The translations under genes and the position numbers were made by a program. Under the pieces are notes generated by a model. That model was given only the letters and a program-made list of their open reading frames with translations. It did not search any database and was not told where the DNA came from. A stretch of DNA of 32,000 bases from an uncultured Planctomycetia bacterium (GTDB taxonomy: Bacteria > Omnitrophota > Gorgyraeia > Duberdicusellales > 4484-171): positions 1 to 32,000 of the forward strand of contig CAZHYN010000013.1 of assembly GCA_964536865.1 (NCBI GenBank). Reading direction: 5' to 3'. Within the stretch, counting starts at the first letter, position 1. Every line of letters begins with the position of its first letter. Below, piece after piece: positions 1 through 32,000 of this stretch.

Positions 1-291
1 TACCTCTTCTAACTCCTCTTTAAGGGTATCTAACTCTTTCAGTTTCTCTTTTAAGTTGGAGATTTCTTTTTCTTTTTGCTCTAACTGAGAAGTAAGTTTC
101 TTTTTCTCTTCTCGGAGCTTTAAGAAAGAGTCTTCTAAAAATTGGAGTTTTTTACTTTCTTCAATTATAGTTTCTTCCAAATATTTTATTTTAGATTCAA
201 GTTCTGAAGTTGAGGAGAAGGAAAGATTGTGGGAAGCAAGAAGGAATGAAAAAAAAGTTATGAATGTTATTGTATTTTTTATCTTCCTCAC
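1..291 (-). CDS. Signal-peptide/TM-anchored coiled-coil protein, N-terminal 97 codons only (gene runs off the left edge)
   Basis: Own reverse-strand translation from GTG (291..289): VRKIKNTITFITFFSFLLASHNLSFSSTSELESKIKYLEETIIEESKKLQFLEDSFLKLREEKKKLTSQLEQKEKEISNLKEKLKELDTLKEELEEV, open to position 1. An in-frame TAA lies six codons upstream of the GTG. A consensus promoter sits immediately upstream. Hydrophobic N-terminus followed by E/K/L heptad-like sequence. Confidence 0.55.
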   Translation of the reverse strand, partial: MRKIKNTITFITFFSFLLASHNLSFSSTSELESKIKYLEETIIEESKKLQFLEDSFLKLREEKKKLTSQLEQKEKEISNLKEKLKELDTLKEELEEV

Positions 292-298
292 TAGAGAA

Positions 299-327
299 AT
301 TATACTTTAGCAGTAATTTATTGTCAA
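299..327 (-). promoter_or_regulatory. Sigma70-type promoter for the left-edge coiled-coil gene (TTGACA-17-TATAAT), 7 nt before the GTG start
   Basis: Minus strand reads TTGACA (327..322), a 17-nt spacer, TATAAT (304..299), then 7 nt to GTG at 291. Confidence 0.55.
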
Positions 328-370
328 ATGATTTTACCTTCTTAAATAGTTGGCGAATTTAACTTTTATA

Positions 371-398
371 TTTACAGGCATTTAATTTAAGGTATAAT
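371..398 (+). promoter_or_regulatory. Sigma70-type promoter for the NSS transporter gene (TTTACA-16-TATAAT), 8 nt before the ATG
   Basis: TTTACA 371..376, TATAAT 393..398, ATG 407. No Shine-Dalgarno sequence in the 8-nt gap (ttttttaaa-type). Confidence 0.45.
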
Positions 399-406
399 TT
401 TTTAAA

Positions 407-1924
407 ATGGAGAGAGATATCTTTGCTGTCCACCGTCCTCAATGGAAGACCCACCTTGGTTTTTTACTTGCTGCTATTGGCTCAGCGATAGGATTAGGTA
501 ATATTTGGCGTTTTCCCTACCTGTGTTACAAGAATGGAGGGGGAGCATTTCTTATTCCTTACTTCCTAGCTCTAACGTTGGTAGGGGTTCCCCTTATGAT
601 TCTAGAGTTAGGCTTAGGGCACAGGATGAGGGGGTCGGCTCCGGCAAGTTTTGCTAGTATTTCAAAAAGATGGGAATGGTTAGGTTGGTGGCAGGTGATT
701 TTTGTAATGTTCGGAATAGTTCTCTACTATTCTGTAGTAATATCATGGTGCTTAAGTTTTCTTTTTTTCTCATTTAATCTAGGATGGGGTAACGATCCCA
801 ATAATTTCTTTTTTCATAAGTTTCTTATGGTAAGTAAAGGTCCTGCCTCCTTAGGAGATTTAAGAACCCCTATTATCTTTTCTTTACTGGTGGTTTGGCT
901 CCTAAATTGGGTTATTGTGTTTAAAGGAGTGCGTAGGGGTCTAGAGAGAGCAAATAAAATCTTTATGCCTCTCCTGTTTATCCTTACTGCTGTGATTGTC
1001 TTTTGGAGTATAAGACTTCCGGGGGCAAAAGAAGGTATAGCAATTTATTTAAAGCCTAATTTTACTCGGCTTAGAGATGTAAGAGTATGGATGGATGCTT
1101 TTGGGCAGATATTCTTTACTCTTAGTTTGGCTTTTGGAATTATGATTACTTACGCTTCCTATCTTCCTCGAAAGAGTCAAATTGTACGAGATTCTTTCTC
1201 TATAAGTTTTATAAATTGTTTCTTCTCTCTATTTGCGGGATTTGGAGTATTTTCTATTTTAGGATATATGGCTAAAGCCACTTCAGCGGAGATAGGAGAA
1301 GTAGTAAAAGAATCCATAGGGCTTGCCTTCGTAGCCTATCCTAAAGCAATAAGTATGCTTCCTTGCTTTCCTCGTCTCTTCGGAGTAATGTTTTTTGCTA
1401 TTCTTACTATAGCAGGTCTTTCTTCGGCTATTTCTATTCTGGAAGCATTTTCCTCAGCAATTATTGATAAGTTTCACTACTCCAGAAAGATAGTAGTTTC
1501 TGTGCTTTCTGTATTTGGTTTTCTGGGGGGGATAATCTTTACTACCCAAGCAGGTCTATACTGGTTAGATATAGTGGATCATTTTCTTACCCAGTACGGA
1601 CTTATTTTGGCAGCAATTTTTGAGTGTATAGTCTTAGGATGGATTTATGGGGCAAAGAAGTTAAGAATACATATTAATCACTATGCTAGATGGCATCTAG
1701 GAAAATGGTGGGATTTTTCTATTAAATTTGTTTCTCCCCTCATTCTTTTTGCCCTATTTGTTTCTTCTTTAAGTGGGGAAGTTTTAACTCCCTATGGAGG
1801 GTACCCTTGGTTAGTTATCATCCTCATTGGTAGGGATTGGCTTATCTATACACTTTTCTTTGCTATTATTGTTGCTACCCATCCCTGGAGAGTGGAGCCA
1901 AAAGAGAGAGATAGCACCCCTTGA
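407..1924 (+). CDS. Neurotransmitter:sodium symporter (NSS/SNF) family transporter
   Basis: N-terminal NSS signature GSAIGLGNIWRFPYLCYKNGGGAFLIPY. About 11-12 hydrophobic segments across 505 aa. Confidence 0.9.
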   Translation: MERDIFAVHRPQWKTHLGFLLAAIGSAIGLGNIWRFPYLCYKNGGGAFLIPYFLALTLVGVPLMILELGLGHRMRGSAPASFASISKRWEWLGWWQVIFVMFGIVLYYSVVISWCLSFLFFSFNLGWGNDPNNFFFHKFLMVSKGPASLGDLRTPIIFSLLVVWLLNWVIVFKGVRRGLERANKIFMPLLFILTAVIVFWSIRLPGAKEGIAIYLKPNFTRLRDVRVWMDAFGQIFFTLSLAFGIMITYASYLPRKSQIVRDSFSISFINCFFSLFAGFGVFSILGYMAKATSAEIGEVVKESIGLAFVAYPKAISMLPCFPRLFGVMFFAILTIAGLSSAISILEAFSSAIIDKFHYSRKIVVSVLSVFGFLGGIIFTTQAGLYWLDIVDHFLTQYGLILAAIFECIVLGWIYGAKKLRIHINHYARWHLGKWWDFSIKFVSPLILFALFVSSLSGEVLTPYGGYPWLVIILIGRDWLIYTLFFAIIVATHPWRVEPKERDSTP

Positions 1925-1931
1925 ACTCAAA

Positions 1932-2828
1932 GTGAGAAAGAATTTTTCCTTCAAAGTTATTTTTTTTCTCCTATCCCTTTGTATACTAGTTTCTTCTTCT
2001 TTTTACCTCTGTTCTTTCTACAGAGAAAAAAAACTTTTTTCTACTCTAAAGAAAGAGATTTTAGATCTTACTATTTCTTTTGAAGGTGAGATCTCTTTTT
2101 TAGTAAAGAATTTAAGGTTTCCCTACTTAAAGATTTCTTCTAAAGAAGAATTAATTTTTCCTGCTGCTAGTCTTATAAAATTACCACTTGTTGTGATAGC
2201 TCTCCAAGCACTCAAAGAAAGCAAAGTTTCTTCTCAAAAATATGTTACTGTTAAGAAAGAAGATATAGTGGGTGGTTCAGGAATAATTAAGAAAATGAAA
2301 ACTCCTCTTAGAGTACGTTTTGAGAAGCTCTGTGAATTATCAATTTCTTATAGTGATAATACTGCTACCAATAAAATAATTGATATTTTAGGTTTTGATT
2401 ATATAAATAGAAATTTCAAGAAGATAGGGCTGAAGAATACGTCCTTGAAAAGGAAAATGATGGATTTTAGAAAAAGAAGCAGAGGGATAGAGAATTATAC
2501 TACTACTTTAGATATAGCATATCTTTTGGAAAAGATCTACAGAGGGAGAATTTCTGATAAAGATGCTTCTAAAGTTCTTCTCTCATTTTTAAAAAGACAG
2601 AAAGTAAGAGATCGTCTCCCTCGATACTTGCCTAAGGGTGTAGTAGTTGCTCACAAAACAGGGTTAGAGAAGGGAGTAGTTCATGATGCAGGAATCGTTT
2701 TTACTCCTCAAGGAGATTACATAATCTGTGTATTAACTAAAAAAGTGAAGAATTACCAAAAGACAAAAAAGATGATTGCTGAGGTTTCTCTTCTAGTGTA
2801 TACCTTTTATCAGAAACTGAAAAGTTGA
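1932..2828 (+). CDS. Class A beta-lactamase-like serine hydrolase with an N-terminal membrane anchor
   Basis: The three class-A motifs occur in order: SxxK (AASLIKLP), SDN (SYSDNTATN), KTG (AHKTGL). The start is uncertain. The ORF-track ATG at 1827 overlaps the transporter by 98 nt. GTG at 1932 lies just after the transporter stop and keeps the anchor VRKNFSFKVIFFLLSLCILV. Confidence 0.7.
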   Translation: MRKNFSFKVIFFLLSLCILVSSSFYLCSFYREKKLFSTLKKEILDLTISFEGEISFLVKNLRFPYLKISSKEELIFPAASLIKLPLVVIALQALKESKVSSQKYVTVKKEDIVGGSGIIKKMKTPLRVRFEKLCELSISYSDNTATNKIIDILGFDYINRNFKKIGLKNTSLKRKMMDFRKRSRGIENYTTTLDIAYLLEKIYRGRISDKDASKVLLSFLKRQKVRDRLPRYLPKGVVVAHKTGLEKGVVHDAGIVFTPQGDYIICVLTKKVKNYQKTKKMIAEVSLLVYTFYQKLKS

Positions 2829-2942
2829 AGAGATAGATAACTTAATATTGCTTTTATGTAAGATAGTGTTATCATCTAATAAAAAAGGATTCAAATTTCC
2901 TAAGGTAATTCTCAACAAAAAGTGGGAAGGAGAGTAAGTTTT

Positions 2943-4163
2943 ATGAAGTGCTTTGATAAGAAGATTTTAGCTTTGATACTTGCAGGAGGAAAGGGAGAAA
3001 GACTTTACCCTCTTACTCTAGAGAGAACTAAACCTTCTGTTCCTTTTGGAGGTAAATACAGGATTATTGATTTTTCTTTGAGTAATCTCATAAATTCGGG
3101 GATATATTCTATTTATGTATTAGTGCAATATAAATCCCAATCTCTAATTGAACATATAAGAACTACCTGGAGCATTGCCGGTCTTCCCTCTGAGTATTTT
3201 ATAACCGTTGTTCCTCCACAAATGAGGAAAGAAGAGGTTAAAGATTGGTATAGAGGCACAGCAGATTCTATTTATCAGAATATAAACCTTATCTATGACT
3301 ATAAGCCTGATATTGTTGTAATTTTAAGTGGTGATCATATCTATAGGATGGATGTGAGAGAAATGATAAATTACCATCTTGAAAAGAAAGCAGAGCTTAC
3401 GCTTTCTACGATTCCTGTGGATGCAGAAGAAATTTCTCAATTAGGTATAGTAAAAATAGATGAGGAGAGACAAGTTTTGGATTTTAGAGAAAAACCTACA
3501 AAAGCAGAGGGTAATTATTTAGCTTCTATGGGTAACTATGTATTTAATACTCAGTTGTTGATAGAGGCCTTGGAGGGGGATGCTCATAGAAATTCAACTC
3601 ACGATTTCGGTAGAGATATTATTCCTAGTTTGATTAAAAAAGGAGCTAAGGTGTATGGTTACGATTTTTCCACCAACAGAATTCCTGGTATAAAAGGTTA
3701 CGAAAGAGGGGCTTACTGGCGAGACGTAGGTACGATAAAGAGTTACTGGGAGGCAAATATGGATCTTTTAGGAGAAAAACCGGTCTTGGATTTAGATAAT
3801 CAGCAATGGCCTATACATGCTTCCAATCTTTATTGTCCTCCTGCCTATATAGCAGAGTCTGAGGTTATAAATTCCTTAGTTTGCGAAGGCTCAAAGGTAA
3901 CGAAAGCGAAGATTAAAAACTCTATTCTAGGTCGGGGAGTAAAAATAGAGAAGGAGGTAGAGATAGAAGATTCTATCGTGATGGATTTTACTCATATAAA
4001 AAGAGGGAGTAGAATTAAGTCAGCAATCATAGATAGGTTTAATACTATAGAAGAGAATAGTTCTATCGGCTACGATAGAAATAAGGATGTAAAAAATTAT
4101 TATGTTGATTCCTCAGGGATAGTGGTAGTTAAACGGGGCCTAAGAAGAACCTTTCTTTCTTAA
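2943..4163 (+). CDS. glgC: Glucose-1-phosphate adenylyltransferase
   Basis: ILAGGKGERLYPLTLERTKPSVPFGGKYRIIDFSLSNLINSGI is the canonical GlgC N-terminal motif. The C-terminal part looks like a left-handed beta-helix. ATG at 2943 is preceded by GGAAGGAGAG (2925..2934), so I prefer it to the GTG at 2922. Confidence 0.9.
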   Translation: MKCFDKKILALILAGGKGERLYPLTLERTKPSVPFGGKYRIIDFSLSNLINSGIYSIYVLVQYKSQSLIEHIRTTWSIAGLPSEYFITVVPPQMRKEEVKDWYRGTADSIYQNINLIYDYKPDIVVILSGDHIYRMDVREMINYHLEKKAELTLSTIPVDAEEISQLGIVKIDEERQVLDFREKPTKAEGNYLASMGNYVFNTQLLIEALEGDAHRNSTHDFGRDIIPSLIKKGAKVYGYDFSTNRIPGIKGYERGAYWRDVGTIKSYWEANMDLLGEKPVLDLDNQQWPIHASNLYCPPAYIAESEVINSLVCEGSKVTKAKIKNSILGRGVKIEKEVEIEDSIVMDFTHIKRGSRIKSAIIDRFNTIEENSSIGYDRNKDVKNYYVDSSGIVVVKRGLRRTFLS

Positions 4164-4233
4164 CTTACCTTATAAATATAATACCTCTTAGATTCATACA
4201 TATTAGGAAGATAGAAGGAAGTGAAGAGAAGCT

Positions 4234-6177
4234 TTAAATTTCCTGTCTTAGTTGTTTTTCAGCATCCACTACATCTCGATTTACTCTACTTATACAGTTC
4301 CTTATTTTTGATTTGAAAGAGGTATCTATAGCCTTGGATGAAAGCATTTCTCTTAGTACTTGGATAGTCATCCTAAAGTACCTTACTAATTCTCCTTCGT
4401 CAATAGCAGAGAAATTAGTAAGTTTATAAAAGCTAATTCCTTCATACCATGCAGAGGAAGCTTGAGTGATGTGGAAATAGAACTTTTTACTTAAGGGGTA
4501 TATCCTATAACGTCTCTCTTGAGTATGTATTTCTTTTATAAAAAGATTTAATTCTCTCTTTAGCCGTTTAATCCTCTTGTTAAGCTTAGGTTTTTTTTCT
4601 CCTTTGCGAGGTTCATACACTAAAGAAGAAATTATCACAAAGAGCATTCTTTCATCGAGACTTTCCAAGAATCCACTTTCAAATAACTCTCCTATCTGTA
4701 ATTCAAAGCTATATACTTTCGATGCTAATTCTCCTTTCCCGCTTAGTGTATCTCCTATGATGTAGCCTGTGTCTTTTAGAAGTTGTAATTTTCTTTTTAA
4801 TAGATTCTGCGCTTCTCTTTTTTCTAACTCCTGAGATTGATAGAAGTGAAAAGATAGAGGATAGATATCTAAAAGTTTATCTTTCATGATGAGGAAGAGA
4901 TTAAGAATGGTAGCATAGCAGCTTCTTAACTGACTTACAATAGGTTCATACCTACCGTAAATAATTTCCCTTAAACTAGTAAGATCTATTTGGTGGGGGT
5001 TAATTCTAGCGAATACATACCCTTCCTTATCTATTCCTCTTCGTCCTGCTCGCCCTGCCATCTGGTAGAAATCACGGGTTTTCAGATAACGAGTATACCT
5101 TCCATAGAACTTGGTAAGATTGTCAAACACTACAGTCTTTGCAGGCATATTTATTCCCAAGGCAAAGGTCTCTGTAGTAAAGATAAATTTTATAAGACCC
5201 GTAGTGAAGAGCCTCTCCACTATTTCTTTCAAAGTAGGCAGGAGTCCTGCATGGTGGTAGGCTATCCCTTTTTTTATGAGGGGAAAAAGGTAGGTCAAGG
5301 AACGATCACTACCAAGGTTGAATTTTTCTACCAGCTCTAAGAAGATGTTTTTTATTCTTTCTTTCTCCTCTTTAGTAAGAAAATTATAGCTATAAACTTC
5401 TGAAGCGAGATCTTCACATCTTCGTCTAGAAAAAGCAAAATATATACAAGGAAGAGCTCCTCTCTCTCTTAGATAGTTTATCAAAGTAGAGAGCTTGTTG
5501 GCTTTGAAAAAATGGATTCCCTCTTTAAAAGTTTTTTGCTTTATTCTCTTTCTTAAATAATGGGATTCTTCTAATTTCTTAAAGTCAGGAAAAATCTCAT
5601 TATTGCATTGAAAGAAGAAACGTAAAGGTACGGGTCTTTTCTTTTCTATTACTGCTCTTACAGGAAAAGGATGGACTCTTTTTAACCAATCTGTGAACTC
5701 ATCTATATTAGGGATAGTAGCGCTTAAGGCAAGGATACGAATGTGTTTAGGTAAGAGTATTATTGATTCTTCCCATACAGTTCCCCGATCGATATCATCA
5801 AGATAATGAATTTCGTCGAATATTACCCAATGACAGTCTTCGAGATTAGTGGGATCAACTAATATGGAATTTCTGAATATCTCCGTAGTCATAATAAGAA
5901 GAGGAGCACTAGAATTTATACTCACATCTCCCGTTAGAATACCTGTAATTTTAGGCCAGGTTTTAGAAAAGTCTCTAAATTTTTGGTTGCTTAGTGCCTT
6001 TATAGGAGCAGTATAGACTACTTTTTGATGAAGGTGGATACACCTTCTGATGATATATTCAGCGATTAATGTTTTGCCAGCCCCTGTAGGAGCACTTACT
6101 ATAACAGAGTGTCCTCTTTTAGCTAGTCCTATAGCTTCTTCTTGAAACCTATCAAGTTTTATCTTTTTCTTTTCCAC
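4234..6177 (-). CDS. Ski2/HelY-like superfamily 2 DEAD/DEAH-box helicase
   Basis: Walker A SAPTGAGKTLIAE, motif II DEIHY, motif III SAT, motif VI QMAGRAGRRG. GTG start at 6177 (plus-strand cac at 6175..6177). Confidence 0.85.
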   Translation of the reverse strand: MEKKKIKLDRFQEEAIGLAKRGHSVIVSAPTGAGKTLIAEYIIRRCIHLHQKVVYTAPIKALSNQKFRDFSKTWPKITGILTGDVSINSSAPLLIMTTEIFRNSILVDPTNLEDCHWVIFDEIHYLDDIDRGTVWEESIILLPKHIRILALSATIPNIDEFTDWLKRVHPFPVRAVIEKKRPVPLRFFFQCNNEIFPDFKKLEESHYLRKRIKQKTFKEGIHFFKANKLSTLINYLRERGALPCIYFAFSRRRCEDLASEVYSYNFLTKEEKERIKNIFLELVEKFNLGSDRSLTYLFPLIKKGIAYHHAGLLPTLKEIVERLFTTGLIKFIFTTETFALGINMPAKTVVFDNLTKFYGRYTRYLKTRDFYQMAGRAGRRGIDKEGYVFARINPHQIDLTSLREIIYGRYEPIVSQLRSCYATILNLFLIMKDKLLDIYPLSFHFYQSQELEKREAQNLLKRKLQLLKDTGYIIGDTLSGKGELASKVYSFELQIGELFESGFLESLDERMLFVIISSLVYEPRKGEKKPKLNKRIKRLKRELNLFIKEIHTQERRYRIYPLSKKFYFHITQASSAWYEGISFYKLTNFSAIDEGELVRYFRMTIQVLREMLSSKAIDTSFKSKIRNCISRVNRDVVDAEKQLRQEI

Positions 6178-6226
6178 AACAACTAAAATTATATCAGATT
6201 ACTATAGTGAGGAAAGGAAAAACTGT

Positions 6227-6254
6227 TTGACAACTATTTACTCTCAAGTATAAT
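6227..6254 (+). promoter_or_regulatory. Sigma70-type promoter for the coiled-coil/minor-pilin operon (TTGACA-16-TATAAT)
   Basis: TTGACA 6227..6232, TATAAT 6249..6254, ATG 6268 (13-nt gap, no SD). Confidence 0.5.
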
Positions 6255-6267
6255 TTTCCTAGAACCT

Positions 6268-7176
6268 ATGAAACTAATCAGAATAGGCGGTCTCTTTCTT
6301 CTCTTAATTTTTATATTTTTTCTCTCTGCTTTTCCTGAAGAAATGAAAGATTTTAATACCCAGCCAAGTATACAGGTAGAGAATTTAAAAAGTTATTTCT
6401 CTGCTTTAGTAGTTCAACTTATCCAAGTTATAAAGGAAAAAGAAAAGACTATCAATCAGCTGAATTCTCAATTAAATCAACTCTCTGATGAATTATCTAC
6501 TCTTAAGAAAGATTTAGAAGCAGTCAGAGAAAAGAATAGAGAATTATCTCAGGAAACAGAGAGAGAAAGAGGTTTGGCAAGGAGATTAGAAGAAAAAGTT
6601 GCTCAACAACTCCAGTTCAAGAAGAAATTAGAAGATGCAAAGGAGAGAGTAGAGAGGTTAACCAAGGAATTGGAAGTAAGAGAAGAGGAGATTCAGAGAC
6701 TACAAGATATTCTCTACGCTTATAAACTTAAAGAGAAGGAAAAGTTTCGGGAGGCATCTTCATCTCAATTAGAAGATAAAGAAAGGATTATTGATAGTTT
6801 GGATAGAGAGCTTCAAATGTATAAACAGCAGAGTAAAGAATTGGAAAGAGAGCTAGCTTATCTTAAGGAAAGTAATCAAACTCTGGTCCAAGAATTAGAG
6901 GAGAAGGAGAAAGCAATAGAGGAGTTGGAAAGGAAAATCCGGTCTTTCCCGAAACCTTCTGAGCAAGTTAATGAAGAATTGGAGAAGAGAGCTCAACAGT
7001 TGGTGAGACTGAAGAAAGAATTAGAGGAAAGAGAAGCACTTTTGAATAAAGAAAGAACACAGTTTTTAGAAGAGCTTGAACTTAAAGAGAAAGAAATTTC
7101 TGCTTTAAAAAGTATGATTAAGAGTATGATTGAGAATATCGATGTATATAGTCCTGCTAACTCTCACCAAAATTAA
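6268..7176 (+). CDS. Secreted or membrane-anchored long coiled-coil protein, function unknown (first gene of the minor-pilin operon)
   Basis: N-terminus MKLIRIGGLFLLLIFIFFLSAFPEE is signal-peptide-like. It is followed by about 270 aa of E/K/L/Q-rich heptad-like sequence. Its stop overlaps the next start (TAATG at 7174..7178). Confidence 0.7.
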   Translation: MKLIRIGGLFLLLIFIFFLSAFPEEMKDFNTQPSIQVENLKSYFSALVVQLIQVIKEKEKTINQLNSQLNQLSDELSTLKKDLEAVREKNRELSQETERERGLARRLEEKVAQQLQFKKKLEDAKERVERLTKELEVREEEIQRLQDILYAYKLKEKEKFREASSSQLEDKERIIDSLDRELQMYKQQSKELERELAYLKESNQTLVQELEEKEKAIEELERKIRSFPKPSEQVNEELEKRAQQLVRLKKELEEREALLNKERTQFLEELELKEKEISALKSMIKSMIENIDVYSPANSHQN

Positions 7177-7757
7177 TGATGGATTCTTCTGCACACTCCA
7201 GATCTAACTTCACCCCACACTGGAGAGTTTTCTTACATTCTTGGTTTTTTAATAATTTTTCTCTCAAGAAGTGTGCCCTCACATTAGTTGAAATTATAGT
7301 AATTATTCTCATTATAGGAATTCTTGCCATAGTAGCTCTTCCTCGGTTCAGCGTTTTCTATGAGATAAGACTACAGGGAGCAGCCAAAAAAATAGTTTCC
7401 GATATAAGATACGCACAAAGTATGGCAATCTCTTACCATACTTTTACTCGTATAGTTTTTGATGAGAGTAGCGATACCTATAGGGGAGAGTATTTTTATG
7501 CTGACGAATGGAGGAATCTCCGTGATCCTTTAACTGGCGAGGATTTAGAACTAGATTTTCGTACCGACTATCAATATAAAGGCATAGATATTTTGAATGT
7601 AGATTTTGGGGGTACCACTACTTTAATGTTTGACTGGCAAGGTATTCCTCAGGATGAAAATGGTATGGAGCGCTCTGGTTCTCTAGGTTTATCTTACAAA
7701 GGTAGGCTTATCACTATAACAGTAGCTCCTCGAACAGGGAAAATTAACGTAGAGTGA
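7176..7757 (+). CDS. Prepilin-type minor pilin/pseudopilin, FimT/GspH-like
   Basis: Class III signal-like segment KKCA-LTLVEIIVIILIIGILAIVALPRF with Glu at +5. It is followed by AAKKIVSDIRYAQSMAI, typical of GspH/FimT-family proteins. First of four consecutive prepilin genes. Confidence 0.72.
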   Translation: MMDSSAHSRSNFTPHWRVFLHSWFFNNFSLKKCALTLVEIIVIILIIGILAIVALPRFSVFYEIRLQGAAKKIVSDIRYAQSMAISYHTFTRIVFDESSDTYRGEYFYADEWRNLRDPLTGEDLELDFRTDYQYKGIDILNVDFGGTTTLMFDWQGIPQDENGMERSGSLGLSYKGRLITITVAPRTGKINVE

Positions 7758-7758
7758 G

Positions 7759-8166
7759 ATGAAAGAGATTTATTCTTCTCTTTCTAAAAAAGGTATCACC
7801 CTTATTGAATTGATAGTGGTAATATTGATTTTGGCAATAGGTATTTCTGCTATTTTGGGACTTTTAGGAGAGACTGTTAGAAGAGTAAATGTAGCTGAGG
7901 AGATAGCTATTGCCACTTTTTACGCTCAGGAGAAAATGGAGGAGATAAAATCTAAAGATTTTGATGAAGTTGATGAATTAGAGGGAGAGGAAACTTTAGG
8001 AGAGGGATACGTAAGAACTACTTCTGTAGAATTTGCTTATCTTCAAGACGATGATTGGATTACTACTGAAGAGGTTACCGACTATAAGTTAATTAGAGTT
8101 TCCGTTTCTAAAGAAGGGAGTGCTACTCAAGGCGTTTTTCTAGTTACTGTGATAAGTAACTATTAG
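7759..8166 (+). CDS. Prepilin-type minor pilin/pseudopilin, PilV/GspI-like
   Basis: SKKG-ITLIELIVVILILAIGISA (G-1, E+5). Size (135 aa) and second position in the H-I-J-K order. Confidence 0.72.
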   Translation: MKEIYSSLSKKGITLIELIVVILILAIGISAILGLLGETVRRVNVAEEIAIATFYAQEKMEEIKSKDFDEVDELEGEETLGEGYVRTTSVEFAYLQDDDWITTEEVTDYKLIRVSVSKEGSATQGVFLVTVISNY

Positions 8167-8167
8167 A

Positions 8168-8707
8168 ATGAAAAGAGGAGTAACTTTAGTTGAATTAATT
8201 ATAACTATTGTTATAGTGGGAGTTTTATCTTTGGGAGTTGGTTGGTATTTTTCCAAAAGTATAGATATATGGAACTTTCTCTCCTTTAGAACAGAGATTT
8301 TAAATCAAGCAAGATTAGGAGTGGTAAGAATGGGGAGGGAGATCCGTCAGGTAAAAAAACCAACATTTGAGGAAGAAACCATTGAAGAAGCTACTTCTAC
8401 CTCCTTCCAATTTTTAGAGGTTACCTATGAGGGAGATAAGAGAATTAGATATAGATATGATGAAGCAGCTAAAAATTTATTTCGTGAAGAAGATTTCAAT
8501 ATGGATGAAGATTTTCAGGATACGAATGAATCCCAACTTCTCCTAACTGGCGTAGAAAATTTCCAATTTACTTACTTAGATAGGGAGGGTAATTCCACAT
8601 CAGTATTAGGAGAAATATATAGGATAAAAATTAATCTAGAGGTAAAAAGAGACGAAGAGTCTGTTCGAATTGATTATGAGGTTTTTCCTAGAAACTTTAA
8701 ATACTAA
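8168..8707 (+). CDS. Prepilin-type minor pilin/pseudopilin, PilW/GspJ-like
   Basis: MKRG-VTLVELIITIVIVGVLS (G-1, E+5). 179 aa, third position in the order. Confidence 0.68.
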   Translation: MKRGVTLVELIITIVIVGVLSLGVGWYFSKSIDIWNFLSFRTEILNQARLGVVRMGREIRQVKKPTFEEETIEEATSTSFQFLEVTYEGDKRIRYRYDEAAKNLFREEDFNMDEDFQDTNESQLLLTGVENFQFTYLDREGNSTSVLGEIYRIKINLEVKRDEESVRIDYEVFPRNFKY

Positions 8708-10049
8708 ACTTAGAAAAGGAATTACTTTAATCATTGCTATCTCACTTATGCTTATTTTAGCTCTTTTAGGATGGACGGTAGCTAACTTTCTAAGTGCTGA
8801 TTTGCGGATAAGCTCACGACTGCTTGATTCAGAGAGAGCTTTATACTTAACGGAAGCAGGGATCGATTGGACATTGAAGAAGTTGGGTACTGAATATGAC
8901 TGCGATATTGATGGAGACGGAAAGAAAATTTCATCAGGAACAGTAATCCACAATTTAAATTATGGTCAGTATAGAGTAAATTGCACCTGCGAGAACTCCC
9001 AGTGTGAGGGGAGTATCACTGTAGAAAGTATTGGTTATCTTCCTCAAGAGGCTACCTATTATGCAATGAGGAAAGTGGAAGTTACTATAGATCAGGCGGG
9101 TTTCACTAAGGCAGCATATGTAAGAAATCTCTTGGATTGGTCAGAGATGTCTTCTAGTTCTCGAATAGATGGGGATATTCAAGTATTGGTTGATGCCGGA
9201 GAAATCGATAAAGGGTTTGAAGGTCCAGATTTAGATACGATTACCAACGAACCCGAAGATTTAGAAATTCCAGGAAGTGGAGAGAGAATCGCGAAAGAAG
9301 GAAGGTACCCTACTATAGATATGGATTATTTTAAAGAATGGGCTCAAAGCGATGGTTATTATAGGAATTATTCAGCTGTGGCAGTGGTTACCAGTTCTGG
9401 GGGGGATACTATTGAGGTTGATCAGGCTGGGTTTTTTACTGGCAAGCAAGGGGAAGTGGTAAGGAACTTAGGAGAGACTCACGGAAGTTGGCAGGATACC
9501 GATTGGGCAGTTATTACCAAAGTTACCTTTGGAGGGAAGCGGGCGGAGTTAGATAGGGAAGTAGGAGATACTTGGCTAGGAGATTCTGTGAGAATAGTTA
9601 AAAGATTTAGAGGAGCTAATAACAACCAAAAACTTTGGTATATTGAGGGAAGTGATATTCTTATTGATTTAACGCAAATAGATGCTCAGTTTAATTACAC
9701 TTCTCTCGTCGCTGAGGGCGATGTTGTTCTTGTAGGAGGTGAAAGTATTAGTATGAAAGCGTATGTAAGTTCTGCTCCTTCTAAAGAGACCTTTCCTAAT
9801 TTAGCTACTAAAGAAGGAGATATCTACTTTAGAGATGCTCCCAAAGATGGAAAAAGTAAAAGCCATTCTTTTGACGGACTAATATATACAGAAAATGGAG
9901 ACGTCGTGATAAATTATATAGAGGGGATAGCCGTGATGGGTGATGATGTTTTTTGGGAAGGGATTATAAAGTTAGTATACGACGCAAAATACATCCCTAC
10001 TCAAGGCTTCCTAGGGAACGTGCAGATAATTACCTGGCGAGAAAAATAA
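8670..10049 (+). CDS. PilX/GspK-like large minor pilin lacking Glu+5 (candidate tip or priming subunit)
   Basis: LRKG-ITLIIAISLMLILALLGWTVA has a prepilin-like hydrophobic N-terminus but no E at +5, as in GspK/PilX. 459 aa with a Cys-rich patch NCTCENSQCEG. Overlaps the preceding gene by 38 nt. Confidence 0.6.
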   Translation: MIMRFFLETLNTKLRKGITLIIAISLMLILALLGWTVANFLSADLRISSRLLDSERALYLTEAGIDWTLKKLGTEYDCDIDGDGKKISSGTVIHNLNYGQYRVNCTCENSQCEGSITVESIGYLPQEATYYAMRKVEVTIDQAGFTKAAYVRNLLDWSEMSSSSRIDGDIQVLVDAGEIDKGFEGPDLDTITNEPEDLEIPGSGERIAKEGRYPTIDMDYFKEWAQSDGYYRNYSAVAVVTSSGGDTIEVDQAGFFTGKQGEVVRNLGETHGSWQDTDWAVITKVTFGGKRAELDREVGDTWLGDSVRIVKRFRGANNNQKLWYIEGSDILIDLTQIDAQFNYTSLVAEGDVVLVGGESISMKAYVSSAPSKETFPNLATKEGDIYFRDAPKDGKSKSHSFDGLIYTENGDVVINYIEGIAVMGDDVFWEGIIKLVYDAKYIPTQGFLGNVQIITWREK

Positions 10050-10131
10050 ATAAAGGAGAAAAACGAAACCTTTTTAAATATTTTTTACTCTTAAATCCCT
10101 AAATAATTTCCTACCTAAGAAGGGAATTATC

Positions 10132-10160
10132 TTGACACTTAAATATCTTGCTTGTAGAAT
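10132..10160 (+). promoter_or_regulatory. Sigma70-type promoter for the pilMN-O-P block (TTGACA-17-TAGAAT)
   Basis: TTGACA 10132..10137, TAGAAT 10155..10160, ATG 10170 (9-nt gap, no SD). Confidence 0.45.
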
Positions 10161-10169
10161 TTAAAATGA

Positions 10170-11927
10170 ATGAAAGAAAAAAAAATCCCGCCTTTTTCTA
10201 AAAAGAAAAGTGCCTTTTCAGAAGTTGCCTCTCTGATTAAAGGTTTTTTTGCTCTTACTTCTAGTACTATTGGAATAGATATAGGAGAAGGGTATATTAA
10301 GATTGTTCAATTCCAGAGGACTCGCAAAGGGTACACTATTAATGATTATAGAATAAGAGCTATCCCTTTTAAGGTGAAGGATAACCAGAGAGAAAAAGAA
10401 AAATTCATAAAAGAGTTCATTGCTGAATTTATCTCTCAATCTAGAATAAAAACTTCTCTAGGGAGAATTGCTATAAGAGGGAGTGGAGTATTCATCTTTT
10501 CCCTCCTTATGCCTTTACTTCCTGAGAAAGACTTACGAGGAGCGATAGGAATAGAGTTAAAGAAAAGATTACCTTACCAGATAGATTTCGCTAACGTTCA
10601 CTTTGACTATGTCATAACCGAACAATTAGTGGGAGAGACTTCTCAAGTCTTTGTTACCTGTGTTGCTGTAGATAATAAGGTTCTGGATAAGTACTTAGAT
10701 TTTTTGAAAGGATTCGGTCTTCGTCCGGAAGTGATAAATACAGACGTTGATGCTTTAGGCAACTTAGTTGAATTCATAGGTGAAGATCAGTATGTGGGAG
10801 TACTCGATATGGGAGCTAGAGATAGCTGTTTAAATTTCTATAAAAAGGGGACTCCTCAGTTTGCTCGAGAAATACCCATAGGGGGAGAACATATTACTGA
10901 AGGAGTTTTAAAAGCAATCGCAAGTTTAGGAGGTAATCCTTCTTTTGAAGACGCAGAAAATTTCAAAAGGCACTGTGGGATTCCTATGCGGGAGGAGGCT
11001 TACATTGATTTCTATACTGATTTTGGGGCATTGAAAGGTAATCAAATAACCACGGCAGTAAGGCCGATACTAGAGAGGTTAATTACAGAGGTATCACGGA
11101 CAGTAAATTTCTATATCCGTGCCTACAAGTTAGAGCAACTAGATACTCTCTACATTACCGGGGGAACATCACGCACCAGGAACATCGATAAGATTCTTTC
11201 CGCTAATTTAAAAAATCTTCCTATTAAGCGAATAGAGAAATTAGAACCTCTAAAGGTAGTGAAGAGTTGGTTTGTTACCGATGTTTTTAGACACGAGTTA
11301 GGGATAGAAGAAGCGGTATCTCATTTAGCAGTGGCTTTTGGACTTTGTCTTCGTAAAGGAGGGAAGATAAACATCATTCCTCCCCGAGAAAAAATGGAAC
11401 AGAAGGCATTATTTTTAATGTTCCTTACTCGCACTGTGTTTCCCTTTATTCTTTTTCTGACTCTAGGCTTCTATGCCTTCTTCTATGGGAAGTATCTTTT
11501 ATATAATATAATTATTGCTCGTCTTCAAGGGCAGGCTCAGAAGATTGCTCCTCTAACTAAGGAGATCGAAAGTTATCTTTCGGTTAAAAAAATATATGAA
11601 GAAAGAGAATCTCTTTTAAAAAAGGCTATAGGAGAACAGCCGTTGTGGTGGGGAATATTAAAAGAGTTAAGTAATATTACTCCTAAGGAGATTGTTCTGC
11701 ATAGTTTAGAAATAAAACCTGTCCTTCCTTCTTCTAATAGGATTCTTACTCTTACAGGAGAAGCTATAGCTAAGGTTACTAATCTTGATCTAGTAATAGC
11801 GGAATTTACTCTGAACCTAAATGAATCTCCCTTTTTTAGAAAGGCTAATTTAGTATCTACTGAGAGGGATGTGTCTTCATCTCTTCCTAGAGCGAAATTT
11901 AAAATAACCTGTGAGCTTGTATATTAA
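10170..11927 (+). CDS. pilM: Fused PilM (actin-like ATPase fold) - PilN protein (GspL-like topology)
   Basis: N-terminal TIGIDIGEGYIKIVQF and the later LDMGARDS / YITGGTSR are PilM/FtsA-like phosphate motifs. After AFGLCLRKGG comes the PilN hallmark INIIPPRE, one TM segment (LFLMFLTRTVFPFILFLTLGFYAFFYG), a coiled segment and a PilN-like periplasmic domain. Confidence 0.8.
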   Translation: MKEKKIPPFSKKKSAFSEVASLIKGFFALTSSTIGIDIGEGYIKIVQFQRTRKGYTINDYRIRAIPFKVKDNQREKEKFIKEFIAEFISQSRIKTSLGRIAIRGSGVFIFSLLMPLLPEKDLRGAIGIELKKRLPYQIDFANVHFDYVITEQLVGETSQVFVTCVAVDNKVLDKYLDFLKGFGLRPEVINTDVDALGNLVEFIGEDQYVGVLDMGARDSCLNFYKKGTPQFAREIPIGGEHITEGVLKAIASLGGNPSFEDAENFKRHCGIPMREEAYIDFYTDFGALKGNQITTAVRPILERLITEVSRTVNFYIRAYKLEQLDTLYITGGTSRTRNIDKILSANLKNLPIKRIEKLEPLKVVKSWFVTDVFRHELGIEEAVSHLAVAFGLCLRKGGKINIIPPREKMEQKALFLMFLTRTVFPFILFLTLGFYAFFYGKYLLYNIIIARLQGQAQKIAPLTKEIESYLSVKKIYEERESLLKKAIGEQPLWWGILKELSNITPKEIVLHSLEIKPVLPSSNRILTLTGEAIAKVTNLDLVIAEFTLNLNESPFFRKANLVSTERDVSSSLPRAKFKITCELVY

Positions 11928-11932
11928 GAATC

Positions 11933-12526
11933 ATGGAAGTTATAAAAGATAAGACTACTAAAGTAGCAGTAAACATAGGGATTTATATCGCTATTTTGGT
12001 TGTTTTCCACCTTTTTGTAGGTCGTCCAATATTTAGACTGGTAGATGGGAAAAAAAGTCGATACGAAGATTTCCAGAAAAGTTTACTTACTAAAGAAGAG
12101 TTGATAAAAGCTATCCCTAATCCTAACAAAGAAATTAGAGAAATTAAAGATAAGATAAAAGAGCTGGAAAAAAAATCCATCTCTCAGGAGAAACTTCCAA
12201 AGATTATTCAACAATTGACTAAGGAAAGCAGTAGATTGAATATAGAAATAATTTCTATAAGACCGGTGAAAGAACCACCTTTTAAAGAAGAGAATCTTTC
12301 CAAAGGAGTGAAGAAAGTTTATCTGGAGATAACTTTAAAAACCTCATATATAAATTTAGGTAATTATCTTAAAGCAATCGAGAAACTACCTATAATTTTT
12401 ACTATCGAATCTTTAGTAGTGAAAAGATTTGAGGAAACTAAAGAGAAGGATATCTCTAGAGAGGTTGGAAATAATCTTATTGCTAGTTTACTTATCAGTG
12501 GCTACAAGATAGAGAGTAGTCTTTAG
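11933..12526 (+). CDS. PilO/GspM-like bitopic alignment-complex protein
   Basis: 197 aa: short cytoplasmic N-terminus, one TM (VAVNIGIYIAILVVFHLFV), a coiled segment and a small C-terminal domain. Lies directly after pilMN. Confidence 0.55.
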   Translation: MEVIKDKTTKVAVNIGIYIAILVVFHLFVGRPIFRLVDGKKSRYEDFQKSLLTKEELIKAIPNPNKEIREIKDKIKELEKKSISQEKLPKIIQQLTKESSRLNIEIISIRPVKEPPFKEENLSKGVKKVYLEITLKTSYINLGNYLKAIEKLPIIFTIESLVVKRFEETKEKDISREVGNNLIASLLISGYKIESSL

Positions 12527-12532
12527 AGAAAA

Positions 12533-12997
12533 ATGGACAAAAAAAGAATTGAATTGATTATTACTTTGGGATTGATAGTAATCTTTATCTTTGTATTGGC
12601 AGGAAATCTTAAGCCTAAGAAACCCAAGCAAAAATTACCCCCCTCTCCTGAAGTCTCTGAAAAAGAAAGGAGTGCACCTATACCTAAAAAGAAGATAGAA
12701 AAGATTTTAAGAGCCTCTCCTCAGGAGATAGAAAAACAGAAAAATCGAGCGCAACTTAGTTGGGGGAGAGATCCTTTTTTCTCCTCTTTCCTAGTTAAAA
12801 AAGAGATCCCCAAAACCACTCCTCTTACTCTAAAAGGCGTAACTATAGGAAAAGATAAGAAAGGTTATGCATTTATCAATGATGAAATTGTCACTATTGG
12901 GGATACTATCGAAGGGTATCAGGTAATAGAAATTCAGAAAAACAAAGTTATTTTAAAAAGAGATAACGAACTTTTTTACTTAACCCTCCCTTATTAG
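12533..12997 (+). CDS. PilP/GspC-position protein: TM anchor, Pro/Lys-rich linker, small C-terminal beta-rich domain
   Basis: TM LIITLGLIVIFIFVLAG, linker KPKKPKQKLPPSPEVSEKERSAPIPKKK, C-terminus LKGVTIGKDKKGYAFINDEIVTIGDTIEGYQVIEIQKNKVILK. Called by position between the pilO-like gene and the secretin, not by a diagnostic motif. Confidence 0.45.
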   Translation: MDKKRIELIITLGLIVIFIFVLAGNLKPKKPKQKLPPSPEVSEKERSAPIPKKKIEKILRASPQEIEKQKNRAQLSWGRDPFFSSFLVKKEIPKTTPLTLKGVTIGKDKKGYAFINDEIVTIGDTIEGYQVIEIQKNKVILKRDNELFYLTLPY

Positions 12998-13017
12998 AAA
13001 GAAGCTAAAAGAGAGCT

Positions 13018-13045
13018 TTGACTATTTTTCTTTTTAAGTTATAAT
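13018..13045 (+). promoter_or_regulatory. Sigma70-type promoter for the secretin-to-PilZ operon (TTGACT-16-TATAAT)
   Basis: TTGACT 13018..13023, TATAAT 13040..13045, ATG 13053 (7-nt gap). TTG at 13050 is the ORF-track start. Confidence 0.5.
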
Positions 13046-13052
13046 AAAGTTG

Positions 13053-14534
13053 ATGAGAAAAATTGTTCTACTCCTTTTACTTCTTGGAGGGGGGCATTTT
13101 TTTATTAGTTTAGCTCAAACCCCTCAGGCTTTTCAAAAGGAGTCAGAGATTATAGAGTATTTGGAGTTTAGGGAAGTAGATATCAAGGATGCTCTAAGAC
13201 AACTCGCCAAACAGTATAATTTAAACATTGTATTTTCTGAGTCAGTAAAGGGATTGATTACTCTCCGTTTACATAATGTTACTGTAGAAGAAGCTTTAGA
13301 CTCTATTATTACTATCAATGGATTTGTTTATACTAAGAAAGGAAGTGTAATTAAGGTGACTACTCCTGAAGAAGTAAAAAAAGAAAGTAAGCAGACCAGA
13401 GTTTTTAAGTTGTATAATGCTGATGCTTCTAAACTTAAAGAGACTATAAAAAAAGTTCTTTCCTCTGAGGGGACCGTTGAGGCAGATGAACGTTCTAACT
13501 CCCTGATTATCACCGATAATCCTGCGGTAATAAGTAAAATTGAAAGTATGCTACCTTCCTTGGATGAGGCTTCTAAGCAAGTTCTGATTGAAGCTCGATT
13601 TATCGAAACTTCCTTAGGAACTACAGAAAAGTTAGGGATAGATTGGACGATTAATGCTGTAGCTAAAGCTTCTAAAAGACCTACTACTTTTCCTTTTCGT
13701 AAATGGGGTTCGGATAAAGATATGTATCCAGTGCCTTCTTATACCTCCGAATATGATAGCACTACAGGAACATGGAGCATAACTAGCGATTTTCCTGCAG
13801 GTGGTGAGGGTTATTTTTTTCCTACTTTCCCTCATCGCTTGGGTTCTTTTCCTATGGTGGGGGCAGATAAATTTACTTTCGGGACATTAGACTTTACTCA
13901 GTTTCAAGCAGTGTTAGATTTTCTTAAGACAAAAACTGATTCTAAACTTATCTCATCACCCCGGATAGTTACTATGGATAACAAGCGAGCAGAAATTTAT
14001 ATAGGCAAAGCCCGCCCCATTCCTACATTTGAATATAATTCTGAGACGGGGGAGTACCAAATTACAGGATTTGAAGAAAAAATTGAGGGAGTAATTCTTA
14101 CCGTAACTCCTCAGATAAAAAAAGTAGGAGATAAATATTATATAAAGCTAAGATTGAAGCCAAAAGTTACTACTTTTTCTAATGAAACAGTATCTTTTAC
14201 TAATCTGGGTTTTGAATATCCTTTGCTTTCTGAACGGTACACCGATACCGAAGTAATGATTGAAGATAATCAGACTATTGTTATTGGGGGGTTAATAGAG
14301 ACTAAGAGAACAGAAACTATTCATAAGGTTCCTTTCTTAGGGGATTTACCTTTGTTAGGTCTTCTTTTTCGACATAAAGAAATAAATCCTGATGCTAAAT
14401 CAGAGCTTATAATCTTTGTTACTGCCAGAGTTGTTAGAGAAGATGAGGGTCCACTCTTAGCTTACAGGAGTAACCTCATTACTTCCCCTCCTCACCCATT
14501 TAAGCTAAATTTAAGAGAGATCACAGTAAAATGA
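13053..14534 (+). CDS. pilQ: Secretin (PilQ/GspD family) outer-membrane channel
   Basis: Signal peptide MRKIVLLLLLLGGGHFFISLAQ. N0/N1-like domains (DIKDALRQLAKQYNLNIVF...; NSLIITDNPAVISKIESML). C-terminal secretin signature VPFLGDLPLLGLLFRHKE. Confidence 0.9.
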   Translation: MRKIVLLLLLLGGGHFFISLAQTPQAFQKESEIIEYLEFREVDIKDALRQLAKQYNLNIVFSESVKGLITLRLHNVTVEEALDSIITINGFVYTKKGSVIKVTTPEEVKKESKQTRVFKLYNADASKLKETIKKVLSSEGTVEADERSNSLIITDNPAVISKIESMLPSLDEASKQVLIEARFIETSLGTTEKLGIDWTINAVAKASKRPTTFPFRKWGSDKDMYPVPSYTSEYDSTTGTWSITSDFPAGGEGYFFPTFPHRLGSFPMVGADKFTFGTLDFTQFQAVLDFLKTKTDSKLISSPRIVTMDNKRAEIYIGKARPIPTFEYNSETGEYQITGFEEKIEGVILTVTPQIKKVGDKYYIKLRLKPKVTTFSNETVSFTNLGFEYPLLSERYTDTEVMIEDNQTIVIGGLIETKRTETIHKVPFLGDLPLLGLLFRHKEINPDAKSELIIFVTARVVREDEGPLLAYRSNLITSPPHPFKLNLREITVK

Positions 14535-15892
14535 AAAGAATCATCTTTTTCCTCTCTTTCTTTTTCATTCTTTCCCTCTTCCTTTTATTTCTCTTTTTTT
14601 CATTTTATCAGTCAAATATTTTTCAAGAAAGTATAGCTAACTTAGAAGAAGGGTTAAAAAGAGTTAGCTACCTTTTTGTGGAATCTAAATTATTTAATAA
14701 AAAATTAAAGGGAGATAATGAAAAGCTTTCTCAGGAGTTGAAAAAGTTAAGTGAAGAGAATACTTCCTTAAAAGAGCATATAGAAGAGTTAGACGAACGT
14801 ATCACTACCCTTAAAGATACTAATAGAGAGCTAATTAGAAAAGTTAAAGAGTTGACTGAAGAAAACAGACGTTTAAAAGAAGCTTTAGCTAAGTTGAAAG
14901 CTCAGTTACCTAAAGTATCCTTTAAGAAAGGAGAGAAAGTTTGTCCTGGTTTGGGAGGAGTGAGTTTAGATCCTAAAGAGAGAAAATATATTGAGTTCAT
15001 TATTCAGAGTATCTACAAGGAGTTAGATTCTTTAGGGACCAATGTGAATAGATTAGCTCAAGATGCTTCATCCTATAAGAACAAATTCTTAAGAAAAGAT
15101 GGGGAACTTAAAAAGAAGATTGAAGAAATTGAAAGTCTTCATAAGGAGCTTCAGCATTTTAGAGAGGAGAATATGGAGATGTTAGCTAAGCTGGGCACTT
15201 TAGAAAAAGAAAAGCAAAAGTATGTGGAAAAGATAAATTTACTTAGTAAGGAAAATCAAAATTTGAAAGATAATTTAAACAGCTTTAAGAAAGAAAAAGA
15301 GGTAATGATGTCCTACATAGAGGATTTGAAAAAGAGAAGTACTTTTACAAAGTCGGAGAGGAAGAATTTAGAGAAGACTATAAATGACTTAAAGAGTGAA
15401 CTCCAGCTTAAGATAGAGCATATAAAATCTCTGGAAAGAGAAATTGTTCAATTGAAGGAGGATTATCAAAGGACTATTAATCAGCATGAGATAGCTAAGG
15501 GGAAAATAGAAGAAGTAGAGAGAGAAATGGAGAGAAGAGCGGACAGGATACTAAAACTGGAGAATGAATTGAGAAGTAAGGAGGTATCCATAAAGGAATT
15601 AAATAGCAAACTAAAGAGACAGTTAAAGGAATTAGCTAGTTTAAGAGAATCTGTAGTAAAAGTTAGATTAGAAAATGCTTCTCTCTATAAGGAATTGGAG
15701 GCTAAAGAAGCAGCTTTTAATTCTTTAAAAAAACAGTTAGAAAAAATAGGTCAGTTAAGTACACAGTTTAGAGAGCAAGTTAACAAAGTTTCACAGTTAT
15801 TTACCTCTCCAGAGGAAAGTCAAAAGGAGGAAGAACCTGGCGAGAAAAAGATAGAGGTGGAGATAGAATCTATAGAAAGTAAAGAGAAGTAA
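14531..15892 (+). CDS. TM-anchored long coiled-coil protein, function unknown, translationally coupled to the secretin
   Basis: ATGA overlap with the secretin stop (14531..14534). N-terminal TM RIIFFLSFFFILSLFLLFLFFSF, then about 420 aa of E/K/L-rich heptad-like sequence, interrupted around CPGLGGVSLDPKERKYIEFIIQSIYKELDS. Confidence 0.7.
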   Translation: MKRIIFFLSFFFILSLFLLFLFFSFYQSNIFQESIANLEEGLKRVSYLFVESKLFNKKLKGDNEKLSQELKKLSEENTSLKEHIEELDERITTLKDTNRELIRKVKELTEENRRLKEALAKLKAQLPKVSFKKGEKVCPGLGGVSLDPKERKYIEFIIQSIYKELDSLGTNVNRLAQDASSYKNKFLRKDGELKKKIEEIESLHKELQHFREENMEMLAKLGTLEKEKQKYVEKINLLSKENQNLKDNLNSFKKEKEVMMSYIEDLKKRSTFTKSERKNLEKTINDLKSELQLKIEHIKSLEREIVQLKEDYQRTINQHEIAKGKIEEVEREMERRADRILKLENELRSKEVSIKELNSKLKRQLKELASLRESVVKVRLENASLYKELEAKEAAFNSLKKQLEKIGQLSTQFREQVNKVSQLFTSPEESQKEEEPGEKKIEVEIESIESKEK

Positions 15893-15901
15893 GTATTAAG
15901 T

Positions 15902-16621
15902 ATGAAGAGGAGAACTACTGATTGTTTTTATTTTGTTATTCGTAGGATTATTGAGTTTTTGGTCTTAGGGATGTTTCTTTTGTTGTTATTTGGAATTCTC
16001 TGTGAGAGAGGGGTGTACTGTAAAGAAGATAATGATAGCATGGCGATTGCTAATACCTACTACTTAAAAGGTAAAGAGTTTCTTCTTAAAGGAGAGTATC
16101 AGAAGGCTGACGAAGCTTTTAAGAAAGCGGAGAAGATTTTAAATAAAAAATCTTCTAAAAAAAAGGAAAGGCTCTCTCTAAGAAAGTCGGATTCCAAAAG
16201 AAGGAAGATTTCTTCTAAGATATCACCCTCTAATTTAGAGGCAGAGAGAAGGAAGATAGAGACTATTCTGGAGGCAGCAAAACAAGCTTACTTTGAAGGG
16301 AATTTAGAGTTAGCTTTAAGGCTGTATACCAGAGTGTTAAGAAAGTATCCTACCGATGCTGATCTTTACTACAATTTAGGAGTTATTTATCTAAAAAAAG
16401 CGGATTACCTTAGTGCTGCTGAGGAATTTAAAAGAGCAATTCTTTTAGATCCTAGCGATGCTGATGCTTACTATAATTTAGGAGTGATCTATGAGAATTT
16501 TCTCAATGATAAGGAAAAGGCTATTAGTCACTACCAGAGTTATTTGAAATTGTGCACTTCTGAAGAAGAAAAGAGGGAGATTAAAAGATGGATAGAGAGG
16601 CTTAGAAGGGAAGGACGATGA
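15902..16621 (+). CDS. Membrane-anchored TPR-repeat protein (possible PilF/PilW/Tgl-like secretin pilotin)
   Basis: TPR repeats (ADLYYNLGVIYLKKADYLSAAEEFKRAILLDPSDADAYYNLGVIYENF). Hydrophobic N-terminus with Cys residues but no canonical lipobox. Lies between the secretin block and pilB, with an ATGA overlap onto pilB. Confidence 0.7.
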   Translation: MKRRTTDCFYFVIRRIIEFLVLGMFLLLLFGILCERGVYCKEDNDSMAIANTYYLKGKEFLLKGEYQKADEAFKKAEKILNKKSSKKKERLSLRKSDSKRRKISSKISPSNLEAERRKIETILEAAKQAYFEGNLELALRLYTRVLRKYPTDADLYYNLGVIYLKKADYLSAAEEFKRAILLDPSDADAYYNLGVIYENFLNDKEKAISHYQSYLKLCTSEEEKREIKRWIERLRREGR

Positions 16622-18435
16622 ATGACGAGGAGTTAAAAGATATTCTTTTGCAAGCGAATTTACTCACTCCTCAGGATATTGAGAGGGCAATTGAGGAGAC
16701 TAAAAAGCTTAAGCGCCCTCTAGAACAGGTAATTTTGGATATGCGCCTTTTAGACAGAGAAGTTCTTTACAGAACCATAGCTCAAAAACTAGAAGTAGAG
16801 TATAAAAAAATAGATAATTTAACTGTTCCTAAAGAGCTGTTAAGAATATATCCTGAAGATTTAGCCCGTTCTACTAAGTCTGTACCTTTGTTTATAAAAG
16901 AAGGGACTCTTCATGTTGCTTTAGCTAATCCACAAGATTTTACTTTAACTGATCAGATTCAGTTATTTACCAACTATCCTCTCTTTGTGTATCTCTCTTC
17001 CCCTCAGGAGATTGAAGAAGCTATTAACCGTATTTATCGTGAAGAGAAAGAGGAGATACTTTTTACTGATTTAGAAACACCTCCTACGGTGAGCCCTAAA
17101 AAAGAAGAGGAGAGTAAGCCTTTAAGTGAGACTACCTCTATCATAAAGGTGGTAGATTTACTTATCACTCAAGCAGTAAGAGACAGAGCTAGTGATATTC
17201 ATATTGAGCCAGAGGAAAGTGTTACTAGGATAAGATTTAGAATAGATGGAATTCTTCACGAAGTACCTCCTCCTCCTAAAGAGTGGGAATCAGCTATAAT
17301 TTCTCGGATAAAAGTCTTAGCAGGGATGGATATTGCAGAGTCCCGTTCTCCTCAGGATGGTCATTTTCAGGCCACTATAGATGATAAACTTATTGATTTC
17401 CGTGTTTCTACCTTACCTACTATCCATGGGGAAAATGTAGTATTAAGGCTGTTGGATACTGCTTCCGTAGCTATAGGTTTGGAAAAGTTAGGGTTTACCA
17501 CCCCTCAAGACTTAAAGAAGTATGAAGAGCTAATTACCAAACCTTATGGAATAATTCTTTCTACAGGTCCTACAGGATGTGGTAAGACTACCACTTTATA
17601 CTCTGCTTTAATGAGAATAAATACCATGGATAAAAATATTATTACTTTAGAAGATCCTGTGGAGTATCGTTTAGGTTTAATAAGGCAGGTTCAGGTTAAT
17701 CCTAAAGCAGGAATTACCTTTGCTAATGGTTTGAGAGCAATCCTTCGTCAGGACCCCGATGTAATAATGGTAGGAGAGATAAGAGATTTAGAGACTGCAC
17801 GAATGGCTGTTCAAGCAGCGTTAACAGGACATCTAGTATTTTCTACCCTTCATACTAACGATGCTCCCAGTGCAGTCGCTCGCCTGATAGATATGGGAGT
17901 AGAGGACTTTTTGGTTGCTGCGTCTTTAATAGGAGTTATGGCTCAGAGACTGGTGAGGGTTATCTGTCTTAAGTGCAAAGAAGCGTATAAACCCTCACCT
18001 ACCATACTTAAGAAGTGGCGGATAGAAAAAGAAGATGTGGAAGTTTACCGAGCTGAAGGGTGTCCGGAGTGCAAAGGAACTGGTTACCGAGGTAGAACAG
18101 GAATATTTGAACTAATGGTGGTTGATGATGAAATAAAAGAGATGATTAATCAGGGAGCTTCCACAGTAGCTTTAAGAAAAAAAGCTCAAGAGAAAGGAAT
18201 GCGTCTTCTTTGGGAAGATGGGAGAGAAAAAGTTTTGAGAGGGATCACTACCTTTGAGGAAGTAGCTAGGGTTTGTGAGGAACAAATCGAAGTTAAACCT
18301 GCAAAGATAGAAGTAAAGCCTTACTTAGGAAAAGAAATAGAAGTAAAAAGAGCTACTGTTAGAGAGGTGAAAATTGACCCTAAGGCTTTAGAAGAGTACC
18401 GTGCCCGTATTGCTCGCTGGATGAAGAATGAGTAA
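16618..18435 (+). CDS. pilB: Type IV pilus assembly / T2SS ATPase (PilB/GspE family)
   Basis: N-terminal T2SSE_N-like domain. Walker A GPTGCGKTT, Asp box, Walker B DPDVIMVGEIRD, His box. Tetracysteine motif CLKC...CPEC. About 50 extra C-terminal residues. Confidence 0.92.
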   Translation: MNDEELKDILLQANLLTPQDIERAIEETKKLKRPLEQVILDMRLLDREVLYRTIAQKLEVEYKKIDNLTVPKELLRIYPEDLARSTKSVPLFIKEGTLHVALANPQDFTLTDQIQLFTNYPLFVYLSSPQEIEEAINRIYREEKEEILFTDLETPPTVSPKKEEESKPLSETTSIIKVVDLLITQAVRDRASDIHIEPEESVTRIRFRIDGILHEVPPPPKEWESAIISRIKVLAGMDIAESRSPQDGHFQATIDDKLIDFRVSTLPTIHGENVVLRLLDTASVAIGLEKLGFTTPQDLKKYEELITKPYGIILSTGPTGCGKTTTLYSALMRINTMDKNIITLEDPVEYRLGLIRQVQVNPKAGITFANGLRAILRQDPDVIMVGEIRDLETARMAVQAALTGHLVFSTLHTNDAPSAVARLIDMGVEDFLVAASLIGVMAQRLVRVICLKCKEAYKPSPTILKKWRIEKEDVEVYRAEGCPECKGTGYRGRTGIFELMVVDDEIKEMINQGASTVALRKKAQEKGMRLLWEDGREKVLRGITTFEEVARVCEEQIEVKPAKIEVKPYLGKEIEVKRATVREVKIDPKALEEYRARIARWMKNE

Positions 18436-18460
18436 AGTTAACTTTTTGTTAGTTTAAGCT

Positions 18461-19723
18461 ATGGGTATCTATATCTATAAAGCAGTTGATGCCAAAGGTA
18501 AGATAGTAAAGGGAAAGATCGAAGCACCTACAGAGACTGATGTTTCTATCCAATTAGCTAAGCTAGGGTATATTCCTATAAGTATAGGATTTAAGGGAGA
18601 AAAAGCTCCTCCTTTAAGAGAACGGTTATTTAAAAAAAGATTTCGTAGAACTTCTTCTCATGCTTTAGTAGTATTTACTCGGCAATTTGCTACTATGGTG
18701 AAGGCAGCGGTTCCCATTGTTGAGGGGTTAAAGGTACTGGCTGAGCAAGCCGAGGATGATAATTTAAAAGAAGCTCTTTTCAGAGTAATTGAAGATATAG
18801 AGGAGGGAAAGAAGCTATCCGAAGCCTTAACAAAACATCCCGGAGTATTTAGCCAGCTCTACGTTAATACTGTGGTAGCAGGGGAGGTAGGAGGAGTGTT
18901 AGATAAAGTTCTTTTAAGGTTAGCAAATGTTTTAGAGGAAGAACAAGAGATAAAAATGAATATGAAATCTGCACTAAGATACCCTATAATAGTAATGGTA
19001 GCTCTCATTATTGCTGTAATTATTCTCTCTGTAAGAGTGGTACCTACTTTTGCTAAAGTTTATTCTAGGATGAATATAAGCTTACCTCTTCCTACTCGGA
19101 TAATGATTCTTATGAGTAATTTTTTTCTCGGCCCCTGGAGAGACAGTTCTAACTTTTTGTTAAAAATTCTATGGTTTATGATTCTTCTTGGTATAGCTGT
19201 AGGGGCATTTTTATCTTTTAAATTATTCATAACTACTCCTGGAGGAAGACGTTGGTGGGATAATGCTAAATTTAGAATGTATATATTTGGGAAAATCTAT
19301 AAAAAAATAACTATGCTTAGGTTTGCTTCAATGCTCAATGTGCTTTATCAGGCAGGACTTCCCATTCTTAATATTCTGGATGTTGTAAAAATCACTATTG
19401 GGAACGTGGTGTTAGCTAAAGAGTTGGATAATGTAAAAAGGTTTGTAGCTGATGGTAAAGGAATTTCTGGAGGTCTTTTAGGTAGCAAATTATTTCCCCC
19501 ACTAGTTTCTTATATGGTCTCTGTAGGAGAAAAGGCAGGGGCATTATCTACTATGCTTGATTCTCTATGTGAGTACTATTCCTTAGAAGTAAGAACTTCT
19601 CTAAAAAACTTAACCTCTTTGATTGAGCCTATTATGACTTTAGTTTTAGGGGTAGTGATAGGAGGAATGGCTTTAGCGATATTCCTGCCTATGTGGAATT
19701 TGATTTCTATTATCCGAAGATAA
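18461..19723 (+). CDS. pilC: Type IV pilus / T2SS inner-membrane platform protein (PilC/GspF family)
   Basis: 420 aa with two repeated GspF-type cytoplasmic domains (FTRQFATMVKAAVPIVEGL; MLRFASMLNVLYQAGLPILNIL) and three TM segments. Directly follows pilB. Confidence 0.9.
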   Translation: MGIYIYKAVDAKGKIVKGKIEAPTETDVSIQLAKLGYIPISIGFKGEKAPPLRERLFKKRFRRTSSHALVVFTRQFATMVKAAVPIVEGLKVLAEQAEDDNLKEALFRVIEDIEEGKKLSEALTKHPGVFSQLYVNTVVAGEVGGVLDKVLLRLANVLEEEQEIKMNMKSALRYPIIVMVALIIAVIILSVRVVPTFAKVYSRMNISLPLPTRIMILMSNFFLGPWRDSSNFLLKILWFMILLGIAVGAFLSFKLFITTPGGRRWWDNAKFRMYIFGKIYKKITMLRFASMLNVLYQAGLPILNILDVVKITIGNVVLAKELDNVKRFVADGKGISGGLLGSKLFPPLVSYMVSVGEKAGALSTMLDSLCEYYSLEVRTSLKNLTSLIEPIMTLVLGVVIGGMALAIFLPMWNLISIIRR

Positions 19724-20533
19724 GTGATTTTTGGTTTTTTAATAGGAATAGTTATTCTAATAATTTATATTATTATCTCTTCCTGGTGGTGGAGAAGAAA
19801 ATTACATTTTTATGTTAAAAAATCTCGAGAAGAGGAAGCTAGACTCATTCATCTAGAGAAAATGGCCTCTTTAGGAACTTTAGCTGCTGGAGTAGCTCAT
19901 GAGATTAATAATCCTTTGACCTTTCTTCTTACTAATCTAGGACTCCTTTCTCACTATATAAAAGAGGAGAAGAGAGTCAAAGAAGAGTTACAAAAAGAAA
20001 TAAGTGTAATTTTAGATGAGTGTAACGAAGGAGTGAATAGAATAAAGAGGATTGTTCAAGATCTGCTTTCTTTTTCTCACCGCTCACGAGGTAAAAAAGT
20101 TTCTACAAACATCAATGAGTTGCTGGATGTAAGTATAAGAATTCTATGGAATGAGATAAAGTATAAGGTTGATATAGTAAAAAATTATGAAGCAGTAACT
20201 CCTCTTCGGATAGATCCTAATCAACTAAGTCAAGTATTTTTAAATATAATCATCAACGCTACTCATGCAGTAAAGAATAAAGGGACAATTTTTCTTTCTA
20301 CCCAAGAGAATGAGAAGGAATTTATCATTAAGGTTTCTGATACAGGAGAAGGAATTCCTAAAGAAGTTCTTCCCAAGATTTTTGAACCTTTCTTTACTAC
20401 TAAGGGAGGTACGGGTTTAGGACTCTATGTAAGCAAAAATATTGTGGAGAATATGGGGGGTAGGATAGAAGTAGAAACTCAATTGGGAGAGGGTAGTACA
20501 TTCACTATTTTTCTGCCTAAAGTTAAAAAATAA
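19724..20533 (+). CDS. Minimal histidine kinase (one TM, HisKA, HATPase_c; no recognisable sensor domain)
   Basis: H-box GVAHEINNPL, N-box NIIINATHA, G1 DTGEGI, G2 GGTGLGL. The GTG start abuts the pilC stop with no gap. Confidence 0.85.
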   Translation: MIFGFLIGIVILIIYIIISSWWWRRKLHFYVKKSREEEARLIHLEKMASLGTLAAGVAHEINNPLTFLLTNLGLLSHYIKEEKRVKEELQKEISVILDECNEGVNRIKRIVQDLLSFSHRSRGKKVSTNINELLDVSIRILWNEIKYKVDIVKNYEAVTPLRIDPNQLSQVFLNIIINATHAVKNKGTIFLSTQENEKEFIIKVSDTGEGIPKEVLPKIFEPFFTTKGGTGLGLYVSKNIVENMGGRIEVETQLGEGSTFTIFLPKVKK

Positions 20534-20554
20534 TTTCTTTAAGAGAAAAGTGCT

Positions 20555-20908
20555 ATGGGAGTAGAGAAAAGAAAGTATCCTAGGGTTAAGGTTAAGTTTT
20601 CCGTAGAGTATAGGGGGAAGAATGTTTGGCAAAACGCTGAGATTGACAATATCTCCAGAGGGGGGATGTTTATTGTTACGGAGAAGATAGAGCCACCAGG
20701 AACAAATATAGAGCTTATTTTTGAACTAGGAGAAAGTAAGAGGAAGATCCAAGCTCAAGGAGTAGTGGTGTGGACACGTACTCAATCTCAGCACAATCAT
20801 GAAGGTAGGCTTCTCCCTCAGGGTATGGGAGTCCAATTCACCAAAATTTTCCCTGGAGAAGCAGAAAATTTTTTGGCTGATTTAATAGAGAAGTGGAGAG
20901 ATGGATAA
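20555..20908 (+). CDS. Single-domain PilZ protein with intact c-di-GMP-binding motifs
   Basis: RxxxR = RKYPR and (D/N)xSxxG = NISRGG, at the canonical spacing near the N-terminus. 117 aa. Confidence 0.85.
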   Translation: MGVEKRKYPRVKVKFSVEYRGKNVWQNAEIDNISRGGMFIVTEKIEPPGTNIELIFELGESKRKIQAQGVVVWTRTQSQHNHEGRLLPQGMGVQFTKIFPGEAENFLADLIEKWRDG

Positions 20909-21473
20909 ACATACTATTCTCGTTGTAGATGATGAGCCTAATATAGTTTCTTCCCTAAAGAGGGTTCTTGCCTCCGAGGATAGAGAGATTTTATCTGCCT
21001 ATAGTGCTGAAGAGGCTTGGAGGCTTCTTCAAGAGAAGGGAGAAGTAGAGGTAATTATTTGTGATAATAAATTACCGGGAGCCTCTGGCGTAGAATTCCT
21101 TTCCAAAGTAAAAACTGCTCATCCCCACACAGTAAGAATTCTTATTACTGGTTATCCTGATTTGACCAGTGTTGCAGAGGCAATAGATAAGGCAGGCATC
21201 TGGCGGTACCTCTTAAAGCCTGTAGAGATAGAGGAGTTAAAAACTTTAGTAAACCAGGCTTTTGGTTACTATAGGATTTTAAAAGAAAATCAAATTCTTT
21301 TTGATATCGTTTGTCAACAAGCGGAGTGGCTTAAGGTATTAAGAGAAAAGTATCCTGAGATTGTGTCCCGGGAAGTAGAAGAAGGGAAGATAATTGATAT
21401 AGAATGGAGAGAAGCTTCTGACACAGTTAGAAAATTCATAGAAAAGTACTACCTTCACAAAAAAGGAGAATGA
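20901..21473 (+). CDS. Response regulator: receiver domain plus about 70 aa of uncharacterised C-terminal extension (no DNA-binding or enzymatic output recognised)
   Basis: ILVVDDEPNI, phospho-acceptor context IICDNKLPG, ILITGY, YLLKP. Overlaps the PilZ gene by 8 nt and the next gene by 4 nt (ATGA). Confidence 0.85.
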   Translation: MDKHTILVVDDEPNIVSSLKRVLASEDREILSAYSAEEAWRLLQEKGEVEVIICDNKLPGASGVEFLSKVKTAHPHTVRILITGYPDLTSVAEAIDKAGIWRYLLKPVEIEELKTLVNQAFGYYRILKENQILFDIVCQQAEWLKVLREKYPEIVSREVEEGKIIDIEWREASDTVRKFIEKYYLHKKGE

Positions 21474-22282
21474 AAGAGTTAGAAAAAAGATTGGTAAAAG
21501 AAGGATGGGTTACCTCTGCTCAACTTATAAAAGCTAAGGAAGAGCAGAAGAAAAAAAAGAAGAAATCCTTATTCTCTGTTTTAGTAACTTTGGGATATCT
21601 AAGTGAAGAGGATATTTACCTATTCTTTGCTCAGAGTGCTCAGATACCTTTTGTAAGGCCAGGCGATTATCTTTCAGATGAAGAACTTTTTAATCTTTTT
21701 TCCGAAGACTTCTATCGGGAGCATCTTTTTGTTCCTCTCTTTAGAATAGGAAATACTCTTTACATTGGGACTGCTAATCCCCTGGATACAGAGTTTATGG
21801 ATACCTTAAGGAAGCATACTAATTTAGATATCTTTCCTCTATTTGCCTCTCCTTCTTCTATCTTAGAGGCAATAAATCGTGTATTTGGGCCAGAGAAAGT
21901 ATACTTACAGTTAGAGGAGTTAGTTAGTTTCTCTCCTTCATTAAGTATACTACCCTTAGGAAGAGAATCTGAAAGGATAGTGATAAATACACCTGTAGAG
22001 TTTAAAGTTATTGACAAGAGGATAACTTTAGCATCTTCTCAATATCTAAAGGGAACTGCTTTGAATATTTCTCAAAGTGGTAAGGGGGTAGGGATAAGGA
22101 CTTTTCTTTTTCTTCCTTCTGGAGCAAAGATTCTTCTAAAGTTTCCTTCATTCGATCCTAATTGTGAATTAGAAGCAGAGATAACCCACTGCAGAATGGA
22201 ACAAGGTTATTATTTCTTAGGAGTGAAATTTCTCCAAACAAGAAAAGATTTATTAAGATATTTATTGGAAGAAAAAAAATAA
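21470..22282 (+). CDS. T2SSE_N (GspE/PilB/MshE N-terminal domain)-like :: PilZ fusion protein
   Basis: The N-terminus LEKRLVKEGWVTSAQLIKAKEEQKKKKKKSLFSVLVTLGYLSEEDIYLFFAQSAQIPF resembles the N-terminal domain of GspE/PilB/MshE ATPases. The C-terminus carries RxxxR (RESER) and (D/N)xSxxG (NISQSG) PilZ motifs. Confidence 0.7.
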   Translation: MKELEKRLVKEGWVTSAQLIKAKEEQKKKKKKSLFSVLVTLGYLSEEDIYLFFAQSAQIPFVRPGDYLSDEELFNLFSEDFYREHLFVPLFRIGNTLYIGTANPLDTEFMDTLRKHTNLDIFPLFASPSSILEAINRVFGPEKVYLQLEELVSFSPSLSILPLGRESERIVINTPVEFKVIDKRITLASSQYLKGTALNISQSGKGVGIRTFLFLPSGAKILLKFPSFDPNCELEAEITHCRMEQGYYFLGVKFLQTRKDLLRYLLEEKK

Positions 22283-22324
22283 TTTTCATAACTCTCTGAT
22301 ATTAAAGAGATAATGAAAGCGGAG

Positions 22325-22354
22325 TTGACAGAGCAGAATTTTATATGTTATACT
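22325..22354 (+). promoter_or_regulatory. Sigma70-type promoter with extended -10 driving the riboswitch leader
   Basis: TTGACA 22325..22330, an 18-nt spacer containing TG (22346..22347), TATACT 22349..22354. Confidence 0.5.
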
Positions 22355-22404
22355 TAAATTGAAGCTCTTTATATTAAGGATTTATACTTTTATTATACTA
22401 CTCG

Positions 22405-22572
22405 ACAAAGGCAAACTCGTGGTAACACGAGGGCGCAAAGCCGTGCGTCCCGCTCTTTCTAAGACCCAGATTAACAGGGGTTTGAAGTTAAAGTGCATAA
22501 GGGATGCAGAGGCAGGTAAACTGCAGGATTTAACTAGAAATATGAAAAGGGCGGGATAGGCAGGTTGCCGAA
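22405..22572 (+). promoter_or_regulatory. Candidate c-di-GMP-I (GEMM-I) riboswitch aptamer with a roughly 75-nt branched insertion in the second arm
   Basis: AAAGGCAAAC (22407..22416). A 6-bp hairpin CTCGTG-GTAA-CACGAG (22416..22431, GNRA loop). GGCGCAAAGCC (22432..22442). A 10-bp helix CCCGCTCTTT / AAAGGGCGGG (22449..22458 with 22546..22555). Tetraloop-receptor-like TCTAAG (22458..22463) opposite TATGA (22541..22545). The 3' closing segment ATAGGCAGGTTGCC (22556..22569) has TTGCC complementary to GGCAA. G+C is about 50% by hand count over 22401..22570, against AT-rich flanks. Confidence 0.68.
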
Positions 22573-22593
22573 AGTAGTATTTATTTTTTATTT

Positions 22594-22640
22594 AAGCCGA
22601 ACTACTTTAGCCTTTAGGAGAGTAGTTCGGCTTTTTTGTT
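22594..22640 (+). terminator. Intrinsic terminator (probable riboswitch expression platform)
   Basis: Perfect 13-bp stem AAGCCGAACTACT (22594..22606) / AGTAGTTCGGCTT (22621..22633), running into TTTTTTGTT. Confidence 0.8.
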
Positions 22641-22658
22641 CTCCGAGAGATAAAAAAC

Positions 22659-22687
22659 TTGACTTACTCTTAAAAAGCTGATATTCT
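22659..22687 (+). promoter_or_regulatory. Possible second promoter between the riboswitch terminator and the pilin gene (TTGACT-17-TATTCT)
   Basis: TTGACT 22659..22664, TATTCT 22682..22687. Followed by SD AAGGAGG (22697..22703) and ATG 22712. Confidence 0.35.
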
Positions 22688-22711
22688 TAATAAAGAAAGG
22701 AGGTGAGTAAG

Positions 22712-23071
22712 ATGCGCAGAGGTTTTACTCTTATTGAATTAATTATGATTATCGTTATCATTGGTATTTTAGCAGCTATTGCTATCCCTAAATTTATTGA
22801 CTTAAGAACTGATGCCCAAAAGGCTTCTTGTTTTGGTAGTGCTGCAGCAATTCAAACTGCTCTTTCTAACTATTATGCCCGCCAGGCTATAAAAGGAAGC
22901 CCTGGTTTTCCTAGCACCTTACATGATACATCCTTTACTAGTGAGTATTTCACTGAAGCTACTCTTCCTGATCATCCCAAAGGATGGGATTGGGATACCT
23001 ATTATAGCAGTAATACCGGGGCTCTTCATACTGGTAAAGGGGCAGATAGCGGAGCCTGTACAAACTTTTAA
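22712..23071 (+). CDS. pilA: Type IV major pilin (T4a-like prepilin)
   Basis: MRRG-FTLIELIMIIVIIGILAAIAIPKF: short basic leader, G-1, F+1, E+5, G14, P22. Strong SD AAGGAGG 8 nt upstream of ATG 22712. The ORF-track GTG at 22703 lies inside the SD, so it is disfavoured. Confidence 0.9.
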   Translation: MRRGFTLIELIMIIVIIGILAAIAIPKFIDLRTDAQKASCFGSAAAIQTALSNYYARQAIKGSPGFPSTLHDTSFTSEYFTEATLPDHPKGWDWDTYYSSNTGALHTGKGADSGACTNF

Positions 23072-23092
23072 TAGCTGAGTTCCTAAGACTAC

Positions 23093-23124
23093 ATAAACCC
23101 CGCTTTTTTAAAAGCGGGGTTTAT
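23093..23124. terminator. Hairpin terminator after pilA, possibly bidirectional
   Basis: ATAAACCCCGC (23093..23103), loop TTTTTTAAAA, GCGGGGTTTAT (23114..23124), followed by a T-rich run on the plus strand. The hairpin also encodes the last codons and the stop of the convergent minus-strand gene. Confidence 0.7.
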
Positions 23125-31819: not shown

Positions 31820-32000
31820 ATGTTTACAGGAATTGTTAAAGATATAGGAAGAGTAAAAAAGATTGTAAAGAGGGTAAACTTATGGAGGGTAGGAATTAAC
31901 TGTCTGAGACTCTATAAAGAAAGTTCTTTATCTGATAGTATCTCTGTAAATGGGGTATGTCTTACCTTGACTGAAAAAAAACAAGACTTGCTTTTCTTTG
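31820..32000 (+). CDS. ribE: Riboflavin synthase alpha chain, N-terminal fragment (runs off the right edge)
   Basis: Own translation from ATG 31820: MFTGIVKDIGRVKKIVKRVNLWRVGINCLRLYKESSLSDSISVNGVCLTLTEKKQDLLFF. The MFTGIV start and SISVNGVCLT are riboflavin synthase signatures. Confidence 0.8.
   Translation, partial: MFTGIVKDIGRVKKIVKRVNLWRVGINCLRLYKESSLSDSISVNGVCLTLTEKKQDLLFF

Follow-up and report, generated by a model that had tools for sequence, protein, structure and literature searches.

A membrane-anchored coiled-coil protein encoded between the secretin and TPR genes of Omnitrophota pilus clusters is a probable undescribed part of the type IV pilus machine

Given that it always lies between the secretin gene and a TPR gene in Omnitrophota pilus clusters, the coiled-coil gene studied here, from a stretch of DNA of 32,000 nucleotides (the window), probably encodes an undescribed part of the Omnitrophota type IV pilus machine. 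Sequence comparison indicates that its product founds a small family that is restricted to Omnitrophota and has no Pfam, NCBIfam or PDB relative. Among the systems studied in detail, those of Pseudomonas, Myxococcus, Neisseria, Thermus and Vibrio, we know of no counterpart. The gene is not discussed in two papers on Omnitrophota, one of them a published survey in which the pilus clusters of this group were typed as T4aP (PMC10066038).

The open reading frame is complete and occupies positions 14531 to 15892 on the plus strand, on which all features described below are located, and according to the ORF list and the sequence it encodes a bitopic protein of 453 aa. It begins within the stop codon of the secretin gene, as originally predicted, with the ATG (14531-14533) and the secretin TGA (14532-14534) forming an ATGA overlap (14531-14534) that can be read from the sequence and indicates translational coupling of the two genes. 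Sequence evidence also indicates a real gene under purifying selection. The identical 453-aa protein is present on a Logan contig, an ortholog with 88-93% identity is found in a Ca. Omnitrophota MAG, and comparison with the ortholog in locus L002 gave a dN/dS of 0.23, against 0.06-0.09 for PilB and the secretin. Based on this ratio, and on the conservation of its location as well as its sequence in all related loci that were examined, the ORF is more than a chance reading frame. The only indel between near-identical orthologs, as aligned with the ortholog in L002/L012, is a length polymorphism of 63 nt at 14710-14711, which corresponds to 21 aa or exactly three heptads of the LKEDNKK type.

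The gene upstream (13050-14534) encodes a short secretin of 494 aa with an STN/N0 domain, one Secretin_N domain and the secretin domain (Pfam matches to Secretin at 2e-40, Secretin_N and STN). No AMIN domain was found in this secretin with Pfam or NCBIfam, and its scores on the GspD and PilQ models exceed that on the MshL model. Downstream is the gene for a TPR protein of 239 aa (15902-16621; Pfam TPR matches), which is followed by the PilB/GspE ATPase gene, and the Pfam results thereby confirm both of the flanks that the original prediction had assigned. Its placement of the gene within a pilQ-to-pilB transcription unit also agrees with a consensus scan, in which a promoter-like site (TTGACT-16-TATAAT, 11 of 12 matches, a pattern match only) was detected 5' of the secretin gene at 13018-13045 and no terminator-like site was detected from there through pilB. 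The description of the TPR neighbor as pilotin-like, in the defining sense of the term, is not supported, as a lipobox is missing from this protein and from its orthologs, the latter of which have signal peptides of the ordinary kind. With regard to the side of the membrane on which the products act, the proteins encoded on either flank are periplasmic or located in the outer membrane, including these signal peptide-bearing TPR orthologs, which favors the envelope side. Both the TPR and the secretin proteins of the window match the model of the Akkermansia Amuc_1098 family, in which TPR and secretin make up one polypeptide. The cluster furthermore harbors several cytoplasmic regulators (MshEN-PilZ, PilZ, a histidine kinase and a response regulator) and a separate gene for a 154-aa PilP/GspC-like protein (12533-12997; weak T2SSC, T2SSB and CdsD_C matches). 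Such a protein is the usual link between the inner membrane and the secretin, and its presence speaks against a second one.

The survey of related loci was anchored on the secretin alignment; family alignments contain no conserved stretch of 7-10 columns. A secretin gene is located directly 5' of the family member in all 46 distinct Omnitrophota-type secretin loci, with secretins that are 44-98% identical, and its stop codon is overlapped in 31 of these (-4 nt in 22 loci, -11 in 8 and -17 in one). On the 3' side the coiled-coil gene is followed by the TPR gene (36 of 36 loci, with overlapping frames in 26) and then by the PilB gene. Even the weakest phmmer match tested (P0157, E 1.8e-4) occupies the same secretin-adjacent slot, and in none of the fetched loci was the coiled-coil protein found fused to the TPR protein, the secretin or PilB. 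The original prediction, which had been made to depend on conservation of this synteny among relatives, was not refuted by the comparison.

The genes of the window cluster are arranged in the order PilM/N-like, PilO-like, small protein, secretin, coiled-coil protein, TPR protein, ATPase with an MshEN domain and PilC-like platform protein. This is the same block order as in the MSHA operon of Vibrio cholerae, mshI-J-K-L-M-N-E-G, as confirmed in the literature (PMC4624765), with the TPR gene in the MshN slot. In Vibrio, however, the gene that separates those of the secretin and the TPR protein encodes MshM, an ExeA-like AAA ATPase, whereas the protein encoded here combines a TM segment with a coiled coil and has no ATPase motif. 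Identity with MshM or ExeA (GspA) was rejected, as neither an AAA match above noise (Pfam, NCBIfam) nor a GxxxxGK[ST] motif was present. Several Omnitrophota relatives possess an additional AAA_22 (MshM-like) gene, located 3' of the ATPase gene. Deletion of mshM or mshN in Vibrio did not reduce surface pili (PMC4624765), which means that genes of this neighborhood can be dispensable for assembly.

Hydropathy analysis reveals a single TM-like stretch in the target, as had been claimed, namely a signal-anchor helix at residues ~4-26 (14540-14608) directly after M-K-R, with a 19-residue Kyte-Doolittle mean of up to 3.0. A basic N-terminus followed by a hydrophobic stretch of 22-23 residues is found in 25 of 25 aligned family members, and no small -3/-1 cleavage motif was seen at the TM segment when these sequences were read directly. 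The positive-inside rule predicts an N-in, C-out topology. The flank following the helix is acidic in the target (E33, E39 and E40) and basic (KSKARLL) in one subfamily, and for the members of that subfamily the positive-inside argument is weaker.

The remainder of the protein is dominated by glutamate (15.9%), lysine (15.2%) and leucine (13.5%), and a Viterbi register assignment gave heptads without a break over residues 31-134 and 148-453, in line with the long heptad-like E/K/L sequence first noticed. AlphaFold2 models two uninterrupted helices, residues 2-124 (pLDDT 83-91) and 179-420 (up to 95), mostly at 80-95, which are straight, do not fold back and include no globular domain, followed by a disordered tail (421-453). 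Coiled coil 1 (residues 31-126, 14621-14908, ~14 nm), defined by register analysis and the AlphaFold2 helix, has leucine at 10 of 10 d positions between residues 57 and 126, and its a positions are filled by asparagine (four), leucine (three), isoleucine (two) and valine (one). Leucine at d together with asparagine at a is the classic signature of parallel dimeric zippers, and sub-threshold bZIP and generic coiled-coil Pfam matches fall on residues 56-133. Coiled coil 2 (residues 179-420, 15065-15790, ~36 nm) is likewise an AlphaFold2 helix, with a register that is continuous from residue 148, and the rod whose length varies within the family corresponds to its middle portion. Here the g positions carry a net charge of -12 and the e positions of +4, and parallel pairing is mildly favored by nine attractive versus five repulsive g-e' pairs. 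On these register and charge patterns, the oligomeric form would probably be a parallel dimer. An antiparallel fold-back hairpin, which would shorten the rod, is unsupported, given that the register is unbroken and AlphaFold2 shows no turn, and it is further disfavored because E-rich g and K-rich e positions would bring about like-charge g-g' and e-e' contacts.

The two coiled coils are joined by a hinge (residues 127-178, 14909-15064), which consists of a Pro/Gly-rich break and the motif SIYxELxSL (in the target: IIQSIYKELDSLG). By heptad analysis the break extends from residue 127 to ~147, with P127, P139, P148, G134, G140, G142, G143 and C138, while AlphaFold2 leaves residues 125-178 unstructured with low pLDDT over 126-176. 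A non-coil break had been placed around residues 135-165; its existence was borne out, and the AlphaFold2 segment of 125-178 is slightly wider. The SIYxELxSL motif is kept across the family. The hinge of the target is degenerate, with the SIYKELDSL half present and the VPLKEKIK half missing.

The distal end contains two further conserved elements. Family alignment and the mapping of conservation on the register define a C-terminal head (residues 333-413, 15527-15769), which is gap-free in the family and follows the pattern xRADxIxxLQ ... LKELAxLRExxVKxxLEN. Its near-invariant residues outside the a/d core are R336 (at d), A337, K366, E367, A369, R372, E373, V376 (at b), L380 (at f) and N382 (at a). 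Column conservation also identifies a terminal motif, KxVxVEIxSV (residues 439-448, 15845-15874, here KKIEVEIESI), in which K439 is conserved at 92%, V441 at 83%, V443 at 96% and S447 at 75%, and position I445 is hydrophobic in 100%. The motif is beta-strand-like and amphipathic, is preceded by an acidic/Pro spacer (421-438), and was modeled by AlphaFold2 at low confidence and with no helix.

The family comprises 39 clusters, as determined by an exhaustive phmmer search of 1.84 billion representatives. Word-indexed homology searches with the full protein or a C-terminal profile returned next to no matches, as the list of candidates fills up with coiled-coil words, and the exhaustive search was needed for this reason. 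All family elements are found in the target, including the basic N-terminus, single TM segment, coiled coil 1, hinge motif, variable rod, C-terminal head and terminal motif; a mid-TM glutamate (LVEAI) occurs in 7 of 25 members and is absent from the target. Protein length ranges from 294 to 935 aa with a threefold variation of the rod, and the motif-to-motif distance across the rod is 154-667 residues. The coefficient of variation of rod length is 0.20 versus 0.03 for the PilP-like protein (149-175 aa), which, together with the secretin, is nearly constant in length across the loci. This comparison rules out a fixed-length periplasmic ruler. If straight, the rod would measure ~50 nm in the target and >100 nm in the 935-aa member, and a straight stalk of ~50 nm exceeds any usual periplasm. 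Given this excess and the length variation, the protein is not a simple perpendicular strut. The suggestion that a fully extended coil might span the periplasm needs to be corrected in this respect, as the range of 294-935 aa does not agree with a simple strut of fixed length. Coiled-coil length and TPR length are correlated (Spearman 0.64, without phylogeny correction).

Database comparisons do not connect the protein to any described family. A PDB search with the single sequence gave no match, a Foldseek search of the AlphaFold2 model against the PDB gave nothing (best E-value 8.9), and profile matches in the PDB, such as myosin, tropomyosin, SMC and similar proteins, reflect generic coiled-coil similarity. 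Among 25 members, no Pfam family was matched by more than five, and all matches were to generic coiled-coil models. Public annotations of the orthologs read "hypothetical protein" or, in the case of the JGI name of ortholog P0121, "chromosome segregation ATPase"; the latter is an annotation artefact, as the SMC_prok_B match, at 58.8 bits, falls short of the cut-off of 567 and is confined to positions 688-982 of the coiled-coil arm, whereas SMC proteins are defined by ABC ATPase head halves at both termini and a hinge domain, and this database noise can now be corrected. Paralogy with a second coiled-coil ORF of the window (6268-7176) was also rejected, given that BLASTP, hmmsearch and hhalign revealed diffuse coiled-coil similarity alone and that this ORF scores 30 bits on the family HMM versus 388 for the target.

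Known secretin partners, such as PilP/GspC, the pilotins, TsaP, FimV, GspA/GspB and the SlkA/SlkB plugs, are like the target encoded near, or act on, a secretin of the type IV filament superfamily, but none of them is a TM-anchored coiled coil of ~400 residues. No HR, TPR, LysM, AAA or T2SSB domain was found in the target or 25 relatives. PilP or GspC identity, which requires an HR beta-sandwich domain for binding the N0 domain of the secretin and a TM or lipoprotein anchor, was rejected for want of a T2SSC/PilP match, identity with the pilotins PilF/PilW/Tgl, which are outer-membrane lipoproteins built of TPR repeats, for want of a TPR match and of a lipobox (the single cysteine is at residue 138), and TsaP or FimV identity for want of a LysM match in the target or 25 relatives. 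A type IV pilin or pseudopilin, for which a class III signal peptide cleaved by prepilin peptidase, with glycine at -1 and glutamate at +5, would be expected, was rejected on the lack of an N_methyl match, of a glycine before the hydrophobic stretch and of a glutamate within that of the target. An Rz-type spanin or FlbB is likewise discounted by the scores (LysB 16.5 bits vs 92.75, FlbB 16.3 vs 110). PilN/PilO and GspL/GspM share the predicted layout of the target, as they cross the inner membrane once, leave a short tail in the cytoplasm and dimerize through a coiled coil in the periplasm, and the PilN/PilO genes are, like the target, within the same cluster. However, the coiled coil of PilN/PilO spans ~50 residues and precedes a ferredoxin-like core, whereas the target has ~370 coiled-coil residues and no globular domain, and PilN/PilO identity or derivation from PilO was rejected, as no Pfam match was found in the target or the 25 members and hhalign against the PilO of the window gave a probability of 1.6%. 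The original claim of an architecture unlike that of known secretin partners is thus sustained for PilP/GspC, TPR pilotins, TsaP, FimV, MshM/ExeA and PilN/PilO, all of which were tested, and the gene, which is genuine, can still be described as an unexplained structural gene of the cluster.

More distant likenesses are found outside the secretin systems. TolA is anchored by a TM segment at its N-terminus, and its long helical domain, which exceeds the width of the periplasm, is combined with a conserved C-terminal domain that contacts partners on the outer-membrane side, and CpoB/YbgF joins a coiled coil to a TPR domain, which resembles the coiled-coil/TPR gene pair described here. Nevertheless, no sequence relationship to TolA or CpoB was detected, the TPR neighbor scores 31 bits on the YbgF model against a cut-off of 90, and the cluster encodes no TolQ/R-like energizing partner.

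Given these properties, we tentatively propose, with slightly less than even confidence, that the protein is a structural accessory subunit of a T4aP/MSHA-like machine, in which it would form a parallel, probably dimeric, periplasmic stalk docking on the secretin/TPR module. The most economical idea is that it may link the inner membrane to the secretin ring. The N-terminal signal anchor would reside in the inner membrane with three residues in the cytoplasm and the rest in the periplasm, and the chains would associate with one another in parallel and in register, most likely as dimers, to yield a coiled-coil stalk of two rods (~14 nm and ~36-40 nm) joined by the conserved hinge. The far end would bear the two most conserved elements, the 80-residue head and the terminal beta-strand peptide KxVxVEIxSV, as putative docking sites, for which the likely partners are the products of the two translationally coupled genes, namely the short secretin without an AMIN domain and the TPR protein of the periplasm. 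With an inner-membrane anchor and distal docking, the stalk could tether the outer-membrane module or set its position with respect to the platform in the inner membrane, and its central rod would then be a length-tolerant spacer and not a ruler. A stronger version, in which the protein is a phylum-specific extra core subunit that holds the secretin-TPR module in a clamp formed by its head and terminal strand and so provides a second link between the two membranes beside PilP, is rather unlikely.

The same neighborhood could be read in terms of secretin biogenesis. TPR proteins beside secretins are often assembly factors (PilF/PilW/Tgl), and with this precedent the coiled-coil and TPR proteins might transiently target or oligomerize the secretin or insert it through the peptidoglycan and into the outer membrane and be absent from the mature machine, in functional analogy to pilotins or ExeA/ExeB (GspA/GspB). 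The position in the slot of mshM (ExeA-like), the translational coupling to the secretin gene as well as to that of the TPR protein, and a secretin without AMIN or other peptidoglycan-binding domains are consistent with such a function, but the target has no ATPase motif, peptidoglycan-binding domain or lipobox. Moreover, the several relatives that retain a separate AAA_22 gene suggest that the coiled-coil protein is no replacement for MshM, and the overlapping frames point to synthesis in near-stoichiometric amounts, as is more usual for subunits; we regard an assembly factor as unlikely.

A rod that far exceeds the width of the periplasm and varies freely in length would be tolerable if it ran tangentially, unlike in a strut, so that dimeric rods lying roughly parallel to the membranes could, together with the TPR protein, surround the machine as a ring or lattice and brace it against retraction forces. 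In the collar of spirochaete flagellar motors, the TM-anchored coiled coil FlbB and the periplasmic TPR protein FlcA scaffold an envelope-spanning machine in a similar pairing, and the correlated lengths of the coiled-coil and TPR proteins, uncorrected for phylogeny as noted above, would be in keeping with a collar. That collar serves another machine, however, and the weak matches of the window proteins to the FlbB (~16 bits vs 110) and FlcA (37.5 vs 300) models are far below the cut-offs and reflect generic coiled-coil/TPR similarity. There is also no indication of lateral self-association, and we consider this arrangement quite unlikely.

A rod of at least 50 nm fits more easily into the cytoplasm than into the periplasm, and with an N-out, C-in topology it might scaffold or localize PilM, PilB and c-di-GMP effectors in the manner of polar landmark coiled-coil proteins. 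The basic post-TM flank of one subfamily and the richness of the cluster in cytoplasmic regulators point in this direction. Against it, the N-terminus is basic (M-K/R-K/R) in all members, the post-TM flank of the target is acidic, and the gene lies within an envelope block (PilO, PilP-like, secretin, TPR protein with signal peptide) and does not adjoin pilM or pilB, which renders the opposite topology improbable.

It can also be speculated that the protein leaves the membrane and is exposed on the surface, by way of the secretin or next to it, where it would act as an adhesin or a pilus-associated stalk for host attachment, given that Omnitrophota pili have been proposed to serve in host attachment (PMC10066038). 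The length change in heptad units between near-identical strains recalls surface fibrils, the constraint on the gene is relaxed in comparison with PilB and the secretin, and 7 of 25 members have a pilin-like glutamate in the TM segment. Such a fibre is nonetheless very improbable, as there is no prepilin peptidase site (no glycine at -1), no TM glutamate in the target and no adhesin-like globular domain, and as the far end is the most conserved part, opposite to what is expected of an exposed tip under diversifying selection. Finally, a generic low-complexity coiled-coil gene hitch-hiking in the operon with no role in the pilus, as might be suggested by the uninformative public names and by database matches that are all generic and below family cut-offs, is largely refuted by the position kept in 46 of 46 loci despite secretins of only 44-98% identity, the conserved coupling, the family-specific non-core motifs and purifying selection.

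Type IV pili are nearly universal in Omnitrophota and have been proposed as the organ by which these ultra-small bacteria attach to the hosts on which they depend (PMC10066038). The group is uncultured, and an accessory protein of the coiled-coil type is by itself no conceptual surprise. Given its constant location between the genes of the secretin and the TPR protein, and its usual translational coupling to the two, we regard the gene as a strong candidate for a machine component that has been missing, with the hinge motif, the head (residues 333-413) and the terminal strand (439-448) now defined as candidate interaction elements. If the stronger version with an extra core subunit is correct, the second link would be mechanically distinct from that of PilP and could act as a flexible tether or tension-bearing brace, it would be an architecture new to the type IV filament superfamily, and it could allow ultra-small episymbiotic cells to pull on their hosts with a minimal, AMIN-less secretin.

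A member of the coiled-coil protein's family follows the secretin gene in all 46 distinct secretin loci that have at least 600 nt of downstream sequence, as found by running HMMs of the family alignments over all + strand ORFs of 72 loci, which came from scanning metagenomes with a secretin alignment as the anchor. In 31 of the 46 it begins before the secretin gene has ended (an overlap of 4 nt in 22, 11 nt in eight and 17 nt in one), and a TPR gene comes after it in 36/36 loci, overlapping it in 26. The original prediction held that this is a structural gene of the cluster; its absence from relatives was looked for and, with every one of the 46 loci carrying it, is clearly not what the relatives display. 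Secretin homologs 48-67% identical to that of the window all lie in the same gene series, namely PilM-N fusion, PilO, a PilP-like protein of ~155 aa, secretin, a 375-533-aa protein, TPR protein and MshEN-PilB; the 375-533-aa proteins had no Pfam match, and their translations contain the family motifs. P0157, the most distant phmmer match looked up (E 1.8e-4), occupies the same slot. An extra ORF separates secretin and coiled-coil gene in three loci and is lipoprotein-like in two, L052 (5131-6258) and L053 (7401-8417), where the inserted ORFs of 338-375 aa have lipobox-like N-termini (LLSGC, LIAGC) and may encode a true pilotin of those lineages. In the related locus L011, pilC is immediately followed by another module (14392-17413), first an MshEN protein and then a secretin of 636 aa and a TPR protein; the genes for the last two have no coiled-coil family gene between them.

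The ORF itself (14531-15892, + strand, 453 codons) begins inside the secretin stop codon as had been proposed, the TGA and the ATG having three bases in common (aaaATGAaa). Glutamate, lysine and leucine make up 45% of the protein, whose sole hydrophobic segment, residues 4-26, is preceded by M-K-R. A register-tracking script followed heptads without a break through 31-134 and 148-453, with leucine at every d position and asparagine at four a positions of residues 57-126; of the five prolines in the protein, three fall in the break at 127-147, together with four glycines. With a family alignment of 25 sequences as input, AlphaFold2 predicted straight helices at 2-124 and 179-420 (pLDDT mostly 80-95) and low-confidence coil at 125-178 and 421-453, with no fold-back of the helices. 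The description of an N-terminal TM helix followed by a long interrupted heptad coil is therefore correct, except that the hinge is slightly wider than the break assigned to residues ~135-165.

Searches of Pfam, NCBIfam and PDB returned only sub-threshold generic coiled-coil matches (SMC arms, myosin, bZIP), and no Pfam family was matched by more than five of 25 relatives. When 1.84 billion cluster representatives were searched exhaustively with phmmer, no more than 39 proteins came up at E <= 1e-3, 22 of them at E <= 1e-10; the few that are named are called "hypothetical protein [Ca. Omnitrophota]" or "chromosome segregation ATPase", the latter label being wrong. Members range from 294 to 935 aa and share a plan in which a basic N-terminus and TM helix, often with FYQ(S/A)K at its end, lead into a first coiled coil, a hinge (VPLKEKIK...SIYxELxSLD...EPLYR, of which the window protein retains the SIYKELDSL half) and a central rod that is very variable in length (154-667 residues motif to motif). 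Next comes a C-terminal block without gaps, some 80-100 residues long (xRADxIxxLQ...LKELAxLRExxVKxxLEN...), and then a low-complexity spacer and a terminal KxVxVEIxSV motif. Conservation in the block extends beyond the a/d core, including R336 at d (96%), R372 at e (96%), V376 at b (92%), the always hydrophobic L380 at f, and likewise K366, E367 and A369; a plain spacer does not look like this, and the pattern is that of a putative binding surface or higher-order bundle. Seven of 25 members (P0121, P0125, P0128, P0132, P0133, P0135 and P0152; family alignment A2, columns 1-30) carry a mid-TM glutamate (LVEAI/LVEVI) ~7 residues past the last basic residue, which recalls Glu5 of type IV pilins but lacks the glycine at -1. 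In the window protein Ser/Phe takes the place of this glutamate.

We infer that the protein would be an uncleaved signal anchor, N-in and C-out, since its N-terminus is basic, its hydrophobic stretch of 22-23 residues has no small -3/-1 cleavage motif, and the flank past it is acidic (E33, E39, E40). Leucine at d together with asparagine at a is the textbook mark of parallel, in-register dimers. The second coil is net -12 at g and net +4 at e, with nine attractive against five repulsive g-e' pairs, and parallel over antiparallel packing appears mildly favoured. Computed at 0.1485 nm per residue, the rods measure ~14 nm and ~36-40 nm and exceed a typical periplasm, and the coefficient of variation of total length is 0.20 across the family against 0.03 for the PilP-like protein; a perpendicular strut of fixed length is therefore rejected. 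The protein as predicted has to bend at its hinge, tilt, run laterally or hang slack.

The secretin/TPR module is pointed to as the putative partner by the conservation of the protein's distal head and of its terminal strand, by its coupling to both neighbours, by the ordinary cleavable signal peptides of the TPR orthologs, and by an Akkermansia TPR-secretin fusion family that is matched by both the secretin and the TPR protein of the window. The neighbour had been called pilotin-like, a label that finds no support because the TPR proteins are without lipoboxes. The TPR protein of the window (15902-16621) has an unusual N-terminus, MKRRTTDCFYFVIRRIIEFLVLGMFLLLLFGILCERG, with a hydrophobic stretch; the FGILC in it does not match the canonical lipobox. 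Our leading interpretation, put forward tentatively and at somewhat less than an even chance, is that the coiled-coil protein may be anchored in the inner membrane and tether or brace a minimal secretin, tolerating differences in length. The same coupling to the secretin would suit a transient secretin-assembly factor, which we consider rather unlikely. A lateral collar formed together with the TPR protein is doubtful; longer coiled-coil proteins do tend to go with longer TPR proteins (Spearman 0.64 over the loci, without correction for phylogeny). A cytoplasmic scaffold would take the topology opposite to that predicted, and is improbable; in one subfamily the flank that follows the TM helix is indeed basic. 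An exported fibre is a very remote prospect, and a functionless passenger is barely credible for a gene found after the secretin in all 46 loci.

A Logan contig carries a protein identical to that of the window, and an ortholog in a Guaymas Basin MAG of Candidatus Omnitrophota (QNCE01000027.1; 88% identity by tblastn, 93% in a MAFFT alignment) has the same position and the same 4-nt overlap. The window protein and this ortholog differ by substitutions and a single indel of exactly 21 residues, equal to three LKEDNKK-type heptads in which d is still Leu and a still Asn. The Nei-Gojobori dN/dS of 0.23 (secretin 0.085, TPR gene 0.155, pilB 0.057) means that the gene is under purifying selection, more relaxed than that on the enzymatic and pore components. 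Synonymous divergence between the window (13050-18435) and the locus of a close ortholog, L002 (2785-8226), is mosaic for otherwise close genomes (dS is 0.11 in the secretin gene, 0.13 in the coiled-coil gene and 0.22 in the TPR gene, but 0.63 in pilB), which suggests that a breakpoint of recombination lies close to where the TPR gene meets pilB.

The known secretin partners had been said to differ in architecture from this protein, and every membership test for those partners bore this out, as did the tests for proteins of similar shape. It has no HR domain (PilP/GspC), no TPR or lipobox (pilotins) and no LysM domain (TsaP, FimV); hhalign gave PilN/PilO a probability of 1.6%, SMC reached 59 bits against a cut-off of 567, and FlbB and Rz-type LysB scored far under their cut-offs. 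Its closest counterparts in shape are bitopic tethers of the periplasm that are coiled-coil or helical, for example TolA, the stems of PilN/PilO and the collar pair FlbB/FlcA, by analogy and not homology. From PilM-N to PilC the genes are ordered like those of the mshI-J-K-L-M-N-E-G operon of Vibrio cholerae MSHA (PMC4624765), with the coiled-coil gene in the slot of mshM, an ExeA-like ATPase. Identity with MshM/ExeA is ruled out, as the protein has no P-loop/ATPase domain and several relatives keep a separate AAA_22 (MshM/ExeA-like) gene of 277-280 aa between pilB and pilC (L003 13535-14377, L005 13490-14332, L007 13604-14446, L009 12465-13298). No such gene lies between pilB and pilC in the window (gap 18435-18461), L008 or L011, so this component is either not always present or located at another site.

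The pilus cluster of the window spans 6268-23071. It opens with a 302-aa signal/TM and coiled-coil ORF (6268-7176, +; N-terminal segment MKLIRIGGLFLLLIFIFFLSAF), which heads a minor-pilin operon, its stop overlapping the start of the next gene at 7176, and which is only generically similar to the family (30 bits vs 388 on the family HMM). Four minor-pilin-like genes follow, then a 585-aa PilM-N fusion (10170-11927; PilM_2 at 35-396, PilN at 496-583), present in all related loci and resembling MshI, then PilO and a PilP-like gene. Directly upstream of the coiled-coil gene is the short, 494-aa secretin, with STN/N0, one Secretin_N and the secretin domain (2e-40) and no AMIN domain detected by domain search. 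Beyond the TPR gene come a PilB/GspE ATPase with an MshEN domain, PilC, a dense block of histidine kinase (19724-20533), PilZ protein (20555-20908), response regulator (20901-21473) and MshEN-PilZ protein (21470-22282), and lastly the pilin gene. Conservation of the block 19724-22282 in relatives suggests that pilus activity is probably c-di-GMP controlled. As pattern matches only, the four best promoter-like sites are all intergenic (6227, 12/12; 10132; 13018, just ahead of the secretin; 22325), the first being a perfect TTGACA-16-TATAAT match at 6227-6254 ahead of the 302-aa ORF; a pattern scan found no terminator-like site from secretin to pilB, and a strong hairpin of that kind, likewise a pattern match only, at 23093 past the pilin gene. 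Immediately after it, on the opposite strand (23108-26969), two large TPR-rich proteins of 630 and 659 aa are encoded side by side.

In a phylum-wide survey these clusters are classed as T4aP, occur in almost all Omnitrophota and are connected with host attachment; the coiled-coil gene goes unmentioned there (PMC10066038). The gene is locked into the secretin-TPR module of this type IV pilus cluster, a real finding that is now better founded than sequence alone allowed. The cluster that contains it is a variation on a known machine and not a new kind of system, and the protein belongs to a conserved family, without described relatives and so far seen only in Omnitrophota.

Follow-up and report, generated by a model that had tools for sequence, protein, structure and literature searches.

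A two-component and PilZ signalling set in an Omnitrophota type IV pilus operon combines known parts in a new way

Described regulators of the pilus motor and of pilin supply

In Myxococcus and Geobacter, pilS-pilR lie between pilC and pilA, and the kinase PilS senses the membrane pool of pilin. PilS has six transmembrane (TM) helices and a PAS domain, and PilR combines a receiver (REC) with a sigma54-interaction AAA+ domain and a Fis-type HTH domain. At the level of pilin supply, the major pilin gene pilA1 of C. difficile has a leader with a class II c-di-GMP riboswitch, an ON switch, and a terminator.

Several other systems act on the machine itself. PixA of M. xanthus, a PilZ-REC protein that regulates type IV pilus (T4P)-dependent motility, joins a canonical PilZ domain to a phosphorylatable receiver without any other output; it is a single orphan polypeptide encoded outside the pil operon, and acts on polarity (MglA) (PMC8316039). 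In the PilB-PilZ-FimX system of X. citri, PilZ contacts ND0 and ND1 of the MshEN-like N-domain of PilB, which has no c-di-GMP motif, while an accessory protein senses c-di-GMP, and the system governs PilB activity and localisation (PMC8389850). The output-less response regulator DrdR of X. campestris stimulates the ATPase activity of PilB and PilT, to which it binds (PMC13507683), and the PATAN-REC regulators of Synechocystis are receiver proteins acting on T4P motors (bioRxiv 10.1101/2021.06.11.447907). Together with PilG/PilH, these receivers control PilB/PilT by direct contact, with no DNA-binding or enzymatic output. Their architectures are double REC, PATAN-REC and bare CheY-like, their kinases are orphan or CheA-type, and none of their genes lies with PilZ genes between pilC and pilA. 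Finally, MshE and PilF GSPII carry paired 24-residue c-di-GMP-binding motifs, whose consensus is a tandem repeat of (R/K/L)LGxx(LVI)(LVI)xxG(LVI)(LVI)xxxxLxxxLxxQ (5HTL; PMC11731258). The signalling set of the Omnitrophota T4P operon described here is a new combination of such known parts.

Gene order and encoded proteins

The window, namely the whole 32-kb stretch of DNA that was analysed, carries pilB-pilC on the + strand, followed by genes for a histidine kinase (HK), a stand-alone PilZ protein, a response regulator (RR) and an MshEN-PilZ protein, and then by a riboswitch with its terminator and a pilin gene:

16618..18435, +, PilB-type extension ATPase, 605 aa, with MshEN N-domain and T2SSE; the presumed target of the module
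18461..19723 (TAA), +, PilC/GspF-type platform protein, 420 aa; Pfam T2SSF 182 bits, NCBIfam GspF/PilC
19724-20533, +, HK, 269 aa; open reading frame with Pfam HisKA and HATPase_c
20555-20908, +, stand-alone canonical PilZ protein, 117 aa; Pfam PilZ
20901-21473, +, RR, 190 aa, receiver and helical tail; Pfam Response_reg
21470-22282, +, MshEN-PilZ protein, 270 aa; Pfam MshEN and PilZ
22325..22354, +, sigma70-like promoter, TTGACA, 18-nt spacer, TG-TATACT; drives the riboswitch leader
22395..22580, +, c-di-GMP-I (GEMM-I) riboswitch aptamer including P1; Rfam covariance models
22594..22640, +, intrinsic terminator, about 15-bp stem and U-run; riboswitch expression platform
22659..22687, +, proximal promoter-like element, TTGACT, 17-nt spacer, TATTCT; 9/12 matches plus TG
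22703..23071, +, major pilin; N_methyl 30 bits, PilA/GspG N-terminus, RBS AAGGAGG

PilB matched T2SSE with 466 bits and MshEN with 60.7 bits in Pfam, and reached about 588 bits with the PilB and GspE models of NCBIfam, both under the equivalog cut-offs. The ORF list and the junction sequences agree with the gene positions given in the preliminary description: the GTG start of the HK gene abuts the pilC stop, and the RR gene overlaps the PilZ gene by 8 nt and the MshEN-PilZ gene by 4 nt (ATGA). That account described HK, PilZ and RR correctly but, ending at 21473, omitted the MshEN-PilZ protein and the c-di-GMP riboswitch. It also regarded these genes as co-translated with the motor genes. The genes are seen to be tightly packed on one strand, with no internal terminator or strong promoter predicted; co-translation itself is presumed from the arrangement. 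A 66-aa ORF at 22359-22559 overlaps the riboswitch and was rejected as spurious.

The HK contains HisKA (residues 50-120) and HATPase_c (164-266) as its only Pfam domains, with an H-box of sequence AHEINNPL and all of the catalytic boxes. Since the domains fill the protein except for one TM helix predicted by hydropathy (residues 1-24) and about 25 linker residues before HisKA, a hidden sensor was ruled out. The absence of a sensor domain had been proposed before, and is indeed a family trait, as the best 120 homologues all have 232-297 aa with HisKA and HATPase only. In contrast, the suggestion that the kinase responds to the state of PilC or of the membrane found no support, the TM helix being conserved in hydrophobicity only. 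A better candidate for the kinase partner is a small protein with two TM helices, encoded beside the kinase in most relatives, although tblastn found no copy of this ORF, or of the AAA_22 gene of the relatives, in the window. The intramembrane-sensing kinases LiaS and BceS have two TM helices, a short extracytoplasmic loop and a membrane partner, whereas the HK here has a single TM helix that begins at residue 1.

In the RR, Pfam recognised only Response_reg (residues 6-117), in which the phosphorylation residues D10, D11, D55, T83 and K106 are invariant. The remaining tail (residues about 118-190) is conserved and helical, and also occurs in response regulators of Nitrospirota, Zixibacteria and Ignavibacteria. 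In the AF2 model (pLDDT 83), helix alpha5 continues to residue 150 and is followed by two short helices. The tail gave no Pfam match at E-values up to 10, Foldseek against the PDB returned matches to the receiver but none to the tail, and phmmer, run with the 73 tail residues on 1.84 billion representatives, recovered its own family only; two long proteins (1329 and 590 aa) also matched in multiple stretches, apparently as coiled-coil noise. A known output domain was thus ruled out, in line with the original proposal. The RR also aligned with NF053512, the model for RpfG/NosR-type REC-HD-GYP regulators, at 146.7 bits (E = 1e-42; residues 6-157 aligned to model positions 1-151 of 422), so that the first ~35 tail residues correspond to the helical linker common to these regulators. 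While the receiver and the linker are matched, the HD-GYP phosphodiesterase domain is missing: the RR ends at residue 190, has no HD or HD_5 match and scores far below the 400-bit cut-off.

The stand-alone PilZ protein scored 57.6 bits with PF07238 (gathering cut-off 22.5) and carries RKYPR and NISRGG, corresponding to the RxxxR and (D/N)xSxxG motifs, which bears out its description as canonical; both c-di-GMP motifs are intact in its orthologues (5/5 compared), and its score with TIGR02266 is 68.4 bits (cut-off 68.7). The MshEN-PilZ protein consists of a complete PilB-type N-domain (four-helix ND0 and alpha/beta ND1), a 26-aa disordered linker and a PilZ domain with the motifs RESER and NISQSG, likewise conserved in 5/5 orthologues, and scored 74.8 bits with MshEN (PF05157) and 30.0 bits with PilZ (cut-off 22.5). 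Foldseek matched its AF2 model (pLDDT 83.9) to MshEN of 5HTL (target-normalised TM-score 0.73), to PilF GSPII and, through its MshEN half, to the X. citri PilB N-domain 7LKO, and then to PilZ domains. The N-domains of PilB and of the MshEN-PilZ protein thus have the fold of MshE and PilF GSPII, whereas the paired binding motifs are degenerate in these loci. Each motif retains 4-8 of the 11 key positions (7/11 and 7/11 in PilB); R/K/L at the first position and G3 are nearly always missing, and most motifs also lack G10. Likewise, the MshEN domains reached 30.8 and 34.4 bits with NF053729, the cut-off of which is 38. Judged by their sequences, both PilZ domains are of the canonical, predicted c-di-GMP-binding type.

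The pilin leader

The sigma70-like promoter upstream of the aptamer is the best promoter-like site within 16000-23200 (11/12 matches plus TG), and is kept in the related locus L086. The aptamer scored 37.1 bits with RF01051 (gathering score 35) and 58.7 bits with the clan member RF03167 (gathering score 59), the latter match running end to end (22401-22573) around a 96-nt insertion. Its second hairpin bears a branched, lineage-specific insertion of roughly 90 nt, which the same aptamer in L086 lacks. It keeps GGCAAAC and CAAAG, which we take to hold the equivalents of G20 and A47 of the Vc2 structure. Aptamers also lie 5' of the pilin gene in L010 (RF01051, 44.9 bits) and L006 (RF03167, 59.0 bits), and the aptamer-terminator arrangement is repeated in L086, L010 and L006; the order promoter, aptamer, terminator and pilin was found in four loci. 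No riboswitch reached the gathering score in L002-L005, L007-L009 and L011-L014, several of which leave no room for it between the MshEN-PilZ and pilin genes; it is thus absent from most related loci.

The 5' arm of the terminator, ACUACUUU, is complementary to the 3' strand of P1, AAAGUAGU, and no nucleotides are shared by P1 and the terminator. Unconstrained co-transcriptional folds, from which the riboswitch logic was drawn, predict an OFF switch for the pilin, the direction being read from folding alone and the ligand specificity being likewise a prediction. The terminator is far stabler than the 8-bp anti-terminator, and the proximal promoter-like element, conserved in L086 and L006 and similar in L010, lies downstream, between the terminator and the pilin RBS; the regulatory weight of the riboswitch is therefore uncertain. 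The arrangement resembles that of C. difficile pilA1 in placing a c-di-GMP riboswitch and a terminator in the leader of a major pilin gene, but differs in the riboswitch class (GEMM-I), the roughly 90-nt insertion, the predicted OFF direction and the phylum. The true start of the pilin is probably the ATG at 22712, giving MRRG followed by FTLIELIMIIVIIGILAAIAIP.

Conservation, domain fusions and mode of action

The order PilC, HK, (small ORF), PilZ, RR, MshEN-PilZ and pilin was found again in about 16 Omnitrophota loci (RR identity 42-83%), which were gathered via RR similarity and are hence biased towards receiver-containing neighbours. The placement of HK, PilZ and RR behind pilC, noted in the preliminary description, thus recurs in the synteny survey, and its recurrence indicates that the gene arrangement is not due to chance. 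In 16/16 loci, the RR gene is followed by the MshEN-PilZ gene, whose start codon often overlaps the RR stop codon. Of 11 loci, 8 have a PilZ-RR overlap of exactly 8 nt. Twelve loci encode both HK and PilZ, whereas L007-L009 have neither. Since both are dispensable in this sublineage, the core of the module is RR and MshEN-PilZ rather than HK-PilZ-RR, and phosphorylation by the HK is not essential to this core.

Outside Omnitrophota, eight PilB-like ATPases of 742-829 aa carry an N-terminal receiver and linker, followed within about 10 residues by MshEN; their hosts are Nitrospirota, Desulfosarcina, Marinobacter, Rhodoferax, Hydrogenophilus and others. The fused receivers match the Omnitrophota RR profile from position 3 to about 149 with 102-136 bits, and a HisKA kinase is encoded in the same locus beside each of the eight. 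In the Nitrospirota locus L022, the receiver of the 810-aa fusion is 33% identical to the RR described here, and the adjoining kinase is 36% identical to our HK over the whole cytoplasmic part. Furthermore, in the Nitrospirota loci L021, L022 and L058, the ATPase is followed by a 185-191-aa response regulator of the Omnitrophota RR family, tail included.

These comparisons, together with the precedents of PixA and X. citri (PMC8316039; PMC8389850), support the earlier idea of control by protein contact integrated with c-di-GMP, although we infer every interaction from gene order and domain fusions. DrdR is a further precedent, for an output-less response regulator that contacts the motor ATPases. 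The signalling set most likely acts on the pilus motor through direct contact between proteins. As a tentative and more detailed reading, to which we give a probability of roughly 45%, HK/RR phosphorylation and c-di-GMP would converge on MshEN-type domains that control PilB, while the riboswitch tunes the pilin supply. The membrane-anchored, sensor-less kinase would phosphorylate the RR, and since the latter has no enzymatic or DNA-binding output, its targets would be MshEN-type N-domains, contacted by the receiver and the helical tail and belonging to the co-expressed MshEN-PilZ protein or to PilB, or to both. The two canonical PilZ domains, rather than the degenerate MshEN motifs, would receive the c-di-GMP input. 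The stand-alone PilZ protein and the RR may represent a split version of the PixA-type PilZ-REC, with the same order of parts; unlike in PixA, there are two proteins, the RR has a helical tail and the cognate kinase adjoins. PilZ may possibly also work with the kinase. The MshEN-PilZ protein, a paralogue of the PilB N-domain, could respond to c-di-GMP and RR~P by either joining PilB or competing with it where PilB docks (PilM/PilC), and would thereby set the pilus extension activity. In comparison with X. citri, both PilZ domains are canonical, a paralogue of the PilB N-domain is fused to one of them, no FimX is present, and a kinase/RR pair lies in the operon. Separately, the c-di-GMP-I riboswitch and terminator of the pilin leader would adjust the pilin supply, with OFF as the predicted direction. 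Several observations count against this explanation: a REC-MshEN-PilZ triple fusion was not found in the 15 homologue clusters of MshEN-PilZ, the distal RR tail (150-190), which is the most family-specific part, lies outside the fused-receiver alignment, L007-L009 are without HK and PilZ, and most related loci are without the riboswitch.

The position of HK and RR between pilC and pilA is that of pilS-pilR, the kinase core resembles the NtrB-type kinases AtoS and ZraS, and the RR receiver is 39-42% identical to that of the NtrC-family HupR. The pair might thus be a reduced PilS/PilR, in which the TM helix of the kinase senses the membrane pilin pool and the RR controls pilin expression indirectly. 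However, domain content largely refutes this identity, as the 190-aa RR has neither an AAA+/sigma54 nor an HTH domain, and the kinase has only one TM helix and no PAS. The TM sequence is, in addition, not conserved, though the pilin N-terminus is nearly invariant. A search for the sigma54 -24/-12 promoter TGGCAC-N5-TTGCW with up to 2 mismatches gave no match within 19724-22712, and the pilin gene instead has the sigma70-like promoter and the riboswitch. We thus consider a reduced PilS/PilR highly improbable, and the distinction from PilS/PilR drawn in the preliminary description holds. It is also rather unlikely that the two-component pair mainly tunes c-di-GMP turnover, with the RR receiver and linker pairing or competing with REC-GGDEF or REC-HD-GYP enzymes, as a heterodimer partner or phosphate sink, and with PilZ, MshEN-PilZ and the riboswitch reading the resulting level. 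Such a role would suit the best family match of the RR, a REC-HD-GYP receiver plus linker, as well as the REC-GGDEF gene that flanks the locus in L004 and L005, and probably also in L010, where a 319-aa gene containing a receiver has a comparable position, and two REC-HD-GYP genes in the Nitrospirota operon. Domain searches, on the other hand, found no GGDEF, EAL or HD-GYP genes in the 32-kb window, the constant neighbour of the RR is MshEN-PilZ and not an enzyme, and receivers of the RR subfamily are fused directly to PilB-like ATPases.

The two-input reading also has a variant that assigns PilZ another target: c-di-GMP-bound PilZ would bind the kinase or the RR receiver and block or promote phosphotransfer, and the RR would then act on the motor. 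In P. aeruginosa, the PilZ adaptor HapZ acts on SagS in such gating. This would account for the PilZ gene lying between those of HK and RR, for the strong conservation of its 8-nt overlap with the RR gene and for the shared presence and loss of HK and PilZ, and PixA shows that PilZ and REC are able to act as a single unit. Still, the joint loss was probably one evolutionary event, and the PilZ proteins of Xanthomonas and Pseudomonas target PilB and no kinase, which makes gating of the phosphorelay a doubtful explanation.

Returning to control through MshEN-type domains, a further proposal is possible, if still unlikely: RR and MshEN-PilZ may together be the split counterpart of REC-MshEN-T2SSE pilus and secretion ATPases, which would form a widespread and so far undescribed class regulated by phosphorylation. 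In Omnitrophota, the regulatory half would have become detached and joined to PilZ, yielding a free decoy N-domain on which RR~P and c-di-GMP converge and which gates the access of PilB to PilM/PilC. If true, this gating would be a principle of motor control not yet shown in any T4P system, and in the REC-MshEN-T2SSE class a receiver of the RpfG-like subfamily would control the motor via the MshEN N-domain. Since REC-MshEN-ATPase fusions also occur in several other phyla, PilB/GspE-type ATPases may be regulated in this way more generally; we found no published description of such regulation in the literature searched.

Omnitrophota are abundant, uncultivated bacteria that are often ultra-small and have been proposed to live as predators or in dependence on a host, and pili are probably central to their attachment and movement. 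The locus would provide them with a compact in-operon circuit, in which a kinase acts on the RR alongside two PilZ receptors and a riboswitch, and its small, expressible proteins would allow tests of the joint control of the PilB motor by phosphorylation and c-di-GMP.

Gene order and conservation of the regulatory module

The window, from a Candidatus Omnitrophota contig, has a low GC content (~35%), its nearest protein homologues carry Omnitrophica/Omnitrophota names, and a type IV pilus cluster with all genes on the + strand occupies positions 6268-23071. The cluster encodes minor pilins, a PilM-PilN fusion, PilO, a PilP-like protein, a secretin, a coiled-coil protein, a TPR protein, PilB and PilC, followed by a histidine kinase (HK), a PilZ protein, a response regulator (RR), a protein combining MshEN and PilZ domains (MshEN-PilZ), and then the major pilin.

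Features of the pilus cluster and its surroundings
10170-11927 (+), PilM and PilN as one fused 585-aa protein (PilM_2 35-396, PilN 496-583)
19724-20533 (+), HK
20555-20908 (+), PilZ protein
20901-21473 (+), RR
21470-22282 (+), MshEN-PilZ
22395-22640 (+), riboswitch and strong terminator in the pilin leader, with a ~90-nt branched insertion in the second hairpin
22659-22687 (+), second promoter-like element (TTGACT, 17-nt spacer, TATTCT)
22703-23071 (+), major pilin
23108-25000 (-), multi-TM and TPR protein, 630 aa
24990-26969 (-), neighbouring multi-TM and TPR protein, 659 aa

The coordinates and junctions of the preliminary description proved exact when the ORFs and junction sequences were checked: the kinase GTG start lies directly behind the pilC stop (TAA, 19721-19723), PilZ and RR overlap by 8 nt, and RR and the next gene overlap by 4 nt. 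The MshEN-PilZ content of this next gene, like the riboswitch described below, was not part of that description.

Loci were sampled by contig look-ups, a one-genome-per-species scan, and our own HMMs applied to ORFs from 85 fetched loci. The order PilB-(AAA_22)-PilC-HK-(small two-TM ORF)-PilZ-RR-MshEN-PilZ-pilin was found in ~16 Omnitrophota loci, some in bins labelled 'Planctomycetia', with RR identities of 42-83%. The pilC-HK-PilZ-RR arrangement pointed out earlier thus recurs, but in three of the loci (L007-L009) neither the kinase nor PilZ is present and the order reads PilC-small ORF-RR-MshEN-PilZ. RR is followed by MshEN-PilZ in every one of the ~16, and the exact 8-nt PilZ/RR overlap is kept in 8 of the 11 loci having both genes. 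The small ORF is missing in the window and in its closest relative, L086, and AAA_22 is missing in these two and in L011. In most relatives (L002-L005, L009, L010, L013), the AAA_22 gene, encoding an ExeA-like ATPase of ~280 aa, lies between pilB and pilC.

The PilM-PilN fusion was also found in related loci. The 630- and 659-aa TPR proteins share a ~150-aa identical segment, encoded by at least 300 nt of 100% identity (24437-24736 versus 26412-26711), for which recent duplication, gene conversion and an assembly artefact are possible explanations. Since a comparable pair lies behind the pilin genes of L004, the two proteins may have a pilus-related role such as pilin modification.

A minimal kinase and a receiver with a family-specific tail

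The HK (269 aa) consists of a single TM helix from residue 1, a linker of ~25 residues, HisKA (50-120) and HATPase_c (164-266), a layout that leaves no space for a sensor domain and bears out its description as a sensor-less, one-TM kinase. This is a family trait: each of the top 120 homologues has HisKA and HATPase only, at a length of 232-297 aa. The catalytic residues of the HK and the acceptor residues of the RR are all present. The TM helix begins at residue 1 in all five orthologues compared, after correction of a mis-called start in L004; its sequence is not conserved among them. It had been suggested that the kinase senses the state of PilC or of the membrane, and the lack of conservation in the helix speaks against PilC or pilin being recognised specifically within the membrane.

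A conserved two-TM protein of 65-72 aa (MK.VY.(V/L)GDD(F/L)F...) is encoded in 13 Omnitrophota loci, either between the kinase and PilZ or between PilC and RR (L002 7315-7515; L003 7169-7372 and 7777-7977; L004 8645-8845; L005 7211-7426; also L006-L014), and tblastn found no match to it in the window or L086. It is a candidate membrane partner of the sensor-less kinase in the relatives encoding it.

The RR comprises a receiver (6-117), with invariant D10, D11, D55, T83 and K106, and a tail of ~70 residues that matched no Pfam model even at E = 10. In its AlphaFold model (pLDDT 83), helix α5 extends to residue 150 and is followed by two short, lower-confidence helices, and a Foldseek search of the PDB returned receiver domains only (HupR, 39-42% identity; an HD-domain RR receiver; NtrC1; DctD). 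Calling the RR 'output-less', as was done earlier, is therefore right insofar as no known output domain is present. The RR is nevertheless no bare CheY: it belongs to a distinct REC-plus-tail family. A phmmer search with the tail alone retrieved, from 1.84 billion representatives, nine proteins, essentially all of its own family. N130, L133, P152 and Y183 of the tail are invariant, and R131, Q139, Q140, W143, E169 and F179 nearly so. The first ~35 tail residues match the linker helix found in REC-HD-GYP regulators of the RpfG/NosR type (NF053512: RR residues 6-157 align to positions 1-151 of 422). Identity with PilS/PilR, from which the module had been distinguished before, was rejected, as all three defining features tested fail.

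MshEN domains and receiver-fused ATPases

The PilZ protein was confirmed as canonical (57.6 bits; RKYPR, NISRGG). The MshEN-PilZ model (pLDDT 83.9) shows a complete PilB-type N-domain, made of a four-helix bundle and an α/β subdomain, and a 26-residue disordered linker leading to a PilZ barrel with RESER and NISQSG. Foldseek hits for the N-terminal half were V. cholerae MshEN (5HTL), the Thermus PilF GSPII domains and the X. citri PilB N-domain (7LKO); those for the C-terminal half were PilZ domains with c-di-GMP bound. Compared with the published MshEN binding motif (PMC11731258), the domains of PilB and MshEN-PilZ from five loci keep only 4-8 of 11 key positions per motif, and they score under the NCBIfam motif cut-off. 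The MshEN c-di-GMP motifs thus appear degenerate, and the two PilZ domains are canonical.

The same combination of receiver and tail is also seen in RRs of Nitrospirota, Zixibacteria and Ignavibacteria. The fetched loci, which were gathered by similarity to RR and are hence biased towards receiver-containing neighbours, contain eight long PilB-like ATPases (742-829 aa), and each of these bears such a receiver (RR-profile positions 3-~149, 102-136 bits). They are L021 4667-7156, L022 7535-9967 and L058 6438-8897, together with those in L076, L079, L065, L029 and L030; the hosts are Nitrospirota, Desulfosarcina, Marinobacter, Rhodoferax, Hydrogenophilus and one further proteobacterium. MshEN starts at most ~10 residues after the receiver part, and every locus has a HisKA kinase nearby. 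The RR-to-MshEN-PilZ gene order thus mirrors a widespread REC-MshEN fusion.

The Nitrospirota fusions lie in an operon with two REC-HD-GYP proteins, a REC-PAS protein, an Arf-like GTPase, a small RR of the window RR's family and a DUF6901 protein. In L022, these are arranged as a 710-aa large kinase, REC-PAS, two REC-HD-GYP and the GTPase (genes 1-4), a kinase 36% identical to the window HK and the 810-aa REC-MshEN-T2SSE ATPase with a C-terminal zinc ribbon (genes 5-6), and the RR and DUF6901 protein (genes 7-8). The receiver and linker of this ATPase are 33% identical to window RR residues 5-146.

The pilin leader and a proposed mechanism

The 420-nt gap before the pilin gene contains a c-di-GMP-I riboswitch (Rfam RF01051, 37.1 bits versus a cut-off of 35); the clan member RF03167 aligns end to end over 22401-22573 (58.7 versus 59) with a 96-nt insertion in the second hairpin, which folds as a branched extension with an 11-bp closing stem. 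L086, whose RR is 83% identical, has a near-identical aptamer with a short hairpin instead of the insertion. The top σ70-like promoter of the region lies directly upstream (11/12 matches plus TG), and a terminator with a ~15-bp stem starts 14 nt after P1. Riboswitches also precede the pilin gene in L086, L010 and L006, each with a terminator behind the aptamer; none reached the gathering score in the remaining related loci. No nucleotides are shared between P1 (22395-22402 with 22573-22580) and the terminator (22594-22640), and both form in the full-length fold; in the co-transcriptional fold up to 22620, AAAGUAGU (22571-22578) on the P1 side can pair with the terminator 5' arm ACUACUUU (22603-22610). 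From these modelled folds we infer an OFF switch.

L086 and L006 conserve the second promoter-like element, which lies behind the terminator and ahead of the pilin RBS, and L010 has a similar one. The element may make pilin transcription riboswitch-independent, or the riboswitch unit may be a separate short transcript. A 66-aa TTG-start ORF (22359-22559, +) overlapping the aptamer is almost certainly no gene. Just downstream of the pilin region, L004 (15044-16003, -) and L005 (10446-11384, -) encode a REC-GGDEF protein, a possible local c-di-GMP source and second kinase substrate; a receiver-containing 319-aa gene similarly placed in L010 (12413-13372, -) is probably another, and the window has none.

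The gene coupling of the module is conserved, and the riboswitch comes with a promoter and terminator. As for the interactions, all of which we infer, the kinase would phosphorylate the RR, which would work by contact with MshEN-type domains, either in MshEN-PilZ or in the PilB N-domain, and c-di-GMP would enter through the PilZ domains. MshEN-PilZ, as a putative paralogue of the PilB N-domain, would join PilB or compete with it at the platform, and the riboswitch would act as an OFF switch. The closest systems in working are Xanthomonas PilB-PilZ-FimX, in which the MshEN-like N-domain of a PilB without the c-di-GMP motif is bound by PilZ and is proposed to contact PilM through a second surface (PMC8389850); PixA of M. 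xanthus, a c-di-GMP-binding PilZ-REC protein with a regulatory role in T4P-dependent motility (PMC8316039); and DrdR, an RR without an output domain that binds PilB and PilT and raises the ATPase activity of both (PMC13507683). The architecture of the module is unlike each of them.

Our literature searches turned up no paper on how pili are regulated in Omnitrophota, nor any on receiver-fused PilB/GspE ATPases. The novelty lies in a conserved, phylum-level, in-operon arrangement of known domain types, with two family-specific proteins, the REC-tail RR and MshEN-PilZ. The parts are familiar, but the hypothesis is specific and small soluble proteins suffice for testing it, and the module links to undescribed REC-MshEN-ATPase fusions.

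Follow-up and report, generated by a model that had tools for sequence, protein, structure and literature searches.

The window, by which we mean the whole 32,000-nucleotide stretch of DNA analyzed, carries an MSHA-like type IV pilus operon, and every feature described below lies on its forward strand. The pilus genes include a GspL-like PilM-PilN fusion at 10170..11927 (PilM_2 at residues 35-396, PilN at 496-583), the cognate pilus ATPase at 16618..18435, with MshEN and T2SSE domains by Pfam, and the platform protein T2SSF/PilC at 18461..19723, identified by Pfam and synteny. They are followed by a minimal membrane-anchored histidine kinase assigned to a regulatory module (19724..20533; HisKA and HATPase_c), a stand-alone canonical PilZ protein of 117 amino acids with the motifs RKYPR and NISRGG (20555..20908; PF07238, E=1.8e-15; TIGR02266, 68.4 bits), and a response regulator consisting of a REC domain (Response_reg) and a helical tail of about 70 residues (20901..21473). 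Translationally coupled to the response regulator gene is the gene on which this work centers, at 21470..22282; its ATG overlaps the upstream stop codon (ATGA), an AAGGAG site lies 5′ of the ATG, and the open reading frame encodes 270 amino acids plus a stop codon. Beyond it lie a c-di-GMP-I-type riboswitch aptamer, a terminator-like hairpin, and a major pilin-like gene. The host organism is uncultured.

Two dedicated c-di-GMP receptor domains are widespread, MshEN and PilZ, and this gene encodes a real, conserved protein of uncultured Omnitrophota in which an MshEN docking-type domain is joined to a PilZ domain. In a Pfam search, MshEN (PF05157) matched residues 58-143 (E=5.5e-21; 74.8 bits, cutoff 23.1) and PilZ (PF07238) matched residues 165-265 (E=6.9e-7; cutoff 22.5), the latter with a modest score of 30 bits. 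The PilB model TIGR02538 aligned its positions 2-140 to residues 4-143 of the protein, with a score (60.8, cutoff 675.65) that places it outside the PilB/GspE/MshE ATPases, and the T2SSE ATPase domain is missing, as PF00437 found no match and the polypeptide ends after PilZ. The N-terminal half is MshEN, and Pfam gave no YcgR or PilZN match even at E<=10. The AlphaFold2 model (pLDDT 83.9, pTM 0.78) is a confident two-domain model that runs from a four-helix N-subdomain through an alpha/beta C-subdomain and a disordered segment (142-167) to a six-strand barrel and a C-terminal helix. Its top Foldseek match was the N-domain of Vibrio cholerae MshE (5HTL; TM 0.73, target-normalised), and 7LKO, 2D28, and PilF GSPII also matched the MshEN fold. 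The gene is under purifying selection, with a dN/dS of 0.071 against an 89%-identical ortholog. The initial annotation had proposed a T2SSE_N/MshEN-like domain fused to PilZ in a pilus setting; the structural model, the Foldseek matches, and the Pfam profiles it had named, both above their gathering cutoffs with a significant T2SSE_N match, uphold this architecture, and the PilM-PilN fusion and PilB-like ATPase encoded in the same operon bear out the setting.

Clustering at 50% identity divides the fusion family into about 35 clusters. Conservation extends to members as little as 26% identical, and every named member belongs to Candidatus Omnitrophota. In all of the approximately 20 loci with enough upstream sequence (19 distinct fusion sequences, identity again down to 26%), the fusion gene lies 3′ of the ATPase and PilC genes in the same operon. 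The response regulator gene adjoins it and the pilin-like gene comes next after it in most loci, and the histidine kinase accompanies it in a subset. When the same architecture was sought in other lineages, the ten most suggestive distant matches of the profile search proved to be ATPases or ATPase fragments without PilZ; independent MshEN-PilZ fusions may exist elsewhere. The response regulator is similar to residues 1-151 of NosR-type REC-HD-GYP regulators and lacks the HD-GYP domain, and no GGDEF, EAL, or HD-GYP gene is present in the window. The two PilZ domains of the operon were considered as possible paralogs, which was ruled out, as BLASTP detects no similarity between them. Conserved TPR membrane proteins and glycosyltransferases are also encoded near the fusion.

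The MshEN_N four-helix subdomain (residues 1-57, 21470..21640) contains two degenerate 24-residue motifs (3-26 and 33-56) separated by a poly-Lys spacer. The strict MshEN motif, of 24 residues and present twice in tandem, reads RLGxx(L/V/I)(L/V/I)xxG(L/V/I)(L/V/I)xxxxLxxxLxxQ, and the published relaxed form is [RKPN]hGxxhhxx[GAS]hhxxxxhxxxhxx[QNKRYWST]. The initial annotation had pointed to two motif-like segments here. The details it quoted are correct (segments 3-26 and 33-55, central G12 and G42, Q26, no leading Arg, a K27-K32 spacer), and the hydrophobic skeleton, central glycines, Q26, and helix-bundle scaffold are indeed retained, but it overlooked that, in the alignment to PilB, E5 and F35 stand in place of the two RLG glycines. 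In MshE numbering, the contact positions have changed from R9 to E, G11 to E, L29 to K, R38 to S, G40 to F, and L58 to F, and Q61 is shifted. Any expectation that this half still senses the ligand is unsupported: the segments keep the scaffold only, and none of 41 family members matched the relaxed motif in a motif scan.

These changes are characteristic of the family, as E occupies the G11 position in 35 of 46 members, W, F, or Y the G40 position in 45 of 46, and S the R38 position in 41 of 46, and the former ligand pocket gathers aromatic residues. The inter-motif spacer has five residues in the family and six in the window protein (K27-K32), the extra Lys lying in an A-rich DNA run. NF053729 scored the fusion at 34.4 bits, 3.6 bits short of its cutoff of 38. 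Degenerate MshEN domains are frequent in general, accounting for about one third of a background set. In MshE, G11L or G40I alone abolishes c-di-GMP binding (PMC5013675), the non-binding XpsE N-domain is changed at G11, L29, R38, G40, L58, and Q61, and PilF GSPII-A fails to bind c-di-GMP with far fewer and milder deviations. Because the RLG glycines and arginines are lost, including at positions where single changes kill binding in MshE, we predict that the site is destroyed rather than weakened and that this half is ligand-blind.

The cognate ATPase has followed a similar course. Its MshEN_N motifs are degenerate (E-L-K ... P-L-E) with both central glycines lost, NF053729 scores it at 30.8 against the cutoff of 38, and relaxed MshEN motifs are absent from all 11 distinct cognate ATPases. 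Unrelated ATPases encoded on the same contigs (loci L010 and L012) retain their MshEN motifs, with perfect motifs in one. The pairing of the fusion with a degenerate ATPase amounts to effectively one evolutionary event, as all of these loci come from one clade.

The MshEN_C alpha/beta subdomain (residues 58-143, 21641..21898; PF05157) bears a family-specific patch of D66, Y67, F91, Y98, and L124. Residues Y67, F91, and Y98 align to F77, F101, and F108 of Xanthomonas citri PilB, which are part of its interface with PilZ (PMC8389850). F91 is found in 37 of 46 family members against 38 of 277 other MshEN domains, and Y or F at position 98 in 43 of 46, while Y occurs there in only 11 of the 277. 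The analogy to Xanthomonas may be coincidental, since X. citri PilZ is non-canonical and binds via its C-terminus. At the signature positions the fusion differs from its cognate ATPase (Y67 vs. L, Y98 vs. H, I93 vs. K), and the two N-terminal domains are 25% identical, have E25 as their sole lineage-specific residue in common, and fall apart in the tree, the fusion MshEN forming a separate old clade. A recent duplication of the ATPase N-domain was considered as the origin of the fusion MshEN and is ruled out by this separate clade and the 25% identity. The distance between these old paralogs, the near absence of common lineage-specific residues, and the fusion's own aromatic patch weakly argue against plain mimicry of the ATPase docking surface.

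The PilZ half presents a different picture. An interdomain linker of about 25 residues (142-167, 21893..21970), disordered according to the AF2 confidence profile (pLDDT below 50), runs into the RxxxR motif R165-E-S-E-R169 (21962..21976), and the linker is also disordered in the model of a 30%-identical ortholog. The beta-barrel domain (residues 165-265, 21962..22264) has six strands and a C-terminal helix by DSSP of the AlphaFold2 model, and contains the (D/N)xSxxG motif N199-I-S-Q-S-G204 (22064..22081). Both motifs had been quoted correctly and described as intact in the initial annotation, a description that largely extends to the family: all 41 members carry RxxxR, with R165 and R169 invariant in 27 diverse ones, and 34 of 41 carry the strict (D/N)xSxxG, the final Gly being missing in the other 7. 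By Foldseek, the C-terminal half matches c-di-GMP-bound PilZ domains of BcsA, MotI, PP4397, and Alg44, and also PA PilZ. Type II, non-binding PilZ domains of the Xanthomonas type are defined by a lost RxxxR loop and an incomplete barrel (bioRxiv 10.1101/814665); in the fusion RxxxR is invariant and the barrel complete. On these features, the fusion PilZ is canonical and is predicted to bind c-di-GMP. Despite the disordered linker, pTM is 0.78 in both the window protein and the 30%-identical ortholog, suggesting a defined packing of the two domains in the models.

Downstream, the aptamer at 22401..22573 fits best the GGC variant of the c-di-GMP-I class, with a 96-nt insertion in its second hairpin; it scores 37.1 bits with RF01051 (cutoff 35) and 58.7 bits with RF03167 (cutoff 59), and orthologous aptamers reach 59-68 bits in loci L002/L015, L004, and L023. 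The paper that defined the GGC variant reportedly raised the possibility that it recognizes other signaling molecules. A terminator-like hairpin with a 12-bp stem and a U-run (22595..22638), read from the sequence and its MFE fold, would serve as the expression platform, and the same arrangement occurs in loci L002 and L004. An ACUACU/AGUAGU four-way design is found in the window and in L002 and is not clear in L004, and we tentatively read the riboswitch as an OFF switch in the former two. The gene under its predicted control (22703..23071) encodes a major pilin-like protein with the prepilin leader MRRG/FTLIE, supported by N_methyl, TIGR02532, and PilA/GspG N-terminal matches; translation probably begins at the ATG at 22712. 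A second canonical PilZ protein and, on the pilin gene, a riboswitch of the GEMM-I type make the locus rich in c-di-GMP-type inputs.

Several known systems resemble the fusion in part. The N-domain of V. cholerae MshE (5HTL) has the same two-subdomain fold and Pfam family, an MSHA-like/T4P operon, and the c-di-GMP control at the motor that we predict here, and the c-di-GMP-binding PilB ATPases (Myxococcus xanthus, Clostridium perfringens PilB2, Thermus thermophilus PilF GSPII-B/C) are alike in the same ways. Unlike them, the fusion has no ATPase domain, its tandem motifs are destroyed, and the fused PilZ is predicted to have taken over the sensing. In the PilB-PilZ(-FimX) systems of X. citri and Pseudomonas aeruginosa (7LKO, 7LKM), a motif-less PilB N-domain (ND0/ND1) is likewise paired with a PilZ-fold protein, whereas the fusion is one polypeptide apart from the ATPase, its PilZ is canonical, FimX is absent, and the ATPase N-domain is a different paralog. 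The two-domain PilZ effectors YcgR, MotI/DgrA, PlzD/VCA0042, PP4397, and MrkH, which are among the fold matches of the C-terminal half, have the same order of N-terminal target or accessory domain, RxxxR linker, and PilZ barrel, an architecture suited to domain closure driven by c-di-GMP and to regulating a motor through protein contact. Their N-domain is YcgR_N/PilZN rather than MshEN, and their flagellar stator or rotor target is replaced here by a predicted T4P motor target. The N-domains of Xanthomonas campestris XpsE (2D27/2D28) and T. thermophilus PilF GSPII-A (9G1W), both Foldseek matches, have also kept the fold and lost the c-di-GMP contacts, but they sit in ATPases, while the fusion MshEN is detached and joined to PilZ. 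MshEN is known as a portable module outside ATPases from NfrB GT2-MshEN and from REC-, HD-GYP-, CheA-, and kinase-MshEN proteins (Wang et al. 2016); there MshEN senses c-di-GMP, whereas here MshEN appears blind and PilZ is the predicted sensor.

Our preferred reading, to which we give a probability of about one half, is that the fusion serves the MSHA-like type IV pilus machine of Omnitrophota as a dedicated accessory subunit gated by c-di-GMP, probably tying pilus assembly to this messenger. The C-terminal PilZ would act as the sensor, with RxxxR at the end of the disordered linker and (D/N)xSxxG in the barrel, and the N-terminal half, as an old, ligand-blind paralog of the ATPase N1D/MshEN, would mediate protein-protein contacts at the cytoplasmic platform. 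When c-di-GMP binds to other two-domain PilZ effectors, the linker becomes ordered and the packing of the barrel against the N-terminal domain changes. In the fusion, the surface for this packing may be the MshEN_C aromatic patch, which corresponds to the patch where Xanthomonas PilB binds PilZ, and the repacking of PilZ on MshEN_C would switch the engagement of the fusion with the motor. The complexes EpsE-EpsL and GspE-GspL (cited in PMC8389850) suggest by analogy that MshEN-type domains most likely dock on the PilM-PilN fusion, and the MshEN half would most likely contact its PilM-like domain, or the ATPase itself. As the ATPase of the operon has lost its own MshEN site, the fusion could supply c-di-GMP control in trans. 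Regarding the direction of control, the analogy to MshE weakly favors a c-di-GMP-bound fusion that licenses ATPase function, although an OFF-type platform on the pilin gene, if its ligand is c-di-GMP, suits inhibition better than licensing.

Inhibition is central to one alternative, the competitive version of the action on PilB-PilM engagement that the initial annotation had proposed, in which the free MshEN half takes the PilM site of the ATPase N1D and blocks docking, with PilZ and c-di-GMP exposing or masking it, so that the protein would work as a brake, like YcgR and MotI on the flagellar motor. The common fold with the ATPase N-domain, a gene adjoining the motor genes, and the predicted OFF-type riboswitch layout in the window and L002, which would agree with inhibition when ligand is abundant, are in line with such a decoy, and c-di-GMP-bound PilZ adaptors, including MotI, which is among the Foldseek matches, commonly inhibit motors. 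However, a mimic of the same surface should have more in common with the cognate ATPase N-domain than E25, and the old separation of the two at about 25% identity and their differing signature residues make this alternative unlikely. Another arrangement would have the PilZ barrel or the patch bind the ATPase N-domain in trans, with MshEN resting on PilM or on the stand-alone PilZ protein, to localize or activate the ATPase. Complexes of PilB N-domains with PilZ are known (7LKO and 7LKM, both among the Foldseek matches), with Xanthomonas PilZ binding PilB residues 12-163 (PMC8389850); the operon here also encodes another PilZ protein and a response regulator, and six of eight cognate ATPases have F at the position equivalent to F101. 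The ATPase nevertheless has H rather than an aromatic at the F108-equivalent position, no FimX-like protein is encoded in the window, and the canonical PilZ of the fusion, a predicted c-di-GMP binder, differs from the truncated Xanthomonas type, and we consider such a bridge unlikely as well.

Improbable, too, is that MshEN is only a structural accessory, like the PilZN of YcgR-type proteins, in an effector whose target lies outside the motor, for instance in secretion or pilin modification. Many PilZ proteins do carry assorted N-terminal domains (bioRxiv 10.1101/814665), and the TPR membrane proteins and glycosyltransferases are encoded nearby, but the place between PilC and pilin is strictly conserved across the family, and within reach of our profile searches MshEN-type domains elsewhere occur in ATPases and ATPase fragments. 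We regard as highly improbable that c-di-GMP or a related dinucleotide is a ligand of each half, with MshEN_N binding it in a divergent mode aided by the poly-Lys spacer. The retained scaffold, central glycines, and Q26, the strongly basic spacer, and an NF053729 score 3.6 bits under the cutoff would fit a dual-site receptor, yet both RLG glycines have become bulky residues where G11L and G40I abolish MshE binding, R9, R38, L29, and L58 show changes like those of non-binding XpsE, no member matches the relaxed motif, aromatics occupy the former pocket, and PilF GSPII-A does not bind with far fewer changes. A broader and more tentative reading, possible in our view, takes the fusion as a "Rosetta stone" for an ancient, general MshEN(ND1)-PilZ interface of T4P motors, combined with an outsourcing of the sensor from the ATPase. 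The MshEN(ND1)-PilZ contact is known in trans only, from Xanthomonas and Pseudomonas. The ATPase would have lost its MshEN pocket, a detached paralog with its pocket plugged by W/F/Y35, F52, F53, and Glu5 would have been fused to PilZ, and the resulting separate, c-di-GMP-gated subunit would license or block the motor alongside a variant GEMM-I riboswitch and a two-component system.

The initial annotation had taken the fusion to be uncharacterized, and in accordance with this no paper found in our literature search names an MshEN-PilZ fusion. PilZ is not among the MshEN fusion partners in the main text and supplement of Wang et al. 2016, and the fusion goes unmentioned in the PilZ survey preprint (bioRxiv 10.1101/814665) and in the PilB-cofactor review. 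As a compact, soluble protein of 270 residues, it offers a test protein for crosstalk between a PilZ barrel and a PilB-type N-domain, which is of interest also for the well-studied PilB-PilZ-FimX system, and the adjacent riboswitch places a GEMM-I variant in front of a pilin gene, which may be of use in identifying the ligand of the variant. A fusion of the two receptor domains in which one is systematically blind would be a natural case of second-messenger control of a pilus motor moving from the ATPase to a separate subunit. Omnitrophota are ultra-small bacteria whose type IV pili are thought to mediate host attachment (PMC10066038), and it is on these pili that the fusion bears.

The MshEN-PilZ fusion is a 270-residue ORF at 21470-22282 (+), whose ATG start and the upstream response-regulator stop codon overlap (ATGA), with an AAGGAG site preceding the start; a dN/dS of 0.071 indicates purifying selection. 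The initial annotation had proposed an ATPase-like docking domain joined to PilZ, and the sequence details it quoted were all correct when checked against the sequence. Two Pfam profiles scored above gathering: MshEN (T2SSE_N, PF05157; E=5.5e-21) covers residues 58-143 and PilZ (PF07238; E=6.9e-7) covers residues 165-265. Residues 4-143 also align to the N-terminus of the PilB equivalog model. AlphaFold2, given 15 homologs as input, returned a confident model (pLDDT 83.9, pTM 0.78) in which a four-helix bundle and then an alpha/beta subdomain make up the N-terminal half, residues 142-167 are disordered, and a six-strand barrel carries a C-terminal helix. Foldseek placed the c-di-GMP-bound N-domain of Vibrio cholerae MshE (5HTL) first among the matches to the N-terminal half; after it came PilF GSPII domains, XpsE-N and the N-domain of X. 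citri PilB in its complex with PilZ. The C-terminal half matched the c-di-GMP-bound PilZ domains of BcsA, MotI, PP4397, Alg44 and others. An independent model of a 30%-identical ortholog also reached a pTM of 0.78, and such values in two models despite the disordered linker suggest that the two domains pack against each other in a defined way, at a site that we infer.

Even though the fold is that of MshEN, the c-di-GMP site appears to be lost. In MshE, the site is formed by the backbone amide of the RLG glycine, which bonds guanine, by the arginine, which stacks on guanine, and by Leu clusters together with a terminal Gln; c-di-GMP does not stabilise the G11L and G40I variants, and XpsE is non-binding owing to changes at G11, I19, L29, R38, G40, L54, L58 and Q61 (PMC5013675). 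Aligning the degenerate motifs to Geobacter PilB to set their register, we found L4-E5 in place of the first L-G and S33-L34-F35 in place of the second R-L-G. In MshE numbering, the fusion carries R9E, G11E, L29K, R38S, G40F and L58F, and it lacks Gln at the Q61 position. Across the family, G11 is replaced by Glu in 35 of 46 domains, R38 by Ser in 41 and G40 by Trp, Phe or Tyr in 45, where MshEN domains outside the family mostly have G, R and G. The former pocket instead bears a signature of E5, S33, an aromatic at 35, F52 and F53 (fusion numbering), the last two being extra family-specific aromatics at the positions of the second Leu cluster. Even when the motif was relaxed to the version published for searching databases, none of the 41 family sequences matched. 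The segments first described as motif-like are the conserved helix-bundle scaffold. Thermus PilF GSPII-A is non-binding with far milder deviations (PMC12002112, PMC11731258). Judged by its sequence, the MshEN half is ligand-blind. Between the degenerate motifs lie six lysines, K27-K32 (21548-21565 (+)), where nearly all relatives have a five-residue basic spacer; the extra codon falls within an A-rich run (aagaaaaaaaagaagaaa), a plausible slippage site.

The PilZ half, on the other hand, looks competent. Among 27 diverse members neither R165 nor R169 varies, RxxxR is found in 41/41 family sequences, and the strict (D/N)xSxxG is present in 34/41.

The fusion lies in an MSHA-like type IV pilus operon that runs from minor pilins through a PilM-PilN fusion, PilO, a PilP-like protein, a secretin, a coiled-coil protein and a TPR protein to the ATPase, PilC, a minimal histidine kinase, a stand-alone canonical PilZ, a REC protein, the MshEN-PilZ fusion and a pilin. 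Among 28 related loci with 19 distinct fusion sequences, the fusion was downstream of PilC wherever there was sufficient upstream sequence, including members at 26-30% identity, and it follows PilC directly, the REC protein, or the kinase-PilZ-REC group. The 585-aa PilM-PilN protein (10170-11927 (+)) has a GspL-like architecture and is kept in four other loci (L007, L013, L017, L018). The kinase (19724-20533 (+)) consists of one N-terminal hydrophobic helix, HisKA and HATPase_c with no recognisable sensor domain, and we speculate that it may read membrane or platform state, as PilS does with pilin. The 117-aa stand-alone PilZ (20555-20908 (+); RKYPR, NISRGG) scored 68.4 bits on TIGR02266, below the cutoff of 68.7, showed no BLASTP similarity to the PilZ domain of the fusion, and occurs only in kinase-carrying loci. 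The response regulator (20901-21473 (+)), the commonest neighbour of the fusion gene and translationally coupled to it, combines an intact receiver (DD, D55, T83, K105) with ~70 aa of helical tail. Its match to NosR-type REC-HD-GYP phosphodiesterase regulators (E=1e-42) spans their first 151 positions, and the HD-GYP domain itself is absent. Two paralogous ~640 aa proteins (23108-26969 (-)), ~41% identical and with C-terminal TPR repeats, also adjoin the pilin gene in L002, L007, L011, L015, L018 and L025; their long, hydrophobic, multi-pass N-terminal half drew no Pfam hit at a threshold as loose as E<=1, and they may be pilin-modifying or envelope enzymes. In the loci of the most divergent family members, L013 (10849-11049) and L014 (3180-3371), a small MerR-type HTH gene, rather than the pilin or riboswitch, comes directly after the fusion.

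The 420-bp gap before the pilin gene contains, in order, a strong promoter-like site (22325-22354; TTGACA-18-TATACT, 11/12 matches, with TG), a GEMM-I-type riboswitch aptamer (22401-22573 (+)), a terminator hairpin (22595-22638; 12-bp stem and U6) and the pilin ribosome-binding site, AAAGGAGG (22695-22714). The aptamer, whose second hairpin has a 96-nt insertion, best fits RF03167, the model of the c-di-GMP-I-GGC variant: it scored 58.7 bits there, just below the cutoff of 59, and 37.1 bits on the standard c-di-GMP-I model. Orthologous aptamers at the equivalent position in three other lineages, L002/L015 (10928-11010), L004 (6079-6170) and L023 (2136-2217), scored 59-68 bits on RF03167. Where the RF03167 consensus has CGCGAAG, the copy here and its orthologues read CGCAAAG like the standard class, so the best model is only a tentative guide to their ligand. 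To our knowledge, the ligand of the GGC variant is not established. Repeated ACUACU (22397, 22603) and AGUAGU (22573, 22621) segments suggest that P1, an anti-terminator and the terminator compete in an OFF-type layout, a design also seen in L002 and not clear in L004. A listed 66-aa ORF (22359-22559 (+)) that overlaps the aptamer is almost certainly spurious. For the pilin ORF (22703-23071 (+)), the ATG at 22712 is a likelier start than the listed GTG at 22703, as it yields a typical prepilin leader (MRRG/FTLIE) well spaced from the ribosome-binding site.

In the best-supported reading, the fusion is an accessory subunit of this pilus motor and is gated by c-di-GMP. PilZ would be the sensor, its RxxxR placed at the end of a flexible linker as in YcgR, PlzD and MotI, and the ligand-blind MshEN would mediate protein contacts at the platform. 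Its likeliest partner there, if EpsE-EpsL and GspE-GspL are a guide, would be the PilM-like domain of the PilM-PilN fusion, or else the ATPase, and ligand binding would reset PilZ/MshEN_C packing. MshEN_C carries the other part of the family signature, a patch of D66, Y67, F91, Y/F98 and L124. In an alignment to X. citri PilB from 7LKO, Y67, F91 and Y98 correspond to F77, F101 and F108, hydrophobic residues of the PilB-PilZ interface; mutating both F101 and F108 to Ala abolishes PilZ binding (PMC8389850). F91 is found in 37/46 family domains and 38/277 others, and Y/F98 in 43/46, with Tyr in 11/277 others. The analogy to MshE leans weakly towards licensing, whereas the pilin riboswitch platform, which looks OFF-type in two loci, would fit a brake instead.

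Among the rivals, a gated decoy has to be set beside the origin of the MshEN half: family domains form a separate clade, identity is 25% to the cognate ATPase N-domain and 28% to the second, unrelated ATPase of L010 and L012, and E25 is the only lineage-specific residue common to the fusion and the cognate ATPase, which argues weakly against simple mimicry of the ATPase docking surface. A Xanthomonas-like bridge onto the ATPase N-domain is a second rival. The fusion could also be a dual-site receptor, which the degenerate MshEN pocket speaks against, or could have a target outside the motor, which its constant place downstream of PilC speaks against.

Word-based and exhaustive profile searches recovered ~15 close relatives and ~35 clusters at 50% identity, all 265-295 aa and matching end to end, beyond which the matches were ATPases. 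The members with a named source all come from Candidatus Omnitrophota and are annotated only as 'PilZ domain-containing protein', so that, as far as can be seen, the family is restricted to one uncultured phylum. Wang et al. list REC, HD-GYP, CheA, CheX, cyclase and kinase as MshEN partners, with PilZ absent (PMC5013675), and we found no description of an MshEN-PilZ protein in the literature searched. MshEN, PilZ and the general logic are well known; the novelty is their combination, not either part.

Judged in the same way, the cognate ATPase is ligand-blind at its own MshEN site as well. Its N-terminus (16618-17050 (+)) reads E-L-K ... P-L-E with both central glycines gone, its NF053729 score is below the cutoff, and none of 11 distinct cognate ATPase N-termini contains a relaxed motif; as these form one clade, the association amounts to effectively one evolutionary event. 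A second, unrelated ATPase on L010 (12326-) and L012 (19224-), from a different secretin-containing cluster, has near-perfect tandem motifs (PLGEILIERGLI...Q and RLGEILLKNGLV...Q) around a 5-residue spacer, KFSTE. This pattern fits a shift of the c-di-GMP input of this pilus motor to PilZ proteins.

Follow-up and report, generated by a model that had tools for sequence, protein, structure and literature searches.

In Clostridioides difficile, pilA1 is preceded by a c-di-GMP-II riboswitch, which belongs to an unrelated class and turns the gene ON. The same organism carries Cd1, a GEMM-I OFF switch upstream of flgB that controls flagella, not pili. At the protein level, the MshEN-type ATPase of Vibrio uses c-di-GMP to promote pilus assembly. 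In GEMM-I RNAs, the linker to P1b is virtually always AAA, a receptor hardly ever accompanies a GYRA loop, and P2 stems of variable length were on record by 2007 (Weinberg 2007, PMC1950547). The ligand is recognised by G20, which reads G-alpha, and by C92, which pairs with G-beta, and the cGAMP-sensing GEMM-Ib RNAs have an A at position 20 (PMC6140456).

The window, a 32-kb stretch of DNA whose closest genome is a Candidatus Omnitrophota MAG, contains a type IV pilus cluster that also holds minor pilins, PilM/N/O and a secretin. A leader of ~350 nt, ahead of the major (MshA-like) pilin gene, carries a GEMM-I c-di-GMP riboswitch with a terminator platform, which is real and almost certainly functional. 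In sequence, this riboswitch nearly matches the copy in its closest relative, apart from 99 additional bases that one arm carries at its tip. For the locus as a whole, we consider it probable that the RNA is a class I c-di-GMP OFF riboswitch in front of the pilin gene, in which the insertion is tolerated. The type IV pilus locus, which belongs to the little-studied host phylum Omnitrophota, already codes for PilZ and MshEN proteins; to these, the riboswitch would add c-di-GMP control of the pilin at the RNA level. The genes and promoters are as follows (L001 and L093 are related loci described below).

16618-22282, + strand: upstream pilus-cluster genes including c-di-GMP receptor domains, with a histidine kinase, PilZ and a response regulator after PilC
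16618-18435, + strand: MshE-type ATPase with MshEN (domain annotation)
18461-19723, + strand: PilC (domain annotation)
20555-20908, + strand: PilZ protein (domain annotation)
21470-22282, + strand: MshEN-PilZ protein (domain annotation)
22325-22354, + strand: sigma-70-type promoter TTGACA-18 nt-TG-TATACT (11/12 matches, extended -10; kept in L001 and L093)
22659-22687, + strand: second promoter-like site TTGACT-17 nt-TG-TATTCT, 3' of the terminator (9/12 matches with TG; kept in L001, equivalent in L093)
22712-23071, + strand: type IV (MshA-like) pilin gene, 119 aa, ATG at 22712 (N_methyl motif)

Transcription from the first promoter is expected to start at ~22361-22363. The pilin gene has an SD sequence, GGAGG, at 22699-22703 and, at 23093-23124, a terminator of its own. 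One protein from the same 90% pilin cluster bears the name MSHA biogenesis protein MshA, and more distant homologues are also named MshA. An earlier, sequence-only reading of this DNA had placed the element in front of the pilin gene and noted PilZ and MshEN proteins in the same locus, and the gene annotation bears this out.

Identity, anatomy and predicted ligand of the aptamer

At the Rfam gathering thresholds, a scan of the whole window returned a single match, RF01051 (c-di-GMP-I) at 22400-22478, which scores 37.1 bits (gathering score 35; E 6e-4). This alignment closes the second arm (P1b) locally at 22470-22478 and contains four non-canonical pairs. With permissive filters over 22380-22660, the sister model RF03167 aligned end to end with 22401-22573 at 58.7 bits (E 1.3e-13), just under its gathering score of 59. 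Here, no non-canonical pairs are flagged and ~100 nt go into the P1b loop. Both matches lie well outside chance. The GEMM-I identity and the large insertion in the P1b (P2) arm proposed by the sequence-only reading are supported, and the covariance-model (CM) check that it had called for gave an RF01051 match above the gathering score. Positions 22395-22580 constitute a complete canonical class I c-di-GMP (GEMM-I) aptamer with these parts:

22395-22404, + strand: 5' strand of P1, AUACUACUCG, of which 8 nt are 100% complementary to 22573-22580; CG at 22403-4 pairs with 22569-70 in the CM alignment
22395-22402 with 22573-22580, + strand: perfect 8-nt part of P1, AUACUACU with AGUAGUAU
22407-22415, + strand: conserved junction AAAGGCAAA (CM alignments); G22411-C22412 pair with G22435-C22436
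22416-22431, + strand: P1a hairpin CUCGUG-GUAA-CACGAG with a GYRA-type tetraloop (sequence, fold, CM alignments)
22432-22452, + strand: GGCGC-AAA linker and P1b 5' strand AGCC-G-UGC-GUCCCG (strand at 22439-22452; CM alignment)
22552-22568, + strand: P1b 3' strand CGGGAU-AG-GCA-GGUU (22552-22566), then G and C22568 (CM alignment)
22569-22580, + strand: 3' strand of P1, CG-AA-AGUAGUAU (inverted-repeat complementarity, folding energies)

P1a carries a GNRA tetraloop, the linker reads CGC-AAA-GCC (22434-22442), and P1b is closed by its own 3' strand through the pairings AGCC/GGUU, UGC/GCA and GUCCCG/CGGGAU (CM alignment), within an outer helix P1 of eight perfect pairs plus two. Much of this had been seen before: the G+C island (0.50 in 22400-22499 vs 0.23-0.24 immediately upstream), AAAGGCAAAC at 22407-22416, the 6-bp CUCGUG-GUAA-CACGAG hairpin at 22416-22431 and GGCGCAAAGCC at 22432-22442 are all present as described. 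The start proposed at 22405 moves to 22395, since P1 (22395-22404 with 22569-22580) had been missed. The assignment of GAUAGGCAGGUUGCCGAA (22555-22572) as the true 3' half agrees with the full-length alignment, while its proposed closure onto GGCAA does not hold: the 3' strand GAUAGGCAGGUU pairs with the P1b 5' strand AGCC-G-UGC-GUC in the CM alignment. The GGCAA closure appears in the minimum free energy (MFE) fold and is not the pairing of the family. Two further predictions were regarded as spurious, namely an ORF at 22359-22559 (66 aa), which overlaps the aptamer, and a terminator-like prediction at 22431-22450, which lies inside it.

The top-scoring Rfam model is the variant family RF03167 (c-di-GMP-I-GGC), with 58.7 bits for the window and 68 bits for L001. 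We rejected a filing under this variant: its consensus reads GCGAA, at the one core position where it departs from that of RF01051, but the window and L001 read GCAAA, with the canonical A of RF01051. The variant, whose 'GGC' we take to refer to positions 20/47/92, was reportedly defined by Weinberg et al. in 2017. The case carries two practical warnings. Default cmscan filters mis-closed the aptamer and left its score barely over the threshold, and the Rfam model that scores best belongs to a variant family, the diagnostic base of which is missing in the window.

In the CM alignment, the ligand-contact positions G22410, A22437 and C22568 correspond to G20, A47 and C92 of Vc2; the role of A47 and the mapping of the window onto Vc2 numbering are presumed here. 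The ligand had previously been regarded as not tellable from the sequence. However, with a G at position 20 and a C at position 92 the sequence does discriminate between ligands and predicts c-di-GMP, not cGAMP, the cGAMP class carrying A20 (PMC6140456). That the RNA senses 3'3'-cGAMP or another dinucleotide, or is an ON switch, appears highly improbable to us. Such a reading could draw on the variant RF03167 (c-di-GMP-I-GGC) as best-scoring model and on the link of GEMM-Ib RNAs to pilus genes in Geobacter (PMC1950547). It conflicts with the G (G22410) at the position where GEMM-Ib has an A, with the A that the window shares with RF01051 where the RF03167 consensus has a G (GCGAA), and with the lack of overlap between terminator and aptamer, so that a bound aptamer cannot sequester the terminator.

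The short-form relative and the expression platform

The same leader occurs in the same place in L001 (Ca. Omnitrophota MAG B7_G16, QNCE01000027.1), whose MshEN-PilZ protein is 89% identical, whose pilin gene is 90.6% identical at the DNA level and whose flanking genes are 88-91% identical, likewise in DNA. P1b of L001 is closed as GUCCCG-AUAUUAUAU-CGGGAU, with a 9-nt loop where the window has 99 nt, and its aptamer scores 68 bits. This short form is found exactly in 10 further contigs from at least 10 samples, which with L001 makes 11 contigs in total. The long form recurs in a second contig, L084, from a separately deposited assembly, with a 429-nt leader that is 100% identical, which makes a one-off assembly error unlikely; L108, a candidate for a third contig with the long form, breaks off 64 nt past the upstream gene. 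L001 and the window share the promoter, aptamer core, P1, anti-terminator, terminator, second promoter and pilin gene. They differ in the 9-nt loop, in an A of L001 for G22567 and in an A-U where the window has G22596-C22631. Only two leader alleles were found, each invariant, with 1/87 core positions differing and a sole compensatory change, which lies in the terminator.

Outside the insertion, the aptamer core is identical between the window and L001 at 86 of 87 positions, against 88-91% identity in the flanking genes, a sign that purifying selection has acted on the core in each of the two lineages. Among the third codon positions of the pilin gene, 23/120 differ (~19% silent-site divergence). 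The two near-identical natural alleles provide a ready-made experiment on whether peripheral arm expansions affect folding or switching.

Further away, synteny-based checks found no leader at all with pilin relatives at 71-75% identity and no riboswitch with MshEN-PilZ relatives at 38-55% identity. L093, whose pilin has 77% identity, retains the terminator and both promoter sites, with no recognisable aptamer or GEMM-I match. The riboswitch is thus evolutionarily labile here, and a promoter-like site is conserved after the terminator. Both would suit a scenario in which the insertion has crippled the riboswitch and the leader is a relic with constitutive termination or read-through, the pilin being expressed from the second promoter. 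We regard this as quite unlikely, given that the insertion lengthens the P1b helix by 6 bp without interrupting it, that the core positions are all intact and match the short form at 86/87 despite the silent-site divergence nearby, and that GEMM-I RNAs which are intact in other respects commonly have long arms.

The platform that follows the aptamer comprises:

22594-22637, + strand: intrinsic terminator, a 13-bp stem AAGCCGAACUACU/AGUAGUUCGGCUU followed by six U (perfect inverted repeat; -22.6 kcal/mol)
22571-22578, + strand: 5' half of the anti-terminator, AAAGUAGU, complementary to 22601-22608
22601-22608, + strand: 3' half of the anti-terminator, ACUACUUU, within the 5' arm of the terminator and complementary to 22571-22578

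The leader therefore has an intrinsic terminator and a candidate anti-terminator that uses the 3' strand of P1. The terminator, with its perfect stem of 13 bp (22594-22606/22621-22633) and the U run, was already recognised from the sequence, as was an AGUAGU repeat able to pair with ACUACU, for which we find the complementarity. P1 and the anti-terminator are each an 8-nt perfect complement and have 22573-22578 in common; the AAAGUAGU/ACUACUUU pairing can coexist neither with P1 nor with the terminator. Between the alleles, the terminator has changed in a compensatory way at 22596/22631, where L001 has A-U for G-C, and there is also a compatible A-U to G-U change.

For a transcript ending at 22612, before the 3' arm of the terminator has been made, the computed energies are -64.2 kcal/mol for the aptamer with P1 and -64.1 kcal/mol for the aptamer with the anti-terminator. 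In this model, the switch is evenly balanced, and binding of the ligand could tip it. As the two states are isoenergetic, a ligand-locked P1 should permit termination, which suggests an OFF switch. The same logic follows from the terminator, which does not overlap the aptamer and would be left free when the aptamer is bound. When the leader is folded as a whole, the structure with P1 and the terminator is the MFE, by ~6 kcal/mol and even if no ligand is present, so switching would have to be kinetic. The anti-terminator has only 8 bp and overlaps 6 of the 13 terminator pairs.

We infer an OFF direction, in which c-di-GMP leads to termination, and propose the following sequence of events. Transcription would start from the promoter at 22325-22354. 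Binding of c-di-GMP (at G22410, A22437 and C22568) would lock helix P1 (22395-22404 with 22569-22580), leaving the 13-bp hairpin and U run (22594-22637) free to form, so that transcription terminates. If no ligand is present, the P1 3' strand AAAGUAGU would pair with ACUACUUU, disrupt the terminator and allow read-through into the pilin gene. High c-di-GMP would then mean less pilin mRNA from this promoter. The second promoter-like site, 3' of the terminator, may provide ligand-independent pilin expression. An OFF switch on the pilin is an odd companion to an MshEN-type ATPase.

The P1b arm and its 99-nt insertion

The oversized arm had been thought to make this riboswitch exceptional. One pattern scan over metagenomic contigs (AAAGGCAAA..CGCAAARCC, 100-130 nt, GGYURCCGAA) speaks against this, as it found arms of 100-130 nt in 75 contigs (loci L009-L083), with 63 distinct arms and ~5 tandem aptamers. 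Of the 63 distinct arms, 27 are rods in which tandem 7-8-nt repeats face complementary ones on the returning strand. At least one set of loci (class A, 11 loci) forms a conserved branched family, in which 10 aligned members show some covariation. In viral contigs, the pattern scan gave one match at any arm length. Among the long-arm loci, none resembles the insertion of the window and none has a pilin downstream. The insertion is one instance of a recurrent tendency of the P1b arm to grow.

These arms also bear on where the GUAA loop of P1a docks. The sequence-only reading took UCUAAG/UAUGA, within the arm, for a tetraloop receptor. In the window, CUAA of UCUAAG begins 16 nt after CGCAAAGCC, whereas in 27/46 distinct GAAA-loop long-arm GEMM-I RNAs, which have the same 6-bp P1a, CUAA lies 6-8 nt after it; in the other long-arm GEMM-I loci with CUAA it starts at 6-8 nt as well. 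An offset of 16 nt in place of 6-8 nt shifts the motif ~10 bp, about one turn of the helix, past the height that would suit the P1a loop. By this geometry, UCUAAG/UAUGA would be out of reach of the GUAA loop, and the reachable P1b tetraloop receptor that about half of the family possesses was not found in the window. The window instead combines its GUAA loop with UCC, the GYRA signature: UCC at offset 5, paired to GGA, is present in 9/13 distinct GYRA-loop arms, a count that takes in the window (8/12 among the others), vs 0/46 GAAA-loop arms. The element GUCCCG/CGGGAU, with UCC at 22448-22450 and its GGA, is common to the window and L001. As UCC at offset 5 tracks GYRA loops and both alleles have it, the P1a GUAA loop likely docks on UCC/GGA (22448-22450).

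The insertion and its predicted fold are:

22453-22551, + strand: 99-nt expansion at the tip of P1b, specific to this lineage (aligned against the short form, fold predictions, identical in L084)
22462-22483, + strand: hairpin AGACCC/GGGUUU (MFE)
22486-22492/22529-22535, + strand: 7-bp helix AGUUAAA/UUUAACU (MFE)
22494-22508 and 22512-22524, + strand: inner hairpins UGCAU/AUGCA and GCAG-GUAAA-CUGC, both within the 7-bp helix (MFE)

The extent given previously, 22464-22540 (~75 nt), is too short, the comparison with the short form giving 22453-22551, with 99 nt replacing a 9-nt loop. The branched fold suggested for the segment is reproduced by the MFE structure, with its ACCC/GGGU-type hairpin, the AGUUAAA/UUUAACU helix and two inner hairpins. 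At the base, the insertion is predicted to extend the P1b helix by 6 bp (CUCUUU/AAAGGG) and then to open into an internal loop with UCUAAG/UAUGA. This motif looks too receptor-like to sit comfortably as pure chance. As modelled, the insertion lies beyond the GUAA docking site, at the solvent-exposed tip of P1b, where it is predicted to fold locally. With two invariant alleles and no homologue of the insertion there is no covariation, so the predicted fold is a thermodynamic one. The folding z-score is -3.9 for the whole arm, which beats all 200 shuffles, and -2.3 for the inner part, for which 3/200 shuffles fold as well.

With respect to its origin, no homologue of the insertion was found in the window, in the 108 fetched loci, in plasmids and phages (blastn) or in viral contigs (exact pattern). 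A search of Rfam with E up to 10 gave nothing credible within the insertion, which also holds no tandem repeats. A self-duplication of the aptamer was considered and rejected as a source, the direct repeat AAGGG..AGGCAGGU not being significant (17% of dinucleotide shuffles align equally). The clean presence or absence between two close lineages and the weakly inverted ends CUCUUU...AAAGGG might bring to mind a small MITE-like mobile element, or its remnant, in the P1b loop. We consider this very unlikely: the 32-kb window and the 108 fetched loci contain no second copy, no plasmid, phage or viral contig matches, neither a target-site duplication nor tandem repeats are evident, and the event may have been an insertion or a deletion.

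Alternatively, P1b could harbour the 99 nt as a nested RNA module with a function. This module could dock on itself, with the GUAAA loop at 22516-22520 binding the receptor-like UCUAAG/UAUGA loop, or a protein or second ligand could use it as a platform. It could also be a timer that holds back aptamer closure for ~100 nt of transcription, which would retune the kinetics of sensing. The arm as a whole does fold better than all 200 shuffles (z -3.9), and it has an 11-nt-receptor-like motif of the U-A variant that other GEMM-I RNAs carry at the canonical position (e.g. AUCUAAC...UAUGAC in L017 and L040). In addition, at least one long-arm family is conserved with some covariation, indicating that P1b extensions can be kept by selection. 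We nevertheless regard a nested module as rather unlikely. The insertion has no homologue and hence no covariation, and no Rfam family matches within it; the inner part is marginal against shuffles (z -2.3, 3/200 as good); the receptor register requires a bulged A relative to the MFE helix; and the aptamer of the relative is intact with its 9-nt loop (68 bits), with the platform conserved.

Taken together, the insertion is most likely tolerated rather than required, its neutrality being suggested by its position and by analogy. On the side of dispensability, an intact aptamer with a 9-nt loop instead is present in 11 contigs of the relative's population, and the 75 metagenomic contigs have 100-130-nt arms of unrelated sequence. 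We give a functional role for the insertion only a small chance. It also seems unlikely that large P1b-tip expansions in general are a functional, unrecognised architectural layer of c-di-GMP-I riboswitches. If they were, the expansions, be they 99-nt branched, conserved branched families or rods of complementary heptamer repeats, could delay aptamer closure or serve as docking platforms. A delay in closure would set the ligand concentration or the time window that is sensed, and the expansion in the window would tune c-di-GMP control of pilin expression differently from that in the sister lineage with the short form.

Comparison with described riboswitches

Like the pilA1 element and Cd1 of C. 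difficile, the proposed switch is a c-di-GMP riboswitch that would govern a pilin or motility operon via an intrinsic terminator. With the GEMM-Ib RNAs of Geobacter, which sense 3'3'-cGAMP, it shares the fold and the association with pilus genes (PMC1950547), but these have an A at position 20 where the window has G22410.

The reference structure of RF01051, Vc2 of Vibrio cholerae, has the same junction AAAGGCAAA, the same 6-bp P1a with a GNRA loop and the same CGC-AAA-GCC linker, as well as P1b, P1 and the contacts G20/A47/C92. In contrast to Vc2 and RF01051, the window has a GUAA (GYRA) and not a GAAA loop, UCC/GGA and no receptor at the canonical height, and 99 extra nucleotides at the P1b tip with a branched predicted fold.

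The long-arm metagenomic GEMM-I RNAs resemble the window in having 100-130 nt between CGCAAARCC and GGYURCCGAA, and some of their arms are branched, whereas most of them carry a GAAA loop with a receptor at offset 6-8. Two of these loci, L037 and L039, have the same combination as the window, with a GYRA loop, a GUCCCG/CGGGA base and a multi-hairpin arm.

Aptamer alignment and the pilin leader

With default filters, cmscan aligned the window aptamer only at 22400-22478, with a score barely over threshold (37.1 bits) and an alignment that was truncated and mis-paired. A full-length alignment (22401-22573, 58.7 bits) was obtained only when permissive filters were applied to a short stretch. The best model for this aptamer is RF03167, the GGC variant, although the diagnostic G is absent from the window.

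A second promoter-like site follows the riboswitch terminator and precedes the pilin start codon; it would allow transcription of the pilin independently of the riboswitch.

Promoter-like site in the pilin leader
22659-22687 (window): second promoter-like site, TTGACT-17-TG-TATTCT

L001, the short-form allele of the same leader, conserves this site. L093, the leader locus of a relative with 77% pilin identity, has an equivalent one. L093:1-336 also retains the window's promoter, and its terminator (AGAGUUGAAUUACUC/GAGUAGUUCAACUCU) resembles that of the window. The stretch between the L093 promoter and the terminator and second promoter (AUACUACUCUUAAAAGGUAAG...) contains no GEMM-I match; it represents a decayed aptamer or else a leader of another kind.

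By eye only, the 5' strand of the insertion at the tip of P1b, the second aptamer arm, is complementary at 22453-22460 (CUCUUUCU) to AGAAAGG (22694-22700), with seven pairs including one G-U. AGAAAGG extends into the first bases of the pilin Shine-Dalgarno sequence; the complementarity probably reflects just a pyrimidine-rich sequence facing a purine-rich one.

c-di-GMP-binding proteins in the pilus cluster

At 21470-22282, MshEN and PilZ domains, two different c-di-GMP-binding folds, are united in one polypeptide. Within the pilus cluster, its gene neighbours a stand-alone PilZ (20555-20908), a histidine kinase and a response regulator, an arrangement that is kept in relatives down to 38% identity.

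Long P1b arms in metagenomic GEMM-I RNAs

For five of the metagenomic loci from our pattern scan (L012, L022, L042, L049 and L058), the long-arm reading was rejected, as the matches are tandem aptamers. In L012, L022, L049 and L042, the second aptamer has GCACAAAGCC (or GACACAAAGCC) in place of GCGCAAAGCC. Separately, the 4.6 kb viral contig L107 (IMGVR_UViG_3300036859_000996) carries two short-arm GEMM-I pattern matches.

Short-arm matches in L107, same strand, ~1.9 kb between them
1692-1765: GEMM-I pattern match
3598-3671: GEMM-I pattern match

One conserved GEMM-I family has a branched P1b arm of ~100 nt (GGAUCUAACCCAG...CUGGYAUGACAGCC), usually followed downstream by a conserved 64-aa ORF (MTIPEAKQYVGKNCWISWTDRLGQEHSKVLQVEDLQF...). 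Tandem 7-8-nt repeats, such as TGGCAGA x7 or TAGTTGC x4.7, make up the P1b 5' strand in 27 of the 63 distinct 100-130-nt arms.

Loci by type of P1b arm
Conserved branched family: L017, L027, L040, L045, L051, L053, L064, L067, L068, L071, L072
Repeat-built: L010, L014, L016, L020, L024-L026, L031, L034-L036, L043, L052, L054, L059, L062, L074, L076, L083

In the repeat-built arms, the 3' strand consists of the complementary repeats, giving long rod-like hairpins whose repeat copy number varies among relatives. To our knowledge, GEMM-I P1b rods made of tandem repeats have not been described before.
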